From: Gammaproteobacteria bacterium
GTDB taxonomy: Bacteria; Pseudomonadota; Gammaproteobacteria; SZUA-152
Reading direction: 5' to 3'
Length of the DNA: 64,000 nucleotides
Assembly (NCBI GenBank): GCA_029882975.1
Contig: JAOUJW010000003.1
Coordinates: 67,090 to 131,089, forward strand
In this document: positions 1 to 64,000 of the stretch, piece by piece
Layout of the letters: each line of letters begins with the position of its first letter
Numbering within the stretch: position 1 is the first letter of the stretch
The notes under the pieces: model-generated
What the model saw: only the letters and a program-made list of their open reading frames with translations
What the model was told of the DNA's origin: nothing
Database searches by the model: none
Position numbers and translations under genes: made by a program

Positions 1-1
1 T

Positions 2-730
2 CTAGGTAGTGCTTATATTGTCAATGATGAGCCCTTTAAAGCCATTGCTATATTAAAGGATGCTTTGAAGCAAGCGCCCGATAACAGTGGTCTGTTGAAC
101 GCCATGGGCGTGGCGTTTCATTTTTCGGAAAACAGTCTCAAGGCGCAGGATTATCTGCGTCGTGCCATGAGTCAAAGCAGCGGCTTTGCTGATCCCTTGT
201 ACAATTTGGGAATGATGGCTTATCTCGGAAACAATATGGAAGCGGCCAGGAGGTATTGGAAACAATATCTGGAACTGGACTCTAACAGTAATTGGGCGAA
301 AACCTTGCGCAGTCGCTACAAAGTGGATACGCAACTGGCCGTGTCTCGTGGCTTGATTTCAGTAAAAAACGAAATGCTGTCCGGCTTGCAGGTGGGGCAC
401 TATGCGGATGAAATTCCCCGTAGCTGGGGTAAAGGGGCGGTAAAATTGGTGTCTTTTAAGGATGCTCCCTTTACTACATCCGAATACGGCAATGGTATCA
501 CCACGTTGGCAGAAGGCGATGAGATTAGAGCGGTTCTCGCCGGTCTGGACTATGGCGGCGCCAGCAACCGCGGCATTAAAATTGGGGTTTCGCAAGAGCA
601 GGTGCTTAGCGCCTATGGTGTACCGTCATCTACATTAAATACGACTCTGGGGGCCAGTTGGGTTTACGCCAAAGAGCGCATAACTTTTCAAATCAGGGAC
701 AATTCTGTGGTTTCCTGGGTCATTTTTTGA
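2..730 (+). CDS. TPR repeat protein (5' partial, runs off window start) with C-terminal domain of unknown function
   Basis: Frame is open from position 2 in the same frame as the ATG at 65. TPR-like helices are visible (NAMGVAFHF..AQDYLRRAM..LYNLGMMAYLGNNMEAARRYWKQYLELD). Confidence 0.5.
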   Translation, partial: LGSAYIVNDEPFKAIAILKDALKQAPDNSGLLNAMGVAFHFSENSLKAQDYLRRAMSQSSGFADPLYNLGMMAYLGNNMEAARRYWKQYLELDSNSNWAKTLRSRYKVDTQLAVSRGLISVKNEMLSGLQVGHYADEIPRSWGKGAVKLVSFKDAPFTTSEYGNGITTLAEGDEIRAVLAGLDYGGASNRGIKIGVSQEQVLSAYGVPSSTLNTTLGASWVYAKERITFQIRDNSVVSWVIF

Positions 731-771
731 TTTCAATAGCGCAAGAGCATGGGTTAAAAGAGAGAGTACAT

Positions 772-3138
772 ATGGGTTGTAATTTTGAGGGTAAGCAGTT
801 TTTCCCAAAACGGTACATAGGTTTGGTTGTGGGTTTTTCCCTGTTGTTGGCGCAGAATGTTTTCGCCCTTGCAGAGAATGCGAAACCGGAAATCTCATCA
901 GGAATTGCGGATACTGATAATAAAACCAGAGCCGTGGAGTTGTTTAGTCTTGGGGAGTTCGGTGAGTCTATTGCCTATTGGAAAGCCGCACTTGCACAGG
1001 ATCAGGCCAGCGGTGATACAGAGGGGCAGGTTATTTCCTTGTACAACCTGTCCATTGCTCAACGGTCTGTAGGCGCTGTGACTAAGGCAATACGTAGTTT
1101 ACAAGAAGCTTGGCGCCGTGGGGTGAAAATCCACAACCCGGAACTCAAGGCGAGAATCAAAAGTAGTTTGGGTAGTTTGTTTTTGTATTCCGGGAAACAG
1201 GAAAAAGCGCTGGAATTGCTGCGTCAGGCGCGTCGGGATGCGGTGGCGATTAAGGATTGGGAACTGGAGTCCATGGTTTTAAATGATCTTGGGAATCTTT
1301 ATGCTGCACGGTCGCAGTATGACCTGGCATTGGGTACCTTTGAATTTGCCGCTTTGCTGGGTGAGCAAAACAAGAGTCCCTTGTTAACGGCCAAAGCCAA
1401 TACCAACATCACCTCGGTGTTGGTACAGCAAGGACGTGCGAAGGCGGCCAGTCGCAGTGCCGTTTCCGTATTACGTGGCTTACGGTCTCAATCGGTTTCC
1501 TATGAGTCCGTAATGATCTTGGCGAGTTTAGCCCAAGCTGTACAAGGTGTTATGCAATTGCCACTAAAACCTCAGGATCGGCTGGACCGCAAACAAATGG
1601 TTCATGAGGTGGTCAGGGCGATTAATCAGACCACAGATTTTCTCGATCGCTTGGCCAGCGGTCGTTTAGCATCGCGCGTCTATGGTGCTATGGCGGCTAT
1701 TTATGAGGCAGCTGAACAATGGGGTGATGCGGCTGCGTTAAATAGCAAGGCGATTTTTGAGGCACAAAAAGGCGAGTCCACCGATTTGTTATACCAGTGG
1801 CAGTGGCAAGCGGGGCGAATTTATAACAAACTGGGGCAGCAAGACGACTCGATTAGGGCTTACCGACTGGCTGTAAATGCCTTGCAGCCCATTCGTCAGG
1901 AACTGAGTAAGCGGCAATTGGGTAAAGATTCCCGGTTTTCAGAGACGCAAGGCAATGTCTATTTGGAGTTGACTGACAACTTGCTGAGAAAAACGGATAA
2001 TTTAAGCAATCCTCGTCAGCGAACCCAATTGCTATTGGAAGCCAGAAATACCATGGAGCTGCAAAAAGAGGCTGAATTACAGGATTATTTTAAAGACAGT
2101 TGTGTTGTTAATGCCAAGAACAACATTAAACACATTGATGAAACACTGGCGGATAATACGGCTGTTTTGTATCCCATATTACTTCCCGATCGTACGGAAT
2201 TACTGGTGAGCTTTGGCTCGGGGATGGAGCGATATACGGTTAAGAAAACCGAGGCAGAGGTTACTGAGGAGGTTAGAGCCCTACGGGTTCGCTTGGAAAG
2301 TCTGCGCACACGAGCCTATTTGCCTCATGCTCGAAAATTGTATCAATGGTTGATTCAGCCCATGGAAGCGGATTTTCAAAAACGCGGTATTAACACCTTG
2401 GTTATGGTGGCAGATAAATCCTTGCGTACCATCCCCATGTCCGTGTTGCATGATGGAGAGCAGTTTTTAATTAACAAATACGCTTTGGCGACTTCACCGG
2501 GGTTGAAACTCACTGACCCCAGGCCATTGCAGCGAGATAATTTGCAAATTCTACTAAGCGGATTAAGTGAGTCAGTACAAGGATTTCCGGCCTTACAATA
2601 TGTACGCGGGGAACTGGAGGAAATACAGGATTTGTATGTGGGTAAGTTGCTGCTAAACCGAGAATTTGTCAGCGCCAGTGTGGCGAAAGCTTTGCGGGAT
2701 ACCAATTACTCCGTTACCCATATTGCATCGCATAGTGTTTTTTCAGGTGACGTGGAACAATCCTATATCCTGACGTATGATGATCGAATCACTGTGGACC
2801 AATTGGGGCAATTTGCCGCTTTAAGTCGCAGTCGTTCCAAACCTATTGAGCTGTTGACCTTAAGTGCCTGCCAGACGGCAGCGGGAGATGATCGAGCGGC
2901 TCTGGGTTTGGCCGGCGTAGCTATTAAATCCGGGGCTCGCAGCGCCTTGGCCAGTTTGTGGGCAATAAATGATCAGGCTTCAGCTGTGCTGATTACGGAA
3001 TTTTATCGGCAGTTACGCGATCCGGTTGTTACCAAAGCGCAAGCCTTACAGCGTGCTCAGAGCAAGTTGATGCAGAACGTTCGGTATCGGCATCCGGGTT
3101 ACTGGTCTCCCTTCTTGTTAATTGGAAACTGGTTATAA
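772..3138 (+). CDS. Secreted TPR-repeat CHAT-domain protein (caspase-like clan CD peptidase fold)
   Basis: The ATG at 772 follows AGAGAG and avoids overlap with the upstream ORF. A signal-peptide-like N-terminus is present (GLVVGFSLLLAQNVFA). Multiple TPR-like repeats follow. The C-terminus has CHAT hallmarks (HIASHSVFSG..LLTLSACQTAAGD..ARSALASLWAINDQASA) with the His/Cys dyad in place. Confidence 0.75.
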   Translation: MGCNFEGKQFFPKRYIGLVVGFSLLLAQNVFALAENAKPEISSGIADTDNKTRAVELFSLGEFGESIAYWKAALAQDQASGDTEGQVISLYNLSIAQRSVGAVTKAIRSLQEAWRRGVKIHNPELKARIKSSLGSLFLYSGKQEKALELLRQARRDAVAIKDWELESMVLNDLGNLYAARSQYDLALGTFEFAALLGEQNKSPLLTAKANTNITSVLVQQGRAKAASRSAVSVLRGLRSQSVSYESVMILASLAQAVQGVMQLPLKPQDRLDRKQMVHEVVRAINQTTDFLDRLASGRLASRVYGAMAAIYEAAEQWGDAAALNSKAIFEAQKGESTDLLYQWQWQAGRIYNKLGQQDDSIRAYRLAVNALQPIRQELSKRQLGKDSRFSETQGNVYLELTDNLLRKTDNLSNPRQRTQLLLEARNTMELQKEAELQDYFKDSCVVNAKNNIKHIDETLADNTAVLYPILLPDRTELLVSFGSGMERYTVKKTEAEVTEEVRALRVRLESLRTRAYLPHARKLYQWLIQPMEADFQKRGINTLVMVADKSLRTIPMSVLHDGEQFLINKYALATSPGLKLTDPRPLQRDNLQILLSGLSESVQGFPALQYVRGELEEIQDLYVGKLLLNREFVSASVAKALRDTNYSVTHIASHSVFSGDVEQSYILTYDDRITVDQLGQFAALSRSRSKPIELLTLSACQTAAGDDRAALGLAGVAIKSGARSALASLWAINDQASAVLITEFYRQLRDPVVTKAQALQRAQSKLMQNVRYRHPGYWSPFLLIGNWL

Positions 3139-3438
3139 AACCAACAAACATCGGTGGCAGCAATCGCCGCAGCGGCCTCTGTCACACTAAAAATGTGTAC
3201 AAATCTCAACTGCTTGTTTATAGTTTTACTGTCACTCAGGTCGGCGTGCAATTCTAATAACTAAAGGTGCGCACATTTGTCGACTCCGCACGGGATGGAT
3301 AAAGCGGAGTACTTTTACGTAACGACTACCATCAAACCTGAAACTCACGTCATTGTTTTAAATGCTTTCATCCCCGCATTCGTGAAAGCATACAGATTGA
3401 CAGACTGGACAGTCTGAGAATAACTATGAGGGGGCAGG

Positions 3439-4029
3439 ATGCTTGCTGGTTTGAATAAATATTGGGCACTTGGTGCAGCGGTCATGTTACCGCTTGCGAT
3501 TCTCGGCGCGTGCAAACACCAAAACGGTGAATCCGTGAGTTTACAGCGTTTGTCAGATACCATCTATCAGATTGTCAAAGCGAACCGTCATGTCTACGCG
3601 CGTCACATCGTGCAGCGGTTGCATATGAATGACCAAACGGTGAAATTTGCCGAGCAATGGCAGGAGCTCAAAGCATTACCGGTGCCATCACAAATGTTGC
3701 GTATGGGTGCTGCGGAGGTGAATACCAGTAGCGGTGGTGATGTCCAATACAGCTTAAAGTCCCTGTGGGCCATCAATCGATCTCACTTTCCTGCTGAGAA
3801 TCAAGAGCGAGAAGGCTTGATTCATATTTTGAAAAATCCGGGTAAAAATTTCTACAGTGAAATAGAAGAGAGTGGGCAACGGTATTTTTTGGCAATATAT
3901 CCGGATATTGCTGTAGAACAGTCTTGTGTGGAATGCCACAATTCGCACCCAAACAGCCCTAAAAAAGATTTTCAGAAAGGGGACTTGATGGGTGGATTGA
4001 TTGTTCGGGTTCGGTTGCCTCAGAAGTAA
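3439..4029 (+). CDS. DUF3365 (Tll0287-like) lipoprotein with c-type haem motif
   Basis: Lipobox LAILGAC. The C-terminal signature SCVECHNSHPNSPKKDFQKGDLMGGLIV contains a CXXCH. Confidence 0.6.
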   Translation: MLAGLNKYWALGAAVMLPLAILGACKHQNGESVSLQRLSDTIYQIVKANRHVYARHIVQRLHMNDQTVKFAEQWQELKALPVPSQMLRMGAAEVNTSSGGDVQYSLKSLWAINRSHFPAENQEREGLIHILKNPGKNFYSEIEESGQRYFLAIYPDIAVEQSCVECHNSHPNSPKKDFQKGDLMGGLIVRVRLPQK

Positions 4030-4048
4030 TGAATCTGGGGGGCGGTTG

Positions 4049-4085
4049 AAAAAACAGCCTGTCCCAGCGAGCGCGGGTCAGGCTG
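4049..4085 (-). terminator. Candidate rho-independent terminator for the minus-strand cytochrome operon
   Basis: Inverted repeat cagcctg..caggctg (7-bp stem, long loop). On the minus strand it is followed by TTTTTT (AAAAAA on the plus strand at 4049-4054). It lies downstream of the gene ending at 4230. Confidence 0.35.
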
Positions 4086-4229
4086 TAACCTCCAGAGAGT
4101 AAGAGTAGATCCCGGTCAAGCCGGAACATTCCGTTCTTGGGTGTGTGGCAGCACCTAGAACAGGGTGCTAGTTTAGTGCCGGTGGGGTTACACAGAACTT
4201 ACATTTTCCACCAAAATTGACACCAAACG

Positions 4230-4883
4230 TTAAAGACTGGCGAAATATGCTCTCAATTCATCCACTTTATTTTGAGGTATGTTATTGAATGCGCCCATCA
4301 ATTCATAAGGGCCGCCATAAAGGGACAGGTTCCGGCTTAAGGGCATGCTTTTTAGAGCCAAATCACTTGCGTTGAAAGCACGACTGGTGTCATCGACGCC
4401 GGCGGCGTGACAAATAGCGCATTTAGCAGCATAGAATGCGCGTCCATTGGGTATGACCTCAGTACTGACGGTTATCACCACCGTACCTTCTGCTTTGGTT
4501 CCATCGGGGTCCAAGGCAATATAATTAAAACGATCTTCTCCGGTAAAGCCGGTGACGGGGGTATAGGTAAATCGGCCCCCACCCTCGTGGATCACGCTAC
4601 CACCTTGGGTACTGTTACTGTCGAAACTATCAATGCCCAGGACGTGACCGCTGCTGCTGGAATCATTATCCAATACGCTGACCACGCCACTGGAATCCGG
4701 AGGCAGGCTCAGGGTGTCATTCCCGATAGTGAGTTCAGCCGGCGGTGGTACGGGTGGTGGAGCCGATTGTGTGCCGCTGTCATAGCAGGTTACCACGGTG
4801 AGCGCCAGCAGGATGACGGGCATGACTTGGTAGAGATAAAACCGGCGGCGATGTTGGAAGTGCATTGTGATTTTGGTTCTCAT
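4230..4883 (-). CDS. Lipoprotein with a cadherin-like/Big domain fused to a class I cytochrome c domain
   Basis: N-terminal hydrophobic/lipobox region (VILLALTVVTC). An adhesin-type Ig repeat is present (VLDNDS..GRFTYTPVTGFTGEDRFNYIALDPDG..TVVITV). The C-terminus has CAICH (CXXCH). It sits 10 nt downstream of the hexahaem gene on the same strand. The true start may be at 4865. Confidence 0.65.
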   Translation of the reverse strand: MRTKITMHFQHRRRFYLYQVMPVILLALTVVTCYDSGTQSAPPPVPPPAELTIGNDTLSLPPDSSGVVSVLDNDSSSSGHVLGIDSFDSNSTQGGSVIHEGGGRFTYTPVTGFTGEDRFNYIALDPDGTKAEGTVVITVSTEVIPNGRAFYAAKCAICHAAGVDDTSRAFNASDLALKSMPLSRNLSLYGGPYELMGAFNNIPQNKVDELRAYFASL

Positions 4884-4893
4884 ACAACATCAC

Positions 4894-6759
4894 CTACTGC
4901 GTGGTTAGGAAGTTGCTGATAAGGCCGGTGTCGCTGCCGGACCCGCTGGTACTCAAATAGGGTTGTAATTGTTGCATGTCATTTTTATTCACAATGGCCC
5001 GGTTGATTTCGCTTTGTGTGGCGCCGACAATATTGTCCACGGGACCGCCCTGGCCATTGACGCCGTGACAGGTTTCACAATACACATGATAGAGCCCTGC
5101 GCCGTCGACAGGTTTGGTACCCCCGCCACCGGAGGCGAGAAACTCGACAATCAATTGTTGTTGGGTGTTGTCCAACTGCAGGGATCGCATCAGAGCAATT
5201 CGGTTAATGGCATTTTCGACAAACCTCAAGGACGTACCTGTGACCACTTTATAAGTGCCACCACGACCGTCGGTACCGTGACACACCGAACAAAATACGC
5301 CATACAATCCCGCGCCATCCACGGGTAACGGCCCGCTGCCGCCGCTGCTCAGGAAGTTGCCAATGGCGTTCAGTTGGGTTGCATTGAGCTGTAACGGGTT
5401 CATCCAGCTTTCCGCTGCAATGGCGGCGCTGATCATGGTAGACGGCGCTCCGGTTACGGCCTTAAATTTACCGCCATGACCACCGTTGCCGTGACACACA
5501 GCACAGAAAATCCGGTACAGACCGGCGCCGTCAGTCGGCAGGCTGCCACTGCCTCCGGCGGTGAGAAAATTTGCCACCAGTTGAGTTTCCTCCAGCGACA
5601 GGCTGATGTTCTGCATGGCCGGTATATCGGCAATGGCAGCTGCTATCATGGGGAAGGAAGCACCGCTAACGCCTGACTCAATACCGCCGCGGCCATCAAT
5701 GCCATGGCAGGCGGAACAGAACATGCCATATAGGCCCGGACCGTCGTTAGGCCTGGGGGGAGGCGCAGTGCTGCCCACCAGCAGAAAATCTGCGATGAGC
5801 TGAACTTCATTGTTGGTGACAGAGATAGCGCTCATCGCGGCAATATTGTTCAATGCTGTTGTGATTTGTGTTGTTGTGGCACCCACTACTGCGACTGCAG
5901 AACCTCCGAATCCGCCGGTGCCATGACAGGCAAAACAATATTGGTTATAAAGCGCTTCACCTTCGGGTGAGCCGGCATTGGCGTTGATGATTACGGTGGT
6001 CGCGGCGGCAGCGGTGAGCTTATCGTTATCGGTTACTGCCATGGTAATGGTATAGCTGCCTTCGTTCATGTAACTGTGATTAACAACCGCTCCTTGTTCA
6101 AAAGCACTGCCGTCACCGAAGTCCCATAAATATCGTGATATGGTTCCGTCGCCATCCACGGATGCGCTCGCATCCAGTGATATGGAATCTCCGGGTTGAG
6201 CCGCGTACGGAGCGCTGATATGCGCTTCGGGAACGATAGGCCCCGGAGCCGGTACAATTTCAATATCCAAACTGCTAAGGGCAACGCTATCTCCTTCCAT
6301 GGTGGCGTCGTTGTCAGCGGATACAACAGCTGCATATAGAGTCACAACCCCGGTAGTGACCGGCGCTGTAAAGGTAAACGTCCATTCTACGCCGGCGTTA
6401 CCGACGCTATAGGGGGAACTGTGTTTCAGTTCCCGTTGCTCCAGTACCATATTGCTGCTGCCAGGCGTTAAGGTGCCTGCTGTGGCGCTGATATTGAAAC
6501 CCCCCAGGTTTTGTTGGCCTCCGCTCATAATCAAGGTGAAACCGGCACTGCTGCCGGCCTCCATGTTGATGGCGCCGTTTAGACTGATGGAAGGGGGGAT
6601 ACCTCCCGTGTGGCAAGCACTGCAACTGGATCCGGCGTTGGTATTGGGATTGCCCGATTGGCCGGTAATTCCGCTGCTCAAAGCGGTGGCCTGTTGGGGT
6701 ATGCTCAGTGAGAGTAGCAAGAGAAAATAAAAACTATTTGGTAATGAACGTTGTACCAT
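4894..6759 (-). CDS. Secreted multi-domain cytochrome c (six CXXCH motifs in tandem class I cytochrome c-like domains) with a PKD domain
   Basis: Signal peptide present (FYFLLLLSLSIPQQATA). Six CXXCH motifs: CSACHTGG, CFACHGTGG, CSACHGIDGRGG, CAVCHGNGGHGG, CSVCHGTDGRGG, CETCHGVNGQGG. Each motif is preceded by a repeated ..DGAGLY..FC.. segment. A PKD signature is present (YLWDFGDGS..GSYTITMAVTDND). Confidence 0.75.
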   Translation of the reverse strand: MVQRSLPNSFYFLLLLSLSIPQQATALSSGITGQSGNPNTNAGSSCSACHTGGIPPSISLNGAINMEAGSSAGFTLIMSGGQQNLGGFNISATAGTLTPGSSNMVLEQRELKHSSPYSVGNAGVEWTFTFTAPVTTGVVTLYAAVVSADNDATMEGDSVALSSLDIEIVPAPGPIVPEAHISAPYAAQPGDSISLDASASVDGDGTISRYLWDFGDGSAFEQGAVVNHSYMNEGSYTITMAVTDNDKLTAAAATTVIINANAGSPEGEALYNQYCFACHGTGGFGGSAVAVVGATTTQITTALNNIAAMSAISVTNNEVQLIADFLLVGSTAPPPRPNDGPGLYGMFCSACHGIDGRGGIESGVSGASFPMIAAAIADIPAMQNISLSLEETQLVANFLTAGGSGSLPTDGAGLYRIFCAVCHGNGGHGGKFKAVTGAPSTMISAAIAAESWMNPLQLNATQLNAIGNFLSSGGSGPLPVDGAGLYGVFCSVCHGTDGRGGTYKVVTGTSLRFVENAINRIALMRSLQLDNTQQQLIVEFLASGGGGTKPVDGAGLYHVYCETCHGVNGQGGPVDNIVGATQSEINRAIVNKNDMQQLQPYLSTSGSGSDTGLISNFLTTQ

Positions 6760-7335
6760 AATTTTCTACCAACAATAGTACCCGTACCTCGGTGCGCTCA
6801 TGTATCTCCTGAAATTGATTTTCCTGCTGTCATGGTGGTGCAATGGGCCACTGATGTCTGTATTACGTTGGGCAATCAGAGAGGGTTCCCTTTATTTATA
6901 GTCCCAAACCCTATGCTTGCGCAATCAAAATAATAGTGATTTAAGTATAAAATCAGCTTATGTTGACTGACGCTTAAACCCATACACAATTGGATTTTGT
7001 CATACAAACAAGCGTTTATTGGTTTGGCGGGGTGGCCAGGCAGTTGCCCATTGTCCGTGGTTTTCCTACGTGTTACGGCGCAAGTTCGGTAATTACAGAG
7101 GAAAATAGCGCGCGTGTCTTACGTATAAAAAAGAAGTGCAGAGTATTGATTGTTGTGATGTAAGCGTAGTGTGGTATAGGCGGCGAATGGTTTTTGATGT
7201 ATATCATAGTGGCTCTAGAGTATTGCGACTATGCTGGGGTTACATAAACGGTAGTAACAGAATGTGTATCAAGTCCAGTTCCGCTAATAATGGTCTAGAC
7301 TTCTTTGAAGGCCACCCTGTCGAGCGGAGAAGAAA

Positions 7336-8433
7336 ATGGTGAAACGCAGACAATTGGTGATGATCTGTGGGGGACTTGTGTTGTTCTTCCAAGGACCGTT
7401 TTTCGCGTTCGTACAAATCTCTTTATTGCAAAACCCTTTGTTCCTAAGCCAGTTGTTCCAAAACCGGTTGTTTCAAAACGCATACTCGCAACGCGCCTTT
7501 CTGGTAAGCAATGGTGTCGTCTGGGCAGAGGAGCGAAAAGTCTTTACCGAAGACGATATTCAAGAGTCTGATATAAAGCCGGCCGGAAGTATTCCTTATT
7601 CCCAAAAAGGTGCGGATACCTGCCTAAAGTGCCATGATGAAGATTACGCTTTTCCCGTCTTGGATATTTTCTACGGCGTCCACGGTAACCGTGTTAATAA
7701 GCGCTCACCCATGGCGGGTTTGCAATGTGAGTCTTGTCATGGTCCGGGTGGTTTGCATGAGTTAGAACCTTTTGTAGGTAAACCCAGGGCTCCGATTATT
7801 AAATTTGGGCGCGACAGCCAAACTGCTGTCAGTAAACAAAATTCAATGTGTTTACAGTGTCATGCGGACCAACACAGAGCACAGTGGCGGGGTAGTGCAC
7901 ACCAGAGCCAAGCGATGCGGTGTGTGGATTGTCACACTTTACATGTGCCCAAAGACCCAATTATGCAACGCGATACGCAGGTGGATAAATGTTTCCAATG
8001 CCACCCAAAACAACGAGCTGAATTCCAGCGTTCTTCGGTCCACCCGGTTCGATTTGGGAAAATGCAATGTACCCAATGCCACAATCCCCACGGTGCGGTA
8101 GCGCCATTCTTGTTGCGTAACAACAGCAGTCGCTTATGTTATACCTGTCACGCGGATAAGCGTGGTCCGTTCCTTTGGGCTCATGCGCCGGTCTCGGAGG
8201 ACTGCGGTATTTGTCACAGGCCACACGGTTCGGTTTACGATGCTTTGCTAAAAAAGCGAGCCCCGCTGTTGTGTCAGCAATGTCATGCCAACGGGCATTC
8301 CAGTGTCAAATATGGCAGTGATGGTTTAGCTCAGCAAACCCCTAATGCCTTTTTGTTGGCTAAATCCTGTTTGAATTGTCATTTTCAGATTCATGGTTCT
8401 AATCATCCTTCCGGGGTGAAGTTAATGCGTTAG
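7336..8433 (+). CDS. Decahaem c-type cytochrome, DmsE/MtrA/MtoA/PioA family
   Basis: Ten CXXCH motifs in about 290 aa: CLKCH, CESCH, CLQCH, CVDCH, CFQCH, CTQCH, CYTCH, CGICH, CQQCH, CLNCH. Signal-peptide-like N-terminus. Followed 34 nt later by an MtrB-like barrel gene. Confidence 0.8.
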   Translation: MVKRRQLVMICGGLVLFFQGPFFAFVQISLLQNPLFLSQLFQNRLFQNAYSQRAFLVSNGVVWAEERKVFTEDDIQESDIKPAGSIPYSQKGADTCLKCHDEDYAFPVLDIFYGVHGNRVNKRSPMAGLQCESCHGPGGLHELEPFVGKPRAPIIKFGRDSQTAVSKQNSMCLQCHADQHRAQWRGSAHQSQAMRCVDCHTLHVPKDPIMQRDTQVDKCFQCHPKQRAEFQRSSVHPVRFGKMQCTQCHNPHGAVAPFLLRNNSSRLCYTCHADKRGPFLWAHAPVSEDCGICHRPHGSVYDALLKKRAPLLCQQCHANGHSSVKYGSDGLAQQTPNAFLLAKSCLNCHFQIHGSNHPSGVKLMR

Positions 8434-8467
8434 GGGTTTAAACGCTGCGTTACTACGGAGACCGACA

Positions 8468-10573
8468 ATGAAACGAGTGCAGTTCCTGCTTTTAATGATG
8501 CCAATAATGTCTTTAGTAGTTATGTGCTTGCCGCTTAGCGTACTGTATGCACAAGAATCTCCTTTAGACGTGGCAGGAGGCACAGCCGGTTGGGAATGCA
8601 AATGGTGTCCTGTTACCGATGTAACAGCTCACGCAGAGATAGAGTTAGGCGCGGGGTTTGTTACGGAAGATTCTATGTATGGAGACTACACAGGGTTGGG
8701 TGATCGTGGCGGTTATGCCATCGCAGCGTTTAATACAGCAAAACCGCCGGGTGATGCCGGCTGGAGTATGTCAGTGGAAGGGCAGGACTTGACTCTGGAT
8801 AGCCGTCGCTTGCTTTTGTCCAGTGAGTCAGCGGGGGTGATGGGTGTCGCGCTTGAGTACGATCAGATTCCTCGGCAGCACAGTGCCGTGCTTACGCCGT
8901 ATCAGGGAGAGTCGCAACAGGTGTTGCCTGTAACCTGGGTGAGCGCAGCAACGACAGGCGGGATGAGTCAGCTTAACAGCAGTTTGCACGAAGTGGTAAT
9001 CGGATCAGACAGAAAAAATCTGAATATTGATGCGGTATATCATCCATCGCCACAATTGTCGTATGAATTGAGTTTTCACCAATTGCAAAAGCAAGGTATA
9101 CGCATCCAAGGCTTGGCATTGGGTAATGTGTTTGTGACAGCAAGAAGTGCTTTGCTAACAGCTCCGGTGGATCAAGAGAGTCGCAATGCTCGCTTCAATG
9201 TGGCCCTACAGCAATCGCGCTTACAGACCTCGTTTTCTCTGGAGGTATCGGAATTTACCAATGCAGTGAAGGCCTTGCGCTGGGAAAACGCTTTTTCCGA
9301 ACCTGTTGGGGTCAGTCAAGGTCAGGCTGGCGCGGAACCCGGTAACGATATGCAACGTCTATCAGCGCAAGCCAGTTACATCGTCAGTGAACGCAGTCGC
9401 GCTTTTGCCGGACTAGCGTATGGCAGGATGGGACAGGATGAGTCCTTCCTGCCCTATACAGTGAATGTGGCTTTGACCCCCTCGGCTTTGCCGCGTAATT
9501 CCCTGAGAGGGGAGATTTTCACCTTCGATTTATCGCTTGGCTTTCTCAGTGCCCTTACTGAGCGCCTGCAATTGCAGGCAAGCTATATTCAGCAGGAACA
9601 GGATAATAATACAGACAGAGCCACATATACCTATGTTTCTGCGGATACCGCTATTAGCGGAGATCGGGCCAATTTTCCCTATAGTTTTCGTAAACGTCTG
9701 TTGCAAACTCAAGGCCGCTACAAATTCTCAGCTCTTCATCGTATTACCGCAGGTTATGACTATGAGTGGAATGATCGCACTTACCAGGAAATCAGTTCCG
9801 CCAAAGAGCAGAGGTTGTGGGGTGCTTATGTTGGAGAATTACAGCAGGGAACCGGTTTGAATCTTAAATTGGAACACTTGGATCGCATGGGGGAACGCTA
9901 CAGTCCGGTGGCAGAAATTGTTCCTGCGGAGAACCCCGCGCTGCGTAAGTACAATATGGCAGACCGCATTCGGGACCGAATCAATATTTCTGTTAGTTCG
10001 AGCACTTTCAGTCAGGTTGATTTTGCTCTGCAAGTGGAAATGTCTATGGACGAATACGATCATTCTGCCGTGGGACTGTTGGATAGTAAGGAACGCAGTT
10101 ATTCCGTGAACCTGAACTGGCACTTAAGTCGGTCAGCCTCCATAACAAGTGATTATAACCACACCGTGATGCGATCCTCGCAGGCGGGTAGCCAAGCGGC
10201 GTCCTCTTGGTATGCCCAGAATGACGAGACAGTGAATACAATTGGTCTGGGCTTGCAATGGCAGTTCGAAAATCGAACCAATCTGGGATTGAGCTACGAT
10301 TATTCCCGATTTTCCGGCGAAACCCGGATCTCGGAGATTGCGAATTTTCCCCAATTACTTTCTTCACGTCATAGCCTGGCTTTACAGGGTCACTATGTAC
10401 TGGACGCCCGTAGCGGTTTAAATACGGTATTTCGCTATGAAAAATATCGTGAAGAGGATTGGGCTTTGCAGGACGTCGCCGTTGATACTTTAGATAATGT
10501 GTTGTCTGTGGGTGAAGGGAATCCGGATTATCGAGTTTGGGTGGTGGCATTAAGTTATAACATGCGTTTTTAA
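8468..10573 (+). CDS. MtrB/PioB-family decahaem-associated outer-membrane beta-barrel protein
   Basis: About 700 aa with a signal peptide. The N-terminal CXXC motif (GWECKWCPV) is typical of MtrB. The sequence is rich in alternating beta-strand patterning and ends in C-terminal ..YNMRF. It sits immediately downstream of the decahaem gene. Confidence 0.75.
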   Translation: MKRVQFLLLMMPIMSLVVMCLPLSVLYAQESPLDVAGGTAGWECKWCPVTDVTAHAEIELGAGFVTEDSMYGDYTGLGDRGGYAIAAFNTAKPPGDAGWSMSVEGQDLTLDSRRLLLSSESAGVMGVALEYDQIPRQHSAVLTPYQGESQQVLPVTWVSAATTGGMSQLNSSLHEVVIGSDRKNLNIDAVYHPSPQLSYELSFHQLQKQGIRIQGLALGNVFVTARSALLTAPVDQESRNARFNVALQQSRLQTSFSLEVSEFTNAVKALRWENAFSEPVGVSQGQAGAEPGNDMQRLSAQASYIVSERSRAFAGLAYGRMGQDESFLPYTVNVALTPSALPRNSLRGEIFTFDLSLGFLSALTERLQLQASYIQQEQDNNTDRATYTYVSADTAISGDRANFPYSFRKRLLQTQGRYKFSALHRITAGYDYEWNDRTYQEISSAKEQRLWGAYVGELQQGTGLNLKLEHLDRMGERYSPVAEIVPAENPALRKYNMADRIRDRINISVSSSTFSQVDFALQVEMSMDEYDHSAVGLLDSKERSYSVNLNWHLSRSASITSDYNHTVMRSSQAGSQAASSWYAQNDETVNTIGLGLQWQFENRTNLGLSYDYSRFSGETRISEIANFPQLLSSRHSLALQGHYVLDARSGLNTVFRYEKYREEDWALQDVAVDTLDNVLSVGEGNPDYRVWVVALSYNMRF

Positions 10574-10584
10574 TGGAGGCGGTG

Positions 10585-11175
10585 ATGCGGGCACAATTGT
10601 TAGTGAAAAGTTTGTTGGTTGCCTGTATCAGTCTGGGGCCAGGAATATTACCGGCGCAGACTGATCCGCCGGCATCACAGTGTGCAATGTGCCATGGCGT
10701 TGATGGAAACAGTCCCAGTGCGTCGGCCCCTTCGATTGCCGGTATTACCCCGTACTACTTTAAATACACCATGGACGCGTACAAAAACGGTGGACGCAAC
10801 TCAGACATTATGAAAATGTTTGCGGGGCAGTTATCCGCAGCCGATATAGAACAGTTGGCACTATTTTACAGCGGGCAAAAACCTCTGGCACGTCAGCAGG
10901 CCATGGATTCAAACAAGGCGGCGCAAGGGCAAGGTCTGCATCAGCGTTATTGTGAAAAATGCCATAGCAACAATGGTGGTGTGAGCATCGATGGTTACGG
11001 AGTCCTGGCGGGGCAATGGACAGATTATTTGCGTCTGACTCTCCAAGAGTACCTTGCCGGAAAAAGACGTACTAATGCTATGATGCTGACCAAGCTACGG
11101 AAAATGCAAAGGCTTGAAGGGGAAGGTGCGCTGGAACGGTTGATTCAATTTTATGCCGGGGCACAACCGGATTAG
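10585..11175 (+). CDS. Dihaem cytochrome c (c4-like)
   Basis: GGAGG lies 5-9 nt upstream of the ATG at 10585. Signal peptide present. Two CXXCH motifs (CAMCHGVDG, CEKCHSNNGG), each followed by a Met-containing segment. Coupled to the end of the MtrB-like gene. An alternative start at 10573 overlaps the stop codon. Confidence 0.7.
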   Translation: MRAQLLVKSLLVACISLGPGILPAQTDPPASQCAMCHGVDGNSPSASAPSIAGITPYYFKYTMDAYKNGGRNSDIMKMFAGQLSAADIEQLALFYSGQKPLARQQAMDSNKAAQGQGLHQRYCEKCHSNNGGVSIDGYGVLAGQWTDYLRLTLQEYLAGKRRTNAMMLTKLRKMQRLEGEGALERLIQFYAGAQPD

Positions 11176-11990
11176 GGAGTGACCCCCATTGCCATTTGTG
11201 CGGCCAATGAAGTGCCGTCCAAGTAGCTGCTACTGTGCATGCGGGAGTCTATCTCGCCCGTTACTTTTGCACTGATTCGCAACGTGGCGGTGCATTCGGC
11301 TTGGTCGCCAATAAAGTTAAGCGCTCCCGGCGGGATGGATAGCTGGTTACTGTTGTGAACGAATGTACTGTATTGAATGCAGGTACCGGATATACTGAGG
11401 AAATACGTGTCGGCCGTAGAGTCCCAACTGACATCAATGGTGTCATTGGCTACAGAAAACACCTGGCCGGAGGCGGGGCTGCTAATAACAGGGGTTGCCG
11501 GTATTGTGATATTCGCGGCCAAATTGTTGCCATTGGCTCGATGCAAGGTAATGGTATATTGGATTTCGCCGCTTTGATTACTGATCCATTGTGTGTCGTA
11601 CCGTGATGATCCAAATAAATATGTGTCTCTATATAAGCTCTGTTGGATGACGCCGTCAGACGCAATCAAGCTTTCGTTAGCACTTAAGTCCACATATCCG
11701 GTTTCATCAGGTTCACGATCGACTTTTAACAGGAGCCAATTCATCTCGTTTTTACCTTTCTTCCGATAGCGTAAATCGGCATCGAGACTAATGAGTAAAG
11801 GGGAAGCACCCGGGGTTTCATGGCGTGATGAAATAGAATACTCGGCGATGATTTCATGATCCTTCAGCGATTCAGAGGATTGGGTGTTAACATCGCAGCC
11901 GCAGAGTGCCAGTAAAGAGAGCAGGCCGAGGTGGAGACATATTTTCCCCCGGTAATCAAAAAAAACGGAAATGGGATGCCTATTGCTCAT
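11172..11990 (-). CDS. Hypothetical lipoprotein
   Basis: Lipobox LLALCGC. No recognisable catalytic motif. It overlaps the cytochrome c4 stop codon by 4 nt in convergent orientation. Confidence 0.45.
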   Translation of the reverse strand: MSNRHPISVFFDYRGKICLHLGLLSLLALCGCDVNTQSSESLKDHEIIAEYSISSRHETPGASPLLISLDADLRYRKKGKNEMNWLLLKVDREPDETGYVDLSANESLIASDGVIQQSLYRDTYLFGSSRYDTQWISNQSGEIQYTITLHRANGNNLAANITIPATPVISSPASGQVFSVANDTIDVSWDSTADTYFLSISGTCIQYSTFVHNSNQLSIPPGALNFIGDQAECTATLRISAKVTGEIDSRMHSSSYLDGTSLAAQMAMGVTP

Positions 11991-12074
11991 GGGACAACCG
12001 TTGACGTCTTCAGCGCCTCAGTGGAATTGTATGGGCACTATAGCACATTCTTATCTTGTTCGCGTGGTTATAAT

Positions 12075-12794
12075 TTAAGCAATTTCGGCGTTATGATAAA
12101 TATCCTGGACGTCATCGCAATCGTTAAGCAGGTCCATGAATTTCTCAAAAACAGACGCATCCTCCTGGCTCAGCGCCGTGGTATTCTGGGGGATAAAGCT
12201 GATTTCCTCTACATCCAGTTCGACGTCGGGCAGGGCTTGGGCCAGGGCAGTTTTAGCTTTATAAAACTCTGAGGCGGGTGTTAGAACAGTAATGACACCG
12301 GCGTCACTTTCAATATCACTCACGTCAACGTCTGCCTCCATGAGAGCATCGAGGATGGCTTCCTCGTCACTACCTTTAAATTCAAAAATGGCTCGATGAT
12401 CAAATAAATGTGCTACCGCTCCGGGAGAGCCGATTTTGGACTTGGTTTTGGTGAAGCAATGCCGTACTTCGCCAAAGGTGCGGTTATTATTATCGGTGAG
12501 GCAATCGACAATGACCATGCAGCCGCCGGGCCCAAAGCCCTCGAATCGCACGGTAACAAAATCCTCGCCACCGCCGCCCTTGGCTTTATCCAACGCTTTT
12601 TCAATGACATGGGCCGGGACTTGGTCTTTTTTGGCTTTGTCTATCAAGCGTCGTAAAGTCAAATTACCATCCGGGTCGATGCCGCCGTTTTTTGCACACA
12701 CATAGATTTCTTTACCGTATTTGGAATAGACCTTGGCTTTGGCATCTGACGTTTTGGCGATTGATGCTTTACGGTTTTGATAGGCTCTGCCCAT
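12075..12794 (-). CDS. yebC: YebC/PmpR-family transcriptional regulator
   Basis: Family hallmarks are visible: [43 protein letters not shown]. Confidence 0.8.
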
Positions 12795-13140
12795 GTATTG
12801 ACCTCATTAAGGTGGAAAAATTTTTTGGCTATTTTACTGGAAATGAATACCCCAAATCCATGTTTGGGCGGTGTTGGTTGGCAGGGATTGAATTGTAAGT
12901 TTTGTGACTGATACCTCACTACCGGGGGTGCCGAAAACTTGCCTTGCGACGACATAATGTTAATTGTTTCTGACGGGAATAACCATACAATATTAGTGGA
13001 AAATAGTCAACGCTTTGATGTTAAAAAGATTTCCAGAATGTAAATTCTAATCACGCAAGGAATCGATGTTTAAAGATCTGTAACAATTAAGCCGATATAA
13101 ATGTATCAGCTAATGACACAGTTTTTCTAGGAAGAATATC

Positions 13141-14190
13141 ATGCCGCAAATTCATCGTTACTCGGTTAAGAGTCTGTTTTTGACTGGATTGTTTTGTGCC
13201 GTATTTGCCATCACCGCAATTACGATCACTGCATTCAGTTCCTTGTATTGGATTACTTCCAGTGCCAATACTTTGGTTGAGCAGTCCATACAGCAAACCA
13301 GTCGTTTGGTGGAGCTGTCTGCGGCGTTGCCGGATGTTTCCTCAGAGTTTCAAACTCACCAGAAAAAGATGCAGAAATCCATCGATGTGGCGTCAGAAAA
13401 ACTTATGCATGACAAATTTGATGTGTTAATGCTGCTGTCTGTAGTCGCCATTATTTCCTTGATGCTTATGGCTGCCGGGATTGGTATTTTGTCTAAAGTG
13501 ATTTTTCCTTCGATTTCTCAGTTTCTTAATGCTGTTGAAGAATACAATGCCGGGGAACTGTCCTATCGGTTGGCTCATGAACAAATGCCCAAAGAACTGC
13601 AAAATGTGGCCACCGGATTCAATACTATGGCCCATCAGTTGGAACAATCCTATGCCAAGCTGGCTTACCATGCTACCAACGATGAGTTGACCGGGGTATA
13701 CAATAGGCGCAAGTTCATCATGGACTTAGAGCGGGAAGTCAAACGGGCTAAGCGTTACAGCCGCGGAGTATCGTTGATGTTGATTGATATGGATGATTTT
13801 TCTTCCGTCAACGACAAACACGGCCATGAGTCCGGCGACAAAGTATTATGTAAGACTGTGGATTTCATCTACAAAAGCATTCGGGATTCCGACAGCCTGT
13901 ATCGATATGGTAGTGAGGAGTTTGCTGTCATTTTGGTGGAGATTTCAGATCAGGATACCGGCATTGTGGGCGAGCGAATTCGCGAAAGTATTTGCGAATA
14001 TCCTATCGCCTTGCCGGGTGGAATCAATGTGGAGACCAGCGTCAGTATTGGAATTGCGAACTTTCCGTCCCATTCCGATAACGAAATCAATTTGATTCAT
14101 GCGGCTGACGAAGCCTTGTACCGGGCCAAATCGCAAGGAAAAAACCAAGTGGTACATACCAACGAAATGGTTCGCGCGAAAGCGGGCTAA
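13141..14190 (+). CDS. Membrane-bound GGDEF diguanylate cyclase (HAMP-like linker); active-site motif reads GSEEF
   Basis: Two transmembrane segments. GGDEF-domain hallmarks are present (GVYNRRKF, DMDDFSSVNDKHGHESGD, RYGSEEFAVIL). Confidence 0.75.
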   Translation: MPQIHRYSVKSLFLTGLFCAVFAITAITITAFSSLYWITSSANTLVEQSIQQTSRLVELSAALPDVSSEFQTHQKKMQKSIDVASEKLMHDKFDVLMLLSVVAIISLMLMAAGIGILSKVIFPSISQFLNAVEEYNAGELSYRLAHEQMPKELQNVATGFNTMAHQLEQSYAKLAYHATNDELTGVYNRRKFIMDLEREVKRAKRYSRGVSLMLIDMDDFSSVNDKHGHESGDKVLCKTVDFIYKSIRDSDSLYRYGSEEFAVILVEISDQDTGIVGERIRESICEYPIALPGGINVETSVSIGIANFPSHSDNEINLIHAADEALYRAKSQGKNQVVHTNEMVRAKAG

Positions 14191-14204
14191 GTGAACCCCC
14201 TGAT

Positions 14205-14265
14205 GTTCCCGCGTTAGTAGCGGCGCGGGGCTTTTTAATCCGGCTTATGGCCGGATTTTTCTTGT
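14205..14265 (+). terminator. Tandem rho-independent terminators after the GGDEF gene
   Basis: First hairpin ttcccgcg..cgcgggg followed by cttttt. Second hairpin atccggc-ttatg-gccggat followed by ttttt. Confidence 0.55.
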
Positions 14266-14421
14266 CCAGCGGATTGTATCCTCCGTTCACTCCCGGTCAT
14301 CAGCTCTTCAAATCCAATTCATGGGCGCGGTTGCGTTTCTTAGTTTAGCCGGTGTATTGGACATGTGCCGTGAATAAGGTAAGCTCAAGTATCAACCGGA
14401 CGGCTTTATGCGAGGTGACAA

Positions 14422-15228
14422 ATGAGTACTCCAGCAATTCATACCGCACCAGAGCGGGTGTTGTATCTTGCTCAGGGTTCGGAATGTGAGGTCATGCGTT
14501 CGGCCTATGAGCGCCAATTGCCTTTGCTCATCAAAGGGCCTACCGGTTGCGGTAAAACCCGATTCGTACGTCATATGGCTGCGCAACTGGGGCGTCCCTT
14601 ATACACGGTTTCTTGTCATGACGAGTTATCGGCCGCAGATTTGGTGGGGCGGTTTTTAATTCGAGGTGAGGAAACCGTGTGGCAGGATGGGCCTTTGACC
14701 CAGGCGGTGCGTGAAGGGGCTATTTGTTATCTGGATGAAGTGGTGGAAGCCCGCAAGGATACCACGGTGATTTTGCATCCCCTGACTGATGACCGGCGCG
14801 AGTTGCCTCTGGAGAAAACCGCAGAATTGGTCAAGGCGCCGGCAGAATTCATGCTGGTGATCTCCTATAATCCAGGTTACCAGAACATGTTTAAAAACTT
14901 AAAACCGAGCACTCGCCAGCGGTTTGTTGCTCTGACGTTTCAGTTTCCCAAGCCGGAATTAGAGCTGGCTATTCTGCAACAAGAAACGGGAATCAATGAA
15001 TCCATGGCAAAAAAATTGGTGGAGTTGGGTGGTAACCTGCGTGCGTTGCAGGGACACGACCTGGAGGAGGTGCCCTCAACTCGCTTATTGGTGCATGCGG
15101 CTATGCTCATTATGAACGGCCTCAATCCGGCTGAATCCTGTCGTGTGGCAGTGGTGGAAGCATTAACGGACGATCCTTTGATTCAGGAAGGGCTATGGGA
15201 AATTGTGCAATCCATCGTGGTTTCGTGA
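14422..15228 (+). CDS. CbbQ/NirQ/NorQ-family MoxR-type AAA+ ATPase
   Basis: Walker A (LLIKGPTGCGKTRFV) and Walker B (ICYLDEVVEA) motifs. About 268 aa, typical of this family. Confidence 0.8.
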   Translation: MSTPAIHTAPERVLYLAQGSECEVMRSAYERQLPLLIKGPTGCGKTRFVRHMAAQLGRPLYTVSCHDELSAADLVGRFLIRGEETVWQDGPLTQAVREGAICYLDEVVEARKDTTVILHPLTDDRRELPLEKTAELVKAPAEFMLVISYNPGYQNMFKNLKPSTRQRFVALTFQFPKPELELAILQQETGINESMAKKLVELGGNLRALQGHDLEEVPSTRLLVHAAMLIMNGLNPAESCRVAVVEALTDDPLIQEGLWEIVQSIVVS

Positions 15229-15261
15229 GTCCGAATTCCATTGTGTGTATCACACTAACTC

Positions 15262-17004
15262 ATGCAAAGTGAACTGCTTCATTACCTCCCGCTTCGTTAC
15301 GCTCTAGGGTTGCAGGCTGAGCCGCAATATCCCCAAGCGGTGGTGAAGCTGGAACACATCGAAAAAAGCTTGAATATCTACTTGCATGCACTAACCCGTT
15401 CCTGCGAGATCAAACTGGAACCGGCTCCGGCGCTTAGGATGCTACAACGCTATTCCTTGCATCGCCATGCCCATTCGCTGGTGCGTCAGGAAAGTGGTAT
15501 TGCTCGCTTACCCCAACAGATTCAAAGATTTGAACAAAAAGAATTAAACCGAGATTTGTATTTTTGGCTCACGGCATATCTTGCTTTTGACCAACCGTTA
15601 CCGAGCCCGGATTCAGAGGCCGCTCACTTGCCGGAAGCTTTGGGGCACATATTGCAAGGCGTTATGACCAGTGCCAGGGTGTTACAGGCTTGTCCGGGGC
15701 TGGCGCCACGGTATCAGCGCTTATGTCGAGCCTGTTTGTTGGAGCGGGATCGTATTACCGTATTACACAGGTGCAAATCCGCTCGGGACGTGGATATGGA
15801 GGGGGCTATACGTAAAGCCCTGGGCGATGATTCCGTAGAGGTGTCGCGTTGGCTGCATCATGCCTTGGACGCCGCAGGGGTCGGGGTGCTGTTACCTAAT
15901 CCTCCAAAGCAATGGTTAGAGCCATCCTTGGCATACTGGCCTGCTCCGGTATGGGGGCGTCCGCTTCAAAAAGCGGCGGCGCTGGAATTGGGTTCGTTTG
16001 ATATGATTGATGAAGACTTGATCGAGGTTAAACCCGAATCGAAAAAAGCCGTTGATGAGTTGGATTTGTCCGAGTACCTGGAAGCACCGGATGATGTGAC
16101 CGGTGAGGAACTCAGTGGTAATTTTTTATACCCGGAGTGGAATTGCAAAACGGAATCCTATCGGGAAAATTGGTGTCGTGTGATCGAGGAAGAGCAGGAG
16201 CGCGATGATTGGGTGGAACCGCCGCCTCATTTAGGCAAACTGTCCCGCCGGGTGCGACGCCAGTTTGAAGCCTTGCGTACCGATGACCGTTGGTTGCGTC
16301 GTGTAACCGATGGTGAAGAAGTGGATATGGATGATTTTATTGATGCCGTGTCACAGCGACGGGGTTGTGGCTATGCCAGTGAGCGCTTATATCGCCATCG
16401 TAAGCGCGATGATCGGGAGTTGGCAGTGATGGTGTTATTGGATGTTTCCAAATCCACTCAATCCATGTTAGATGGAGCCCGGGTCATTGATGTGGAGCGT
16501 CAAGCAATGATTGTAATGGCCGAAGCGCTGGCCGAGGTGGGTGATACGTTTTCCATTTATGCTTTTTCCGGATATGGGCGGGTACAGGTCGATTGTTTGC
16601 GCGTCAAAGCGTTTGATGAAAGTTACGGCGCAGCGGTGCGCGAACGTATTTTTTCTCTCACGCCCCGAGGTTCCACCCGTCTCGGAGCCGCTTTACGGCA
16701 CATGGCAAAGCGGTTACGAACCCGGCAGGAACGCCATAAACTTTTGTTGATGTTAACCGATGGTCGGCCTTACGATCCGGCAGATCACTATAAAGGTCTA
16801 TATGCTTTGGAGGATACACGCAAAGCCCTGCAGGAGATGCAAACGGAGGGTATATACGCTTACGGGTTAACTATAGATCAGTCCGGATTGGAGTACCTGC
16901 CTTACTTATTTGGGCCGGGGAGATATACCGTATTCAGTAACGTGCTCACGCTACCGGAATTTTTACCGAAGTTATATGCCAGGCTAACCGGTCTGGGTGT
17001 TTAA
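15262..17004 (+). CDS. VWA-domain protein, NorD/CbbO-like partner of the preceding AAA+ ATPase
   Basis: C-terminal VWA domain with a MIDAS-like motif (LLDVSKST). It sits 33 nt downstream of the CbbQ/NorQ-like gene. Size about 580 aa. Confidence 0.65.
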   Translation: MQSELLHYLPLRYALGLQAEPQYPQAVVKLEHIEKSLNIYLHALTRSCEIKLEPAPALRMLQRYSLHRHAHSLVRQESGIARLPQQIQRFEQKELNRDLYFWLTAYLAFDQPLPSPDSEAAHLPEALGHILQGVMTSARVLQACPGLAPRYQRLCRACLLERDRITVLHRCKSARDVDMEGAIRKALGDDSVEVSRWLHHALDAAGVGVLLPNPPKQWLEPSLAYWPAPVWGRPLQKAAALELGSFDMIDEDLIEVKPESKKAVDELDLSEYLEAPDDVTGEELSGNFLYPEWNCKTESYRENWCRVIEEEQERDDWVEPPPHLGKLSRRVRRQFEALRTDDRWLRRVTDGEEVDMDDFIDAVSQRRGCGYASERLYRHRKRDDRELAVMVLLDVSKSTQSMLDGARVIDVERQAMIVMAEALAEVGDTFSIYAFSGYGRVQVDCLRVKAFDESYGAAVRERIFSLTPRGSTRLGAALRHMAKRLRTRQERHKLLLMLTDGRPYDPADHYKGLYALEDTRKALQEMQTEGIYAYGLTIDQSGLEYLPYLFGPGRYTVFSNVLTLPEFLPKLYARLTGLGV

Positions 17005-17088
17005 AGATGGTTTTGCATTGGATGTGCTACACTTTTTTGGAAGTCCGTTTTTTTTAGTGAGTATCAAAGATTCCTTCCTTTAACAGCA

Positions 17089-17736
17089 GTGTTCCGGTCG
17101 GTGGTTATGATTAAATTTATCAGTAAAAATATGATAACCGGTTTGGTGGCAGTTTTGCCGGTGGTGTTAACCTTCTATTTGTTATATTGGATGGCGGTGT
17201 CCGCAGAAACCATTTTAGGTAATCTAATCCGCTTGGCACTTCCCAAAGAATACTATTGGCCGGGTATGGGCTTGGCGACCGGGTTGCTGGCAGTATTCTT
17301 GTTAGGGATGTTAATGCATGTGTACGTGATTCGGCGCTTGTTCTTAAAGGGAGAGCAACTGTTTTACCATATGCCGCTGATAAAGTCCGTTTATCGGTCC
17401 ATGCGGGATTTCTTTAATTACTTTTCCCCATCGCAAAAGAAAGGTTTTGCCAAAGTGGTTGCTGTGACCTTGGGGGAAATGCAGTTAATTGGATTTGTGA
17501 CGCAGGATAACTACCAGAGGATGCCTGAGAATTTTCGCCGGGAAGGCAGTGTGTTGGTTTATTTACCATTAAGCTATATGATTGGGGGTTATGCCGTACT
17601 GGTGCCTCGAACGGCAGTTCGGCCGGTGGATATGAGTGTAGAAGAGGCGATGCGTTTTACATTAACGGCAGGGGTCGCAGGCAGCCGTAAAGAAGCCGGC
17701 GATTCGAAAAAGAAAGCGGAGGGAGGGAAAACGTAG
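17089..17736 (+). CDS. DUF502-family membrane protein
   Basis: N-terminal transmembrane helix (ITGLVAVLPVVLTFYLLYWM) followed by a conserved soluble domain. Family assignment by pattern recall only. Confidence 0.5.
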   Translation: MFRSVVMIKFISKNMITGLVAVLPVVLTFYLLYWMAVSAETILGNLIRLALPKEYYWPGMGLATGLLAVFLLGMLMHVYVIRRLFLKGEQLFYHMPLIKSVYRSMRDFFNYFSPSQKKGFAKVVAVTLGEMQLIGFVTQDNYQRMPENFRREGSVLVYLPLSYMIGGYAVLVPRTAVRPVDMSVEEAMRFTLTAGVAGSRKEAGDSKKKAEGGKT

Positions 17737-17787
17737 GAGAGGTTGTGAGGCAACAACCCTCCCTCCACTAAAGGGCTTTCCCAGTGC

Positions 17788-19158
17788 TCACTCATTGTGT
17801 TCCGCTACTTTGAACATGCCATTCTGGGTATAGGCCGGACGTAATTGCCGTGGGTCCAATTTAGCGGCACTGTCCAGGCCCCGGCGTAGACTGGAACACT
17901 GTTGGGATTCTACCGCATTAAGATTGCGGGTTACGCGTACGGCTTTGACTAAAAACTGGCCGTGTTCATTGCTAAGTACCGTACCGTCTTTAAGGTGAAA
18001 ATGGGCATCTTCCTCGTCATCCCAGGGCAGACCCCATAGACGGCCTTCTCCATAATAACTCAATGTGTGGCGGGAACCGTGGTGCGGATTACCGGCAGCG
18101 CTCGTATTGGTGCGATCATTGTCTGCACTGTGGGTGTAACGAAAAATGAGCGGGTAGTGTTCATGGACAGCGACACTCTGGCCTTGCCGTACCGGGTAGG
18201 GTTCCGCCTGTTCGTAAGGGCGGTAGTTGCCATCTTCGGCGTGATACAGTTTGTACAGCACTTTGGTGTCGCTGCCGTCGCGGTTGCTGAAGCATATACC
18301 GGTTTCCGGGGTTCGGTTACCACGACTCAGGATGTGATTGCGGTTAAAACTTTGGATGGAGTCCAGTTCTTCCGGTAATCCCATGTAGTCGTACTGTAGG
18401 ACCGAGCGGCTGATTCCTGACTCGCCTTTAACACCGTTGAGCAAAACCACGGAACGGGCATGGTAAGTGTAAGGAGTATTGCGGCCGAAGCTGGAGCTGA
18501 GTTCCAAACGGTTTTGGCCGTGGGTATCTTTGCGTACGCGAACGTAGCCGATACCGTACTCCCTGGGGTCGCCAATATTCCCGCCGTAGAGTCCGTCATC
18601 TACTGTGATTTCATAGCTCATGCTGAAAATACCGTAGGGACTGTCGGCGTTGGCACTTTGTTCTATTTTTATTTGAGCCGCCAGCGAGGCATTGACTGCC
18701 TGTGGATGACTCAGATTCAGATCCGATTGCGGTAACTCAGTTCTTAGGCTGACATATTGGGCGGTTGCGGCGCTATTACGTTTGGACTCTATTTTAACGT
18801 TGAGATTGTTGGCCTGTAATTCCTCACCCATGCGACAGTTGCCCGTGGCAACAACACGCTGGTAAGGTCCTTTGTTGATGTTTTTATCAGCTTGGGTTTG
18901 GTGCAGTAAACAAAGCACCAGATTCACCGTATCCAGGTTCGGTGCCGGACCGTCAGTACTCAGTTCGGTCGATGTATAGTGGAGCAGTTTGTCGCTGTGG
19001 TATTCGCTTGTGGCACTATCAACGCTGTCGCTGGATGCCGCCGTAGATTGCAGCGGAGAAATGTGTAACGGTAACGCCAGTCCGTCTAATTGGGTAACGG
19101 TTTGGCTGGAGCAGGCAGACAATAACAGCGATGAAAGTAGGAGTGGTTTTTTATACAT
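17788..19158 (-). CDS. Hypothetical lipoprotein (456 aa)
   Basis: Lipobox LLLSACSS. Long ORF with clear coding periodicity. No recognisable domain. Confidence 0.5.
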   Translation of the reverse strand: MYKKPLLLSSLLLSACSSQTVTQLDGLALPLHISPLQSTAASSDSVDSATSEYHSDKLLHYTSTELSTDGPAPNLDTVNLVLCLLHQTQADKNINKGPYQRVVATGNCRMGEELQANNLNVKIESKRNSAATAQYVSLRTELPQSDLNLSHPQAVNASLAAQIKIEQSANADSPYGIFSMSYEITVDDGLYGGNIGDPREYGIGYVRVRKDTHGQNRLELSSSFGRNTPYTYHARSVVLLNGVKGESGISRSVLQYDYMGLPEELDSIQSFNRNHILSRGNRTPETGICFSNRDGSDTKVLYKLYHAEDGNYRPYEQAEPYPVRQGQSVAVHEHYPLIFRYTHSADNDRTNTSAAGNPHHGSRHTLSYYGEGRLWGLPWDDEEDAHFHLKDGTVLSNEHGQFLVKAVRVTRNLNAVESQQCSSLRRGLDSAAKLDPRQLRPAYTQNGMFKVAEHNE

Positions 19159-19535
19159 AGTTACGCACCTGTGTAAATAGTTGCCTCTGATTTAAAACTT
19201 GGTTTTGAATCTACGTGTCTTAAAAATTAGCAGACAGCTAAGAATTGGGAAATAAGCTAAACGTCCTAAGCTGTACTGACGCCTTAGTCCATTGGGATTA
19301 GGTAGATAGGGTTTTTACTCTCCAGACTGAATGCTTGCTGAACCGGTGTTGAAGAATATGTGCATGGTGGTGGTGGGGAAGGCTCCGATTTTTGTGGCCG
19401 TGAGGGCCAAAGACGGGTTAACGTAATGGGTGTATCGTTACGACACTGTGTTTAATATTGCAGGATTTGCCTGACGACTGTGGATATTAAGGTGCCAGGT
19501 GCCTGTTGGGGTATGACCGGGTAACTTTTGTTGAA

Positions 19536-19811
19536 TCAGTGCAATTTTTTTACCCCGGTCCAGCGTTTTTCTCCGGGATGCGCTGCGGCCACATGTTTCT
19601 CGGAAGCTTGCAAAGCATCTTCCCAGCTTTTGGCACAAGCACCCAGCCACGTGGTTTTACCGTGAACGCTGTGGGTGCAAAGGGGGTAATAGGGCTTATC
19701 ACCTGGACAATTTTGAGTTTGTGCCGGAACTGGGCGGTCACAGGCGCTCAAACCAAGCAGGAAAAAGCCGCCCATGACGACATAGATTTTCTTTGTTGTG
19801 ACGATACTCAT
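19536..19811 (-). CDS. Small Cys-containing lipoprotein (hypothetical)
   Basis: Lipobox FLLGLSAC followed by 4 Cys. An isolated small ORF, so confidence is low. Confidence 0.3.
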   Translation of the reverse strand: MSIVTTKKIYVVMGGFFLLGLSACDRPVPAQTQNCPGDKPYYPLCTHSVHGKTTWLGACAKSWEDALQASEKHVAAAHPGEKRWTGVKKLH

Positions 19812-20066
19812 TTTCGGTGTTCCCTTGCAATGTCAAACTAAAAAGGACTTTCAACTGAGCGACCCGTTCGTCCATTAATCACGTTTCAGATAGTAGTCGT
19901 GTTTTACCTCGATGCCAATTGGATGTTGTGTGGTGTCGTTGTTGAGGGTCAAAACTCTGGCGCAATTAATGAATAATGAGACAAGATGCTTTATAACAGT
20001 TGCAACCCTGAATGGTTAGGTATTATACATTTTTGTGCGCGGGGAGCGATTCTATTATTTAAGTAT

Positions 20067-21539
20067 ATGAGGAATAAACGATTTATGTGGGTGTGCTTTG
20101 GTTTTTCCTGCTCTAAGTCCATCAGGATTTTTGGGAAACTGTCCCTGGTTTTGGCGCTATCACTTATGTTCCGCCCTGTCTGTGCCGGGGAGTTACCGCT
20201 GACGCTGTCGACCTTGTTGAAACAGAGCGGTTTCGCTACCGAGGGTATCGCAGTATACGTGCAAGCGGTGGATGACGATATGCCTTTTGTTGCGTTCCAA
20301 GAAGACACAGCCTTAAATCCAGCTTCGGTGGTGAAACTCGTTACCACGGCGGCCTCGCTAGGGATATTGGGCTCGGGTTACCGGTGGACCACAGAGGTCG
20401 CTTACACCGGTGCGCTGGAGCAGCAAACTTTAAAGGGCGATTTGTATTTTCGTGGCAACGGCGATCCTTATCTGACTCCGGAGCGTTTCTGGCGTTTGCT
20501 GAATCGAGTTTCCTTTTATGGTATTCGCAATATTGCCGGAAACGTGTACGTGGACAATTCTTATTTTTTACCCGGTCCGGTGGATTATGGAGCATTTGAT
20601 GGACAGCCTTACCGCACATATAACGTGGGGCCGTCCGCGTTGCTGGTCGGGTTTCAAGCAACGGAATTTCATTTTTCCGTGACGCAGGGGCAGGTCACCA
20701 TTCAGGCATTTCCCGCTTCGCCTAAGCTTCGAATTGTTAACAATGTCAAAATGTCACGTGGAGGCTGTGGAGCCTGGCAAAAACGATTACAGCTGGACAC
20801 GGAGTCTGCGGGGGAAGAGCTTCGCGTGATTTTTTCGGGAAAGTACCCGAAAGCTTGTGACAAAAAAACGTTCTATAGACGCGTGAGCGATGCGGGTGAT
20901 CACTTTCAACACTATTTTGTACCCATTTGGCAGCAGTTGGGTGGTTCTTTAACCGGGTCAGTTAAAGCGTCCACTTTGCCGGAGGGGGCAACGCTGGCAT
21001 TGCAAGAACCTTCCATTTCCCTCTCCGAAGCGATAAGAATGATTAACAAATACAGCAACAATGTCATGACCCGGCAGTTATTGCTATCTCTTGGGGCTGA
21101 AGTGTATGGGCAGCCCGGAACCGCAGAGAAAGGGGTCGCTGCAGTGGAGCAGTGGTTGCAACAACAAAACCTCAAGGACGATGTACTACAGTTGGATAAC
21201 GGTGCGGGCTTGTCGAGAAATACCCGAGTTAGTGCGGCGATGCTGGGTAAGTTGCTGAGATATACTTATCACCAGGCTTATATGCCGGAGTTTATCGCCT
21301 CGTTACCTGTATCCGGCCATGACGGTACCATGGCCTCGCGGTTCAAAGGAGATGAGATCCAAGGGCACGCACACATTAAAACCGGGTTGCTTAACTTCGT
21401 TCAAACTATGGCCGGTTATGTAACAACGCCTAAAGGGCAGCGTTATGTGGTGGTTTTACTACAAAATCATCCCAAGGCCCACACTGCAAAAGGGCAACAA
21501 TTGCAGGATGAAGTGATCCGATGGGTATATAGCTTATAA
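20067..21539 (+). CDS. dacB: D-alanyl-D-alanine carboxypeptidase/endopeptidase (PBP4 family)
   Basis: SxxK active-site motif in PASVVKLVTTAASL. PBP4-like length and architecture. Signal-peptide-like N-terminus. The start could lie anywhere in 19986-20085. Confidence 0.7.
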   Translation: MRNKRFMWVCFGFSCSKSIRIFGKLSLVLALSLMFRPVCAGELPLTLSTLLKQSGFATEGIAVYVQAVDDDMPFVAFQEDTALNPASVVKLVTTAASLGILGSGYRWTTEVAYTGALEQQTLKGDLYFRGNGDPYLTPERFWRLLNRVSFYGIRNIAGNVYVDNSYFLPGPVDYGAFDGQPYRTYNVGPSALLVGFQATEFHFSVTQGQVTIQAFPASPKLRIVNNVKMSRGGCGAWQKRLQLDTESAGEELRVIFSGKYPKACDKKTFYRRVSDAGDHFQHYFVPIWQQLGGSLTGSVKASTLPEGATLALQEPSISLSEAIRMINKYSNNVMTRQLLLSLGAEVYGQPGTAEKGVAAVEQWLQQQNLKDDVLQLDNGAGLSRNTRVSAAMLGKLLRYTYHQAYMPEFIASLPVSGHDGTMASRFKGDEIQGHAHIKTGLLNFVQTMAGYVTTPKGQRYVVVLLQNHPKAHTAKGQQLQDEVIRWVYSL

Positions 21540-21574
21540 GTGCTGACTCAAGGAGCGTAAGTTGGTGCGATAGT

Positions 21575-22744
21575 ATGAATGAAGAGAATCAGAATATGGG
21601 TAAGGTGACTGCTCCGGAACCTAAACGGGCACTGGTGCTCATGGGGGGAGGTGCGCGTGCCGCTTATCAGGTAGGCGTGCTCAAAGCGCTGGTTGAACTA
21701 CTGCCCAAGAATACACCCAATCCATTCCCCGTGATCACCGGAACTTCCGCCGGTGCTATCAACGCTGTAGCCATAGCGGTTTACGGCGCACGTTTGCAAG
21801 AGGCGGTGGCGCGGTTGCACCGAATTTGGCATAACTTCCGTGTATACCATGTATTCAAAGCAGATGTGTGGGGTATCACAGTATCCGGGTTTCACTGGAT
21901 TATTAGTGTGTTGTTGGTGGGGTTGGGGAAATACAATCCGGTATGCTTTCTGGATCGAGCACCTTTACGCAAACTGTTGCAGCGATATTTGCCCTGTGAA
22001 AACATACAAAAATCCTTGGATGAAGGTATTTTGGAATCTCTGTGTATCTCAGCTTCTTCGTATACTACAGGACGCTCAGTTGTGTTTTATCACAGTAAAT
22101 ATACGGTGGTTCCGTGGAATCGGGCGCGACGAGTGGGTGTGCCGGAGCATATAACTTTAGACCACCTCATGGCCTCGTCAGCCATCCCTTTTGTTTTTTC
22201 AGCCGTGAAATTGGGGCAGGACTATTACGGTGATGGTTCCATGAGACAGACGGCACCTATCAGTCCGGCAATTCACATGGGAGCGAACAAGGTGTTGGTG
22301 ATAGAGGTGAGTGCCGAGCCCAAGTCCTACGGCGTCCCGGATCACGCTCAAGGTTATCCTACCTTAGCCCAAGTCGGCGGGCACATTCTCAACAGTATTT
22401 TCATTGACGGCTTGGAATCGGATCTGGAGCGATTGCGGCGCATCAACAAGACCTTGGATATCATTCCCTCGCACCATCTGGTGGAACACAATATTTCTTT
22501 GCGTCATGTGGATGTATTGGTGGTATCTCCCAGCCAGGATTTACAGGAAATCTCCATGCGTCATGTGCAGGCCCTGCCCCGAATTGTACGGTTTCTGCTG
22601 AAAGGAATTGGGGCTTTGGATAGCAAAGGCAGCAGTCTGGTGAGTTATCTTTTGTTTGAAAAAAGTTTTTGCCGTGAGGTGATAGCCCTGGGCTATGAAG
22701 ACGCAATGGCGCGAAAAGAAGAATTGCTGAACTTTTTGTCGTAA
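21575..22744 (+). CDS. Patatin-like phospholipase
   Basis: Oxyanion loop GGGARAAYQVGVL. GxSxG nucleophile motif GTSAGAINA. A downstream DG(S/A) region is present. Confidence 0.75.
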   Translation: MNEENQNMGKVTAPEPKRALVLMGGGARAAYQVGVLKALVELLPKNTPNPFPVITGTSAGAINAVAIAVYGARLQEAVARLHRIWHNFRVYHVFKADVWGITVSGFHWIISVLLVGLGKYNPVCFLDRAPLRKLLQRYLPCENIQKSLDEGILESLCISASSYTTGRSVVFYHSKYTVVPWNRARRVGVPEHITLDHLMASSAIPFVFSAVKLGQDYYGDGSMRQTAPISPAIHMGANKVLVIEVSAEPKSYGVPDHAQGYPTLAQVGGHILNSIFIDGLESDLERLRRINKTLDIIPSHHLVEHNISLRHVDVLVVSPSQDLQEISMRHVQALPRIVRFLLKGIGALDSKGSSLVSYLLFEKSFCREVIALGYEDAMARKEELLNFLS

Positions 22745-22776
22745 GCTATGGGTTTACCTTATCAGGAGGCATTGTG

Positions 22777-23157
22777 ATGCCCTTTATTCACATTAAAAGC
22801 CTGCCGTACGCACAACCCAAACCCATGCATGCTATTTTGCCGGCTTTATGTCGGGATTTTTCCCAAGCGCTGGCCATACCATTGGAGCACGTGCATGCCA
22901 CTTGGGAATATTTCCAAGCCGGACATTTTTGCAAAGGAGATGATGCGCCTTTGCTGCAGCCGGACTCGCCGCATTCGGTATTGGTGGATTTGTTGACCCC
23001 GGATTTTAATGATGCCGATACGGTGGTGCGCATGTTAAGCAGTATAGCTCATAGTTTGGAGCGTCATGCAGCCGTACCATTGAATAAAATTTTTATAATT
23101 CACCGCGAGGCCGCGTCGGGCAGTGTGTTTGATGATGGCGTAATTGCGAGTTGGTAA
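22777..23157 (+). CDS. Hypothetical protein, possibly tautomerase superfamily (Pro-1 after Met)
   Basis: AGGAGG lies 8 nt upstream of the ATG at 22777. The protein begins MPFIHIK.., the N-terminal Pro hallmark of the 4-OT/MSAD-like fold. Confidence 0.4.
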   Translation: MPFIHIKSLPYAQPKPMHAILPALCRDFSQALAIPLEHVHATWEYFQAGHFCKGDDAPLLQPDSPHSVLVDLLTPDFNDADTVVRMLSSIAHSLERHAAVPLNKIFIIHREAASGSVFDDGVIASW

Positions 23158-23204
23158 AACAATGTGCAGTGGGTTTTAGTTGATCGGAAAATCCGTAAAT
23201 ATAT

Positions 23205-23238
23205 AAAAGCCCGGTAACAACCGGGCTTGTTGGTTTAG
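23205..23238. terminator. Bidirectional rho-independent terminator between convergent genes
   Basis: Hairpin agcccgg-taacaa-ccgggct. It is flanked by T-runs on both strands (tgttggttt on the plus strand, ttttatatattt on the minus strand). Confidence 0.55.
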
Positions 23239-23249
23239 ATAGGTCTGGC

Positions 23250-24851
23250 TCAGGAGACCTTGAAATGAGATACCAGGTTCATCAAGTCTTGTGACAGACT
23301 GGCTACCTGTTCTGCAGAACGGGCGGTATGTTGAATGGCGCTGGTAACCCTCTCAGCCGCTTGATTGATATTTACCACATTTTTGTTGATTTCGTCCGCC
23401 ACAGAGGACTGTTCCTCGGTGGCGGTAGAGATCTGAATGTTCATATCGCTGATGTTGGTGATCATGTCAGTGATGGTGTTCAAGGACTGTTCCGATTGAT
23501 TAGCCTGATGCACGCTCTTATCCGTAATGGTTTGGCTGGATTCCATGGAGCTCACCGCATTTAAGGCATCGGATTGAAGTTTTTCAATCATACCCTGAAT
23601 TTCCTGGGTGGATTGTTGGGTCCGGGTGGCCAGAGTGCGAACTTCATCGGCTACCACTGCAAAGCCTCGGCCTTGTTCGCCGGCACGGGCCGCTTCGATA
23701 GCCGCGTTCAATGCCAGCAGATTGGTTTGTTCAGCGATGCCTTTGATAACGTCCAGCACGCTGCCAATATTATCCGTTTCAGCTTTAACTTGGCTGATAA
23801 TAACGGAAGTCTGGTTCATTTCCTGTGCCAGCAGATTGATTTGTGAGCGAGTTTGAGACACCACTTGCTTGCCACTATTGGTTTCCTGGTCAGCTTTTTG
23901 AGCGGACTCGGCGGCGATGGAGGCGTTATTGGCCACTTCAGCAATAGTTGCGGTCATTTCGTTTACAGCGGTGGCTACCATGGTGGTTTCGTTTTGTTGT
24001 TCTTCCACTGTGTATTTAACCTGATCGGCCATATTGGCCAGTTCGCTGGCTGTTTGGCTTACTTGTTGACTGGTGCGAGAAATGCTTTCAATAATTACCC
24101 GAATTTTTGCGACAAAGGAGTTGAAATGGGTTGCCAGGTTAGCCAGTTCATCGTTACCGTGTACCGGTAGCTGAGCGGTTAAATCACCGTCCACTTCGGC
24201 GATTTGACGTAGTTGTTTGGCGGCATTGGCAATAGGGGCGGCGACATACTTGGTGCTGAACAAGGAAATGCCGGCGGCAACCAACAGGCCGATGATAGTC
24301 ACCAGAGCCATAGAGACAAATACGATATTAGTGGTTTCATTGATTTTTTTCTGCTGATTTTCAATAGTGCCGTCACCCAGTTCTTCCACACGTTCCATTA
24401 ATTCCAATAAATGCTGGGATTTGTTGTAATAGTCTCGGTGTGCGCTGCTCACATCGCCGTTAGCGGTTAGCACTTGAAGTAACTGCTCTGCCGATAGATG
24501 ATACTGGTTCATGGCGCTGTGCAGTTCGGCTATGGAGTTAGCATTGATCAGGCCGGAGCTTTCCATGGATTTCACGGCTTCCAGGGTAAACGTTTTGGCG
24601 TTTTTGAGTTCGCCAAGCAGGGGGGCATTCATACCTTGGGTTTCCATTTGGTTCACCAGGAGCATTTGTTTTTGGATGCCTATTGTGGTTTCCATGGCGC
24701 CATCAGCAGCAGACCAGGCTTGGTTTGTAATATAGTCGACGATATTGACCAGTTTATTGGCGCCGTAAAATCCCACGCCGCAGGCGGCCAGCATAAGCAG
24801 GGTCAAGGTGGCCACGCCAATGTTAATTTTGTTGCCGATCGATAATTTCAT
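23250..24851 (-). CDS. Methyl-accepting chemotaxis protein
   Basis: N-terminal transmembrane segment, periplasmic domain, second transmembrane segment, HAMP domain, then the conserved MCP signalling domain (..[28 protein letters not shown]..). Confidence 0.85.
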
Positions 24852-25146
24852 GGGTATCCCTTTGTTTCACGTTACCAATACATAAGTTTGGGTTCATCAG
24901 CATCGGTAAATAAGCCGTCCAGGCTGCTAAACCGCTCCTTGCCTCATGTCATACCAGCATATTTTGTGGATAGGCAATGCGTTGATAGACGATGGGTCTT
25001 GGAATTCTAAAACCCTATCGTCAAATTGGCCGGTGGGGCTTAGAATGTAATGTTGCAGTAATGTGAATTCTCAGGCAGGAAGGCTGATGCAATGCCACTC
25101 CGGCTGGGGTAAAATGCGCCGGTCGAGAATTCAGTAGGAGAATCAG

Positions 25147-25635
25147 GTGATTAAAGCAGACAGTGTGGTTACATTTCACTATCGGGTGAGCGATGCCGAT
25201 GGGGCACTTTTGGAAGAGTCTTATGGTGGAGATCCCTTGGCCTATTTACACGGTCATAACGGTATGTTGCCCGCCTTGGAGTCTGCGCTGGAGGGCAAGA
25301 GTGTGGGGGATGAGTTTGAGGTAACATTGGATCCAGAGCAGGCATATGGGCAGCGGAGGGAGGATTCGGTGCAGAGAATCTCGCCTAAACACGTTGTTCC
25401 GGCGTCACGCAAAAGCAAATACACACCGGGGATGCTGATTCAGGTTAACACGGCCGAAGGGCCTCGTGATGTGATTGTGGTGAAGGCCGGGCTTAAAACG
25501 CTTGATGTGGATACCAATCATCCCTTTGCCGGTAAAACCCTGACTTTTGCAGTTAAAATTGAAACGGTCCGTGAGGCAACTGAAGAAGAACTTGCCCACG
25601 GTCATGCGCATGGTGTGGGCGGACATCACCACTGA
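25147..25635 (+). CDS. slyD: FKBP-type peptidyl-prolyl isomerase SlyD
   Basis: FKBP/IF-domain pattern (VVTFHYRVSDADG..LLEES..GD). His-rich C-terminal tail HGHAHGVGGHHH. Confidence 0.8.
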   Translation: MIKADSVVTFHYRVSDADGALLEESYGGDPLAYLHGHNGMLPALESALEGKSVGDEFEVTLDPEQAYGQRREDSVQRISPKHVVPASRKSKYTPGMLIQVNTAEGPRDVIVVKAGLKTLDVDTNHPFAGKTLTFAVKIETVREATEEELAHGHAHGVGGHHH

Positions 25636-25673
25636 TATCACATAAGATCAATTTAGTAGGCAGGAGTTAAGTT

Positions 25674-26132
25674 TTGAAAACAGCCCTTTATTCAGTAGCT
25701 GCACTGGTGATTTTTGTGCTTCTTAGCCTGGCCGTTCTTTCCATGTTTTCGCGGCAGCAGCCTCTGCTGGGCTTGCGTAGCGGCAAATTATTGCCTTGTC
25801 CCGAAACCCCCAATTGCGTGTGCAGCGAGGCCGCAGGGTTGGCATCCTCTATTGCTCCCATCGCTGTCAATGCGGAACCTCAAGCGGCATTAGAACATTT
25901 GAAATCTGTATTAAAACAACAGGGTGGTGAGATTATCACCGAGTCGGAAAATTACTTGCGTCTGAGTTTCAGTACCCGTATTTTTCGTTTTGTGGATGAT
26001 TTAGAGCTGCGCTTGGATTTTCCTAATAAACTAATCCACGTTCGATCGGCATCTCGCGTAGGACACTCTGACTTGGACGCCAATCGCCTGCGGGTAGAAG
26101 CCATCCGGGCTGCATTCGAATCCAACAGCTAG
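25674..26132 (+). CDS. DUF1499-family membrane-anchored protein
   Basis: N-terminal transmembrane segment, then a conserved C..P..PNCV segment (LLPCPETPNCVCSE). Confidence 0.5.
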   Translation: MKTALYSVAALVIFVLLSLAVLSMFSRQQPLLGLRSGKLLPCPETPNCVCSEAAGLASSIAPIAVNAEPQAALEHLKSVLKQQGGEIITESENYLRLSFSTRIFRFVDDLELRLDFPNKLIHVRSASRVGHSDLDANRLRVEAIRAAFESNS

Positions 26133-26139
26133 CCAAAGC

Positions 26140-26549
26140 CTAAGAGCGCTGTAACAGTTCTATAAGCTCCTCCAGCCGCCCCTCATCCACCAGGGCCAGC
26201 AATGGGGTGTTGCCCAGGGCGGCGTGTTGTCGCCGCATCCAGTTGATTTGACGTACATTATCTTGCGGAAACGTCTCTAGCAAGGCCTCAAAGAAAAGCA
26301 AAAATCGTTCGGCGCGATAGGCTGCATTGGAATTCTGTGCCAGAATTTGATCCAAGCTTGCCTCATCGGATACTTGGGGGCATTGCAATCCGAGAATACG
26401 GGCTAACTCTGCGCGATACAGGTCAAGATGGTCACAAGCCAAAAGCAAGCGGCTGATGGTGGATAGTGTTGCCATTGTTTTACAATTGTCCAACTGTGCC
26501 GACATTGAAAATTTCGTTTTAAAGATCGGTTCTAAGGCCGATGAATACA
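26140..26549 (-). CDS. DUF2384 (Xre/MbcA/ParS-type antitoxin-like) protein, apparently orphan
   Basis: The C-terminus matches the antitoxin toxin-binding domain consensus (W..RRQHAALGNTPLLALVDEGRLEELIELLQR). The longer 5' extension to 26757 would overlap the receiver gene and was rejected. Confidence 0.4.
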
Positions 26550-26602
26550 TCACTATTATACCTGTAGCGGACTGATTCCCAATGAATCTTCTGTAAAAGA
26601 CA

Positions 26603-26995
26603 ATGGATGTATTTGAAAAAAAATATTCGGGTAGAGTGTTACTGGTTGATGACAGTAAAACCAATCGTATTGTCGGTGGTAAATACCTGGAGAAGCTGGG
26701 TTTGCAGGTGGATCTTGCAGAAGGCTGTGATGAAGCCATCAGCGCTTGCGAGCACAATCGCTACCATATCATATTCATGGACATCTACATGCCCGATACG
26801 GACGGTATAGCAACGGCTAAAATTATCCGTTCGCGACTTTTATCCTATTGCCCCATTATTGCTCTGACCGGACATGGTGCCGAAGCGCTGGCGGACGATC
26901 TGCTGCAGAGCAAAATGAATGGAGTTATCGAAAAGCCGGTGACTCCGCAAAAACTCATATTAGAGCTGGACAAGTATCTGCGCAAAGTATCCTGA
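26603..26995 (+). CDS. Stand-alone response-regulator receiver (CheY-like)
   Basis: Receiver hallmarks: LLVDDS, phospho-acceptor Asp in FMDIYMPDTDG, conserved T in ALTG, conserved K in EKP. Confidence 0.8.
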   Translation: MDVFEKKYSGRVLLVDDSKTNRIVGGKYLEKLGLQVDLAEGCDEAISACEHNRYHIIFMDIYMPDTDGIATAKIIRSRLLSYCPIIALTGHGAEALADDLLQSKMNGVIEKPVTPQKLILELDKYLRKVS

Positions 26996-27365
26996 AGTTT
27001 TTTCACTTTTATTTTTAAGCTTTGTTTGATGATATCCTGAAAAATCTTTTGGTACCACAGAGATGTGGATGAGTCCTGGAATGGAAACGATTTCATGCGC
27101 TGGTATCGATTTTTTATAAGTGTTTCTTATATCCGTATATAATTTAGTTTTAATCTAGCCCCTTATTTTCCTTGCTAACTGTGGCCACTTTATTTTAGAG
27201 TGGATATGTTATGTGGTAACCAAGCAGCTCATAACCTTCGCTAATTGCGATATCACCACTAACAGCCATGGCTGTCCGACAGGAAGTCGCAACTGTTATT
27301 CAAAAAAAGAAACTGTTATCAGGAATTTAACAGTCATTCTCGAAACTTTATAGGTCGGGGGATTT

Positions 27366-29699
27366 ATGTCTAGTTATCCAAATAGTTTGTATAAATTTGG
27401 AAAAGGATTTCTTGCTGCTGCCATCGTCGCAGCGCCGCTAACAGTAACGCCGTTAACAGCAAAGAGTGCTGATGTGACACTGATTCAAGTGTCCGATTTG
27501 CATGGTAATTTGGTGCCACACGCCGGGGTTATTGAATCCGCAGGTGCACCGGATCGTTATGTTACCCAAGGCGGTGGTATGGCCAAGGTGGCAACGGTAG
27601 TCAACAGCATCCGTGCCAGTTCCCATGCGCACTTAACATTAGGGGTGGGTGACTCCCTTCACGGCAGTGCTGAGGTGCTGTTTACCATGGGCGATGCCAT
27701 TATGCCGGCCTTTAATGCTCTGGGGCTGGAGGCATACACGCCGGGTAACTGGGAGTTTGCTTATGGTCCGGCGGTTTTTCGAGCACGTTTTACCAATTTG
27801 TGTAAAGCCAATCCCAATTGGCAATTTCCCGGTCCGGGTAATAATCCAGGCAATAGTGTGCCGGGGCCCCATGTCTTATGCCCTATTGTGCCGCCCAATG
27901 CACGTGTGATGACCGACTCTGATGGTGTGCCAGGCGTGACGCCGGCCAACTTCGAGGTTTTGGCGAACAATTTGTACAATGGTGGTCCTTATCCCACAGC
28001 AGCACCGTTTTACGGTGACCGGCCTTTAAAGGCCTACAAGGTGTTTGAAAAAGGCGGTGTGAAAATTGGTGTTATCGGTATCACCGCTGCGATTGTGCCG
28101 CAACAACCTCCGGTATTCGGACGCACCTTTGAATTTACTCAGGGTATTGAAGAACTGCCTGCAGACATTGCGGCGGCAAAGGCGGCAGGGGCACAAATCA
28201 TCGTTGTCATGTCCGAGTTGGGCTTGCCGCAAAATGTGCAAATTGGCCGGGAATTTCCCGAAGTGGACGTTGTCCTATCCGCCCATTCTCATGAGCTGAC
28301 CTTAGGTGCCATTCTCGCGGACAGTAACGGTTTTGAAATGACCGCCCCTGGAACTGAATTGTCGGGTTCACAATTGGCGCGCCTGCAAAAGGGTGCAGCA
28401 GTCATTGTTGAGGCCGGTGAAGATTTATATGTAGGCCGTTTGGATCTGAAAATTTCTGACGGGAAAATCCAAAACATCGTATGGCAGGCCATTCCGGTCG
28501 ATGATGATGTGGTCGAAGATGCTACCGTGGCCGCGCTGGTCGCGGATCAGGAAAAATATTTTCTCGCCGGTACGGATTTCAAAACCCATACCTTTTTACC
28601 GGCGGCTTATTGCCGTAGTTTTGCCGCCCCCAATCCTTGCGATGCGGATGCCGATGGCGTCGTGCGCCGCGGCTTGCGCTTAACCGATCCTTTGGACTTG
28701 GTGGTAGGAACTACCGACGTGTTATTGCACCGTCATGAAGACCTGGAAGGCGTGATGAATAACTTTATTGCCGATGCCTTTAGAGGTACCTTGGAAGTGG
28801 CCGCCAAAAGTGCTCGTACGGAATGGGCCAATTTGGATGTGGTTTCCATGACCAACGGTTTTCGTTTTGATACGGTGGTGCTACCGGCGCACTTGGTGGC
28901 CGAAGGGCAAAGCTTTCGCGACGGTCGCAAGCCCGGTGAAGTGACTTTGCGCGACCTGTGGGGCTATTTTCCGGTTGCCGCAGGTATGGCTGCCGCAGAC
29001 TACAACGGTGTAGTTATCGAAGAGAATTTGAATAATATTTTGGCCAATGTATATGCGCCCAATCCTTACATTCAGCGCGGCGGTTGGTATTTAGGTTTGT
29101 CCAGCAATATGAAACAGCGGGTTGACGTGGTGCAGCGTCCGCTAAGCACCTCCGGTTCTCGCATCGTTGATACGCATATCAACGGTAAACTCATCGATCA
29201 CAGTAAGCGTTATATTATTGCTTCCTGCTACGGTCATACCTTTCCTATAGGCCGATCCTGCCGTGCCGAGGGTGGTGCCAATACCATTTTCTTTACCTTG
29301 GCCGACCCGGACAACTATAGCAGTGCTTTGGGGTTTGCCGATCCCATTCCCACACCGGCGGGACAACCTTTGATCGACAATAAAACGCCCAGAACTCCCA
29401 TATTCCGCGCAGCGCCGGATTATTATCTGCATCCGGTACACACCCTGCGACGGCATTTGGATGCCAGCGGTGGTTCTATCAATAATGCCAATCATGGCGT
29501 CGGTCGCGTGGTTCACGTGAATTCACGCCTGATTGATAATTGCGCCCCTCCAGCCAAACCCAATAAAGTCTGTGTCAACGATACCAAAACCTTCCTGGTG
29601 GATCCTATCGAGAATCACCATTACGAAGATGCTGTCGTTCAATCTATCGAAGGTCTTGGTCCTTCCTTCCTGGAACGCAATATTTCAGTAACTAAGTAG
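27366..29699 (+). CDS. Secreted bimetallic phosphoesterase of the 5'-nucleotidase/SoxB family (unusually long, 777 aa)
   Basis: Signal peptide present. Metallophosphatase motifs: LIQVSDLHGNL, GDSLHGSAEV, GNWEFAYGP (compare GHWEF in SoxB and GNHEFD in 5'-nucleotidases), SAHSHE. A Pro/Gly-rich insertion of roughly 120 aa follows the N-terminal lobe. The C-terminal half is substrate-binding-domain-like. Confidence 0.55.
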   Translation: MSSYPNSLYKFGKGFLAAAIVAAPLTVTPLTAKSADVTLIQVSDLHGNLVPHAGVIESAGAPDRYVTQGGGMAKVATVVNSIRASSHAHLTLGVGDSLHGSAEVLFTMGDAIMPAFNALGLEAYTPGNWEFAYGPAVFRARFTNLCKANPNWQFPGPGNNPGNSVPGPHVLCPIVPPNARVMTDSDGVPGVTPANFEVLANNLYNGGPYPTAAPFYGDRPLKAYKVFEKGGVKIGVIGITAAIVPQQPPVFGRTFEFTQGIEELPADIAAAKAAGAQIIVVMSELGLPQNVQIGREFPEVDVVLSAHSHELTLGAILADSNGFEMTAPGTELSGSQLARLQKGAAVIVEAGEDLYVGRLDLKISDGKIQNIVWQAIPVDDDVVEDATVAALVADQEKYFLAGTDFKTHTFLPAAYCRSFAAPNPCDADADGVVRRGLRLTDPLDLVVGTTDVLLHRHEDLEGVMNNFIADAFRGTLEVAAKSARTEWANLDVVSMTNGFRFDTVVLPAHLVAEGQSFRDGRKPGEVTLRDLWGYFPVAAGMAAADYNGVVIEENLNNILANVYAPNPYIQRGGWYLGLSSNMKQRVDVVQRPLSTSGSRIVDTHINGKLIDHSKRYIIASCYGHTFPIGRSCRAEGGANTIFFTLADPDNYSSALGFADPIPTPAGQPLIDNKTPRTPIFRAAPDYYLHPVHTLRRHLDASGGSINNANHGVGRVVHVNSRLIDNCAPPAKPNKVCVNDTKTFLVDPIENHHYEDAVVQSIEGLGPSFLERNISVTK

Positions 29700-29707
29700 T
29701 TTGTTCA

Positions 29708-29747
29708 CACCCCGCGGGTTCATAGGAACCCGCGGTTTTCTTTTTAC
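29708..29747 (+). terminator. Rho-independent terminator
   Basis: 10-bp stem ccgcgggttc-atag-gaacccgcgg followed by ttttcttttt. Confidence 0.7.
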
Positions 29748-30313
29748 CTTGATTCATTACCCAATTCTTTGTTAGCTTGCAGCAGCAATGCTTAGTTCGT
29801 GCACCATCGTAGATACCATCTTACTCACATTGTCACAAGCCCCAAAACAACTGAGCATCGTTGTATATTTGGGTAAGCCGACTAGAACGGGGCCATGGGT
29901 GTTCCCCAACCGCGGAACGCCGTGAATACGTCCATGTAGGCTCGGCAGCGGCATCCATGCCGCTGACGTCCGCTTTTGGGAAACACCCATACCCCACTTG
30001 TCGAACCACCATCGAAAGGGCTGGGTAAACGAGATAGTTTTTTGTAGGGTGGGCAAGCTTTTTTGCCCACGCGGGCGAAAGGTGGGGCTATTATACTGTT
30101 TCGTATTGCCATCTTAGTTCAAGTCACGATGCTGGCTGAGAGATGGGCATGTCGGATTACGTTGCACTAATCCAAGCTACAAATGTGCCAGTAGGAAAAG
30201 ATAGGGTTTCCATTCTGTTTCGAATGGTGATTTTTTCTAAGGTGCAGTAACGATAGATACTTTGTGAATGTCGCTAATTATAGGTTTGTGATTTAAGTGG
30301 GAACGACGAAGAT

Positions 30314-31315
30314 TTACCCCCCGGTCATAGACATAAATCTTACGACCTGCTGCGGTTTTTCCACAAACTCATGTTTTTCCGGTTTACGTCTTATGGCGTC
30401 CACAATAGCTTGTTCAATGTCGGTGTCGCTGGCGCCGGATCGCAACAGGGGGCGCAGTTCCACTTTGTCGTTTTGCCCCAGACACAAATACAGCGTGCCT
30501 TCGGCGGATAGACGTACGCGATTACAGCTGTCGCAAAAGTGTTGCGAGATAGGCGTGATGAAACCAATGCGTAACTCCGTGTCGGCTACCCGGACATAAC
30601 GAGCCGGGCCGCCGCCGTTCATTACGCTGGGAAGCAAACGGTACTTCTGTTCCAAGCGCGCTTGCACTTGCTCCAGGCTGATATAGTGGTCCGTGGCGTT
30701 TTGTCCTGTGTTGCCTATGGGCATGGTCTCAATAAAACGCAGAGTAAAATCGTGCGCTATGCAAAAATCTACCATGGCTTCGATTTCATCGTCGTTAACA
30801 CCGCGCATGACCACCATGTTGATTTTGATGGGTTTAAAACCCGCCTCTTTGGCCGCCATAAGGCCGGCCATGACTTTTTCTAATTTGCCGCCATTGGTAA
30901 TGGTTTTGAAACGTTCTGGCTGAAGGCTGTCCAGGCTCACATTAATGCGGCTCACGTTGGCCTGCTTGAGAGCATGGGCATGGCGTTGCAGTTGCACTGC
31001 ATTGGTACTTAAGGATAAATCGTCTATGCCCGGCAGGGCGGAGAGTTGTTGTGCCAGCTGTGGCAGGTTTTTGCGTAACAGCGGCTCGCCTCCGGTGATG
31101 CGAATGCGATTAACGCCCAAGCGGCCAAAAGCGCCGATTAAACGCTGGATTTCATCGGCGTTTAACCAATGTTCCGGTTCTTCAAAGCTTTTAAATCCCT
31201 TAGGCAAGCAATAGACACAACGTAAATCACAACGGTCGGTCACGGACAGGCGCACGTATTCAATACGGCGACCGAACGCGTCATAAAGTCCGTTGTTGTT
31301 GCTTTGCGAGCTCAT
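30314..31315 (-). CDS. moaA: GTP 3',8-cyclase MoaA (molybdenum cofactor biosynthesis)
   Basis: Radical-SAM N-terminal motif (YVRLSVTDRCDLRCVYCLP). C-terminal Cys cluster (CDSCNRVRLSAEGTLYLCL). Confidence 0.85.
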   Translation of the reverse strand: MSSQSNNNGLYDAFGRRIEYVRLSVTDRCDLRCVYCLPKGFKSFEEPEHWLNADEIQRLIGAFGRLGVNRIRITGGEPLLRKNLPQLAQQLSALPGIDDLSLSTNAVQLQRHAHALKQANVSRINVSLDSLQPERFKTITNGGKLEKVMAGLMAAKEAGFKPIKINMVVMRGVNDDEIEAMVDFCIAHDFTLRFIETMPIGNTGQNATDHYISLEQVQARLEQKYRLLPSVMNGGGPARYVRVADTELRIGFITPISQHFCDSCNRVRLSAEGTLYLCLGQNDKVELRPLLRSGASDTDIEQAIVDAIRRKPEKHEFVEKPQQVVRFMSMTGG

Positions 31316-31414
31316 AGGGCATCAGCCTGGGTTTTACCATGTGGTACTAAAAGCCTAGCACTTATATTGCCAAGTGTAGAAATATTTCGGGCCGAAACAG
31401 CTCGGCCCGGTAAG

Positions 31415-32389
31415 TTATACGGTCTGATAGTACATATTTTGTGGGTGATTGGCCTGGGCAAAAAAGAACCAGCGCTCCACCAATAAACCCAGGTATTGCA
31501 CGATAAATGCGGTGACATACAAGCCGGTGTTGTGGCTGGATAAGCCAATGCTTAAAAACAATACCGGTAAAGGAAAGACCATGATCAAGAATATCCATTT
31601 GACGGATTTTAAGAACAGCGCTGTTTTTCCATGGAAAAATTCTCGGGTGTTAAAAGTGCCACCCATGGCGCCCATGGCTTTTTGTTGAATATTAATGTGA
31701 CGTACGCCAATGGCGGACTTGAGGCTGGACTTGGCTTTCAGGCGCCGATTGCGCAGCAGTGATGCGCCGCGGGTGACCAGGGCAAGTAAGGTCAGGATAA
31801 TGGCCCAGTCGGCGTAATAGTCCACCAATTGAGAGTTGTTGCGGCTGGCGTATACGGTGCACAGGGTGTATCCGGAAGCCATACCCAGCAAGGTGTAATT
31901 GATGACGGTTAAGGGAGAATGCCACTCCTGTAAAAACTTAAGGCAAGCGTAGATCATGCCGGTGCAGACGTACAGGGCAAAACAGACCACCAGTCCGGCG
32001 ATTCCAATCAAAACGGTCAAGCGCACTTCGGGGATGGTAGCGGTGCCGAAAGTGGCCGGATTGATGTTGAAATAGTGCAATACGCCGTAAACAAACACCA
32101 ACAGCATAAACAAGGGCAGGGCGATGACTTCGCGGGATAACCAGGAAGTGCGCCATTGCGCCGCTGCGCGCCAAGCCCGCTCCGGATGTCCCAGATGAAA
32201 GAAAGAAGCAAACAGTCCGGCGATGAGAAAAATCATGGCCAACAGGGCGCCACCGCTGTAAAACTCACCGTTCTGCGGCGGTAAGCCGGACATAATGCTA
32301 TAGCTTTGCCCCAGCACCAGGGCCAGAAACAAACCCTGACCCACCCCAATCAAGGTGGTCAGGAAAACAACGGAAAATGGAGGATTCAT
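31415..32389 (-). CDS. NrfD/PsrC-family polytopic membrane anchor subunit (SoeC-like)
   Basis: About 8-9 predicted transmembrane helices over 324 aa. Third gene of the molybdoenzyme operon. Confidence 0.65.
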   Translation of the reverse strand: MNPPFSVVFLTTLIGVGQGLFLALVLGQSYSIMSGLPPQNGEFYSGGALLAMIFLIAGLFASFFHLGHPERAWRAAAQWRTSWLSREVIALPLFMLLVFVYGVLHYFNINPATFGTATIPEVRLTVLIGIAGLVVCFALYVCTGMIYACLKFLQEWHSPLTVINYTLLGMASGYTLCTVYASRNNSQLVDYYADWAIILTLLALVTRGASLLRNRRLKAKSSLKSAIGVRHINIQQKAMGAMGGTFNTREFFHGKTALFLKSVKWIFLIMVFPLPVLFLSIGLSSHNTGLYVTAFIVQYLGLLVERWFFFAQANHPQNMYYQTV

Positions 32390-32457
32390 TGTTTAACAAA
32401 CTCCTGTGAAAATTGTTCGGTATTTGGTGCGCACAATCGAGTTGGCCATATATCGTG

Positions 32458-33186
32458 TTACCATGACGTGGAATCCTCCAAATACGGCCCGTCGTCGTCC
32501 TGAGGCAACGGACCCTCCTTCTTGAGCGGGTTGTCCACACGCACCAGTTCGTCTTCGTGAATATGCTGCTTGGTCTTACGCCGGGGCAAATAGTGATTGG
32601 CCGGCTGAGTACCCCATTCGGGCATGAGCGCATAGCCGCCGTTTTCACGAATGGCAATGGATGCTTCCGAATTGGGGTCGTGTACATCACCAAAAATACG
32701 CGCACTGGTGGGGCAGGAGATAACGCAGGCCGGTCGGCGTTCCGTTTCAGGCAGCTCTTCATTGTAGATGCGGTCTACGCACAAAGTGCATTTTTTCATG
32801 ACTTTTTCGTGCTGATCCAACTCGCGGGCACCGTAGGGGCAAGCCCAGGAACAGTAACCGCAGCCGATGCACTTGTCGTAGTTCACCAGTACTATGCCGT
32901 CTTCTTTGCGTTTGTAGCTGGCGCCCGTGGGACACACGGGTACACACGGGGCGTCTTCGCAATGCAGGCAGCTCTTGGGAAAGTGCACCGTTTCCGTGTG
33001 GGGAAAGACGCCCACTTCATAAGTCTGCACTCGATTAAAGAAAGTGCCCGTGGGGTCTTTGGCGTAAGGATTGTCATCCGTCATCGGTCCTGCGGAACCG
33101 GAGGAGTTCCACTGCTTACAGCTGGTCACACAAGCGTGGCAGCCAACGCAGACATTTAAATCAATAACTAAAGCAAGTTGCGTCAT
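32458..33186 (-). CDS. Four-cluster [4Fe-4S] ferredoxin-type iron-sulfur subunit (DmsB-like; SoeB-like)
   Basis: Four Cys clusters: CVGCHACVTSC, CLHCEDAPCVPVCP, CIGCGYCSWACP, CTLCVDRIY..CVISCP. Start taken at MTQLALVIDLN, which leaves a 10-nt gap after the catalytic subunit gene. Confidence 0.75.
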   Translation of the reverse strand: MTQLALVIDLNVCVGCHACVTSCKQWNSSGSAGPMTDDNPYAKDPTGTFFNRVQTYEVGVFPHTETVHFPKSCLHCEDAPCVPVCPTGASYKRKEDGIVLVNYDKCIGCGYCSWACPYGARELDQHEKVMKKCTLCVDRIYNEELPETERRPACVISCPTSARIFGDVHDPNSEASIAIRENGGYALMPEWGTQPANHYLPRRKTKQHIHEDELVRVDNPLKKEGPLPQDDDGPYLEDSTSW

Positions 33187-33196
33187 GGCTGTTCCT

Positions 33197-36088
33197 TTAT
33201 TTACGTTTACCGGCAAAATACGCCAACCAGGGTTTGCGTTGCGGTTGGCCCGGCGTGGGTAACATGGGTTTAAACTGGGGTGAGGTGACCTGCGGTTCGT
33301 CCGCATTGGCTTTGTACACTTTCACTCGCACGTCATACCACGCCGCCTGTCCGGTTAAAGGGTCAGAATTGGATAGGCGCATGCCTTGGCTGTCTTCCGG
33401 CAGTTCTTCAGAGATTACATGGTTCAGCAAAAAGCCTTTTTGTGACTCATTGGCATCCGGGGTAAGGTTCCAGGCGCCGGCGGCTTTACCAATGGCGTTC
33501 CAGGTCCAAACGGTGCCCGGTTCCACCGCTTCTGAGAAGCGGCACATGCAACGGACTTTACCGTGCATGGATTCCACCCAAACCCAGTCACCGTCATTAA
33601 AACCACCTTTAGCACCCAGCGTGGGGCTCATATACAGATAGTTATGGGTGTGAATCTGACGCAGCCAGGCGTTTTGCGAATCCCAGGAGTGGTACATGGC
33701 CATGGGGCGTTGGGTTACCGCGCTCAAGGGATACGTGTGTTTGTCCGTGGCCTGTTGTTCCAAAGGCTCATAGAAAAACGGTAAAGGATCGAAATAGGTT
33801 TCGATACGCTCACGCAAACGTGCCGGGGGTTGTTTGCCCGGATATTTACCTTGAGCTGCCAGACGAAATTTTTGCAGCACTTCGGAATATATATGAATAT
33901 TGATAGGGTCCGAATGTCGGGTCATGTGGTGGTGTTTGGCCCATTCCAAATACCCTTTGTTCCAGTTGCGCATGTATTGATACGACTTGGGCAGTTCATA
34001 ATGAAACACGCAATTGTTTTTCTCGTACATTTCCCACTGCTTGGGGTTAGGTTCACCACGCAGGAATTTTTCGCCGCCTTTTCCGCGCCAGCCGGATAGA
34101 AAGCCAATACCGGAGCCTTTTTCAGTTTCATGGTTGATGATAAAGTCCGGGTAGTCGCGGTATTTGCGTTTGCCTTCCGGTGTAGTGAAAGCCGCCAGTT
34201 TCAATCGGGTTCCCAGTTCGATCAGCACTTCCTGAAAAGGTTTGCATTGACCTTTAGGGGGCAGAACCGGAATCCGCACAGAGTCTACAGGCCCGTCAAA
34301 TTCGGAGATTGGGCGGTCCAGCATGGACATAACATCGTGGCGTTCCAAGTAGGTGGTGTCCGGCAATACCAAATCGGCATAGGCCACCATTTCCGATTGA
34401 AAGGCATCGCAGACGGCAATAAAAGGAATCTTGTATTCTCCGTCTTCGTTTTTATCGTTAAGCATTTGCCGTACCTGCTCCGTGTTCATGGAGGAGTTCC
34501 ATGCCATATTGGCCATGAAAATGAGCAGAGTGTCGATGGAATAGGGGTCGCCGCGCCAGGCATTGGTGATCACATTGTGCATGAGTCCGTGTACGGACAG
34601 GGGGTATTCCCAGGAAAAGGCTTTGTCGATGCGAATGGGTTCGCCGTTGTCGTCCACAAACAAATCATTGGGGTCCGCCGGCCAACCTAAAGGCATGCCG
34701 CCCAAGGGCGAATTGGGTTTGACACCATTTGGTCCGTTGGGGGTTTTGGGGCACGGCGGTATGGGGCGAGGGAACGGGGCCTTATGGCGAAAGCCGCCGG
34801 GGCGGTCAATGGTTCCTAGGATGCTCATCAATATGGAAAGTGCTCGGATGGTCTGAAAGCCGTTGGAATGGGCGGCCAGTCCACGCATGGCATGAAAGGA
34901 TACGGGGTTACCGGTCACCGCTTCATGGTCATTGCCCCAGGCATCGGTCCAGGCAATGGGTAGTTCAATTTTCTCATCACGGGCGGTAATGCCCATTTCG
35001 TGTGCCAGGGTTACAATGTCTTTGACGGGAATGCCGGTGATGTCCGCTGCCCATTCGGGGGTGTAATTTTTGACCCTATCCGCCAGCAATTGAAACGCCG
35101 GTTTAACCGGGGTACCGTCTTCCAGGGTAAATTCCCCCAGCAGGAACGGGTCAGCGCCTTCAGTGTGGGTGCGTACGGCGGCGTCTGTGTTGCGATCCCA
35201 CCAGAGTTGGTCTTGTGGGTGAATTTTGCCCGCATCCTCTTCTTCGTCCAGGCGCATGAACATGCCGAATTCGTCATGGCTGCTGTTCTGGTTCACCAAT
35301 TGCGCCGCGTTGCTGTATTTGATCAGAAATTCTCGGTCATAGAGGCCGGTGTTGATAATTTCGTTGATCAAGGCCAGGATTAAGGCGCCGTCAGTGCCGG
35401 GTTTAATAGGTACCCACTGATCGGCAATGGCGGAATAACCGGTGCGAATGGGGTTGATGGAAATAAATCGGCCACCGGAACGTTTGAATTGGGATAGAGA
35501 GATCTTCAAGGGATTGGAGTGGTGATCTTCCGCAGTGCCGAACATAACAAACAGGCGCGAGCGTTCCAGGTCCGGACCACCGAATTCCCAAAAAGAACCG
35601 CCAATGGAATAAATCATACCCGCCGCCATATTGACGGAGCAAAATCCGCCGTGCGCCGCATAGTTAGGGGTGCCGAATTGTTTGGCGAACAAGCCGGTCA
35701 GGGCCTGCATTTGATCGCGCCCGGTAAACAGAGCGAATTTTTTCGGGTCGGTATTGCGAATGTGGCTTAAGCGTTTTTCCAGGATTTCGAAAGCCTCATC
35801 CCAGGAAATAACTTCAAACTCCGCGGCACCGCGTTCGGCGCCTTCACGGCGTTTCAGTGGCTGGGTCAGGCGCGCCGGGGAATATTGTTTCATGATGCCG
35901 GAGCTGCCCTTGGCACACAGCACACCTTTGTTGAGCGGGTGGTCCGGGTTACCTTCTATGTAACGGACTTCGCCGTCACGTAGGGTGACTCGGATACCGC
36001 AACGGCATGCACACATGTAACACGTGGTTTTTTTAACTTCAATGCTGCCCGACTCTTTCGGAGAGTTGTTACTGGTTTGGTTAGCCAT
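33197..36088 (-). CDS. Molybdopterin (Mo-bisPGD) oxidoreductase catalytic subunit without a Tat signal; best candidate SoeA (cytoplasmic sulfite dehydrogenase)
   Basis: 963 aa. N-terminal CxxCxxxC..C [4Fe-4S] motif (CYMCACRCGIRV..C). No twin-arginine motif in the N-terminus, so a cytoplasm-facing enzyme. Followed by FeS and NrfD-like genes, which is the SoeABC architecture. moaA is adjacent. Confidence 0.65.
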   Translation of the reverse strand: MANQTSNNSPKESGSIEVKKTTCYMCACRCGIRVTLRDGEVRYIEGNPDHPLNKGVLCAKGSSGIMKQYSPARLTQPLKRREGAERGAAEFEVISWDEAFEILEKRLSHIRNTDPKKFALFTGRDQMQALTGLFAKQFGTPNYAAHGGFCSVNMAAGMIYSIGGSFWEFGGPDLERSRLFVMFGTAEDHHSNPLKISLSQFKRSGGRFISINPIRTGYSAIADQWVPIKPGTDGALILALINEIINTGLYDREFLIKYSNAAQLVNQNSSHDEFGMFMRLDEEEDAGKIHPQDQLWWDRNTDAAVRTHTEGADPFLLGEFTLEDGTPVKPAFQLLADRVKNYTPEWAADITGIPVKDIVTLAHEMGITARDEKIELPIAWTDAWGNDHEAVTGNPVSFHAMRGLAAHSNGFQTIRALSILMSILGTIDRPGGFRHKAPFPRPIPPCPKTPNGPNGVKPNSPLGGMPLGWPADPNDLFVDDNGEPIRIDKAFSWEYPLSVHGLMHNVITNAWRGDPYSIDTLLIFMANMAWNSSMNTEQVRQMLNDKNEDGEYKIPFIAVCDAFQSEMVAYADLVLPDTTYLERHDVMSMLDRPISEFDGPVDSVRIPVLPPKGQCKPFQEVLIELGTRLKLAAFTTPEGKRKYRDYPDFIINHETEKGSGIGFLSGWRGKGGEKFLRGEPNPKQWEMYEKNNCVFHYELPKSYQYMRNWNKGYLEWAKHHHMTRHSDPINIHIYSEVLQKFRLAAQGKYPGKQPPARLRERIETYFDPLPFFYEPLEQQATDKHTYPLSAVTQRPMAMYHSWDSQNAWLRQIHTHNYLYMSPTLGAKGGFNDGDWVWVESMHGKVRCMCRFSEAVEPGTVWTWNAIGKAAGAWNLTPDANESQKGFLLNHVISEELPEDSQGMRLSNSDPLTGQAAWYDVRVKVYKANADEPQVTSPQFKPMLPTPGQPQRKPWLAYFAGKRK

Positions 36089-36547
36089 TTAGGGTTCCTG
36101 AATAAAGCAAACGAAAAGTATATATCAGAATATTCGCATATACCTAATCAGCAATATTGAGCGTGGAATAGAAAAATTATATTTACTACTCAATTGCCGT
36201 CTAAAGGGTAGGAATTTCAAGGTCTTTATCTATTCTAGCCTGGAAATGATGAATATAGGCTGACTAGTATGCAAAATCGTGTCAATTCTGTGAAACCTGA
36301 GACACAAAATCCACTACGACTTTTGAGGCCATGGTTGGAACTGAATAAGGTTGGAAGGAACGGGATTTATTAATTAATGGCTTTATTAAAAAGCCGAATA
36401 GCAATAACGGGCAATTGCGAATAGAATAGGCGGCGCAAATAATTTTCAGTCAACCTTTGCAAAACAAGAACATATTAACTGTAACTCCGAAAGCGGTAGA
36501 CAGTGGTTGACACAACTTTCGGTAGATACTGGAGGAGGGAAGCAATA

Positions 36548-37837
36548 ATGGTGGACGCGGTTGCAACCAACCAGACCATAGTGGTTGTCGGTGGTGGTAT
36601 TGCGGGTCTTACTGCAGCGCTCGAGGCCGCTGAGTGTGGTAAAGACGTTATTCTGATCGAAAAAAGCCCTGCGGTGGGCGGGCGTATTTCGCGCTTATAC
36701 AAGTATTTCCCGAAACTGTGTGTTCCCTCTTGCGGCCTGGAAATCAACCTGCGCCGACTCAAAGCCAATAAAAACATCCGGCTGATTACTCTTGCGGAAG
36801 TGAGTCAAGTCAGCGGCGAAGCCGGTAACTACAGCTTGTCCGTGAGTGTCAAACCTCGCTTTGTGACGGAAAATTGCACCGCTTGCGGAGATTGTGCCAC
36901 GGCATTGGAAACCAACGATTACAGCGACGAACACAATTACGGTATGAGTAAGCGCAAAGGCGCTTATTTACCGCACAATATGGCCTACCCGCAACGCTAC
37001 GTCATCGATCCGGCTATGATCGGCAGCGACGATGCCAATAAAGCCAAAGCGGCTTGTCAATACAATGCGATTGATTTGGATATGCAAGAGCAGACGTTGG
37101 AGCTAAAAGCGGGAGCCATTATTTGGGCCACCGGTTGGAAGCCTTACGATGCAGCTAAAATTCAGCCCTACGGCTACGATCGCTACGAGAACGTCATTAC
37201 CAGTGTGGAGTTCGAACGCATGATGGACCCTTACGGTCCCACCGGTGGCAAACTGGTTCGGCCTTCCGACGGTAAAGAAGCCAAGAACGTCGCTTTTATT
37301 CAGTGTGCCGGTTCCCGAGATGAAAATCATCTGCGCCACTGTTCCCGTATATGCTGTATGGCCAGCCTGAAGCAAACCACTTATGTGCGGGAGCAATACG
37401 GTGACGAAGGTAAGTCCAGTGTGTATTACATTGATATTCGTGCCATCGATCGCATTGATGATTTCTATCAAAACGTTCAGGCCGATGAAAACGTCACCTT
37501 TGTTAAGTCTAAAGTGGCCAGCATTACCCTGGACAAAGCCAGCGGTGACCCCGTGCTTAATGGTGTGAATACGGAAGGTTATCATCGTTACAGCAACGCG
37601 CATGATTTGGTTGTGCTGGCGGTGGGTATGGAGCCCAGCGTGCCCAAAGAGGCATTTCCTGTTGAGGTGAAACTTAACGAAAACGGGTTTATCGAACAGG
37701 ACGACAGCAACGGGGCTATTTTTGCCGCCGGTTGCGCGTCCGACGCCCTGGATGTGAATCGAGCGGTACAAAACGCCACTGCCAGTGCACTGCGTGCAAT
37801 TCAAGTGGTTAATCGCGTCGCCGGAATGGAGGGATAA
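36548..37837 (+). CDS. HdrA-like FAD-dependent oxidoreductase (QmoA-like)
   Basis: GGAGGG RBS. FAD Rossmann motif (IVVVGGGIAGLTAALEAAE). Internal Cys cluster (CTACGDCA). About 430 aa. Confidence 0.7.
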   Translation: MVDAVATNQTIVVVGGGIAGLTAALEAAECGKDVILIEKSPAVGGRISRLYKYFPKLCVPSCGLEINLRRLKANKNIRLITLAEVSQVSGEAGNYSLSVSVKPRFVTENCTACGDCATALETNDYSDEHNYGMSKRKGAYLPHNMAYPQRYVIDPAMIGSDDANKAKAACQYNAIDLDMQEQTLELKAGAIIWATGWKPYDAAKIQPYGYDRYENVITSVEFERMMDPYGPTGGKLVRPSDGKEAKNVAFIQCAGSRDENHLRHCSRICCMASLKQTTYVREQYGDEGKSSVYYIDIRAIDRIDDFYQNVQADENVTFVKSKVASITLDKASGDPVLNGVNTEGYHRYSNAHDLVVLAVGMEPSVPKEAFPVEVKLNENGFIEQDDSNGAIFAAGCASDALDVNRAVQNATASALRAIQVVNRVAGMEG

Positions 37838-37841
37838 GAAA

Positions 37842-40070
37842 GTGGCAGATGAAATAAAAATCGGCGCCTATATTTGTAAGGGTTGTGGTTTGGGCGAGCG
37901 TCTTGGGGAGGCGCAATTACCCATGATTGCCGAGCGCGAAGCCAAGGCCCATGTTGTTAAAGAACATGACTTCCTGTGTAACGCTGAAGGCGTTGCCATG
38001 ATACAGGCGGATATTGATAATGAGGGTGTGAACCGTGTGGCCATTTGCGCTTGTTCCCGCCGTGCCAAGACGGAAGCTTTTAATTTTGAAAACGTGGCCA
38101 TCACCCGCGCCAATTTGCGCGAGGGTGTGATCTGGGCACGACCGGATACGGATGAAGCCCGGGAAACCACCCATGAAATGGCTGCGGATTACGTGCGCAT
38201 GGCAGTGGCTGAGGCTCGTTTCCAAAAACCGCCGGCAGCCAATGCCGAAGCCGCCTACAATAATCAGATACTAGTCGTTGGTGGTGGTGTCAGTGGTATG
38301 ACATCTGCCATAGAAGCGGCTAAAGCCGGTTATTCCGTCACGATCGTGGAGAAAGGCGCGCAGCTGGGTGGTCATACAGCAGGATTTTATAAGCGTATTC
38401 CCGATAAAGCCCCGTACAAGGATCCCGTGCCCACCGGCGTGGAGGAAATGATTCTGGCAGTGGGCGCTGACAATAAGATCACTGTCCATTTGAATTCCAC
38501 GGTGACTAAAACCGACGGTTCTCCCGGACGTTTTTCTGTGGATATCAGTACAGAAAGCGGTTCCACTTCCACTGAAACCTTCGGTTCTATTATTCAGGCA
38601 TCCGGCTTTACGCCTTACGATGCCAACAAGCTGCCGGAATTGGCTTATGACAAGTCCAAGGATGTCGTCACTCAATCGGAGTTGGAAGCTTTGGCCAAAG
38701 CAGCCAATGGCGGCCCCATTAAGCGGCCTTCCGATGGTAAGGAAGTCAGCAGTGTTATCTTTGTACAATGCGCCGGCCAGCGTAGCAATGAGGAAGGTCA
38801 TTTACCCTATTGTTCCGGACATTGCTGCCTCACTTCCATCAAGCAAGCTATGTATTTCAAAGATGCCAATCCGAGCATTGATGCTAATGTGATCTACACG
38901 GATTTACGCACTCCGGGTGCGGGCGGCGAGGACTTCTATCGCAGTGGCCAGGAAAAAGGTGTTACCTTTACCAAAGGTAAAGTGAGTTCGGTACTTATCG
39001 GTGACCAGCTTACCGTAAAGTTTCAGGATTTGATCCTGGCTCAGGAGTCAGCGGAACAAGCGGACCTGGTGGTCTTGGCAACCGGTATGGTGGCCAACTC
39101 AGGTGTGGATATCGATGCACTGCCTAAACCCGACAAAGAGGATGGGACGGTTGAAGTGAGCATTCCTGTCGAGTCCATCCTTAACCTAACCTACCGTCAG
39201 GGGCCGGATTTACCGCATTTAAAGCACGGTTTCAATGATTCTCATTTCATCTGTTTTCCCTATGAGACTCGCCGTACGGGTATCTATACTACCGGCCCGG
39301 TACGTCGTCCGATGGATATTTTACAGGCCAAAGAAGATGCGACCGGTGCGGCGTTAAAAGCGATACAGGCTATAGAAAACTCCGGTAAAGGTCGTGCAGC
39401 TCATCCTCGCTCGGGCGATTTGTCTTTCCCGTCATTTCGTCGGGAAGGTTGCACTCAGTGTAAACGTTGTACGGTAGAGTGCCCCTTCGGTGCTATCGAC
39501 GAAGACGAGCAACGCTATCCGGTGTTTAATGAGTCACGTTGTCGCCGTTGCGGAACCTGTATGGGTGCTTGTCCGGTGCGGGTTATCTCATTTGAAAATT
39601 ATTCCGTGGAAACGGTTGGGCAACAGCTCAAGAGTGTGGATATTCCCGAAGAATTTGATGAAAAACCACGCATTCTGGTCTTGGCTTGTGAGAATGACGC
39701 TTACCCCGCCCTGGATATGGCCGGCATGAACCGTCACGAATACAGTGCGTTTGCACGAATCATTCCGGTACGCTGTTTGGGTTCCACCAATCTGGTTTGG
39801 ATCACAGACGCCATGAACAGCGGTTATGACGGTGTGATCTTGATGGGTTGCCAAAAAGGTGAGAACTATCAGTGTCACTTCGTTAAAGGATCGGAAATGG
39901 CGCATTACCGCATGAGTAAGGTAGATGATACGCTGAAGAGCTTATCTTTGGAGGGGGAGCGAGTGGCCACTTACGAAGTAGCGATTACCGATAGTGAGCG
40001 GGTGGCCCAGTTGATCAACGATATGGCAGCGACCATTGAAAAAATCGGCATGAGCCCGTTTAAGTTCTAG
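37842..40070 (+). CDS. HdrA-like flavoprotein with ferredoxin domains and C-terminal MvhD-like domain (QmoB-like)
   Basis: GTG start at 37842 lies 4 nt after the upstream stop, with a GGAGGG RBS. Second FAD motif (ILVVGGGVSGMTSAIEAAKAG). 2x[4Fe-4S] motifs (CTQCKRCTVECP, CRRCGTCMGACP). The C-terminus (ILVLACENDAYPALDMAG..RIIPVRCLGSTN) matches the MvhD fold. Confidence 0.7.
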   Translation: MADEIKIGAYICKGCGLGERLGEAQLPMIAEREAKAHVVKEHDFLCNAEGVAMIQADIDNEGVNRVAICACSRRAKTEAFNFENVAITRANLREGVIWARPDTDEARETTHEMAADYVRMAVAEARFQKPPAANAEAAYNNQILVVGGGVSGMTSAIEAAKAGYSVTIVEKGAQLGGHTAGFYKRIPDKAPYKDPVPTGVEEMILAVGADNKITVHLNSTVTKTDGSPGRFSVDISTESGSTSTETFGSIIQASGFTPYDANKLPELAYDKSKDVVTQSELEALAKAANGGPIKRPSDGKEVSSVIFVQCAGQRSNEEGHLPYCSGHCCLTSIKQAMYFKDANPSIDANVIYTDLRTPGAGGEDFYRSGQEKGVTFTKGKVSSVLIGDQLTVKFQDLILAQESAEQADLVVLATGMVANSGVDIDALPKPDKEDGTVEVSIPVESILNLTYRQGPDLPHLKHGFNDSHFICFPYETRRTGIYTTGPVRRPMDILQAKEDATGAALKAIQAIENSGKGRAAHPRSGDLSFPSFRREGCTQCKRCTVECPFGAIDEDEQRYPVFNESRCRRCGTCMGACPVRVISFENYSVETVGQQLKSVDIPEEFDEKPRILVLACENDAYPALDMAGMNRHEYSAFARIIPVRCLGSTNLVWITDAMNSGYDGVILMGCQKGENYQCHFVKGSEMAHYRMSKVDDTLKSLSLEGERVATYEVAITDSERVAQLINDMAATIEKIGMSPFKF

Positions 40071-40088
40071 GCGGAGGGGACAAGAACA

Positions 40089-40709
40089 ATGACTGCATCG
40101 AATACTGACGTCATCGAAGCGTACAGAAACAATTTTCTTAAAGAAGTGGAAGCCAATGTAGAGGAAGGCCAGTGGGTGAAAATGTGCATGCAATGTGGCG
40201 TGTGCTCCGGCTCCTGTCCTCTTGGCTCCCATTGGGCGCATCCGCCGCAGGAAATCTTTATGATGATCCGAGCCGGTAAGCGCGAAGAGGTATTAACTTC
40301 CGACTCCATGTGGATGTGTACCTCGTGTTACAACTGCATCGTGCGTTGTCCGCGGGGCCTGCCGATTACTCATATCATGCACGGCCTGGCGCACTATGCT
40401 CATCGTTTGGGTTTGGCGCCGAAGGAACAACCCACGCGTAAATTCGCCAAATTGTTCTGGGACAATCTCACCAAGACCGGACGGGTTAATGAGTTGCAAT
40501 TGGGTTTGAGGCTGTATTTCATGAACGGCCCAATGGAAGGGATCAAGACGGCGTTGAAAATGAAAAACATCGGCTTGAATATGTGGAAAACCAAACGCAT
40601 GAATCCCATGGAGTTTTTCGGTGGCCATAAATGCAAAGACGCCGACAAACTACAGGCAATTTTGAAAAAAGCCCGTGAAATTGAACTGGCTAAAGCCAAA
40701 CAAGTTTGA
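40089..40709 (+). CDS. Heterodisulfide reductase subunit C-like (2x[4Fe-4S])
   Basis: Two Cys clusters: CMQCGVCSGSCP and CTSCYNCIVRCP. Confidence 0.7.
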   Translation: MTASNTDVIEAYRNNFLKEVEANVEEGQWVKMCMQCGVCSGSCPLGSHWAHPPQEIFMMIRAGKREEVLTSDSMWMCTSCYNCIVRCPRGLPITHIMHGLAHYAHRLGLAPKEQPTRKFAKLFWDNLTKTGRVNELQLGLRLYFMNGPMEGIKTALKMKNIGLNMWKTKRMNPMEFFGGHKCKDADKLQAILKKAREIELAKAKQV

Positions 40710-41620
40710 GGAGAGATAGACTAATGGCTAAAAAGGAATACTCGTTTTATCCCGGTTGCTCTTCTCAGAAGGGTGCTTCATCGTCCAATTACGATACATC
40801 CATAAAGACGATGTGTGATGTCCTGGATATTCAGTTAAACGAAATTCAGGATTGGAACTGTTGTTCTGCTTCCATCGGTTACGGTGAGGGTGGGGAATTA
40901 CCCCGCCTGGCTTTGAGCGCACGTAATTTGGCTCTGTCCGAGCAACAAAATGCCGGGCAAGACATCGTCGCGACCTGCGCCGCCTGCTGGCTGGCCACGC
41001 GTGAAACCCGCGAACGCCTGTTGGAAGATGAACATTTGATGAAAGAAACCAACGAAGCCCTGGCTGCCGGCGGTTTGAATGTGGCCGCTTCTCAGAACGT
41101 TCGTCACATGGTAGAGGTTCTAATTGAAGACTTCGGCTATGAACAACTGGGTTCCAAAGTGACCAACCCTCTGGAAGGCTTGAAAATAGCCGGTTATGTT
41201 GGGTGCCAGACTAATCGTCCTTTTGGGATTGATGGCGAGTCTTACGAAAACCCCATGTATCTGGACAAGCTGGTTGAAACTATGGGGGCCGAGCCTTTAA
41301 GCAAGTATGAAAAAAAGGTTCAGTGTTGCGGCGGTGCTTTGGCATTTTCCGAACCGGAAAAAAGCCAGGCCATGATTAAGGATATTATCGAATCTGCCTA
41401 CGATCATGGGGCCGACATGATCGTAACGCCCTGTCCCGTTTGTCAAATGAATACGGAAGTTTATCAAGACCAAATCAACAAAACGTATGGCACGAAGTTT
41501 AAAATGCCTGTCGTGTATTACAGCACCCTAATGAGTGTTGCCTATGGTAAGAGTCACAAGGAAGCCGCTTTGGATGGTCAAATCATCAAAGCCACGAAAT
41601 TGGAACAAAAAGTTAAATAG
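40706..41620 (+). CDS. Heterodisulfide reductase subunit B-like (two CCG domains)
   Basis: CCG-domain cysteines in two copies: YPGC..NCCSAS..CAAC and YVGCQ..QCCGG..PCPVC. Its start overlaps the HdrC-like stop by 4 nt. Confidence 0.75.
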   Translation: MRRDRLMAKKEYSFYPGCSSQKGASSSNYDTSIKTMCDVLDIQLNEIQDWNCCSASIGYGEGGELPRLALSARNLALSEQQNAGQDIVATCAACWLATRETRERLLEDEHLMKETNEALAAGGLNVAASQNVRHMVEVLIEDFGYEQLGSKVTNPLEGLKIAGYVGCQTNRPFGIDGESYENPMYLDKLVETMGAEPLSKYEKKVQCCGGALAFSEPEKSQAMIKDIIESAYDHGADMIVTPCPVCQMNTEVYQDQINKTYGTKFKMPVVYYSTLMSVAYGKSHKEAALDGQIIKATKLEQKVK

Positions 41621-41643
41621 CGGGACTTTACCGGAAAAAAACA

Positions 41644-41673
41644 AGAGCGCTCCTTCGGAGCGCTTTTTTTTTG
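41644..41673 (+). terminator. Rho-independent terminator ending the qmoAB-hdrCB-like operon
   Basis: Hairpin gagcgctcc-ttcg-gagcgct followed by ttttttttt. Confidence 0.75.
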
Positions 41674-41816
41674 CTTCTAATTTCAATATCAATATATTGA
41701 TATACTATTTTCAAAAAAAGCCCGGTATTTTACTGACTGAAAATGTAAAGTATTTGTTAAGTTGATTGTTTTGCGGACGATATGCGATGGAGAAGCGGTG
41801 AAAATGGTAACTGAGA

Positions 41817-42977
41817 ATGAAAAAAATGCCGTATTTAACCCAAGCAGATACTCGTATTTTTAAGACAGAACCCCGGTTTCAGGCACTTTTTGTGGTGACT
41901 TCCTTGATTGGGGTGTTTTTGATTTCTATAGCCGTTTTTCGGGCGTCGCAGGAATTGGAGATTCTACACGGGGTTGAAACGACCAGTCGTTTATTCAGTG
42001 AAGTGTTAGGGCAAGAGAAAATTGCCCGTACCATCCAGGGGGAAGCGGTGCCGCTTTTCCCGGCTTCCGATCGCTATCAGGTGTATCGTGTCATCGGGAA
42101 TCGGATATTGCCTCTGGGCAGAGCTCGGAGTCTACCTGAATATTTACCCAATACTTTGACTGGATTGGAATACAGTCGCTTTAGCCCCGACGGTGGGTAT
42201 TTTGAGTGGGAAGGCCAGGTCTATAGTTGGGCCTTGGTGAGAGGCGCTACCAACGGAAATTATTTGTTGGTTTTACATCCGTTTGTCAGTGCCGGTTATG
42301 CCGCGACGCTGTATGCCTATAAACAGCGATTAGTGGTGCCGTTCTTGTTCTACCTTTGGTTGATGGCTTGGGTGACAGTTATATTTCGGCGCATTTGCCG
42401 GGAATTGCGTGGCGTACAGGACGAGATGCAACAAATGGCCTTATATGATGCCTTAACCGGGTTGCCAAACCGCCGTTTGATGACTGATCGCATGGAGAAA
42501 ATGATTCAGCAATGTGAGCGTGAGGGGAGTACCTTTGCCTGCGCCTTGATCGATTTAAATGGATTCAAAGCGGTAAATGACCGTTTGGGACATGCCAGTG
42601 GTGATGAGGTGTTGCGTCAGGTGAGCCAACGATTACGATCTTTGGTGCGAGAGATGGATACGGTGGCGCGACTGGGTGGCGATGAGTTTATCGTGTTATT
42701 GCAGGGTATTGATGAAGCATCACTGCATACTGCGTTTGCTCGTGTACAGACGGTTTTGGACAAGCCTTATCAGTTGGATCTGTCTACTCAAACCTTGGGC
42801 GCCAGCATAGGTGTTTGCATATATTCCCGGCAACATAGTACCGTGCAGAGTCTCATCCATCATGCGGATCTGGCAATGTATGAGGCCAAGCAAAATGGTG
42901 GCGGAACCTATTTTTCGAAATCCAGTCAAATGGATGTAGTCACATCCGGTACCCGGAAATGTAATGCGGTGATATGA
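41817..42977 (+). CDS. GGDEF diguanylate cyclase with periplasmic sensor region
   Basis: Transmembrane segment, periplasmic domain, second transmembrane segment, then a GGDEF domain with canonical RLGGDEFIVLL. Confidence 0.75.
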   Translation: MKKMPYLTQADTRIFKTEPRFQALFVVTSLIGVFLISIAVFRASQELEILHGVETTSRLFSEVLGQEKIARTIQGEAVPLFPASDRYQVYRVIGNRILPLGRARSLPEYLPNTLTGLEYSRFSPDGGYFEWEGQVYSWALVRGATNGNYLLVLHPFVSAGYAATLYAYKQRLVVPFLFYLWLMAWVTVIFRRICRELRGVQDEMQQMALYDALTGLPNRRLMTDRMEKMIQQCEREGSTFACALIDLNGFKAVNDRLGHASGDEVLRQVSQRLRSLVREMDTVARLGGDEFIVLLQGIDEASLHTAFARVQTVLDKPYQLDLSTQTLGASIGVCIYSRQHSTVQSLIHHADLAMYEAKQNGGGTYFSKSSQMDVVTSGTRKCNAVI

Positions 42978-43016
42978 GCGCGCTGACGGTTTCCCACCAG
43001 CAAAGAGAGCAGTGAG

Positions 43017-43241
43017 ATGATTAAATTTCGTCGTAACATGAACAGTTTGGATCGACTATTTAGAGCTACCGTTGGGGCTACACTGTTAGCCATAGGCCCG
43101 GTATTTCAACTGCTGACCAACGATATGCTGTCCCTGGCTATTCTTGGTGTCATAGGTAGTGTAGCAGTGCTGTCAGCCGTGTTTTCCTACTGCTTTCTTT
43201 ACGAAGTCACTGGATTCAGCACTCGCAGTGAAAACTTATAG
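43017..43241 (+). CDS. DUF2892 (YgaP-like) small membrane protein
   Basis: The sequence NMNSLDRLFRATVGATLLAIG..YCFLYEVTGFST fits the DUF2892 pattern. Confidence 0.55.
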   Translation: MIKFRRNMNSLDRLFRATVGATLLAIGPVFQLLTNDMLSLAILGVIGSVAVLSAVFSYCFLYEVTGFSTRSENL

Positions 43242-43259
43242 GTGCTTCTGAGCTTTGTT

Positions 43260-43553
43260 TTAAGGATCAACTTCTTCACCGTAGATAACAAAGTCAACCA
43301 AGCCCGGCTCAGTGGGAAGCCAGCCCTGTTTCAGGGCAAATATTATAGTTTTCGTCAGTAAACTGTCGGAGATTTCGATCTCGGGCGGTTCGCTGTTGGA
43401 AGTCTGGTAATTATAACCGATTCTTAGTACCTGCCCTTCGCTGGATTTGTGTTGTATGTAAATGTCCAGGACCCAGTCAGTCCGATTCACTCGCCAAGTA
43501 TAAACAATACCGTTCTGAGTTAACTCGTTGATTTGTAATTCGGAAGCCGTCAT
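43260..43553 (-). CDS. Hypothetical protein
   Basis: ORF of 97 aa with no recognisable motif. Confidence 0.35.
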   Translation of the reverse strand: MTASELQINELTQNGIVYTWRVNRTDWVLDIYIQHKSSEGQVLRIGYNYQTSNSEPPEIEISDSLLTKTIIFALKQGWLPTEPGLVDFVIYGEEVDP

Positions 43554-43715
43554 GGGACTAGGTTATTGGGCTTTTGAGTCAGGGTCAAGCGGCGGGAAAA
43601 TCACATGTGCAGGTAATTTAACATTTGTCACATTAAGTGCTTTATTCTGTTACCGATAGTGAATTGCGGTAGGGTTTGCATTCAAACCTTAGTGGAGATG
43701 GGCCAAGGATACCTA

Positions 43716-45638
43716 ATGTTGATAAAAACCAAACTATGGACCAGTCTGGGCTTGTTGGTATTTTTTGTATTGGCCAGCGGTGGCGCTGGAATTATTGGGG
43801 TTTCCAAGGTGGTTTCTGTTATGGAATACGTGACCGGACCGGCTTGGAAAACCGCGGATGGAGCTATGGAAGGGAGTATTCATACCGGTTTGGAAATAGT
43901 CGCTGTAAATAACGCACTTTTGCAAATGCGCAATTTGAATGTAAATGATGTAGACGCGGTTTTAAACCTTGATGTGCATAAAAACAGCGCGGATAAAGCG
44001 TTTGATCGCTTGATGTCCGCAGGATTGATGAACTCCAACCAAATACTTCGCCTTAAGCAACATATGGATATTTTCAACCAATCACAACGCGAAGTGATTC
44101 AGTTGTTGCGAGAGTTTGTGACAGCTGATCGGAAATTGTACGTGGATTTTACCGCATTTAACGGATTTTTGACTCAATTGGAAGAATTGGGAGATTCCTA
44201 CGTTGAAGTTTTGGAAAATAATCCGAATCAACGTCTCAGTTGGAACTCCGGTTTGTCCCAGCGGTGGATTGCTGCGGATTCCGCCATGGAATCACAGATT
44301 AATTTTTTAGCTATCTATTTTGCCTATGAAACTTTGTTGCGGACTTCAGGAACGGAGTTGAGCTCCAGTGAGGTCGATAAACGTATCACCCAGTATCGCA
44401 AAACCGCAAAGTTGGTAAGTGTGGCCAAACTGTTTGTTCAGGAAAAGCACCGTTCCGGAAAGACCCTGGCGCAGGAGTTTTCACAGCGCTCGGATGCGGT
44501 AGTGGGGGGCTTTCAAACTGCGGTTTCCACGTACATACGTTTGCAGCGCAGGTACGCAGGCTATTTACACACGACCCGGGAGCTCATCGACTTCTTAGCT
44601 AAAGTGGAGTCCGATGCCGATGCTAAGGTGGAAAATGTTGTTGCTGAAACAGGATACGTGACCCGTGCGGCTTTCTCCCTCATTGTTGTTGTGGTTCTGG
44701 TCAGTGTGGCGGTGGCTCTACTGATTGCCACCGTTGTCGTTCGCATTGTCAATTCGCTGGAACATATGAAACAAACCGCCTTACGCATTGCGAGCGGGAG
44801 CCTGCAGGAGTCGGGACACGGTGATCACAGCGCCGATGAAACCGGACAAAGTCTTGCAGCCATGATGCAGTTGAACGATCGCATGGCCGATGTTATTGGC
44901 AATATTCTGGACTCTATCAGTGAGGTGAATCAGGCGGCGATTCATGTGAACACGTCTTCCAAACAATTGAATCACTCGGCCTTAAAGCAGGCGCATTCCC
45001 TGGAGGAAATAAGTACCTCCTTAAAGTTGATTTCTGAGTCTGTGGGAATCAATTCTGACAATGCAACAAGAACCCAAAGCATTGCTGCGGCAGTTTCAGA
45101 GAAAACACAAAAAGGCGGGAGGGCAGTGCAGGATACCGTGGATGCAATGCAAAGCATTGCGGAAAGGGTGTCGTTGATCGAAGATATTGCCTACAAAACC
45201 AATTTGCTCGCACTCAATGCCGCCATTGAATCCGCCAGAGCGGGTGATCATGGTCGAGGTTTTTCTGTAGTCGCAGAAGAGGTGCGCAAACTGGCCGAAC
45301 GCAGTCAACAGTCGGCTCATGAAATTGGTGAATTGGCGCAAAATAGTGTTGCAGTCGCCGAGGTGGCCGGTGGTTTGATTCGGGAGGTAGTCCCAGGGAT
45401 TGTGGAAACAGCGGAATTGGTGAGTCAAATTTCGAGCGCTTCGCAGGAGCAGGCCCGGGATGTGACCGCTGTCAGTCATTCTATCCACCAGTTAGACAGA
45501 GCGGCAAAAATGGGGGCTGTCTCTTCCGAGGAATTAGAGGTTACTGCGAGGCAAATGTTAGCTCAGGTTCAACGGGTTCGTCAGGCATTGGCTTTCTTTT
45601 CTGTAGGGAAGGTTGGAAAGAATGCCGGTAGTGTCTAA
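43716..45638 (+). CDS. Methyl-accepting chemotaxis protein
   Basis: The ATG at 43716 is preceded by AAGGA. Transmembrane segment, periplasmic 4-helix-like domain, second transmembrane segment, then the MCP signalling domain ([35 protein letters not shown]). Confidence 0.8.
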
Positions 45639-45668
45639 TGTGGTCGTTGTATATGCGAGGTTGCCGGA

Positions 45669-47777
45669 CTAAGACGCACTGCGATATCTGTTGTTGTGTG
45701 GGTTTAAAAACTTTTTCTCGAAAACGATCTCGGGTAAGGGCCTGCTGATATAAAACCCCTGCGCCTCATTGCAATTATGCTGCACCAAAAAATTCATCTG
45801 TTCCTGGGTTTCAACGCCTTCTGCGATTACATTCATATTCAGGGTGTGGCATAAAGCAATAATCAGTTTGGCTATTTCACCGTTTTCACCATTGGGTTGT
45901 ATATCCCAGATGAAGGAGCGGTCAATTTTTAGCGTTTGTAAGGGCATGTGTTTTAGGGAACTGAGAGACGAATACCCGGTGCCAAAATCGTCCATAGAGG
46001 TTTGTACCCCCATTTCCCGAAATGCGGACAGAATATTGATCGTTCGTCCTATATCGCTCATGACGCAGGATTCGGTGAGTTCCAGGTCCAGGCAGCCCGG
46101 GGGGATGCCCGTATCGGCAAGTACCTTTTCCACATCCTTAATCAATGCGGCATCTTCAAATTGCTGTGCAGAAAGGTTTACACCTACTTTCAATTTACCG
46201 TAACCGGCGGCGATCCATTGGCTTACCTGGTTTGCGGCAGTTCTCAAGGCCCAGCGACCAATTGGTACGATCAGCCCGGTTTCCTCAGCAAGAGGTATAA
46301 ACTGGTCCGGAGGGATCAGTCCTTTTTCAGGGTGCTGCCAACGGATTAAGGCCTCCATTCCTTGAAGGCTGCGGTTGCTAACAGATACCTGAGGTTGGTA
46401 ATACAAGGTGAAGTTTTCTCGGCCAATGGCTTTGCGCAGTTCTGTTAGTGTGGCCAGTCTTTCAGAAGCGATGTTAATAGAGCTTTTTTGGTATCTGGTT
46501 TGTCGATTACCACCTTTCGCTTTTGCAACAAACATGGCGGATTCAGCGTATTGAATCAGCATGTCGCCATTGCCGTGCTGTTTGGGGTAAAAGGCAGTGC
46601 CCAGACTGAACGTAAGATAGATTTCGTGTTGGTCAAGCGTGAAAGTTTTGTGCAGTTGTTGTGTGAGATTGTCTATAAAATATTGAATTTCATTTTCTGC
46701 TTTGGTTGACGGAGTGACTAGAATGAAAATATCCCCGCTGATGCGACCGATAAGTTTTGCGCCGCACTGGTTTAGTCGATCACTTAGTTGAAGCAGAAGC
46801 TTGTTGCCTTTGTCATAACCAAAAGAATCATTGATTTGTTTAAAACGGTCGATCCCTATACAGATGACACCGAGTTGTTCAGTTTTCTTGGCAATAATAA
46901 GTTCGTTGAGTTGATGTATGAGTAAACGGAGTTTAGGAAGTTTGGTCAGCTCGTCGAAACTGAGCTGTTGATGCAGTTGCAGGTCGTACTCTACTTTGTC
47001 ACTGATATTTTGGACCGTGCATGTGAGTTTCAGGTGTCGATTGTCCGCGTTCACCACCTCGCCATGCTCTTGCACATAAACCGTTTCATCCGATTCTCCC
47101 AGCATGCGGTGTTCCAGTTGAAAGGTTAAATCCGGATGCAGCGTTTGTGAAAACAGACTGGAAAAAAAGTCTCTGTCGCCGGGATGAATAAGCGCAAGGA
47201 ACTCCTCCGGGCTTATATCCAGGTCTTGTTCCTTGCGGTTTAGTAGCTCAAACAGTTCTTCGGTACAAAATACAGTGCGCTTCACCGGGTCAAATTCCCA
47301 ATAGGCTATACCGGCTATTTTTTGGATTTCTACCAACTGCTTGCGTTTTGTATGGAGTTCTCGTTCGTTTATGGATGCGCGTAGTGTGTATATAACTCTT
47401 TGTGACAATAACTGGGGGTTGACGGGCTTGGGTATGAAATCTGTGACACCTTTGTCGAGACAGCGTTCGATAATGGTATTGTCATTGCGCCAGGTCAGCA
47501 TGATTATCGGCGGGAGCGGTTCGTCTTTCGCCCTCAGTGTTTCTATAAACTCGAGCCCGCTGCCATCCGGCAATGCGTAGTCTAACAAAATCAAATCGGG
47601 TGGACAGACTTGGCAGGCATGGTAGGCTTCCTTTAAACAGCTCGCTCCATGCACTCTAATGCCGTATAAGCCCAGTAGGCTGGATACGAGAGCAGAAATG
47701 ACAGGGTCGTCGTCTACGACGAGTATATTGTTAACATCGTTGTTAAATTCGATTGGGCTGTCGGTCTCGACTTTCAT
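45669..47777 (-). CDS. Response regulator receiver-PAS-GGDEF(degenerate)-EAL protein
   Basis: N-terminal receiver (ILVVDDDPV..LILLDYALPDGSG). The GGDEF motif is degenerate (RISGDIFIL). The EAL domain is intact (MEALIRWQHP..DLELTES..QGFYISRP). Confidence 0.8.
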   Translation of the reverse strand: MKVETDSPIEFNNDVNNILVVDDDPVISALVSSLLGLYGIRVHGASCLKEAYHACQVCPPDLILLDYALPDGSGLEFIETLRAKDEPLPPIIMLTWRNDNTIIERCLDKGVTDFIPKPVNPQLLSQRVIYTLRASINERELHTKRKQLVEIQKIAGIAYWEFDPVKRTVFCTEELFELLNRKEQDLDISPEEFLALIHPGDRDFFSSLFSQTLHPDLTFQLEHRMLGESDETVYVQEHGEVVNADNRHLKLTCTVQNISDKVEYDLQLHQQLSFDELTKLPKLRLLIHQLNELIIAKKTEQLGVICIGIDRFKQINDSFGYDKGNKLLLQLSDRLNQCGAKLIGRISGDIFILVTPSTKAENEIQYFIDNLTQQLHKTFTLDQHEIYLTFSLGTAFYPKQHGNGDMLIQYAESAMFVAKAKGGNRQTRYQKSSINIASERLATLTELRKAIGRENFTLYYQPQVSVSNRSLQGMEALIRWQHPEKGLIPPDQFIPLAEETGLIVPIGRWALRTAANQVSQWIAAGYGKLKVGVNLSAQQFEDAALIKDVEKVLADTGIPPGCLDLELTESCVMSDIGRTINILSAFREMGVQTSMDDFGTGYSSLSSLKHMPLQTLKIDRSFIWDIQPNGENGEIAKLIIALCHTLNMNVIAEGVETQEQMNFLVQHNCNEAQGFYISRPLPEIVFEKKFLNPHNNRYRSAS

Positions 47778-47889
47778 CTGCTCGCGTTCAAGTTATGGGG
47801 CAATATTGGGCGAATTCCGGATGTCATTGTTTTATCGGATGCAAACGCCCGGGATTGAAGTGGGAAATGTTAAATATGCTTGAATCTTA

Positions 47890-47916
47890 AGCAAAAAGGG
47901 CGGACTGCGTCCGCCT
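47890..47916 (-). terminator. Rho-independent terminator for the gene ending at 47943
   Basis: Hairpin gggcggac-tgc-gtccgcc. On the minus strand it is followed by a T-run (AAAAA on the plus strand at 47893-47897). Confidence 0.55.
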
Positions 47917-47942
47917 TTCTTGTTGAGGATTAAAAGAAGGGG

Positions 47943-49202
47943 CTATCGCAATTGATCTGCAACGATTCGATCTTTCTCGATACGGTCTTCAACTCGTGCA
48001 AAAGCCTGAGTGACGTATCGGTTGGGCTTTTTCAGCAAGGTCTCGGCATGACGATAATTGTCCAGAGCCAGTTCCATGTCATTTTTGACTTCAGCGCAAA
48101 CACCTAGGTTGTAGTAAATAGCAGCAGACTGGTTATACAACTGCTGGGCCCGGTGAAAATCATTGCAGGCACGGTCCAGATGGCCGCTTTTTGCAAAGCG
48201 TAAGGCGCTGTCAAAAATGGATTTTGCTTCTTTGTGGTCTTTGAGTTCACTGCCATCTTTATTTAACAATTGAATGGACATGGTGATTTCATAAGGTGCG
48301 ACGTCGTGCCGCATTTTCTCGATAGCGGTATCCATTGCCATCTTTGACAAATCAACGGGGTCTTTGGCCTGGTTGTTCTTTTCGTTATTGCAATAACTAT
48401 GGGTTTGATTAGCGCTATAGGTTTTGGCAAAGGTGATTTGATTGTTGTCAACATTGACAGCTTTAATGGCAAATTCAATCTCCGCACTTTGTTTGGTGCA
48501 GGGTATTTTATGTTTGACGTATTCCACACATTTTTTGGAGCTAATGCCGGGTGTTAAGGGATTGTTTTTTTGTTCGTACTTAACGCATTCGCTTTCTTCT
48601 TTTTCGTAGCGCTCATAGTTAACAAAAGGCCATTTGACCGCACCGGTTAAAATCGTATCTGCTCCCGATAATTGTCCCAATCGTACGGCGTCTTGTCGTT
48701 GAAACACATAGCTTGGAGGTGTGATCTCAGGCAGTGAAACCTCATTGCGTGCCCGGCGTCTTGGGGACTTTCTGGGACCGGTTTTTATTGGTTTGAGTCC
48801 CGGTGGTTTGGGGATGGCGTCAAACAAGGACAATATAGAGGCAATGTCGCCCGATTCGCCAAATTGGGCTGCTTCCTGCAGTAGGTGTTGAGGTACCGTA
48901 AAATTGTTGGCCACTATCGAATCCATCATGCCGGGGTCAATGACGGCAAAGTACGGCGAACCCTGGACTCGGATGTTGGTAAAAAACGCTTCCATTTTCG
49001 CCGTAAATATCCCTTTGCGATCACCATGAAAGTCGATAACGGCGAGTTTTTTTGAATTTTTCATCACATCGGCGTTGGCGGGCATAAGGACTCGTTGCTT
49101 CACTGTGGGACCGGCACAAGCCGAGGCAAGTAGGCATAGAATACAGAGGAAGTTCAGACGTGGATTCAAGCGGTGGTATATTTTCATGATATTGACTGTC
49201 AT
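47943..49202 (-). CDS. Hypothetical lipoprotein with C-terminal TPR-like repeats
   Basis: Lipobox LLASACAG. C-terminal TPR-like helices (AQQLYNQSAAIYYNLGVCAEVKNDMELALDNYRHAETLL). Confidence 0.45.
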   Translation of the reverse strand: MTVNIMKIYHRLNPRLNFLCILCLLASACAGPTVKQRVLMPANADVMKNSKKLAVIDFHGDRKGIFTAKMEAFFTNIRVQGSPYFAVIDPGMMDSIVANNFTVPQHLLQEAAQFGESGDIASILSLFDAIPKPPGLKPIKTGPRKSPRRRARNEVSLPEITPPSYVFQRQDAVRLGQLSGADTILTGAVKWPFVNYERYEKEESECVKYEQKNNPLTPGISSKKCVEYVKHKIPCTKQSAEIEFAIKAVNVDNNQITFAKTYSANQTHSYCNNEKNNQAKDPVDLSKMAMDTAIEKMRHDVAPYEITMSIQLLNKDGSELKDHKEAKSIFDSALRFAKSGHLDRACNDFHRAQQLYNQSAAIYYNLGVCAEVKNDMELALDNYRHAETLLKKPNRYVTQAFARVEDRIEKDRIVADQLR

Positions 49203-49355
49203 GGAGAAGCTCCGTAGGTCGTTGGTTTTCTTTGTAATGAGGTTAATAATAGGTGATTCGTTGGATTATTCCAGAATTAAACAGGGTAGGAGTTGCGCTA
49301 CGCGTCGCAACCTGGACGGTGAGCCGCAGTTATACAGGGAATCAGGTCTTGGTGA

Positions 49356-50744
49356 CTACAAAGTCGTTTTTTTGGCTATGCGCACCAGCTGCGCCAGTTC
49401 TGCTTCGATATGCTTGCGTTTGGCTTCCAGATAACGCCTGAGTTTACGCTTGCGGACAAATAGGGCGAACACCCGCAGGTTTTCCCAAATACGGCGTCGT
49501 TCTTTACGATAAAACAGCGCCAGGGCTGCACTGATAGGCAGGCTGGCGGCATAGAGCAATGCCGCCCCGATTTCATAATAATAGAATACAAGTGCGGTTT
49601 GAGTGCCCCAAAATATCCAGAAAAAGAATAATCCCAGGACCATTTTCGCAGTGTCGTATTGGTCGCGACCTTTCGATACGGCGCGGGCAATGGCCCGTGT
49701 TAATATAAACGGGGCAATAGAGTTCAGAATACCCCAGGCGGCCAAGGGCAAAACCAAGACAATAACCGCGATGCTGCGTAGAATGAAGCGACTCACGTTG
49801 CCCAGCCGGTAGTCAAAGGTCAGTGTATAGTCGCGGATTCCCCAATGTTGGCATAGGCGCTCAAATTGCGCCAGTTGGCGTTTGAGCTGTACCACTTTGT
49901 TGGGACAATGCTCCCGCAAGTGTTCTTGTGCTTGAGCGATTTTTTTCAACGCCTTGAATCGCAACTCCATACTTCGACGTCTGTACTTGCCGTGGCGCAT
50001 GGCAAAAAAACGCTCCAACCACTGGATAAATTCAAAGTCACCTTCGCTGTCTGCATTGAGGGTGACCGCTTCCAGTTCGGTTTGAATTTTGTGGGTAAAT
50101 AACCGAATCCGTTCCGGGTCTGGGCCGATGCGGTCCAGTTCCTGTTGGGCGGCCAAGGGTGGGTTGATTTTGATGAGTACACGGCTGCGAAAACGACCTT
50201 TATCGGAAAAATTCAAACCGATGGGGACAATGAGGGGTTCGATGTTGCGCTGTAAAGCGCCTTCAGCCAGACGGGCTATGCCGGTTTTCAAGGTTCTCAG
50301 TTTGGGATCTGAATGGCTTTGCCCCTCAGGAAAGATTAATAGCCACTCGCCAATCTCCAGCATGTCATGACAGCGAGCGAACATATCCAGATTGTGGTTC
50401 ATGTCGCCTTCGCCGTCCTGTTGTCGGTATACAGGAACGGCCTGAATCAAATTGAGAACCGGTTTCAATACAGGATTTTTAAACAGACCGCTACGGGCAA
50501 TGGGGTGTACAGTTTTCGTGGTTATCGTTTGTACTATCAGAGCATCCGCCAGGGCATTGGCGTGGTTTGCACATAGGATCACGGCACCACTTTGGGGTAA
50601 GTTTTCCAGACCGGAAATCTCCAGTTCGCGGTAGAAAACGTTCACCATAACGCGGCAAAAACCTCGCCACATTTTTTGAAAAATTCCGTTTTTGGCTTGG
50701 ATGCTTGGCGCTAATGTCGTATTTGTACAGGGTGTAGATGCCAT
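49356..50744 (-). CDS. Lysophospholipid/glycerol-3-phosphate acyltransferase-family protein with C-terminal membrane domain
   Basis: Acyltransferase blocks (ILCANHANALAD.., LLIFPEGQSHSD). C-terminal transmembrane helices. Confidence 0.6.
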   Translation of the reverse strand: MASTPCTNTTLAPSIQAKNGIFQKMWRGFCRVMVNVFYRELEISGLENLPQSGAVILCANHANALADALIVQTITTKTVHPIARSGLFKNPVLKPVLNLIQAVPVYRQQDGEGDMNHNLDMFARCHDMLEIGEWLLIFPEGQSHSDPKLRTLKTGIARLAEGALQRNIEPLIVPIGLNFSDKGRFRSRVLIKINPPLAAQQELDRIGPDPERIRLFTHKIQTELEAVTLNADSEGDFEFIQWLERFFAMRHGKYRRRSMELRFKALKKIAQAQEHLREHCPNKVVQLKRQLAQFERLCQHWGIRDYTLTFDYRLGNVSRFILRSIAVIVLVLPLAAWGILNSIAPFILTRAIARAVSKGRDQYDTAKMVLGLFFFWIFWGTQTALVFYYYEIGAALLYAASLPISAALALFYRKERRRIWENLRVFALFVRKRKLRRYLEAKRKHIEAELAQLVRIAKKTTL

Positions 50745-50832
50745 CTTGCTTACTCAATCACAAACCACAGGTCATTGTAAGCTTCAATGCAAAAAAGTAA
50801 AGCATCCGGGATTGTGGGCTCAGCCGCGGCCC

Positions 50833-53361
50833 CTAATTGACGTTGATAATCGAAGAGGATTCTGCCAAAGCCCAGTTAACAAAAATGGGTTCCGGCAGAC
50901 CGAATTTATGGCCTTGAGCGAAATCTACGCCCATGGCCGCCAGTTTGTTGGAGGTTTTCTCGTTTTCTACACACTCAGCAATGGTTTTCATGCCCAACAA
51001 ATGCCCAATGTGGTTAACGGATTTAATGATTTCGCAGTTGACGGGGTTGTCTGTTAGATTGCTGACGAATTCTCCGTCTATTTTTAAATAGTCCACGGGC
51101 AGGTTGCTAAGGTAAGAGTAGGAACTCAGGCCTTTGCCAAAATCATCCAGAGCAAACTTAAATCCCAGTTGTTTGAGTTCTTTGATGAGCTTGGCGGCTT
51201 TTTCCAGATTTTCGATGGCAGCCGTCTCCGTGATTTCAAAGCAGACATTATCCGGGATCACGGGTGTACGTCGCAGTTCCTTGGTTATATATTCCAGTAA
51301 AGTACCGCTGTTCAGCGAAGTGCCGGACAGGTTGATGGCGTAACGATCGTTGCTGGAGAACTGAAAACACTGTTCAAATGCAGTTCGGATCACCCAGCGA
51401 TCCAGTATAGGCATGATATTGTATCGTTCGGCAGCGGGTATGAAGCTGCTGGGTAATATCAGTTCGTCTGTGTCATCACGCAGACGGATAAGTAACTCAT
51501 AATGGCGTTGGGTATTGCTCAATTGGTTCCGTAGTGGCACCACTGCTTGTCGATATAGGACAAAACGCCCTTCTTTGAATGCTTGGGTGAGTCGGGACAC
51601 CCACTGCATTTCACCGTGCTTGCGCATGAGTTCCTTGTCTTTATTGTGAAACACATGGAAGCGGTTACGCCCCATGTCTTTTGCTACGTAGCAGGCCATG
51701 TCGGCGGCGCTGAGCAAACTGACTATGCTCTCGGTTCCCTTGTGAATCTGCACTATGCCGATGCTGGTGCCCAGCTGGAAGCTAATGCCTTGCCAATTAA
51801 AACGAAAGTTTTTGAATTCATACAGCAGTTCCTTGGCGAAATTCAAGGCATAGTCCAGGTTGGAATTTTCCAGCAATATGCCGAACTCATCGCCCCCGAG
51901 CCGAGCCAAGGTATCCACATTGCGTAATTTTTGCTGCAACAGCGAAGTGACTTTGATTAAAAGGTGGTCGCCGGCATCGTGACCGCAGGTGTCATTGACG
52001 ATTTTAAACTGGTCCAAATCCAGGTAAAACAGGGAATGATGGCGGCCGTTGCGCTTGGCGCTGCTGATCGCGTATTTGAGTTTACGGTCAAACGCACGTC
52101 GATTAATCACTCCGGTGAGGGCATCGTGACTGGCTTGAAATGCCAATTTGCGGCTTAGATCGCGGGTACGGCTGACGTCACGAAACACAATAATGGCACC
52201 CAATAATTGTTCGTCACTACCTCGAATAGGTGCCACGCTTTCTTCAATTGGAGTGGTTTTGCCATCTCGACTGATGAGTATGCTGGATTCTGTGCTGCTG
52301 ACTTGGCGATTTTCGCTGATGCATTGGTCCACCAAGCCCTCAATTGGGGTCTTGGTTTGCTCGTCTTGAATTTTGAAAATATTGTTGAGTTTTTCTTGCT
52401 GTGCTTCTGCTGTGGTCCAGCCCGTGAGTTCTTCGGCAATGGGGTTTAAAAAACGGACATTACCAAAGGCGTCAGTGGTGATGACTCCGTCGCCGATGGA
52501 TTGCAGGGTAACCAATGCCCGATCTTTTTCTTCGTTTAGTTCCTGGCTATTGCGTTTGAGTTTGAATAACACCAGGACAGTGTACGTGAGCAAGGCAAGG
52601 GATAACACGTAGAGTAAAATCCGGCTGGCATTGGTGTCCGCGAGCCTTGCTTCGTGACGATCCAAATGGATTTGCTGCATGGATTTGGTGATATCCGCGA
52701 TGGGTAATTGCAGCATGTTATTAATGATGTTGCCTACCTCGGTTTGTTTTTCGCTGATAAATTCTATGTGTCGCACGACTTTGTTAATGTAAGGGGCGGT
52801 GGTTTTTGGCTTGTTGACTTGCCAGGTGGCGATCGCGTCCAATTCTGTATTTATGTCTGCTGCTAAAGTGCCGGAAAGTTGGCTGTTGAGTAAGGTGACG
52901 TGGGCTAATTTGTCCAGACGGCTACTGATTTTTTGGTAACCTCTTAAGAATCGCAAATGCGGTTTGGTGTTTTCCATTAGCGTAGGAAGACTGATCAAAG
53001 CGTTTTTCAACAAAGCATTGGCTGACTTGAATTGTTCCAAAAGTTGGATTTTTTTCATCAGGTTTTGGCTTAGAGCCCGGCTCATGGGGGCCAGAGAATC
53101 GGAAACCTGCTCAAGGGACTTGGCGTGGGTGCGCAGATCGGTAGCTATTTGTGACACTTTGTCATAATCGGAGTAGGCCGCAAAGCGGATCTTGAGCACT
53201 TCCTGGTTGATCTGCGAATCCTTGAGCTGGATATTGCGCAAATTTCCCAGAGAATGTTCATGCTGCTCCCAGTCCACCGTCTGCCGACTGATATAGACCG
53301 CGCTGACAGTCAGTATCAATGCCGAAAACGCAAGTATGACTCGTGAAAACGGTAATTTCAC
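50833..53361 (-). CDS. Membrane sensor PAS-GGDEF-EAL protein
   Basis: Two transmembrane segments flank a periplasmic region of roughly 250 aa. A PAS domain follows, then GGDEF (RLGGDEFGILL), then EAL (YELLIRL..CFEITETAAI..DDFGKGLSS). Its start overlaps the stop of the upstream ccp gene. Confidence 0.8.
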   Translation of the reverse strand: MKLPFSRVILAFSALILTVSAVYISRQTVDWEQHEHSLGNLRNIQLKDSQINQEVLKIRFAAYSDYDKVSQIATDLRTHAKSLEQVSDSLAPMSRALSQNLMKKIQLLEQFKSANALLKNALISLPTLMENTKPHLRFLRGYQKISSRLDKLAHVTLLNSQLSGTLAADINTELDAIATWQVNKPKTTAPYINKVVRHIEFISEKQTEVGNIINNMLQLPIADITKSMQQIHLDRHEARLADTNASRILLYVLSLALLTYTVLVLFKLKRNSQELNEEKDRALVTLQSIGDGVITTDAFGNVRFLNPIAEELTGWTTAEAQQEKLNNIFKIQDEQTKTPIEGLVDQCISENRQVSSTESSILISRDGKTTPIEESVAPIRGSDEQLLGAIIVFRDVSRTRDLSRKLAFQASHDALTGVINRRAFDRKLKYAISSAKRNGRHHSLFYLDLDQFKIVNDTCGHDAGDHLLIKVTSLLQQKLRNVDTLARLGGDEFGILLENSNLDYALNFAKELLYEFKNFRFNWQGISFQLGTSIGIVQIHKGTESIVSLLSAADMACYVAKDMGRNRFHVFHNKDKELMRKHGEMQWVSRLTQAFKEGRFVLYRQAVVPLRNQLSNTQRHYELLIRLRDDTDELILPSSFIPAAERYNIMPILDRWVIRTAFEQCFQFSSNDRYAINLSGTSLNSGTLLEYITKELRRTPVIPDNVCFEITETAAIENLEKAAKLIKELKQLGFKFALDDFGKGLSSYSYLSNLPVDYLKIDGEFVSNLTDNPVNCEIIKSVNHIGHLLGMKTIAECVENEKTSNKLAAMGVDFAQGHKFGLPEPIFVNWALAESSSIINVN

Positions 53362-54359
53362 AGCATTTGTCCGTTGTACTCCCCAGTGAGGGATTTTAGG
53401 AAACGTATAATCAAGTCCGTGTCCTGTTTTGGTATTGAGAGCCCCGGTGCTTGTCTCGACATGTGGTTTACCGCTCCTTCCAAGGTGGCTGCTGAGCCAT
53501 CGTGTAGATAGGGGGCGGTTAGGGCCACATTGCGCAGGCTGGGAACTCGAATTTTGTTATTTTTGCCCGAATTTCGATCCGTAAGGGTATTACCCAACGC
53601 CGGCGAAAATTTGTCAAGTGTAATTTCGGCCAGGGGAAGGGTCAGATTGCCACCCACATTAATACCTTGGTGGCAGACAATGCAACCGTGTTGTTTGAAT
53701 AGCCGGTATCCTGTTTTTTGTTTTTCATCAATGGCCTTGGGTTTTCCTCTAAGGTATTGATCAAAGGGAGAATTTGGCGTGCTGAGTGAGGCTACGTAAT
53801 AACTCAGGGCATCTTTGATGTTGGTGGCGGTAATACCATCACTATATAGAAGGTTAAATTTTCTCTCATAGCTGGGAATGTGGGCTAAGCGAGATGCCAG
53901 AATTTGCCAGGAATCGTTGAGTTCCAATAGAGCGTCATCCAATTGCTCGTCCAGGCTTTCGAACAATCCGTTCCAATAATAGCTGTCGTTGAATTTAACG
54001 TTAAAAATAGTGGGGGTATTGACCTCCTTACTTCTGGGCTCTTCGGGGTTAAGGGGGCGTGAGGTGGTTTTGCCATCACTACCTCCTTTGCTTAAGTCGT
54101 GGCAACTGCTGCAGGATTTACGCTCGTGACGGTCCAGTTGTTTTTCATGAAACAGAGATTCTCCCAGACTAAACTTTCGCCTGTCGATGTCTATTACCGG
54201 AATGGGTTGAACAGGTTCGTTAAGCAGCAACACGTCATGGTCATGTGCTGTAGCATTCTTGTACAGGGATAACATAATAACGGATGCGCAGACAGCAACC
54301 AGTGCGCAATAGGGCAAACTGCATTGACTCAATCCATGCATTATAGTCTTGGACCGCAT
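53358..54359 (-). CDS. Dihaem cytochrome c peroxidase (CCP/MauG family)
   Basis: Two CXXCH motifs (CSSCHDL, CIVCHQG). Family-typical length and signal peptide. The start may be further upstream, up to 54458. Confidence 0.75.
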   Translation of the reverse strand: MRSKTIMHGLSQCSLPYCALVAVCASVIMLSLYKNATAHDHDVLLLNEPVQPIPVIDIDRRKFSLGESLFHEKQLDRHERKSCSSCHDLSKGGSDGKTTSRPLNPEEPRSKEVNTPTIFNVKFNDSYYWNGLFESLDEQLDDALLELNDSWQILASRLAHIPSYERKFNLLYSDGITATNIKDALSYYVASLSTPNSPFDQYLRGKPKAIDEKQKTGYRLFKQHGCIVCHQGINVGGNLTLPLAEITLDKFSPALGNTLTDRNSGKNNKIRVPSLRNVALTAPYLHDGSAATLEGAVNHMSRQAPGLSIPKQDTDLIIRFLKSLTGEYNGQML

Positions 54360-54924
54360 TCTCTGTATCCCCCGCCGAGAATGAGTTGGGAGCTGTGTTA
54401 CAAGCGGCCTGAATAAAGGCCTTATCCTGTCCGGCTTCGTATTGGAATTGCTGAGCAATCTATGTAGGTATACTAATCCTTTTGGTCCCGAAATTCAAAA
54501 ATCCGTTTTCAGTGAGTGTTTCTTGTTCAAAAAGGTTGTATCTCTGTTTCGACTATTGCAGTGGTCAGGAAAGCAGCAACTGCTTAGTTTTGTTAAGTTA
54601 TGATTACCCTTGGATTGCCTAGCAACTGATCAGGTTAGGTAATATTACATATTCACATTTATAAGGTATTCGTTTTAGAATGAGTTGTGATGTCGGCAGG
54701 GCTGCCAAAGCAGGGAACTCCTGTGTTGTGTATCAAATGCAAGGATGTGTTTTTTCTTCTTTGTTGGATTCCGGTCGAACCCCTGTGTGACGTACGCATT
54801 TTTTGTGTAATACAGCACTATTTGTACAGCAATGGAAATGCTACGGTTTAGAATCTTTATTAGTGTGGCTGATTGGGTATTCTAAGCCGGCGCTTGGCGT
54901 TTCAAAAACAATCATAATAGGAGG

Positions 54925-55497
54925 ATGCAAATGAAATATAAAGGAGTATTGTTAAGTTCTGTATTGTTGGGGGCTGCCATGTTTTCGTTTGGTGCGGTTG
55001 CGGGTGAGGACTGTCCGGTGGGATTGGTCAGTGGAATGACATTAGATGACGAATTTGGTCCAGGCACACAGGCACTCACCCGGTGTTTACAAAAAACGAA
55101 AAAGGTAAAAGTGGTGTACCAGATACATAACACCTGTAAAGATTCAGGGTGCACCGCACCCTACGCTCTGGGGAATATCAAAAATGCTATTAAGGACTAT
55201 GAAATCACCCATGGCCTGGATAAGGACGACTATCAAATTGTGGCAATTGTGCACAGTGGTGGAACGGGTTTGGTCTTGAATAATAATGCGGCTAACCCCA
55301 ACGCCATTTCGAATCCTTTTCAGAAGGCTATGGAAGATGTCATCGGTCTGGGCGTAAAAGTCTATTATTGCCAAAACACAGCGCGTAAGAAAGGCGTAAA
55401 AACAGATCAGCTCATTGAGGGTGTGGGTTATGTGACTGCAGGTGTCACCGCTATCGCCGACCTTCAATTGAAAGGGTTCGCTTACGTTCAGCCATAA
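54925..55497 (+). CDS. Secreted DsrE/DsrF-like (YchN fold) protein
   Basis: Signal peptide present. Pattern VKVVYQIHN..C.., VAIVHSGG, VKVYYCQNTARKKGV.., YVTAGVTAIADLQLKGFAYVQP resembles DsrE-family proteins. Assignment by pattern only. Confidence 0.45.
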   Translation: MQMKYKGVLLSSVLLGAAMFSFGAVAGEDCPVGLVSGMTLDDEFGPGTQALTRCLQKTKKVKVVYQIHNTCKDSGCTAPYALGNIKNAIKDYEITHGLDKDDYQIVAIVHSGGTGLVLNNNAANPNAISNPFQKAMEDVIGLGVKVYYCQNTARKKGVKTDQLIEGVGYVTAGVTAIADLQLKGFAYVQP

Positions 55498-55591
55498 CAA
55501 AGCATTAGTGATGGTGATGGGGCTGCCGCCAAAGTGGCGGTCCTATCTTTAAATTCGGTGTGTCATTCCCCCATAAACCCATGGACGCTCA

Positions 55592-56104
55592 TTAAGGTAG
55601 GGTGTGTATGCTGCCGGCAGCTGTATCCAATCTCAGATTGTGTTCGCTGGCATACGCGTAAAGTTTCTTTTTCAATTGTTCTATTTTTGTGTTTTTCAGT
55701 AAGTGCATGCCGTTTTCTACGGCTGTTAAGGCTACGAGGCGGTTTAAGTCCAGGGGTTTGTCGCACGCGATGACCCACAGGGTTTCTTTCCCGTAGGGCG
55801 GCCCAACACTAAATTCAAAACCCGCATCCGCAGCCGGGACACTGATAAACTGAGCCGCTTTGTAGAAGGTTTCTGCTTGCTGTTGGTTGGGCAGGACCAG
55901 GGTCAGGTCACCGGCAGCGTCCTCATAAATTACGTGTAAATAAGCATCTTGATGCAAACTCACTAAAAAGGCAATGGTGTCGCCTTGGCGGAAAGTTTGC
56001 CGGTCGCCCAGATGGGTGGTAACACTCAGTTTGAACTCGGCACTTGCGCCCGTGTGGCTGTTCAACACCAGAGAGATAAGCAAGATGCGCCAAAACGGTT
56101 TCAT
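55592..56104 (-). CDS. Secreted DUF4384-domain protein
   Basis: Signal peptide (MKPFWRILLISLVLNSHTGASA). Pattern FRQGDTIAFLVSLHQDAYLHVIYEDAAGDLTLVLP typical of DUF4384. Last gene of the caspase cluster. Confidence 0.55.
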   Translation of the reverse strand: MKPFWRILLISLVLNSHTGASAEFKLSVTTHLGDRQTFRQGDTIAFLVSLHQDAYLHVIYEDAAGDLTLVLPNQQQAETFYKAAQFISVPAADAGFEFSVGPPYGKETLWVIACDKPLDLNRLVALTAVENGMHLLKNTKIEQLKKKLYAYASEHNLRLDTAAGSIHTLP

Positions 56105-56198
56105 TGGGTGTCGTTTAATTTTGTTTCCGTTCAACTTGTGAGTGCTTGTGTATTCGTGTAACCCCTAATGAGGTGGCTATACATGGGGGCAAGCAAAA

Positions 56199-56927
56199 TT
56201 AACGTAACCATAGACTGTGGTTGTAGCCGATAAAGAAACTGTTCAAGTTGTGTTTTTGAGAATCTCCGTTGTCGAACTCGTAGTGCTGTCGCTGGCGTTT
56301 GAAGCCAAAGCTCAAGCGGTTACGAGAGCTCAAGTTGACTGCGCCGCCCAGTTCAATGGCGTTGACACGGCCTTGCCCAACATCGGTTCCGTCCGTTTGC
56401 ACATTAAGAGGTACACTGCCTGCGGAACCGTAAAATATAAAATGCTTGCCGACAGGGACGTAACCGGATACTCCCAAACCCAGGCCGCTGGCCTGCATTT
56501 TGACAATTGGGTCTTCGTCTGTCCATTCATTGCTAATGGACTTGAGATCAGCAAAAATCGAAATATTTTTTACCACATAATAACCCAATACCAAGTCCAG
56601 CTCGTTGTGTTTGATGTTTTCATTCGCAGTGGCGGCAATAGTTGAGCCGTTTGCTAAAATGCGTTCCGGGGATCCGGTTTTAAATTGGTGGTTACCGCCT
56701 TGTAAATTAAAGCCAAAGTAAAATTGATCCCGTTGCAACATTAGATTGAGGCCGACGTGCCCGGAACGTTGTGCAAAACTGGTGTCGCTGTTTGTATTGT
56801 TGCCTGTCCAGTTGCTTGTCGCAAGTTTGGCGCCGAACGATAGGCTGACATCGGCGGCATAAACGCTGTTGACACCGAATGCAGTGATCAAGGCTATTAG
56901 GATGAGTAGTGTTGGTTTCATTTTCAT
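56199..56927 (-). CDS. Small outer-membrane beta-barrel protein (OmpA-like/OmpW-like barrel family)
   Basis: Signal peptide (LLILIALITAFGVNSVYA). Alternating hydrophobic beta-strand pattern with aromatic girdle residues. About 240 aa. Confidence 0.6.
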   Translation of the reverse strand: MKMKPTLLILIALITAFGVNSVYAADVSLSFGAKLATSNWTGNNTNSDTSFAQRSGHVGLNLMLQRDQFYFGFNLQGGNHQFKTGSPERILANGSTIAATANENIKHNELDLVLGYYVVKNISIFADLKSISNEWTDEDPIVKMQASGLGLGVSGYVPVGKHFIFYGSAGSVPLNVQTDGTDVGQGRVNAIELGGAVNLSSRNRLSFGFKRQRQHYEFDNGDSQKHNLNSFFIGYNHSLWLR

Positions 56928-56947
56928 GCTGGTTTACCGCGTTGAGA

Positions 56948-57988
56948 TTACAGGGTGGGAAGAGGTGTTACAAATCTGGGATTCAAAACTTTTTTGGGTT
57001 GGTTCGCTTTTGCGCTTGCTTTGCTGTCCGCTGAGGCATTGGTGGCAGCTGCGGTGGCGTTGTCGGCCTTGCCCTGCTCCACTTCCACCTGCACTTTCAC
57101 TTTGTCTGCGGGTACGCCGTCTACTTGGAGTTTCAGTTTAATAAATATAAATTCGCCCAGTTCATCACCGGCTCCTTGAAGTACGCCGCTTTCCGGAACC
57201 TGATCGACATTGTTGGCCACGGCTTTTTGAACATTGGCAGACAGCTCTGACACCGTCAGCATAGGCTTATCGTTGTTTTTTAACTCACTTAAGAGAAAAT
57301 ATGTAAAGGGAGAATGGCCGGACTGTTTATAATCGTCATCAACGTACTCGGCGCCTCCTGCCGCCATGATTTGCACGCTCTTCTTTTGCGCCACTTTTTG
57401 GTAAAACAATTCCGCGTTGTTTTCGGGGGGCAATCCGCGGGTGCCGGCGCGCAGCAAGGTGCCGCTGAAGCAGGAATCGGATATGAGTAAAGAGTGTTTA
57501 GCTCGTGATGCAATGGTGGTCATTTCATCACGGATGGTTGAGTTTCTTAAGAAAGTAGTGTGGTCCAGCCCCATTGCATCCGAGGGTATCCAATAGCCTT
57601 TATTGGTTTCCAGATCCATAAAGCCATGTCCGGCATAGTAAAGCAATACATTGTCATTAGGCAGTACACGTTGGGATAATTCCTGCAGTGCCAGCAGAAT
57701 GTCGCGCCTTCCGGCGTTTTCCAGCATTTTAACGTCGGTGAAACCGTAATGCTCTTCCAATAAGGTCTTGATGGTTCGGGCATCGGATACCGCCGTTTTC
57801 AATGATGGCCACTTTTTGTCGTTATAACGGTTGTTTCCTATGATTAATGCTCTATAGACACCTTGCTGTGCTTGTGGATCTACAGCAGGTGTTTTTTGCG
57901 TCATTGTGATGCCCCGGTTTTGTGCGGCCAGTGGCAAACTCAAGCAAAGGGTGAGTCCCAGGCATAACGCTTTAGCCGATTGATTCAT
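56948..57988 (-). CDS. Periplasmic caspase-domain (peptidase C14) protein
   Basis: Signal peptide (LCLGLTLCLSLPLAAQN). Caspase hallmarks: RALIIGNNRY, catalytic His in LLYYAGHG, catalytic Cys in LLISDSCFSG. Start taken at MNQSAKAL to leave an 8-nt gap after the anti-sigma gene. Confidence 0.75.
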   Translation of the reverse strand: MNQSAKALCLGLTLCLSLPLAAQNRGITMTQKTPAVDPQAQQGVYRALIIGNNRYNDKKWPSLKTAVSDARTIKTLLEEHYGFTDVKMLENAGRRDILLALQELSQRVLPNDNVLLYYAGHGFMDLETNKGYWIPSDAMGLDHTTFLRNSTIRDEMTTIASRAKHSLLISDSCFSGTLLRAGTRGLPPENNAELFYQKVAQKKSVQIMAAGGAEYVDDDYKQSGHSPFTYFLLSELKNNDKPMLTVSELSANVQKAVANNVDQVPESGVLQGAGDELGEFIFIKLKLQVDGVPADKVKVQVEVEQGKADNATAAATNASADSKASAKANQPKKVLNPRFVTPLPTL

Positions 57989-57996
57989 GTGTAACC

Positions 57997-58917
57997 TCAT
58001 TCTGTATGCTTGTTGATGACGAAGCCGCCATGGGTGTAAAAGGATTGGGCGTCCATGGTTTTTCCGGACAAAGTCCATTCATAACGGTATCCGGATACCG
58101 GTTTGTGATTGGAAAAAGTCACTTGGTTGACCTTGCTTTGTTTCTCGCCAATCAAAGTTCGTTCTTCACTTTTTACCAGTTGTAGTGTGATGTGGTAACT
58201 GTCAGCTTTAGCAACGGTAGGCCACTGCAGCACTAATGCGTTATCGCTTGCGCTTACCTGCATGGAGGCATAAGGCTTGCTGATTTTAGCGGCCTGGCCG
58301 AAAAATCCTATACCCGGTTTGGCGTGCTCCTGATAAAAGATCTTATCGCTGTCCTGATAAGTCGCAACGGTAAACGCCGTAACTTTAGCGAGTTGGGGCT
58401 CGGAATGTCCTGAGGGATTCTGCAGCGTCGGCACCAGCAGGACGGTTACAGCAATTAACGCTGTGGCTGCAAGCGCATTGGCCCACAGGGGTGGTCGAAG
58501 GCATAGAGCTTGTTTAAGTGTTTCCAATATTCCGGTACGCTGCGTGCCGGAATGTTGTTGAGGTTTAAGCGGGGTATGCGCCGCTAAAGCCCGTTTCATG
58601 GCTGTGCTATGGGATGCGTAGTGAAGGGCGGCTTTGAGTGTTGCCGGGTTTTTTTGTAACTGTTTCTGCACTTCCTCGTCGTCCAGAAGTTTGTCCACAT
58701 AAGCTTCTATGCGATATGTCGCCGTGTCATCCGGTTGTAAAGAACCATCTGATAGTCTGCTGCGGATGGCGGACAAGGTGCCGGCTTGTTGGCGACACCG
58801 GGGGCATTGGGCCAAGTGTACACTTAGCTTCTGGAAGTCCGGGTGGTCGGGTTGCATGACAAATCCGCTGAGGGATTCCAAGTCCGGGTGTTGTTCCTGT
58901 TGACTGGAGTTGTGCAT
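57997..58917 (-). CDS. zf-HC2 anti-sigma factor, single-pass membrane protein
   Basis: N-terminal zinc-finger anti-sigma motif (HLAQCPRCRQQ). One transmembrane helix (LWANALAATALIAVTVLLVP). Periplasmic C-terminal domain. Immediately downstream of the sigma-like gene. Confidence 0.65.
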   Translation of the reverse strand: MHNSSQQEQHPDLESLSGFVMQPDHPDFQKLSVHLAQCPRCRQQAGTLSAIRSRLSDGSLQPDDTATYRIEAYVDKLLDDEEVQKQLQKNPATLKAALHYASHSTAMKRALAAHTPLKPQQHSGTQRTGILETLKQALCLRPPLWANALAATALIAVTVLLVPTLQNPSGHSEPQLAKVTAFTVATYQDSDKIFYQEHAKPGIGFFGQAAKISKPYASMQVSASDNALVLQWPTVAKADSYHITLQLVKSEERTLIGEKQSKVNQVTFSNHKPVSGYRYEWTLSGKTMDAQSFYTHGGFVINKHTE

Positions 58918-59005
58918 ATCAGGTTCCTTTACCTACTATTTGCCGCTTCTGTTTGCATATGGTTTAAAAGACCCGAAAATTGATAATTTTTGAACAGAAT
59001 TCACT

Positions 59006-59917
59006 TTAACTGGACTCCATTAATTTTTCCAATTTGGCCAAGGTTTTACGTCGAAAATAGTATAGGTGCTGGCGATTGGTCTGTTGGGGTGGTACTCCAT
59101 CTTTAATACGAATATCCAGTTTTTCCAAAGCGTTCAGCACATCATTAGCATCTTGTTGGTCCATGACCATGGATTCCAGCACAAATTGTTCCGTCGGATT
59201 TAATAGCTGCCAAGCCTGGTGTAAGGCGTCGTGGTCAGCGGTTTGTTCCAGTGATGGGCTTGCATCAGCCGGTTCCATTTCAGTTTCATTACCGTCATAG
59301 TCCTGGCTTAGAGATATGGTGCTGGGTGGATTGAGCAAATGCAGACGATTTTTTTGCGTTAGGGTCACTATTATTTTGCGACAGAGGATCTCCGTATCCG
59401 CTTCACTTAAACTCAGTTTTTGTGCGATCAGGGCAATATTGTCTCCGCTGCGCAGGGCCAGGAATGCGCTGCCGGCCTGAGGACCCATGGATTGTATGTA
59501 GGTAGGAACGTGCACTTTGCGGCCGAAACGCCAGTTTTTCCAGCGTTCGTAGAACGGTAGGGAGTTGGCGATATGGTACATATAGTTGTTTAGGCTGGCG
59601 CCATTGTCACCACGGTATTGCTGTAATCTCTTGGCGTTGCTCAGGTCGTCCAGCATCCAGGCGTAGCTGGCGTTACCCCATTCACAAAGTGCGGCACCTG
59701 ATGCCGGTGTGCCCCAGGGTTTGGGTAAGGTGCAGGTATAGATAAATTGATTTTCCTTGCAGAAGCGTTTGCAAAAGCGGTCCGTTTGAAAACGGATAAT
59801 GGGGTCCAGGAACTGATTAACGCGGCTGCGCGCCACCGGATCACCGGCGGCGGCTTGCTGAGCCAGCAAAATCTGCTCGTCGCGGTTTGAGAGAGGTTCT
59901 TGATTACCGGTGTCCAA
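59006..59917 (-). CDS. ECF-type sigma-70 family protein with Cys-rich insertion
   Basis: Region-2-like segments (DEQILLAQQAAAGDPVARSRVNQFL, YMYHIANSLPFYERWKNWR). Region-4-like helix-turn-helix (LNPTEQFVLESMVMDQQDANDVLNALEKL..RKTLAKLEKL). At 303 aa it is longer than standard ECF factors, owing to a CKRFCKEN..YTCTL..LCEW insert. Confidence 0.55.
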   Translation of the reverse strand: MDTGNQEPLSNRDEQILLAQQAAAGDPVARSRVNQFLDPIIRFQTDRFCKRFCKENQFIYTCTLPKPWGTPASGAALCEWGNASYAWMLDDLSNAKRLQQYRGDNGASLNNYMYHIANSLPFYERWKNWRFGRKVHVPTYIQSMGPQAGSAFLALRSGDNIALIAQKLSLSEADTEILCRKIIVTLTQKNRLHLLNPPSTISLSQDYDGNETEMEPADASPSLEQTADHDALHQAWQLLNPTEQFVLESMVMDQQDANDVLNALEKLDIRIKDGVPPQQTNRQHLYYFRRKTLAKLEKLMESS

Positions 59918-60003
59918 AACGTGGGTTCCGCCATGAATAGTGAAATTATTGGCAACTCATAGAGTCGGCACAAGTTTCTATTATAGTCGGTGTGGTAAAA
60001 GGC

Positions 60004-61938
60004 TCATGGATTGTATAGAAACCATCCGGATACCACTCCTTGTTCCACTTTCACTGCCAGTCCGTAGTGGTCATAGGCCAGATATTCGCCACTGGACAGA
60101 TGAATCTGTCGGTTGGGAATTCCCAAAGCTTTTACCGGTCGGTCGGCGTTGTCTCCAATGGCAATTCGGTTCAGGACTTTGGAAGAACTGCTGTCCAGCC
60201 AGGCGTTGACTATCGTGGCGTCCGGTCCCACGATAAACCGACTGCCATCCTGGAAACGCAATACTCGAAATTGCTCGCCTTCTATCCACAAGTCCGTGCT
60301 TTTGGCCTGAGCCAATTTTCCGGAGCTGAGGTTGTCCCCTAAACGCAATCCTTTTATGGTTGGGGCGTGTTGCACGGGTTTTTGCTTATGGGAGGTTTGT
60401 AATTGTCCAAGAGCTAACCGGAATAACAAGCTGTTTCCTGATGATTTGGCTTGATTGGCCAGTTGATTCCAAACCTGGGTGGCTTTGTCTGCTTTATTTT
60501 GGTGTCGAGCCAGTGCGGCGTAGTTATAGTAGGCGCTAAACAACAATAAGTTAGGACTCATGCTACCGCTTGTGTGTTGAGGCTTGCCCGGGCGGTTTTG
60601 ATCAGTGTATTTGAGTACGCGCTTGAATAGCTTGGTGGCTCTGGTGCTATTACCTTCTAAGGCATTGGTCATTGCAAGCAATAGATCTGTGCTACCAGAG
60701 GCTTTAAAAAGAGGTATGGTTTTGCCCTGGATAACACCCCTGGCCATATAAGTATTACCCTGTAGCAGATAGGTAATGGCTAACAAGTGGTAGCCGGCGG
60801 GATGATCCGGTTCCAATTTTATCGCTTTTTCGAAGTAGTGGATGCTTTGTCGGGCGTTTTCATCCAGTTGTTTTTTCAACTGCTGCAGAACCGCAGGGCC
60901 ACCACGTTTGAGTACGGCTTGCCGGGGGGTGGCTTCCGCGTCCGTGTCCAATAACAGGGGGTAGTAAAAGTCCGGTTGTTTTAGAAATCCGTCCTGAATC
61001 ATGCGTTTTTGAATTTTCAGAGCTTCTGCCAGGTAGGTTAAACCCAGTGCAGACAGCACCGCTCGGGAAGGGTACTGGCGCCCATAAGCCGTGAAGTACC
61101 TGCGGGCCTCGAGGTGGTTCGCGGCAATAAAGTTTTGTACACCCATTTCATACAGCATGGCTTGTGATGCGGCATTGTGCAATTGTGCGCCGGCCCGTAG
61201 AGCGCGCGAGTGCGCTTGTTTGCAGGCTTTTGATGCGGCGGAATCGTTATCTGAAACTATACAGGAGTTGCCCCAAATATTTTCCACCCAAGCGGTGAAA
61301 AAATCTTTTTTATCCAGAATCTGGTAAGGATCGTAACCCACGCTGGCCATTAGGATGAGGCCGTCGTGATCCGCCTGGGCCTCTTTTTGTTCAATGTCGT
61401 TCATGAGTTTGGAATCGACATTCAGTCCCCGCAGCATTTTGCGACGCAGTTCCGGGCTTTGGTTGCCAATCAGACGGAAAAATCGTTGATGCCATAAATC
61501 GTCGGCGCGTTGATGCGACAACTCATGGGATAGCACAAAGGCTAGCAAATGGCCGGCCCGCTGCTTGCCGAAACTCAAACAGGTGTTAATGGCTTCCAGG
61601 CTGAGCAAAATATTGCCATCCGCCAGTGATGCGGCCCAGGGCCCGGCGCTGGAGTCCACTACATAAAGGCTGGGCTCCAGGCGGGAACTGTCCCAGGAAC
61701 GCAACAGGACGGAAAAAATATTTTGAGCATATTGTGCCAGGGAATTATTTTGTGGGTCGACCGTATGGGGTTTCCAGTAATTAATGGATTGTGTGGGGTC
61801 ATCCGGTGGTGCCAGCGTTTTGCTATGAGCTGTGGGAAGGTACAGGCAAAAAACCAGCAGTAGTGAAATCGAGAACGATAAAAGCGAGCGGGCGGAAAAC
61901 GGTAAAGAAGTGGCTTGGTGTGCCGGCTTTTGGTTCAT
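60004..61938 (-). CDS. Secreted BepA-like M48 zinc metalloprotease with TPR repeats and an extra C-terminal domain
   Basis: Signal peptide present. HEXXH in FVLSHELSHQ with downstream EAQADHDGLILMASVGYDP (M48/BepA signature). Central TPR-like repeats. About 150-aa C-terminal domain of unknown function. Confidence 0.65.
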   Translation of the reverse strand: MNQKPAHQATSLPFSARSLLSFSISLLLVFCLYLPTAHSKTLAPPDDPTQSINYWKPHTVDPQNNSLAQYAQNIFSVLLRSWDSSRLEPSLYVVDSSAGPWAASLADGNILLSLEAINTCLSFGKQRAGHLLAFVLSHELSHQRADDLWHQRFFRLIGNQSPELRRKMLRGLNVDSKLMNDIEQKEAQADHDGLILMASVGYDPYQILDKKDFFTAWVENIWGNSCIVSDNDSAASKACKQAHSRALRAGAQLHNAASQAMLYEMGVQNFIAANHLEARRYFTAYGRQYPSRAVLSALGLTYLAEALKIQKRMIQDGFLKQPDFYYPLLLDTDAEATPRQAVLKRGGPAVLQQLKKQLDENARQSIHYFEKAIKLEPDHPAGYHLLAITYLLQGNTYMARGVIQGKTIPLFKASGSTDLLLAMTNALEGNSTRATKLFKRVLKYTDQNRPGKPQHTSGSMSPNLLLFSAYYNYAALARHQNKADKATQVWNQLANQAKSSGNSLLFRLALGQLQTSHKQKPVQHAPTIKGLRLGDNLSSGKLAQAKSTDLWIEGEQFRVLRFQDGSRFIVGPDATIVNAWLDSSSSKVLNRIAIGDNADRPVKALGIPNRQIHLSSGEYLAYDHYGLAVKVEQGVVSGWFLYNP

Positions 61939-62086
61939 GAGTGTAACCCCGTGATCAATTCATTTGCAGTGGATACACCACCTCTGCAGTTAAAGAGACT
62001 GCGAAACCTGCCGCATTTGAAAATTTTCTGCATATTTTTATCAGCACATCGAGGGGAGTCGATCTCGGGATTATTATCGTTATTAT

Positions 62087-62806
62087 TCAATTGCTTATGG
62101 TTCCGTCTAGGTATTGGCGGCGCAGTGTGTGGGGTAGTTTTTCGATCGCATAGCGCAGCATGGTTCTGGGCATATTATGATATCGTCGGCACAAAAGGCT
62201 CTGCAGTTGATCATCGTCTCGCTTACCGATTTCCCGCAACATCCACCCCACGGCTTTATGTATTACGTCCTCGGGGTCATGTAAAAATTGCTCGGTTAAT
62301 TGCAAAGTATCAGTAAATTGCCCCGCTTGTATAAATCGATAGATCGCGATGACGGCAATGCGGTGTTCCCACAGGCTTTTCGATTGAGCCAGTGTGTACA
62401 ACACACGACGTTGTGTTTTAGAAAATAACAACAAATAGTCACCATCTATTTTATGCGCAGAGACATCTACCAGGTCCCAGTTGTTCACCTGCTGTCGGTG
62501 CTCCCTATATAATGCGTAAACCCTTTGTTTGTATTTTCTTATATGATAGTGCTGGATCAGTAATACTAATGCTGGAAAACGCTCCTCATGATACCTGGAG
62601 TATAGCAAGCTCTGAACCCTGTCCAGGGACAGTTGTTTGTTCTGCTTGGCAAAGCGGCGAATCTGCGGCACCGTAATACCCGGAAAACAGTCGCCATGAC
62701 CGTTCTCACCCGGCGCGGTTTTAAAAAACCGTTGCTGTTGTTGGGCTTTTTCCGAGTCTTTGAGCTGACGAAATTGATGCTGAATGGTTGTTATTAAGTC
62801 AGGCAT
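62087..62806 (-). CDS. DNA alkylation repair protein (AlkD/AlkC-like HEAT-repeat family)
   Basis: Length and helical-repeat pattern (..QQRFFKTAPGE..GITVPQIRRFAKQN..WDLVDVSAHKI..) resemble the DNA alkylation repair enzyme family. Confidence 0.5.
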   Translation of the reverse strand: MPDLITTIQHQFRQLKDSEKAQQQQRFFKTAPGENGHGDCFPGITVPQIRRFAKQNKQLSLDRVQSLLYSRYHEERFPALVLLIQHYHIRKYKQRVYALYREHRQQVNNWDLVDVSAHKIDGDYLLLFSKTQRRVLYTLAQSKSLWEHRIAVIAIYRFIQAGQFTDTLQLTEQFLHDPEDVIHKAVGWMLREIGKRDDDQLQSLLCRRYHNMPRTMLRYAIEKLPHTLRRQYLDGTISN

Positions 62807-62949
62807 GTTCAGAGTTCCTCAGATTCTCATCAAAACGGAATTATTTCACATTTTAACGCTTAGCTTTCAAATGGAAGCCCGTTTGTCGTCTGTTCATAGC
62901 AGTAACTCAAGGATTTAATCCAAATAAAATGTCTAACTGGAGAATAGCA

Positions 62950-64000
62950 ATGTCAAGCGTGAAAACATTTAATCCCAAACGTATCTTTAATAGAAAACTG
63001 TTGTTGCTGCCTTTAGCGGTATCCGCATTGGTGTTTTCCGGGTGCGGTACCGAGCCGAGTAGTTCCGCGGATGGTCAAGCCCAGTTTTTGCAGATGGGCT
63101 TGCCCGACAGTATGACCGGAGGCCAGGTGCAAATGGCAGTCGGTGCGCATTCGCAAGGGCAGCCATGCGCATACATAGGGGTTGGCAATGATGATCCTTT
63201 TAAGAATGGTTACAATATGAGTAAAATGCTGGTTTCTGCTGTGGCCACCTGGACCTGTATTACAGATACCTTGATTCATGTCTCGGACATTTATGAGCAC
63301 GACGGTGTAGTCCATCCTACGGATAACGATCCCGCATCCGGTACTTATCGGTCCCAGGACCCAACTCATTACAGTATCACTGATGATTCAGGCACACAGG
63401 TTAGTATTCGCCTCTATTACGGTTATGATCACAGTACGCCGCCGGTTCCGGGAGTGGCTGATCCTGGTTTTTATATTTCCTGGAACACCGCGGACAGCGG
63501 TGATATCGAGGGCAAGTTGATTGTCGATGGTTTAGCGATCAACTCCGATAACCGAAAAACGGACGACCCTACCATGATGCGCTTGGATTTTAATTACACC
63601 GGTGTACAAAAACAGGCCACCATGTATTTAGCATTTGATGCTGGAAATCGTTGGGCGGATGGGTTTCGCATCGAGGTCACAAAAGATCTGACGGCTCCGG
63701 ACGGACAAGTGTTTTTGGCCAGAGGTATGATAGAAATGAAACAACAGTTTCTGCCGGTAGCCGGTATTTCTGAATTACCGGTTTTGCAAATGGTATCGGT
63801 ATCAAACGCATTGGGACGAGGCGCCACAGTTGCGAATTTTGAAGATGTTTCCTTGCCTTTGATGTTGAACCCGCAAACCAATAACAATCTAGGTGACTAT
63901 TTGTTTTCAAAAAAAGATCAGTACTATTTTCGCGGTGACGGTTCTTGGGAATATATACAAAAGGATATTTCAACCGCCCAGTATCGAGGTAACCGCAACA
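62950..64000 (+). CDS. Hypothetical lipoprotein (3' partial, runs off window end)
   Basis: GGAG lies 8 nt upstream of the ATG at 62950. Lipobox LLPLAVSALVFSGC. The frame stays open to position 64000. Confidence 0.5.
   Translation, partial: MSSVKTFNPKRIFNRKLLLLPLAVSALVFSGCGTEPSSSADGQAQFLQMGLPDSMTGGQVQMAVGAHSQGQPCAYIGVGNDDPFKNGYNMSKMLVSAVATWTCITDTLIHVSDIYEHDGVVHPTDNDPASGTYRSQDPTHYSITDDSGTQVSIRLYYGYDHSTPPVPGVADPGFYISWNTADSGDIEGKLIVDGLAINSDNRKTDDPTMMRLDFNYTGVQKQATMYLAFDAGNRWADGFRIEVTKDLTAPDGQVFLARGMIEMKQQFLPVAGISELPVLQMVSVSNALGRGATVANFEDVSLPLMLNPQTNNNLGDYLFSKKDQYYFRGDGSWEYIQKDISTAQYRGNRN

Follow-up and report, generated by a model that had tools for sequence, protein, structure and literature searches.

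In the 64-kb window that was analysed, two adjacent genes on the reverse strand, here called gene A and gene B, are transcribed divergently from genes of the mtrA/mtrB type (Table 1). The initial annotation had described gene A as a secreted open reading frame of 621 residues divergent from porin-cytochrome genes, and its coordinates (4894-6759, reverse strand) hold; the lipoprotein gene said to follow is found at 4230-4883 on the same strand, and the gap between the two genes indeed measures 10 nt (GTGATGTTGT). The ribosome-binding site of gene B, AGGTGA, lies within this gap and overlaps the end of gene A, and in all loci whose sequence continues beyond A, the next gene is B, which together supports the operon-like pairing that had been proposed and makes it likely that A and B constitute a two-gene operon. 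A promoter and terminator scan of positions 3900-7400 gave fewer sites than shuffled sequence and none above chance, and hence is uninformative. A protein identical to A is on deposit as 'c-type cytochrome [Gammaproteobacteria bacterium]', and about 34 homologues share the architecture of A. Pfam and NCBIfam profile searches detected no catalytic domain in A or B.

Table 1. Positions of the genes and protein domains at the A-B locus and in the adjoining conduit genes
Feature	Position	Strand	Basis or detail
Gene A, secreted hexahaem protein, 621 aa	4894..6759	(-)	ORF; Pfam/NCBIfam domains
Sec signal peptide, A residues 1-26, predicted cleavage between ATA and LS, without lipobox	6682..6759	(-)	sequence reading
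Choice-of-anchor V beta-sandwich, A residues 27-172, one CXXCH (C46, C49, H50)	6244..6681	(-)	
PKD domain, A residues 177-258 (WDFGDGS...YTITMAVTDND)	5986..6231	(-)	
Five tandem minimal class-I monohaem units, A residues 261-621	4897..5979	(-)	PF13442, self-alignment, unit profile
Gene B, lipoprotein and probable monohaem cytochrome with Ig-like domain, 217 aa	4230..4883	(-)	ORF; Pfam
Lipobox Cys33 of B (VVTC followed by YDSG), then Pro-rich tether	4785..4787	(-)	conserved Cys
Big_9/cadherin-like Ig domain, B residues 53-139	4467..4727	(-)	PF17963, PF17892, AF2
Probable monohaem cytochrome c domain, B residues 145-217, CAICH 155-159, LMG Met196	4233..4451	(-)	
Divergent intergenic region, A to mtrA, 576 bp	6760..7335	(.)	sequence
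MtrA/MtoA-type decahaem cytochrome (DmsE family)	7336..8433	(+)	TIGR03508, 292.7 bits vs 192.2; 10 CXXCH
MtrB/PioB-family outer-membrane porin	8468..10573	(+)	TIGR03509, 367.3 bits vs 240; PF11854, E 1.8e-117
Dihaem class-I cytochrome, PdsA-like, presumed periplasmic carrier	10573..11175	(+)	NF049874, sub-cut-off

Protein A carries six CXXCH motifs, at residues 46, 275, 348, 419, 490 and 561, and all of its 12 cysteines reside in these motifs. The signal peptide cleavage site, which was inferred by reading the sequence and not by a predictor, is of the AxA type and conserved in homologues, and the C-terminus (...LISNFLTTQ) forms neither a hydrophobic nor an Arg-rich tail. As judged from the sequence, a choice-of-anchor V haem domain is followed by a PKD domain and then by five class-I units. 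This layout differs from the six-domain class-I cytochrome that had been proposed, as only five units are homologous to each other and the first CXXCH is contained in an N-terminal domain that is unrelated to them (NF041895). Likewise, the PKD domain is present (PF18911, E 1.7e-19, above threshold, with the WDFGDG motif), but it is not inserted into the repeat array: the first CXXCH lies outside the units and all five units are C-terminal to the PKD domain, which therefore lies between the array and the N-terminal haem domain.

The N-terminal domain matches the choice-of-anchor V model over residues 18-164 with 134.8 bits against a cut-off of 42 (NCBIfam NF041895), and its predicted structure is a beta-sandwich. 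Its haem-binding residues C46, C49 and H50 are conserved to about 100% among 156 choice-of-anchor V domains, and H113, which is 83% conserved, is a candidate for the distal ligand of this haem. A class-I identity of this first motif can be rejected on the grounds of the NF041895 membership, of the modelled beta-sandwich, and of a BLASTP comparison with the class-I units of A, in which similarity was confined to the haem motif. Membership in the narrower MXAN_6652 family (NF041894) was also rejected, as the score of 108.6 bits falls below the equivalog cut-off of 200 and the MYXO-CTERM tail is absent. The choice-of-anchor V family comprises 1018 cluster representatives, in which the domain always directly follows the signal peptide. 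A length of 200-300 residues with a single haem is typical of most members, many end with a GGCS-hydrophobic-RRR (MYXO-CTERM-like) or other C-terminal membrane tail, and in some the domain occurs together with 5-12 haems and a transmembrane anchor at the C-terminus. The relatives of this domain mostly possess cell-surface anchors. The first ~150 residues of A thus constitute a bona fide family member with the conserved CXXCH, whereas A differs from these relatives in lacking a C-terminal sorting tail and in being fused to a PKD domain and a class-I array. With cytochrome f, the N-terminal domain shares 10-11% identity, generic Ig-like sandwiches score nearly as high, and neither the small domain nor the C-terminal transmembrane helix of cytochrome f is present; cytochrome f is also absent from the best 50 Foldseek matches listed for the domain.

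For the array, self-alignment confirmed repeated cytochrome units, albeit five instead of the six expected, with pairwise identities of 32-51% and a period of 71-73 residues. That the CXXCH motifs of the array lie in class-I cytochrome c domains was borne out by profile searches (PF13442 Cytochrome_CBB3, E 1.6e-33, 115.2 bits versus a cut-off of 27; PF00034, 70.5 bits versus 21.3). The distal Met follows about 30 residues after the haem His, and the two Cys, the His and the Met are, together with one Leu, invariant in 28 units from five proteins; units 1-5 are class-I cytochromes c with a predicted His/Met ligation. The linkers between the units comprise 13-15 residues rich in Gly, Ser and Pro (GGSGxLPxDGA). 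A profile of the units matched PgcA domain II (8QJG, E 4.2e-9) and domain I (8QJ6, E 7.2e-9) over profile positions 4-66 and also detected CcoP and QcrC domains, and among the PDB matches listed only PgcA domains I and II, the QcrC cytochrome domain, and small c553/c6-type monohaem cytochromes were covered over nearly the whole unit. The number of units varies between 3 and 10 in orthologues of A. No tandem repeats were detected at the DNA level between positions 4200 and 6800; the protein repeats are old and diverged.

Protein B had been regarded as a lipoprotein, and this is substantiated by the lipobox Cys, which was recognized by comparison with the pattern [LVI][ASTVI][GAS]C and not by a predictor. 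In 12 orthologues, this Cys is invariant after a hydrophobic stretch and is always followed by F/Y-D/E-S. Position -1 is mostly G or A (SGC, SAC, PGC) and in three orthologues N, and the Thr in the window is atypical. The conserved lipobox and the absence of an Asp at +2 point to a localization in the outer membrane. The Ig-like domain is detected by PF17963 (Big_9; E 5.6e-13, 50 bits versus 23.6) and PF17892 (Cadherin_5; E 1.7e-8, 34.6 bits versus 26.5) and modelled by AF2 as a confident beta-sandwich (pLDDT 77-95), and profile searches thus uphold both adhesion-type folds of the initial annotation, PKD in A and Ig/cadherin-like in B. The C-terminal domain of B is a probable cytochrome c domain: the CAICH motif is present at residue 155, but PF13442 reaches only 18.2 bits and remains below its threshold of 27, so that the assignment depends on the conserved CXXCH and Met. 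C155, C158, H159 and M196 are invariant in six B orthologues, and the domain is 56% identical to that of the L012 orthologue, from which the Ig domain is missing. Its PDB matches are weak (PsbV, E 0.013), and AF2 models it as helical with low confidence (pLDDT 34-49).

On the other side of the intergenic region, the two genes at 7336-10573 are adjacent and co-directional, both exceed their profile cut-offs, and their products align over the full length with chains A (E 4e-93) and B (E 1.5e-58) of PDB 6R2Q, which predicts an MtrAB/MtoAB/PioAB-type conduit. The dihaem cytochrome encoded next to mtrB is not PdsA itself (NF049874, 95.7 bits versus 330) but a related dihaem class-I protein, and it adjoins MtrB also in L002, L006-L009 and L012. 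No MtrC-like decahaem cytochrome was found in the window or among the called genes of the other loci that were fetched (L001 and L002 by tblastn only). MtrA and MtrB are encoded beside A-B in the window and in eight of ten other loci (L001, L002, L006-L010, L012), and the B orthologue is located directly downstream of A in nine of the ten; in L002, the contig ends inside gene A. This adjacency persists in proteins down to 35-40% identity and over two gene orders, which would be difficult to explain without a functional coupling, and the functional tie to the neighbouring porin-cytochrome genes that had been suggested is thus strengthened. In L012, the order is A-B'-MtrA-MtrB-NapC/CymA-like-dihaem, with all genes co-directional, and in L010 it is MtrB'-A-B-MtrA-MtrB; in these two loci, A-B takes the place that mtrC has in mtrCAB. 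L011 contains A-B, but MtrAB is missing from the 8 kb upstream and the 3 kb downstream of the pair. The genes of the Tll0287-like and CHAT types that flank A-B in the window are not conserved in the other loci and were left out of the module. Genes for CCP_MauG, YtkA and SoxB-like/metallophosphatase proteins recur near the module, and the window also contains Hdr-like and Psr/Phs-like genes, which are compatible with a lithotroph. One homologue is labelled 'Kaarinaea lacus', which is the name of a cyanobacterium; the label probably reflects an associated bacterium and is therefore uninformative with respect to iron metabolism.

How does the A-B pair relate to known systems? With MtrC/OmcA of the MtrCAB complex (PDB 6R2Q), it shares the co-directional position upstream of mtrA-mtrB in L010 and L012, the presence of a lipoprotein (here B), and the inferred role as surface partner of MtrAB. 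An identity of A or B with MtrC, OmcA or MtrF was nevertheless rejected, as there is no PF22113 match, as A has six haem motifs and B one, and as only B has a lipobox. There is no kinship in sequence or domains, the function would be divided between two polypeptides, and while MtrC-type proteins arrange ten bis-His haems in a staggered cross, the six haems of A include at least five that are predicted to be His/Met-ligated in separate small domains. The MtoAB and PioAB systems of Sideroxydans and Rhodopseudomonas (PMC5566968) are similar in that an MtrAB-type conduit without MtrC is accompanied by small class-I cytochromes. Their published accessory proteins are the periplasmic monohaem cytochrome MtoD, the HiPIP PioC, and the inner-membrane CymA or MtoC, and neither a PKD nor a choice-of-anchor V domain nor a lipoprotein cytochrome pair is described for them in the literature examined (PMC5566968).

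The closest parallel to A is PgcA of Geobacter sulfurreducens, an extracellular triheme lipoprotein cytochrome (PDB 8QJ6, 8QJG, 8QK0) with ~60-residue His/Met monohaem domains on linkers that is needed for the reduction of Fe(III) and Mn(IV) oxides (PMC11520253). Protein A, too, has several monohaem c domains of ~60 residues on linkers, and in both proteins the N-terminal domain that precedes them is not of class I. The His/Met ligation predicted for all A units is found in PgcA domains I and II, with which the unit profile of A aligns over nearly the full length, and a lipid anchor exists in both systems, though here on B. The differences are also clear: PgcA has three units, in comparison to five in A and 3-10 in its orthologues; its lipobox is on the same polypeptide, whereas A has an AxA-type signal peptide without lipobox; A adds a haem-bearing beta-sandwich and a PKD domain, and its last unit is not bis-His; A is genetically coupled to MtrAB, and this in Gammaproteobacteria; and the sequence similarity is remote (single-unit E 0.01). 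The 13-15-residue linkers of A are far shorter than the (PT)x linkers of PgcA, and the A units therefore may be packed rather than tethered. Secreted proteins with several small His/Met c domains and binding modules are also known from Teredinibacter turnerae (TERTU_2913/3803) and Cellvibrio (Cbp2D) (PMC10916295; PDB 8Q1V). One of their small c domains weakly matches the A units, but this similarity is confined to the haem-binding helix, the accessory domains are different, and these proteins are tied to carbohydrate-active enzymes and not to porin-cytochrome genes. The domain combination had been called unusual, and it is true that our literature search found no published description of an A-B pair, but the combination is less unprecedented than implied, as PgcA and TERTU_2913 (PMC10916295) are known examples of extracellular proteins made up of small monohaem c domains on tethers.

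Taken together, we consider A and B to be an accessory module of an MtrC-less MtrAB/MtoAB-type conduit, most likely its partners at the cell surface that serve as a PgcA-like relay, and assign a probability of roughly 0.55 to this reading. The domain identities, the conservation of the haem ligands, the lipobox and the synteny are results of the analysis, and we infer the operon status, the surface location, the contact with MtrAB, the mode of transfer and the direction of electron flow. B would be tethered to the outer membrane by Cys33 and the Pro-rich stretch, carrying one haem and optionally an Ig domain. A would be exported by Sec and has no anchor of its own, and its PKD domain may serve as spacer or adhesion domain. 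Electrons could then travel via B between the haem of MtrA located at the outer opening of the MtrB barrel and the haem string of A, along which collisions or close contacts of neighbouring domains may mediate the transfer, in analogy to the 'tethered diffusion' of PgcA. In such a constellation, the conduit might reach ~15-30 nm further towards minerals, electrodes or other cells, and as orthologues of A have 3-10 units, tandem duplication may well adjust this distance. In the periplasm, MtrA would be linked to the inner membrane by the conserved dihaem cytochrome, and L012 additionally encodes a quinol dehydrogenase of the NapC/CymA type. The habit of surface anchoring among relatives of the N-terminal domain, the mtrC-like position in L010 and L012, and the likeness of the units to PgcA make the extracellular wire that had been proposed more plausible.

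MtrAB, MtoAB and PioAB conduits carry electrons across the outer membrane, and to our knowledge a surface partner (MtrC/OmcA) is known only from Shewanella-type systems; MtoAB-type conduits have so far been thought to operate without any extracellular cytochrome. Research on iron oxidation, electro-autotrophy and corrosion asks how conduits without MtrC gain access to solid donors or acceptors, and the A-B locus is a conserved and experimentally tractable candidate for their surface partner. More specifically, and with somewhat less than even odds, A and B could represent a new class of outer-surface partners of MtrAB that replaces MtrC, with B as lipid-anchored monohaem adaptor and A as secreted 'haem-bead' wire of 3-10 units that uses a PgcA-like tethered diffusion, and with the N-terminal, cytochrome-f-like haem sandwich for docking or substrate contact. 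If so, MtoAB-type conduits can have an extracellular cytochrome, and tethered monohaem wires would be a widespread solution for long-range electron transfer outside Geobacter. A confirmation would extend the PgcA-like mechanism to uncultured Gammaproteobacteria, assign a function to the uncharacterised haem-binding choice-of-anchor V family with its more than 1000 clusters at 50% identity, and make available natural wires of graded length (3 to 10 units) for studies on the length dependence of electron transfer.

Which other explanations would be compatible with the data? The main rival, which we regard as rather unlikely, is a periplasmic relay, in which B is held in the periplasm-facing leaflet of the outer membrane, close to where MtrA ends in the periplasm, and A spans the periplasm as a haem string towards the bc1 complex, a cbb3 oxidase or a CymA-like quinol dehydrogenase. 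Such an arrangement would agree with a lifestyle based on electron uptake from Fe(II) or a cathode, in which A takes the role of MtoD or PioC, and the Hdr-like and Psr/Phs-like genes of the window would suit a lithotroph. Class-I His/Met cytochromes are typically periplasmic carriers, which counts against a surface location, and the resemblance of the A units to CcoP and QcrC domains points in the same direction. Further points against the surface reading are that A possesses none of the C-terminal anchors after which the choice-of-anchor V family is named, that L011 has no MtrAB in its vicinity, and that the cytochrome domain of B scores below the Pfam threshold and is modelled with low confidence. 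By default, a lipoprotein sorted by Lol faces the periplasm at the outer membrane, and its display on the cell surface requires a further export step, for which MtrC depends on a type II system; no secretion genes are found beside the A-B cluster. In length, 5-10 domains of ~3 nm with their linkers would correspond approximately to the width of the periplasm. PgcA that is trapped in the periplasm can substitute for periplasmic carriers (PMC11520253). If the five His/Met haems had high potentials, inward transfer from A to the bis-His haems of MtrA would be uphill, and this would also speak against the surface. To deduce a high potential and an inward flow from His/Met ligation is not justified, as the His/Met domains of PgcA serve Fe(III) oxide reduction (PMC11520253), and ligation alone thus gives no verdict on the potential. 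Against the periplasmic relay, it can be held that the cluster already encodes a conserved periplasmic dihaem carrier and that the genes in L010 and L012 are arranged like mtrC-mtrA-mtrB. Moreover, both PKD and Big_9 are known as building blocks of extracellular proteins, and together with the choice-of-anchor V domain they rather suggest a surface protein.

It is improbable that A-B acts as an extracytoplasmic redox system of its own, with no more than its regulation or a genomic island in common with MtrAB, for example for delivering electrons to a secreted or surface enzyme, for peroxide or metal detoxification, or for the oxidation of soluble substrates. L011, where MtrAB is not nearby, would agree with such a system, as would the recurrent CCP_MauG, YtkA and SoxB-like/metallophosphatase genes and the extracellular Teredinibacter proteins, in which similar small cytochrome domains have a role other than extracellular electron transfer (PMC10916295), but the MtrAB adjacency that outlasts divergence to 35-40% identity and a change of gene order, as well as the lack of a catalytic domain in both proteins, argue against it. 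The idea that the repeats and CXXCH motifs arose by chance or reflect low complexity, or that the reading frames are not genes, is refuted by profile E-values of 1e-33 and 1e-39, by the ~34 homologues of the same architecture, by the invariant haem ligands, and by the 32-51% identity among the repeats.

The gene of the secreted hexahaem protein (A) and that of the lipoprotein cytochrome following it (B) are arranged as the initial annotation had stated: ORF calls and sequence bear out their coordinates, the 10-nt gap between them, the PKD motif, the six CXXCH motifs of A and the divergent arrangement towards the porin-cytochrome genes. The gap holds an AGGTGA ribosome-binding site for B, which overlaps the end of A, and the intergenic region between A and the divergent genes comprises 576 bp. 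At the DNA level, no repeat is detectable in the A-B region. What had to be revised is the description of A as six tandem class-I repeats with an inserted PKD domain. The CXXCH motifs begin at residues 46, 275, 348, 419, 490 and 561 and take up all twelve cysteines, but profile domain parsing assigns the first one to a separate domain, and the CXXCH neighbourhood is the only part that this N-terminal haem region has in common with the class-I units. A therefore consists of one haem-bearing beta-sandwich, the choice-of-anchor V domain, followed by the PKD domain and then by five class-I units. A confident AlphaFold2 model of residues 1-262, calculated with 29 homologues (pLDDT 87), likewise has a beta-sandwich and then a PKD sandwich.

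Features of the A-B locus, its divergent neighbours and the two encoded proteins
Feature	Position	Strand or orientation	Details
Gene A	4894-6759	minus	ORF, 621 aa
Gene B	4230-4883	minus	ORF, 217 aa, co-directional with A
DmsE/MtrA-family decahaem cytochrome	7336-8433	divergent from A	TIGR03508, 292.7 bits, cut-off 192
MtrB/PioB porin	8468-10573	divergent from A	TIGR03509, 367 bits, cut-off 240
Dihaem class-I cytochrome	10573-11175	divergent from A	PdsA-like, under the PdsA family cut-off
A, Sec signal peptide	residues 1-26		predicted cleavage at ATA|LS
A, choice-of-anchor V domain	residues 18-164		includes first CXXCH; NCBIfam NF041895, E 2e-39, 134.8 bits, cut-off 42
A, PKD domain	residues 177-258		profile search, E 1.7e-19
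A, cytochrome c, PF13442 type	rest of A, C-terminal to PKD		E 1.6e-33
B, Big_9/cadherin-like Ig domain	residues 53-139		E 5.6e-13

Cut at the haem motifs, the C-terminal part of A yields five units of 71-75 aa with a mutual identity of 32-51%, joined by linkers of the GGSGxLPxDGA type (13-15 residues). When 28 units from five family members were aligned, two Cys, the His, one Leu and a Met about 30 residues past the haem His were invariant, the sequence pattern typical of His/Met class-I cytochromes. The unit profile matches CcoP, the actinobacterial QcrC dihaem subunit, c553 and c6. Few targets are covered along almost the full length of the unit, and these include two "lipoprotein cytochrome c" chains, 8QJG (E 4e-9) and 8QJ6 (E 7e-9); a single-unit search gave the same picture. 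These represent domains II and I, respectively, of PgcA from Geobacter sulfurreducens, an extracellular lipoprotein without which Fe(III)/Mn(IV) oxides are not reduced; in it, (PT)x linkers connect an N-terminal domain that lacks a cofactor and three monohaem domains, each about 60 aa long, of which I and II have His/Met ligation (PMC11520253). Its authors consider it the first of a class that uses tethered diffusion, not a packed haem chain (PMC11520253). A second precedent is found in the extracellular multi-domain cytochromes of Teredinibacter (PMC10916295). Two remote matches (P0037 and P0046, about 850 aa) belong to another kind of modular multihaem protein: their 15 CXXCH motifs form a regular super-repeat, in which one or two class-I units precede a CXXCH pair spaced by 16 residues; the linkers are of Gly/Ser/Thr, and the N-terminus resembles a lipobox.

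The choice-of-anchor V domain has 1018 relatives among 1.84 billion cluster representatives (HMMER), 284 of them at E<=1e-10. In the best 150 of these 1018, the domain always starts directly after the signal peptide; the proteins are mostly 200-300 aa long, and many have at the C-terminus a MYXO-CTERM-like GGCS-hydrophobic-RRR tail, another membrane helix, a dockerin-like end or an [YF][LMI]P motif that recurs among them. A single CXXCH is present in 126 of the 147 newly retrieved proteins, while about fifteen of the best 150 also carry 5-12 haems, several of these with a C-terminal TM anchor. In the same set, C46, C49 and H50 are conserved to about 100% and H113 to 83%. Judged by these features, this is a large monohaem domain family whose members are for the most part constructed like anchored surface proteins; no characterised member was found in the literature. 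The motif [YF][LMI]P-x(3-10), found within the last 16 residues of 15 of the 147 proteins (including P0080, P0098, P0107, P0128, P0131, P0184 and P0187; e.g. IYLPLTLRND, KVYLPVVTRE) and often preceded by a Pro/Thr-rich linker, is a possible signal for C-terminal sorting.

At the N-terminus of B, a hydrophobic signal sequence that ends in VVTC precedes a Pro-rich stretch. The lipobox Cys is kept in all eleven orthologues from related loci and protein searches, mostly in a canonical lipobox (SGC, SAC, PGC), with F/Y-D/E-S-S and then a Pro-rich linker after it. The C-terminal domain, which carries CAICH, reaches 18.2 bits against the Pfam cytochrome model, under the threshold of 27, its PDB matches are weak, and AlphaFold2 gives a helical model of low confidence; in the orthologue alignment, C155, C158, H159 and Met196 are invariant. 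As the orthologue at locus L012 has only 113 aa, with lipobox, linker and cytochrome domain (56% identity) and without the Ig domain, the Ig domain is optional, and the conserved core of B is predicted to be a lipid-anchored monohaem cytochrome.

Homologues of A with the same architecture number about 34, all from metagenomes or MAGs labelled Gammaproteobacteria, one of them as Kaarinaea lacus. They combine an N-terminal haem motif, either CXXCH or a CX3CH or CX4CH variant, with one or two PKD domains and with three to ten class-I units, whose period is constant at about 71 aa. We compared the context at ten loci besides the window. An orthologue of B lies downstream of A in nine of them; in the tenth, L002, gene A is cut off by the end of the contig. 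MtrA and MtrB adjoin A-B in eight (L001, L002, L006-L010, L012); at L011 neither the 8 kb upstream nor the 3 kb downstream of A-B contain MtrAB, and at L013 A lies at the contig edge, so that the upstream flank is not covered. In most loci A-B and mtrAB diverge, as they do in the window, but A-B is co-directional in the two most distant members, L010 (MtrB'-A-B-MtrA-MtrB) and L012 (A-B'-MtrA-MtrB-NapC/CymA-like-dihaem, B' being the Ig-less orthologue), and there has the position that mtrC has in mtrCAB. The additional MtrB/PioB-family porin of L010, the most divergent locus, lies immediately upstream of A-B (5456-7447, 663 aa) and has no MtrA of its own. The locus from the Kaarinaea lacus deposit (L006; GCA_975971605.1, contig CDLUOP010000020.1) carries dihaem cytochrome, MtrB, MtrA, A and B; as this species is a heterocyte-forming cyanobacterium (Validation List 223) and the module is of gammaproteobacterial type, the contig probably stems from a culture-associated bacterium or is mislabelled.

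Over their full length, MtrA and MtrB of the window are homologous to chains A and B of 6R2Q, the solved MtrCAB complex, and an MtrC-like decahaem protein is encoded neither in the 64-kb window nor among the called genes of the loci with gene tables. We propose, with a probability of roughly 0.55, that an MtrC-less MtrAB conduit has A and B as its outer partners. What the analyses show are the domain identities, the conserved ligands, the lipobox and the synteny. From an outer-membrane location, which we infer together with the contacts and the direction of electron flow, the anchored B would pass electrons between A and MtrA, A with its string of monohaem domains would lengthen the reach of the conduit, and the choice-of-anchor V, PKD and Ig modules could give docking or surface contact. 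Class-I cytochromes are usually periplasmic, and Lol sorting by default keeps lipoproteins facing the periplasm, which would rather suit a periplasmic relay, the main rival and in our view a less likely one. PgcA trapped in the periplasm can indeed replace periplasmic carriers (PMC11520253). It is also possible that A-B is only loosely associated with MtrAB, e.g. as a separate extracytoplasmic redox system, but this is hard to square with a synteny that persists in both gene orders and among proteins with as little as 35% identity. The initial annotation, which saw in the pair an extracellular or outer-membrane-tethered wire, described a real finding, and with the architecture corrected its core interpretation is plausible. 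The MtrAB conduit, class-I units, PKD and Ig domains and PgcA-like tethered haems are of known kinds. Their combination in a conserved two-protein module beside MtrC-less conduits appears to be undescribed: targeted searches of the literature found no description of the pair, and the accessory proteins that the consulted papers describe for Mtr/Mto gene clusters (CymA, MtoC, MtoD, PdsA, NetBCD and several group-specific cytochromes) include no A- or B-like protein.

The Hdr-like complex, Psr/Phs-like molybdoenzyme and SoxB-like protein encoded in the window fit a sulfur-metabolising lithotroph, without fixing the direction of electron flow. The Psr/Phs/Ttr-like set (31415-36088, minus; molybdopterin oxidoreductase with FeS and NrfD-type subunits, MoaA at 30314-31315) and the Hdr-like set beside it (36503-41620, plus; HdrA, an HdrA-MvhD fusion, HdrC- and HdrB-like genes) suggest a sulfur-based energy metabolism of the host. 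A SoxB-like/5'-nucleotidase-family metallophosphatase (740-860 aa), a YtkA-domain protein and a dihaem cytochrome c peroxidase (CCP_MauG) directly adjoin the MtrAB module in L006 (593-4750) and L012 (11025-14398) and may form a second conserved accessory set; the SoxB-like and peroxidase counterparts in the window lie farther from the module (27366-29699, plus, and 53358-54458, minus). The gene convergent with B (3439-4029, plus) encodes a Tll0287-like protein (PF11845) that bears the c-haem motif CVECH, possibly a haem-based sensor, which is absent beside the A-B module from every other locus examined. The window further encodes a CHAT-TPR protein of 826 aa (658-3138, plus), a caspase-domain (Peptidase_C14) protein (56948-58078, minus) and abundant GGDEF/EAL and MCP signalling genes (41817-53361).

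What the first reader, a model, noticed from the sequence alone, without database searches (positions are those of the whole stretch)
7336..11175. MtrAB/MtoAB/PioAB-like porin-cytochrome conduit with a trailing dihaem cytochrome c4, in a genome that also carries sulfur-oxidation genes
A 10-haem periplasmic cytochrome (ten CXXCH in about 290 aa) is followed after 34 nt by a roughly 700-aa outer-membrane barrel carrying the N-terminal CXXC motif characteristic of MtrB/PioB. A dihaem c4-like cytochrome then overlaps the barrel stop codon. This is the architecture of extracellular electron transfer conduits used for Fe(III)/Mn reduction (Mtr), Fe(II) oxidation (Mto/Pio) or electrode uptake. The third gene is a c4-type dihaem rather than a CymA-like quinol dehydrogenase or the monohaem MtoD. 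That points to a periplasmic shuttle towards a terminal oxidase or bc1, the wiring expected for electron uptake (iron or cathode oxidation) rather than metal reduction.
Basis: partly seen in the sequence, partly recalled or inferred. Interest (0 to 1): 0.7.

Follow-up and report, generated by a model that had tools for sequence, protein, structure and literature searches.

The report
Outer-membrane electron conduit with unusual partners
An uncultured gammaproteobacterium with sulfur-oxidation genes carries a well-known outer-membrane "electron wire" (MtrAB/MtoAB), but in place of the usual outer cytochrome MtrC it sits beside two secreted cytochromes for which I found no published description, in a conserved five-gene module.

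Summary
ORF 7336-8433 has ten CXXCH motifs and scores above NCBI's cut-off for the DmsE/MtrA decahaem family. ORF 8468-10573 is a full-length MtrB/PioB porin with the N-terminal CXXC. A two-haem cytochrome follows.

- The two-haem protein is not best described as c4. Its closest solved relatives are the haem subunit of flavocytochrome-c sulfide dehydrogenase (FccA, 121 bits; c4 at most 54 bits). Its best NCBIfam profile is PdsA, the periplasmic shuttle of metal-reducing Aeromonas. It therefore does not indicate electron uptake.
One gene encodes a hexahaem protein: a choice-of-anchor V domain, a PKD domain and five tandem His/Met class-I cytochrome c domains. The other encodes an Ig-like lipoprotein with one haem.

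This pair lies next to MtoAB in 6 of 7 loci examined, and the four proteins co-diverge. The associated MtoA proteins form their own clade (85/100 bootstrap) nested among MtrCAB clusters. No clade member has MtrC or a quinol dehydrogenase gene nearby.

The direction of electron flow cannot be read from sequence. The trio is an ordinary new member of a known kind. The five-gene module looks like an undescribed variant.

The parts
4230..4883 (-). Ig-like (Big_9/cadherin-like) lipoprotein with a C-terminal one-haem class-I cytochrome c domain, 217 aa. It starts 10 nt after the stop of the hexahaem gene.
   Evidence: Pfam Big_9 50 bits and Cadherin_5 34.6 bits. CAICH lies at residue 155. The lipobox Cys followed by [YF][DE]S, the Pro/Gly-rich linker, CAICH and the LMG Met are conserved in six orthologues. 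It always lies directly after the hexahaem gene. NCBI annotates it only as 'Ig-like domain-containing protein'. The 10-nt spacing is shown.
4894..6759 (-). Secreted hexahaem cytochrome, 621 aa. In order: signal peptide; choice-of-anchor V domain with one CXXCH (residue 46); PKD domain; five tandem class-I cytochrome c domains of about 71 aa (CXXCH at 275, 348, 419, 490 and 561), each with a conserved Met.
   Evidence: NF041895 choice_anch_V 134.8 bits (cut-off 42). PKD_4 70 bits and Cytochrome_CBB3 115 bits. An AF2 model of residues 1-270 has pLDDT 86 and shows a beta-sandwich followed by a PKD domain. The family has about 34 members among 5.8 billion proteins.
6760..7335 (.). Divergent promoter region, 576 bp, 43% GC.
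   Evidence: It lies between the two divergent operons. One weak sigma-70-like site starts at 6963.
7194..7207 (.). FNR/FixK-type box TTGATGTATATCAT (one mismatch to TTGAT-N4-ATCAA), 141 nt upstream of the decahaem start codon.
   Evidence: Sites with at most one mismatch also occur in the equivalent regions of L085, L086 and L097. In total there are 6 sites in 4,850 bp, against 0.49 expected; 0 of 2,000 shuffles reached 6.
7336..8433 (+). Periplasmic decahaem cytochrome of the MtrA/MtoA/DmsE family, 365 aa. Its N-terminal part, about 85 residues, is not conserved in relatives.
8468..10573 (+). MtrB/MtoB/PioB-family outer-membrane porin, 701 aa, with CKWC at residues 44-47.
10585..11175 (+). 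Periplasmic dihaem cytochrome of the FccA/PdsA type, 196 aa. An alternative start at 10573 would give 200 aa.
   Evidence: The Cys in its signal peptide is not conserved, so it is probably soluble and not a lipoprotein.

Best explanation
Window 4230-11175 encodes a five-gene extracellular electron-transfer module.

Shown by homology:
- MtoA (decahaem) inserted in MtoB (porin) forms a haem wire across the outer membrane, as in the solved MtrAB core.
- A soluble FccA/PdsA-type dihaem cytochrome is the periplasmic partner of MtoA.

Inferred from conserved synteny, co-divergence and domain content: the two divergently transcribed cytochromes take the genomic place that MtrC holds in the nearest relatives. 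They most likely form the outward-facing end of the conduit. The Ig-like one-haem lipoprotein would be anchored at the outer membrane. The choice-of-anchor V-PKD protein would extend a string of five His/Met haem domains from it.

Inferred from FNR/FixK-type boxes: the module is probably switched on when oxygen is scarce.

The direction of electron flow is not determinable from sequence. I lean towards uptake from extracellular reduced iron or sulfide minerals (or a cathode-like surface), about 50%. My reasons are that all accessory haems are predicted to be His/Met class-I (typically high potential) and that no quinol dehydrogenase gene accompanies the module. Export of electrons from periplasmic sulfur oxidation is a serious alternative, about 30%.
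For: Identity of the core.

Dihaem type.

Conservation of the module. The PKD-cytochrome and Big_9-cytochrome genes are adjacent in all 7 loci examined. They lie next to MtoA-MtoB in 6 of these 7 (window, L085, L086, L097, L099, L100). In L097 the four genes are on one strand. The dihaem gene lies next to MtoB in the window, L085, L086, L088, L099 and L100.
- 11 of 34 PKD-cytochrome homologues share a longest-contig length with a top-120 MtoA homologue.
- Of all window ORFs, only these five recur in several related loci; the few other matches are each confined to a single locus.
- Pairwise divergences of the four proteins correlate, r = 0.83-0.94.

Phylogeny. The MtoA proteins of these loci form one clade (85/100 NJ bootstrap) nested among clusters that carry MtrC. 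A large multihaem ORF (at least 8 CXXCH, at least 550 aa) was flagged in 54 of the 80 genome loci. None of the 80 has a PKD-cytochrome. There is no MtrC-like or tetrahaem gene in the 64-kb window.

Surface location. The choice-of-anchor V domain also heads adhesin-like proteins built of PKD, LapB and tandem-95 repeats. PKD and Big_9 domains are present. The lipobox is conserved.

His/Met ligation: a conserved Met in every repeat.

FNR boxes. There is a precedent: pioABC is controlled by FixK (PMC3050613).
Against: There are no experimental data, and all members come from uncultured organisms.
- Localisation of the two accessory cytochromes is inferred. Neither has a recognisable surface-sorting tag, and outer-membrane lipoproteins face the periplasm by default.
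- L098 carries the pair with no MtoAB within about 9 kb upstream and 3 kb downstream.
- L088 has MtoAB plus the dihaem without the pair.
- Passing electrons from high-potential His/Met haems to a low-potential bis-His decahaem would be uphill. This fits a periplasmic position downstream of MtoA at least as well as an extracellular one.
- The closest profile match of the dihaem, PdsA, works in the reductive direction.
- The tree is neighbour-joining only and lacks reference MtoA (Sideroxydans) and PioA sequences.
- FNR-type boxes are absent in L088, L099 and L100.
Confidence: 0.6

Rival explanations
1. Same module, opposite direction. Electrons released in the periplasm by sulfide or thiosulfate oxidation reduce the FccA-like dihaem. 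They then leave through MtoAB to an extracellular acceptor (Mn(IV) or Fe(III) oxides, humics, a conductive partner) when oxygen is lacking.
For: The dihaem is most similar to FccA, the electron-accepting subunit of sulfide dehydrogenase, and to PdsA of metal reducers. The window holds sulfur-oxidation-type genes: a SoeABC-like complex, Qmo/Hdr-like genes and a DsrE-like gene. A DsrC gene lies next to the module in L086. FNR-type boxes suggest induction under anoxia. Sister clusters are MtrCAB-type.
Against: No fccB flavoprotein gene lies next to the dihaem. The predicted His/Met class-I accessory haems are poorly suited to reducing Fe(III) oxides. All characterised outward conduits use bis-His multihaem outer cytochromes (general knowledge of MtrC and OmcA).
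Confidence: 0.3
2. The two accessory cytochromes are periplasmic, not extracellular. The lipoprotein sits on the inner face of the outer membrane beside MtoA. The string of five class-I haem domains bridges the periplasm to cbb3 oxidase or bc1. MtoAB would then work without any outer cytochrome, as proposed for MtoAB and PioAB.
For: Class-I His/Met cytochromes are typical periplasmic carriers. Electron flow from MtoA to high-potential haems to an oxidase would be downhill. No C-terminal sorting tag is present. Weak similarity to CcoP and c551-type proteins.
Against: PKD, Big_9/cadherin-like and choice-of-anchor V domains are characteristic of surface or secreted proteins. The same N-terminal domain heads adhesin-like repeat proteins. 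A separate soluble periplasmic dihaem is already encoded in the module.
Confidence: 0.3
3. The adjacency is fortuitous: the divergent pair has a function unrelated to MtoAB, for example adhesion or redox sensing.
For: L098 has the pair without MtoAB within reach. L088 has MtoAB without the pair.
Against: Adjacency in 6 of 7 loci at 35-63% identity, in three different gene arrangements, one of them on a single strand. The proteins co-diverge. The associated MtoA proteins form a clade of their own.
Confidence: 0.05
4. A DmsEF-type conduit that feeds an extracellular or periplasmic molybdoenzyme reductase.
For: The NCBI name is 'DmsE family'. A molybdopterin oxidoreductase lies 22 kb away.
Against: The Shewanella loci without MtrC have a DmsA-like gene directly after the porin and form a distant clade. 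No locus of the window's clade has one. The window's molybdoenzyme has no Tat signal, and its subunit sizes fit the cytoplasm-facing SoeABC.
Confidence: 0.02

Closest known systems
MtrCAB with PdsA and NetBCD/CymA (Aeromonas, Vibrio; MtrCAB groups 2 and 3 of Baker et al. 2022, PMC8805035)
   Same: The MtrA/MtrB core is homologous. A PdsA-related dihaem cytochrome is encoded in the cluster. The nearest genome relatives have exactly this architecture (Aeromonas diversa is L029).
   Different: No MtrC and no tetrahaem quinol dehydrogenase. The dihaem gene lies after mtrB rather than divergently upstream. Two class-I cytochromes occupy the upstream position.
MtoAB-MtoD-CymA/MtoC of Sideroxydans and Gallionella (proposed Fe(II) oxidation)
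   Same: A porin plus decahaem without MtrC, in a chemolithotroph, with a class-I periplasmic cytochrome encoded alongside.
   Different: The partner is a two-haem FccA/PdsA-type protein, not the one-haem MtoD. There is no inner-membrane CymA/MtoC gene. The extra PKD-hexahaem and Ig-like cytochrome genes are present. Phylogenetic relation to the reference MtoA was not tested.
PioABC of Rhodopseudomonas palustris TIE-1
   Same: An MtrAB-type pair used with a high-potential soluble carrier. Control by an FNR/FixK-type regulator is documented for pio (PMC3050613) and suggested here by the conserved boxes.
   Different: No HiPIP (PioC) was seen among the neighbouring genes. The N-terminal extension of the decahaem is about 85 residues; PioA is reported to have a much longer one (recalled from the literature, not checked here).
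Flavocytochrome c sulfide dehydrogenase FccAB (Allochromatium, Thermochromatium; PDB 1fcd, 3vrd)
   Same: The third gene product aligns with FccA over its full length at 37-39% identity, including both haem motifs and both Met ligand regions.
   Different: No FccB flavoprotein gene is adjacent. The gene is linked to a porin-cytochrome conduit instead.
Cyc2 and PCC3 of neutrophilic iron oxidisers
   Same: The concept is shared: a class-I (Cyc2) or long multihaem (PCC3) cytochrome exposed at the outer membrane for electron uptake (PMC10734462).
   Different: No sequence relationship was detected. Here the haem domains are separate beads on a secreted PKD protein, not fused to a porin.

Membership tests
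DmsE/MtrA/MtoA decahaem cytochromes (TIGR03508) | Ten CXXCH motifs in a protein of about 300-370 aa | tested here: met
   Ten motifs at residues 96-349 of 365 aa.
DmsE/MtrA/MtoA decahaem cytochromes (TIGR03508) | Profile score above the curated cut-off; homology to a solved MtrA | tested here: met
   292.7 bits against a cut-off of 192.2; 315 bits to 6r2q_A.
DmsE/MtrA/MtoA decahaem cytochromes (TIGR03508) | Haem-loaded protein threaded through the partner porin | not testable with these tools
   Needs biochemistry or a multimer model with cofactors.
MtrB/PioB porins (PF11854, TIGR03509) | Full-length profile match above the cut-off; gene directly after the decahaem gene | tested here: met
   394 bits (PF11854) and 367.3 bits (TIGR03509, cut-off 240); 202 bits to 6r2q_B; 34-nt gap to the decahaem gene.
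MtrB/PioB porins (PF11854, TIGR03509) | N-terminal CXXC motif | tested here: met
   CKWC at residues 44-47, conserved in six orthologues.
MtrB/PioB porins (PF11854, TIGR03509) | 26-strand beta-barrel | not tested
   No structure prediction was run for this protein. The barrel is inferred from end-to-end homology to 6r2q_B.
MtrCAB (metal-reducing type) | MtrC/OmcA-family decahaem lipoprotein encoded next to mtrAB | tested here: not met
   No ORF with at least 8 CXXCH other than MtoA in the 64-kb window or in the clade's loci.
MtoAB (Sideroxydans type) | mtoD (one-haem) and cymA/mtoC genes in the cluster | tested here: not met
   No tetrahaem ORF in the window. The neighbours are different cytochromes.
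MtoAB (Sideroxydans type) | Fe(II) oxidation activity | not testable with these tools
   Needs a culture or heterologous expression.
PioABC | HiPIP PioC in the operon; long processed N-terminal extension of PioA | tested here: not met
   No HiPIP among the annotated neighbours. The N-terminal extension is only about 85 residues.
PdsA periplasmic dihaem shuttle (NF049874) | Profile score above the curated cut-off | tested here: not met
   95.7 bits against a cut-off of 330, although the match is end to end (profile positions 9-198 of 198). 36% identity to the PdsA-position protein of Aeromonas diversa. It is a homologue, not an equivalog.
FccA, haem subunit of flavocytochrome c sulfide dehydrogenase | Full-length similarity including both haem sites | tested here: met
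   120.7 and 114.3 bits; query residues 33-197 align with residues 7-173 of 174.
FccA, haem subunit of flavocytochrome c sulfide dehydrogenase | Adjacent fccB flavoprotein gene | tested here: not met
   The neighbours are MtoB and a 272-aa protein with no Pfam match.
Cytochrome c4 | Two class-I domains, with closest similarity to c4 proteins | tested here: inconclusive
   Two class-I domains are present. However, c4 structures score only 44-54 bits, against 121 bits for FccA.
DmsEF (extracellular DMSO respiration) | dmsAB genes directly after the porin gene | tested here: not met
   Present in seven Shewanella loci and absent here and in the clade. The clades are distant.
Choice-of-anchor V domain proteins (NF041895) | Profile score above the cut-off at the N-terminus after a signal peptide | tested here: met
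   134.8 bits against a cut-off of 42, residues 18-164.

The most novel reading that the evidence does not exclude
The choice-of-anchor V-PKD-poly(class-I cytochrome c) protein and its Ig-like lipoprotein cytochrome are a new kind of cell-surface partner for MtrAB-type conduits. In one gammaproteobacterial lineage they replaced the bis-His decahaem MtrC with a string of high-potential His/Met haems, and this swap re-tuned the conduit, most plausibly for electron uptake.
Probability: 0.4. Interest if true: 0.75.

Novelty: new variant of a known kind. Interest (0 to 1): 0.6.

Why it matters
What sets the direction and the substrate of MtrAB-type conduits is an open question. Published trees do not separate iron oxidisers from iron reducers. 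Baker et al. (PMC8805035) raise, without settling it, the idea that MtrC confers the reductive capacity.

A lineage that kept MtrAB and the dihaem shuttle, lost MtrC and the quinol dehydrogenase, and gained two predicted high-potential secreted cytochromes is a natural experiment on that question. It yields concrete genes to express, localise and titrate.

It also adds markers (the PKD-hexahaem and the Ig-like cytochrome) that current annotation misses: NCBI calls them 'c-type cytochrome' and 'Ig-like domain-containing protein'. It also bears on whether sulfur oxidisers exchange electrons with minerals.

Tried and rejected
- A metagenome scan with the decahaem protein returned only 7 loci, of which one (L090) was useful.
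- The exhaustive representative search with the hexahaem protein was swamped by PKD-repeat proteins. It could not size the family, though it did reveal other choice-of-anchor V architectures.
- The word-indexed search with the 217-aa Ig-like cytochrome found only 7 proteins, which is a sensitivity limit of the tool.
- Two exact look-ups failed because the longest-ORF start codons were wrong.
- Rfam found nothing in the window.
- The 'Kaarinaea lacus' label on close homologues was checked and dismissed as taxonomy. It is a cyanobacterium, so these are contigs of associated bacteria.
- Literature searches for PKD or choice-of-anchor combined with MtoA, MtrAB or extracellular electron transfer found nothing relevant.
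- The DmsEF reading was rejected.
- A lipoprotein reading of the dihaem was rejected because the Cys is not conserved.
- Placement relative to reference MtoA (Sideroxydans) and PioA could not be done, because those sequences were not retrievable.

Full report
**1. The observation**

- ORF A (7336-8433, 365 aa) has ten CXXCH motifs between residues 96 and 349. It passes the curated NCBIfam cut-off for the DmsE/MtrA decahaem family (292.7 bits against 192.2). It aligns with MtrA of the solved MtrCAB complex (6r2q_A, 315 bits).
- ORF B (8468-10573, 701 aa) matches PF11854 and TIGR03509 end to end (394 and 367 bits). It also matches MtrB of the same structure over residues 40-698. It carries CKWC at residues 44-47, a motif conserved in every orthologue inspected.
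- ORF C has two CXXCH motifs.
- One detail needs correcting. The ATG at 10573 shares one base with the stop codon of B. The ATG at 10585 follows a GGAGG at ideal spacing and is the start used in GenBank.

All five proteins of the locus are already deposited (MDH5324458-62) under generic names, in a MAG labelled only 'Gammaproteobacteria bacterium'.

**2. The third gene**

Calling it 'c4-like' is structurally loose.
- Against all PDB sequences, the best matches are the dihaem subunits of flavocytochrome-c sulfide dehydrogenase from Thermochromatium and Allochromatium. They score 120.7 and 114.3 bits, over the full length, at 37-39% identity. Cytochromes c4 reach 44-54 bits.
- Among NCBIfam models the best is PdsA, the periplasmic dihaem shuttle. 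The match is end to end but well below the equivalog cut-off (95.7 against 330).
- The protein is about as far from FccA (39%) as from the PdsA-position protein of Aeromonas diversa (36%). It is 45-63% identical to its orthologues in related loci.
- It has an ordinary signal peptide and no conserved lipobox. No fccB gene is adjacent.

PdsA carries electrons towards MtrA in metal reducers (PMC8805035), and FccA accepts electrons from sulfide oxidation. The presence of this gene therefore says nothing in favour of uptake.

**3.

Directly upstream, on the other strand, lie two more c-type cytochrome genes.
- The 621-aa product of 4894-6759 has, in order: a signal peptide; a choice-of-anchor V domain (134.8 bits, cut-off 42) holding one CXXCH; a PKD domain; and five tandem class-I cytochrome c domains of about 71 residues. 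Each of these has CXXCH and a conserved Met, so His/Met ligation is predicted.
- The 217-aa product of 4230-4883 starts 10 nt after the first gene's stop. It has a conserved lipobox Cys, a Pro/Gly-rich linker, a Big_9/cadherin-like Ig domain and a C-terminal one-haem domain (CAICH and a conserved Met).
- GenBank names it only 'Ig-like domain-containing protein'.

**4. Is the pair linked to MtoAB?**

The hexahaem family is small. About 34 full-length members were found among 5.8 billion proteins, all from metagenomes or MAGs, with 3-11 haem motifs.
- Eleven of them share a longest-contig length with one of the top-120 MtoA homologues.
- I read seven loci. The two genes are adjacent in all seven. 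They lie next to MtoA-MtoB in six: the window, L085, L086, L097, L099 and L100.
- These six loci show three different arrangements. In L097 (35% identity) the order is porin-like gene, hexahaem, Ig-cytochrome, MtoA, MtoB, all on one strand.
- L098 has the pair with no MtoAB within about 9 kb upstream and 3 kb downstream. L088 has MtoAB plus the dihaem without the pair.
- Of all window ORFs, only these five recur in several related loci; the few other matches are each confined to a single locus.
- Pairwise divergences of MtoA, MtoB, the hexahaem N-terminus and the Ig-cytochrome correlate, r = 0.83-0.94 over six loci. One close pair of loci contributes much of this.

**5. Evolutionary position**

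A genome scan gave 80 loci from named species or MAGs, at 42-56% identity.
- In 54 of the 80, a large multihaem ORF (at least 8 CXXCH, at least 550 aa; nearly all with ten CXXCH), MtrC-like, lies beside MtrA-MtrB.
- Many of these also have a PdsA-like dihaem and a tetrahaem gene, divergently upstream. This is the Aeromonas architecture.
- None of the 80 has the PKD-hexahaem.
- In a neighbour-joining tree of 92 MtrA/MtoA sequences, the loci carrying the pair, together with L088, form one clade. It has 85/100 bootstrap support, or 72/100 without L097. It is nested among MtrC-containing clusters, including those of Ca. Thiodiazotropha and a Gallionellaceae MAG.
- The Shewanella loci without MtrC are DmsEF clusters. 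They have a DmsA-like gene after the porin and are distant in the tree. This removes the DMSO-reductase alternative named in the finding.
- The simplest reading is that a lineage with an MtrCAB-PdsA cluster lost MtrC and the quinol dehydrogenase and acquired the two class-I cytochromes.

**6. Location of the accessory cytochromes (inferred)**

- PKD, Big_9/cadherin-like and choice-of-anchor domains are typical of secreted or surface proteins.
- The same choice-of-anchor V domain heads adhesin-like proteins made of PKD, LapB and tandem-95 repeats. It also heads other polycytochromes.
- NCBI's related model is a MYXO-CTERM surface protein family. MYXO-CTERM proteins reach the surface through type II secretion; this is my own recollection of the literature, not tested here.
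- Against this, there is no sorting tag at the C-terminus, and a periplasmic relay role would be energetically easier.
- I put an extracellular location at about 55-60%.

**7. Regulation**

An FNR/FixK-type box (TTGAT-N4-ATCAA, one mismatch) lies 141 nt upstream of mtoA, in the divergent promoter region.
- Sites with at most one mismatch recur in the equivalent regions of L085, L086 and L097. They are absent in L088, L099 and L100.
- In total there are 6 sites in 4,850 bp, against 0.49 expected. None of 2,000 shuffles reached 6.
- pioABC is controlled by FixK (PMC3050613).
- Induction under low oxygen is therefore likely, but it fits either direction of electron flow.

**8. Direction of electron flow**

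Published analyses state that MtoA/PioA and MtrA are not separable by phylogeny and may conduct either way (PMC8805035; PMC10734462).
- For uptake: only predicted His/Met class-I haems accompany the conduit; no CymA, NetBCD or MtoC gene is linked; MtrC has been lost.
- For export: the dihaem is related to FccA and PdsA; the sister clusters are MtrCAB-type; the organism has sulfur-oxidation-type genes. These are a SoeABC-like complex whose catalytic subunit lacks a Tat signal, Qmo/Hdr-like genes and a DsrE-like gene, plus DsrC beside the module in L086.
- Sulfide-oxidising Gammaproteobacteria on metal sulfides have been proposed to use decahaem cytochromes for mineral oxidation (PMC6850669).
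- I lean to uptake, about 50% against 30%. Sequence alone cannot decide this.

**9. Verdict**

The trio as reported is a correctly recognised but ordinary, already annotated member of the MtrAB/MtoAB family. The argument for direction does not hold.

The wider five-gene module is conserved, clade-specific and lacks MtrC. It carries two accessory cytochromes for which I found no description in the searchable literature. I rate it a new variant of a known kind, of moderate to good interest.

Noticed in passing
window 3439-4029 (+): A Tll0287-like protein (60.6 bits) with a lipobox (ILGAC) and one CXXCH, convergent with the Ig-like cytochrome gene. It brings the count to five c-type cytochrome genes within 8 kb. 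It is not conserved in related loci.
   Followed up: partly
window 31415-36088 (-), 30314-31315 (-): A three-subunit molybdopterin oxidoreductase (963, 242 and 324 aa). The catalytic subunit has no Tat signal. The sizes fit the cytoplasm-facing sulfite dehydrogenase SoeABC as I recall it, but no curated model confirms this. A MoaA-like radical-SAM gene lies next to it.
   Followed up: partly
window 36503-41620 (+): HdrA-like flavoproteins (one with an MvhD/FlpD-type domain) followed by a CCG-domain protein. The set is QmoAB/HdrBC-like, as found with APS reductase pathways in sulfur oxidisers.
   Followed up: no
window 27366-29699 (+); L100 2540-4750: A 777-aa SoxB-like 5'-nucleotidase/metallophosphatase. 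It scores 138 bits against thiosulfohydrolase SoxB (cut-off 550), so it is not a bona fide SoxB. A homologue (335 bits) lies about 800 bp from the dihaem gene in L100.
   Followed up: partly
window 14422-17004 (+): A CbbQ/NorQ-type AAA+ ATPase followed by a 580-aa VWA protein (CbbO/NorD-like). No RuBisCO or nitric-oxide reductase gene was seen in the annotated surroundings.
   Followed up: no
window 13141-14190, 41817-42977, 45669-47777, 50833-53361; 23250-24851, 43659-45638: An unusually dense set of cyclic-di-GMP proteins (GGDEF, and GGDEF-EAL with PAS, DAHL or receiver domains) and two methyl-accepting chemotaxis proteins around the module.
   Followed up: no
window 53358-54458 (-): A di-haem cytochrome c peroxidase (CCP_MauG, 125 bits) whose start overlaps the end of the DAHL-PAS-GGDEF-EAL gene by 4 nt. 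A CCP gene also lies near the module in L100.
   Followed up: no
window 658-3138 (+), 56948-58078 (-): A TPR-CHAT protein (826 aa) and, elsewhere in the window, a caspase-domain (Peptidase_C14) protein next to several ORFs with no Pfam match.
   Followed up: no
L097 6456-8447: An extra, orphan MtrB/PioB-like porin (663 aa) directly upstream of the hexahaem gene. It has no partner decahaem gene and no W-x-C-K-W-C motif.
   Followed up: no
L088, L100 (GCA_975968695.1, GCA_975971605.1): Assemblies labelled Kaarinaea lacus (a Nostocales cyanobacterium) contain contigs with MtrAB-type conduits and the PKD-hexahaem. These must come from associated proteobacteria, so the species label on these proteins is misleading.
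   Followed up: partly
window 11172-11990 (-): A 272-aa predicted lipoprotein (LALCGC) with no Pfam or NCBIfam match, convergent with the dihaem gene and overlapping it by 4 nt. It is not conserved in related loci.
   Followed up: partly
[not shown]
   Followed up: partly

Follow-up and report, generated by a model that had tools for sequence, protein, structure and literature searches.

The SoeABC complex of Allochromatium vinosum has reported subunit masses of about 109, 27 and 36 kDa. Its genes lie in the order A-B-C (Alvin_2491-2489; Dahl et al. 2013), and this order is shared by the complex of Aquifex aeolicus (Boughanemi et al. 2020) and by the locus described here. Among sulfur oxidisers, soeABC is strictly associated with dsr or sHdr, and every dsr-positive oxidiser analysed carries it as part of a 'Sox-Dsr-Soe' core pathway (PMC6397845). 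The PDB holds no structure of SoeABC, and the closest solved structure is PsrABC of Thermus thermophilus (2VPW-2VPZ), in which PsrA, a periplasm-facing protein of 765 residues, has a Tat leader. The enterobacterial complexes PhsABC, TtrABC and DmsABC share the complex iron-sulfur molybdoenzyme (CISM) architecture and an NrfD/DmsC-type anchor, but all of them are Tat-exported, unlike the complex described here.

We analysed a 64,000-nucleotide stretch of DNA (the window) from a 5.2-Mb sediment metagenome-assembled genome (MAG) of an uncultured gammaproteobacterium. Its soeABC operon is a typical copy of a well-known enzyme, already known, and is very probably the orthologue of the cytoplasm-facing sulfite:quinone oxidoreductase SoeABC of sulfur oxidisers. 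The three genes are contiguous on the minus strand with gaps of 10 and 68 nt. The same A-B-C order was seen in every related locus of sufficient length, among the 80 closest listed from one scan of genome contigs, none of which is from Allochromatium. Compared with the known SoeABC complexes, we observed no substantive difference: they share a Tat-less Mo-bisPGD subunit of ~109 kDa with the FS0 cluster motif, a ~27-kDa subunit that has four clusters and lacks a signal peptide, an NrfD-like anchor of ~36 kDa with eight helices, and co-occurrence with reverse-acting Dsr (rDsr) and a Sox system without SoxCD.

The catalytic subunit is encoded by soeA (33197..36088, minus strand; 963 aa, 108.7 kDa). 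The N-terminal CxxCxxxC..C iron-sulfur motif noted earlier was confirmed as the FS0 [4Fe-4S] motif C23-x2-C26-x3-C30...C58, and the Pfam domains agree (Molybdop_Fe4S4 PF04879, Molybdopterin PF00384 and Molydop_binding PF01568). Each FS0 cysteine, like Cys150, is conserved in 79 to 81 of the 81 aligned sequences. Cys150 aligns with Cys173, the Mo ligand of PsrA (2VPW), and is thus the probable Mo ligand of SoeA. Both this ligand type and the cluster pattern of the B subunit are shared with PsrABC. However, SoeA is ~200 residues longer than PsrA, and the two align well over about the first 260 residues only; in the PDB search, the best match to PsrA (E = 1e-40) covered mostly residues 21-259.

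The second gene, soeB (32458..33186, minus strand), encodes a four-cluster ferredoxin subunit of 242 aa and 27.0 kDa. The longest open reading frame at this position (32458-33306) would give 282 aa, but the true start is the ATG at 33186 (MTQLALVIDLN...), which lies 10 nt past the soeA stop, is preceded by an AGGAA ribosome-binding site and stands 12 residues ahead of the first cluster motif, a distance matched in 74 of 76 SoeB homologues. The 40 additional residues of the longer frame overlap soeA in another frame and are unconserved. The RR at residues 5-6 of the 282-aa form raised the question of a concealed Tat leader, which we discarded: a hydrophobic stretch is missing, the form overlaps soeA in a different frame, and 74 of the 76 homologues begin MTQLALV. 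SoeB matches Fer4_11 in Pfam, and its 16 cysteines, arranged in four motifs, are invariant in all 76 sequences and sufficient for four clusters, in line with the ferredoxin type that had been proposed for the gene after soeA.

To place the enzyme within its family, we compared SoeA with its homologues and with curated models. Full-length matches with 74-87% identity number in the thousands, Thioalkalivibrio, Sedimenticola, Sulfuricella and Gallionella among them, and one protein with 78% identity is labelled SoeA by JGI. The nearest Atlas cluster is likewise auto-named SoeA, and the NCBI pipeline calls proteins of this type only 'molybdopterin oxidoreductase family protein'. In Thioalkalivibrio sulfidiphilus ALJ17, ALE31 and ALJ3, loci that also have the A-B-C order match SoeA at 76-78% identity, and soeABC had been identified in those genomes with A. 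vinosum queries (Berben et al. 2019). The tie to the complexes of A. vinosum (characterised genetically) and A. aeolicus (characterised biochemically) is transitive, running via Thioalkalivibrio and automatic labels. In a quick maximum-likelihood tree with SH-aLRT support, SoeA fell inside a tight clade with soeA of named sulfur oxidisers, and a long branch with 99% support separated this group from Arr/Psr-like, QrcB/ActB-like and Nap/Nas/Fdh paralogs; the distant set was drawn from a 50%-representative search, which otherwise gave mostly metagenomic fragments, so that nine full-length distant representatives were usable. The phylogeny proposed as a check by the original prediction thus places SoeA outside the Arr/Psr-like, Nap/Nas and Fdh groups of the DMSO-reductase family.

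The family models point in the same direction. None of the curated NCBIfam models reached its cut-off for SoeA: PhsA reached 221 bits where 694 are required, and the corresponding values were 114 and 1750 for TtrA, 173 and 778 for the dmsA_ynfE subfamily, and 124 and 1600 for the DmsA-specific model; the Arr model also stayed below its cut-off. NCBIfam contains no model for SoeA, SoeB or SoeC, and Pfam none for SoeA. A NarGHI-type nitrate reductase, which has a ~1240-aa catalytic subunit, a ~500-aa beta subunit and the dihaem NarI, is clearly distinct, as had been predicted from subunit size: here the corresponding proteins have 963 and 242 aa, the anchor is haem-free and of the NrfD type, and narG and narH scored only 34 bits against 1084 and 67 against 524, respectively.

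The third gene, soeC (31415..32389, minus strand), encodes a quinone-interacting anchor of the NrfD/PsrC/DmsC type with 324 aa and 36.1 kDa. SoeC has zero NCBIfam matches. It matches DmsC and NrfD in Pfam, and its AF2 model (pLDDT 80.5, pTM 0.84) has eight TM helices, with PsrC (2vpw_C) and ActC as the best folds among solved structures, which bears out the anchor type originally assigned to it. The loops 67-82 and 216-256 are rich in K/R and conserved, and by the positive-inside rule they fit an N-in/C-in topology. Both termini of SoeC are therefore predicted, from sequence and model, to be cytoplasmic and inverted relative to PsrC, whose termini are periplasmic (PMC8076601). This prediction agrees with the anchor inversion expected for SoeC in the same study.

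Cytoplasmic placement is further supported by the absence of export signals. As stated in the original prediction, the catalytic subunit has no twin-arginine leader: we found no RR in the first 60 residues of SoeA, and the codon immediately 5' of the soeA ATG is TAA, which makes an in-frame upstream extension, and hence a Tat leader, impossible. The N-terminus is short and hydrophilic, and neither an RR nor a hydrophobic leader was detected at this position here or in 78 homologues. SoeB has no signal peptide. As a positive control, four other molybdoenzymes in the same genome have clear RRxFLK leaders. The SoeAB active site is thus predicted to be on the cytoplasmic (N) side. A periplasmic reductase of the Psr/Phs/Ttr/Dms type with an overlooked export signal would share the three-subunit CISM architecture and the Cys Mo ligand of PsrA. 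However, the stop codon abutting soeA, the lack of any such leader in the homologues or at the SoeB start, scores far under the PhsA, TtrA and DmsA cut-offs, the long supported branch that separates SoeA from the Arr/Psr-like paralog with a Tat leader in this genome, and SoeC loop charges opposite to those of PsrC leave this explanation a negligible probability, and we regard it as effectively refuted. Taken together, leader, family models and tree, any of which could have spoken against it, all favour a three-subunit, Tat-less SoeABC-like sulfite dehydrogenase distinct from the exported Psr, Ttr and Phs enzymes.

The rest of the genome fits this assignment. It carries dsrABEFHCMK with a DsrL-like gene on one contig (C16), with dsrA and dsrB above their cut-offs, as well as soxB, sat, aprB, aprA and two RuBisCO genes. 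We found no SoxC or SorA (SoxCD, SorAB) in the genome, the sole PF00174 frame being 261 aa long. The genome matches the published 'Sox-Dsr-Soe' pattern of sulfur oxidisers, and the organism is, as proposed earlier, a probable sulfur oxidiser. Because rDsr is combined with a Sox system without SoxCD and there is no other direct sulfite oxidase, the genome needs a cytoplasmic sink for sulfite. Our data establish gene structure, cofactor motifs, the missing export signals, fold, clade membership and pathway context, and from these we infer the substrate, the catalytic direction and the quinone coupling of SoeABC. Reverse-acting Dsr would release sulfite in the cytoplasm, and the Mo-bisPGD centre of SoeA, probably with Cys150 as Mo ligand, would oxidise it to sulfate. 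The two electrons would then pass from the N-terminal [4Fe-4S] cluster of SoeA through the four [4Fe-4S] clusters of SoeB to SoeC in the membrane, the termini and SoeB-docking loops of which would be cytoplasmic, opposite to PsrC. This route would run in parallel to the indirect AprBA/Sat route.

The complex might instead work in the reverse direction, facing the cytoplasm and using quinol to reduce S0/polysulfide, thiosulfate, tetrathionate or sulfite, as was first proposed for the Aquifex 'Sre'. Both the closest structure and the best sub-threshold NCBIfam match belong to polysulfide and thiosulfate reductases, and the genome paper of Thiolapillus (strain Hiromi 1) mentions genes homologous to Aquifex 'SreABC', possibly soeABC (PMC4136832). 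However, the genome belongs to an autotrophic sulfur oxidiser and combines an rDsr set that includes DsrEFH and a DsrL-like protein with Sox lacking SoxCD. The strict co-occurrence of soeABC with dsr or sHdr in oxidisers (PMC6397845) also argues against reduction, and the genetics reported for A. vinosum, as cited in later studies, favour sulfite oxidation (Dahl 2013). We therefore consider a reductase quite unlikely, and sulfite oxidation remains the preferred reading of soeABC.

Upstream of soeA and divergent from it lies hdrAACB (qmoA-qmoB-hdrC-hdrB, or qmoAB-hdrCB; 36503..41620, plus strand), which is context outside the enzyme. Its first gene encodes an HdrA-like flavoprotein of 444 aa and its second an HdrA-like protein of 761 aa that includes an MvhD/FlpD domain; HdrC (206 aa) and HdrB (304 aa, with a CCG domain) follow. 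The same composition, with two HdrA-like flavoproteins (the second with MvhD), HdrC and HdrB, is found in the HdrAACB/QmoAB-HdrCB of Thiobacillus denitrificans, Thiolapillus brandeum and Sulfuricaulis limicola, where, like here, the genes lie apart from aprBA and AprM is absent. The neighbours thus form a different complex from sHdr (hdrC1B1A-hyp-C2B2 with LbpA). The original prediction had used soeABC to frame the neighbouring Hdr-like genes; such genes are indeed present, but they are hdrAACB, which is linked to APS reductase (PMC6397845, PMC5024460, PMC4136832), and not the sulfur-oxidising sHdr. HdrAACB would probably be the electron-accepting partner of the AprBA/Sat route. In this genome aprBA is on another contig than soeABC, and no AprM is encoded beside it; a 306-aa frame that follows aprA was dismissed as an AprM candidate, since it contains a CxxCxxCC domain and lacks hydrophobic segments. 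The value of the soeABC call is chiefly one of annotation, as it completes the Sox-rDsr-Soe plus Apr/Sat pathway in this MAG and also corrects the reading of the Hdr-like neighbours, and it raises no new question on the enzyme family.

A divergent hdrAACB neighbour, which sets this locus apart from the known SoeABC loci, occurs in ~1 in 8 related loci. All four hdr genes are paired with soeA in L016, L022, L045, L049, L058 and L065, and three of the four in L018. It is conceivable, though we consider it unlikely, that soeABC and hdrAACB, here with moaA, form a co-regulated 'cytoplasmic sulfite oxidation island' around a shared 414-bp control region, and that HdrAACB might exchange electrons with Soe or quinone in addition to AprBA or in its place; in two MAGs with the pairing no aprA was detected, which leaves room for such an exchange. 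A stronger version, in which SoeABC and HdrAACB are one functional unit that passes sulfite electrons to, for example, NAD(P)+ or ferredoxin and in which HdrAACB does not serve AprBA, appears very improbable to us. The divergent soeA/hdrA pairing in at least nine loci of Gamma- and Betaproteobacteria, the separate contig of aprBA with no AprM beside it, and those two aprA-lacking MAGs would fit such a unit. However, aprA scores over its cut-off in eight of ten paired genomes, the other two being MAGs of which the completeness is not established, and in two paired genomes no more than about 10 kb would separate it from the cluster, provided that the numbered contigs are those on which the loci lie. 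In addition, most soeABC loci have no nearby hdrAACB, the two clusters are far apart in Sulfuricaulis limicola, and the literature ties HdrAACB to APS reductase (PMC6397845, PMC5024460, PMC4136832). It is more likely that SoeABC acts as a sulfite:quinone oxidoreductase in its own right, next to an HdrAACB serving AprBA.

On the other side of the operon, moaA (30314..31315, minus strand) encodes a 333-aa GTP 3',8-cyclase, which scores 398.6 bits with TIGR02666 (cut-off 284). MoaA catalyses the first step of molybdenum cofactor synthesis. The distance of about 100 nt on the same strand that had been noted proved to be 99 nt from soeC. The adjacent moaA would supply this first cofactor-synthesis step and is probably co-regulated or partly co-transcribed with soeABC. 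Such a position directly after soeC is found only in a subset of the relatives: about a dozen of the loci listed have moaA 3' of soeC, and three have it upstream of soeA in divergent orientation. Directly past the soeC stop, a pattern match revealed a G+C-rich hairpin (31388..31409, minus strand) with a 9-bp stem, 7 G-C pairs and a poor T tail, which may serve ahead of moaA as a weak terminator or an attenuator. A sigma-70-like consensus match (36176..36205, minus strand; TTTAGA, 18-nt spacer, TATAAT) lies some 88 nt ahead of the soeA start codon within the 414-bp divergent intergenic region, where the number of such sites is not above shuffled expectation. Four sequencing runs contain this DNA, all of them DNA runs of sediment metagenomes.

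Four genes, soeA (33197-36088, 963 aa), soeB, soeC (31415-32389, 324 aa) and moaA (30314-31315, 333 aa), follow one another on the window's minus strand. Re-reading of the minus-strand ORFs confirmed all coordinates and sizes of the original prediction, and the Pfam domains fit: Molybdop_Fe4S4, Molybdopterin and Molydop_binding in SoeA, the four-cluster ferredoxin domain Fer4_11 in SoeB, DmsC/NrfD in SoeC, and Radical_SAM with Mob_synth_C in MoaA. Only the start of soeB had to be corrected. Its longest ORF spans 32458-33306 (282 aa), but the true start is the ATG at 33186, which lies 10 nt past the soeA stop behind an AGGAA ribosome-binding site and yields a 242-aa protein beginning MTQLALVIDLN; the spacing from this start to the first Cys motif is the same in 74 of 76 homologues. 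The calculated masses of SoeA, SoeB and SoeC are 108.7, 27.0 and 36.1 kDa, which are very close to those published for the A. vinosum Soe subunits.

The predicted cofactor sites of the complex are strongly conserved. The N-terminal FeS motif anticipated for the catalytic subunit is present as C23/C26/C30/C58, the cysteines of the N-terminal [4Fe-4S] cluster FS0, which are invariant in 79-81 of 81 aligned sequences. Cys150 is invariant in all 81 and aligns with Cys173 of Thermus PsrA, the Mo ligand of that enzyme. The assignment of SoeB as a four-cluster ferredoxin subunit also held, with 16 Cys in four motifs, each invariant in 76/76 sequences. For SoeC, proposed to be an NrfD/PsrC-type anchor, an AlphaFold2 model built from an alignment of 35 sequences (pLDDT 80.5, pTM 0.84) has eight transmembrane helices, and the solved structures it resembles most are PsrC (2vpw_C) and, from alternative complex III, the ActC subunits, both members of the NrfD family. 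Electrons would pass from Mo-bisPGD through FS0 and the four SoeB clusters to quinone in SoeC.

We found no export signal on SoeA, as originally predicted. The 22 residues ahead of its first Cys are hydrophilic and lack an RR pair, a character shared by 78/78 full-length homologues from related loci, and SoeB has 12 residues between its start and the first cluster motif. A TAA codon immediately precedes the soeA ATG, so that a leader cannot hide in an in-frame extension. As a positive control, we inspected the N-termini of the five other Mo-bisPGD genes in the same genome. Twin-arginine motifs were evident in four (LTRRRFLQ, FSRRHFLK, LNRRDFLK and INRRSFLK), and the fifth gene encodes a cytoplasmic NasA-like assimilatory nitrate reductase. 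Since Tat leaders are clear on four other Mo enzymes of this genome, the lack of one on SoeA is genuine and does not stem from annotation. The sequence excludes the reading of the complex as a periplasmic Psr, Phs or Ttr enzyme. In SoeC, the loops 67-82 and 216-256 are conserved and Lys/Arg-rich and the alternate loops are not (average of 71 homologues); from the positive-inside rule we infer that these loops and both termini are cytoplasmic. This predicted topology differs from that of PsrC, whose termini are periplasmic, and exactly such an inversion was predicted for SoeC in a review of the NrfD family (PMC8076601).

No NCBIfam model came near its cut-off for SoeA (best, PhsA, 221 bits vs 694), and the solved structures include no SoeABC, the nearest being PsrA (E = 1e-40). 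Of 8000 candidates scored in a word-indexed protein search, the top 120 are all full-length (943-979 aa) with 78-87% identity. Most belong to uncultured Gammaproteobacteria (Thiohalomonadales, Kaarinaea lacus, Ectothiorhodospiraceae), and one bears the JGI label 'sulfite dehydrogenase (quinone) subunit SoeA'. An identical SoeA protein is already in public collections. The 80 closest loci of a genome scan (74-83% identity) include those of Sedimenticola, Sulfuricella, Sulfuritalea, Gallionella and Sideroxydans, as well as Thioalkalivibrio sulfidiphilus ALJ17 and Thioalkalivibrio ALE31 and ALJ3 (76-78% identity), and the A-B-C order is kept in every related locus of sufficient length. With A. 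vinosum proteins as queries, Berben et al. found soeABC in all 75 Thioalkalivibrio genomes (PMC6382920). The predicted SoeABC identity is linked to the characterised A. vinosum and A. aeolicus enzymes transitively, by way of Thioalkalivibrio and automatic labels.

In keeping with the original assignment, a quick maximum-likelihood tree placed SoeA within a tight, short-branched clade with named sulfur oxidisers. Beside it stand divergent relatives with 35-56% identity, both Tat-less (P0125, P0127, P0131) and Tat-bearing (P0135, P0193), and a branch with 99% SH-aLRT support separates the clade and these relatives from the ArrA-like, QrcB/ActB-like, NapA, NasA-like and Fdh-like enzymes of the genome. 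The nearest divergent relatives include longer proteins (1074-1452 aa); P0130, P0135 and P0193 are 35-42% identical to SoeA. A twin-arginine leader is evident in P0135 and P0193, and P0130 has no clear one. The longer Tat-bearing proteins are putative periplasmic cousins.

The organism had been considered a probable sulfur oxidiser, and its genome (5.18 Mb, 59 contigs, 99.4% complete) bears this out. Contig C16 carries dsrA and dsrB, both over cut-offs, followed by dsrE, dsrF, dsrH, dsrC, dsrK and a DsrL-like gene, arranged as in A. vinosum; soxB (879 bits) lies on contig C40 and sat-aprB-aprA on contig C47, and there are two RuBisCO large-subunit genes. This gene set is the core pathway that Watanabe et al. 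call 'Sox-Dsr-Soe'; they found soeABC in every dsr-positive oxidiser surveyed and describe it as typical of genomes without SoxCD (PMC6397845). The sole sulfite-oxidase-family frame in the genome (261 aa) is too short for SoxC or SorA. Thus single-copy soeABC is the one candidate that the genome offers for oxidising sulfite directly, and it would work in parallel with the indirect Apr/Sat route. The chief competing explanation, a reductase of sulfur compounds, draws on activities that the Aquifex enzyme shows in vitro, as cited in PMC12102312; the oxidative pathway context of the genome speaks against it. A cytoplasm-facing sulfite:quinone oxidoreductase is the best-supported prediction for the complex. 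Family, orientation, distribution and co-occurrence rules of SoeABC have all been published, and soeABC here represents the correct annotation of a known system.

The original prediction had also pointed to neighbouring Hdr-like genes. An Hdr-type operon indeed adjoins soeA divergently (36503-41620, plus strand), but it is the hdrAACB (qmoAB-hdrCB) arrangement and not the sulfur-oxidising sHdr. It encodes a 444-aa HdrA-like flavoprotein, a 761-aa HdrA-like protein with a C-terminal MvhD/FlpD domain, HdrC (206 aa) and HdrB (304 aa, CCG domain); tblastn found no second hdrB or hdrC. HdrAACB has been linked to APS reductase in oxidisers without AprM (PMC6397845, PMC5024460, PMC4136832). The ORF directly after aprA, in the expected place of AprM, encodes instead a soluble 306-aa CxxCxxCC-domain (PF03692) protein (12017-12937 of locus L087, plus strand, on contig C47). 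Six related loci (L016, L022, L045, L049, L058, L065) have the complete divergent soeA-hdrAACB pairing, L018 keeps three of the four hdr genes, and L043 and L053 show part of it; in L040, hdrCB lies beside soeABC in the other orientation. That Soe and HdrAACB form a functional unit has little support: aprA exceeded its cut-off in eight of these ten genomes, and in two of the eight it would lie no more than about 10 kb from the cluster, provided that the numbered contigs are those that hold the loci. The pairing without an aprA match over cut-off in L016 and L043 (only hdrA1 visible in the latter) is the sole observation not fitting HdrAACB serving AprBA alone. Both genomes are MAGs, in which incompleteness probably explains the missing aprA, and the conventional role of HdrAACB as APS reductase partner therefore stands.

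A 777-aa metallophosphatase/5'-nucleotidase-family protein in the window (27366-29699, plus strand) matches SoxB only weakly (138 bits vs a cut-off of 550), the true soxB being on contig C40. A paralog with 32% identity is encoded on contig C36, and a partial relative lies on contig C7, immediately outside the window. Contig C36 also encodes a Tat-bearing Mo enzyme (17362-19854; L089:3363-5855, minus strand) with a ferredoxin subunit downstream; its best match is ArrA (440 bits vs a cut-off of 1600), and it could be Arx/Arr-like or Psr-like.

The gene downstream of soeC is moaA (TIGR02666, 398.6 bits vs a cut-off of 284), at 99 nt where about 100 nt had been predicted. Between the two lies a 9-bp hairpin, rich in G+C and followed by a poor T tract (31388-31409, minus strand), which may lower transcriptional read-through into moaA. 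Among the closest loci, about a dozen share this soeC-moaA order, and in three moaA is divergent, upstream of soeA. The genome has a second moaA, 44% identical (contig C53, 22077-23054), ~4.5 kb from a Tat-bearing Fdh-like gene, and this placement of the two paralogs hints at enzyme-linked cofactor supply.
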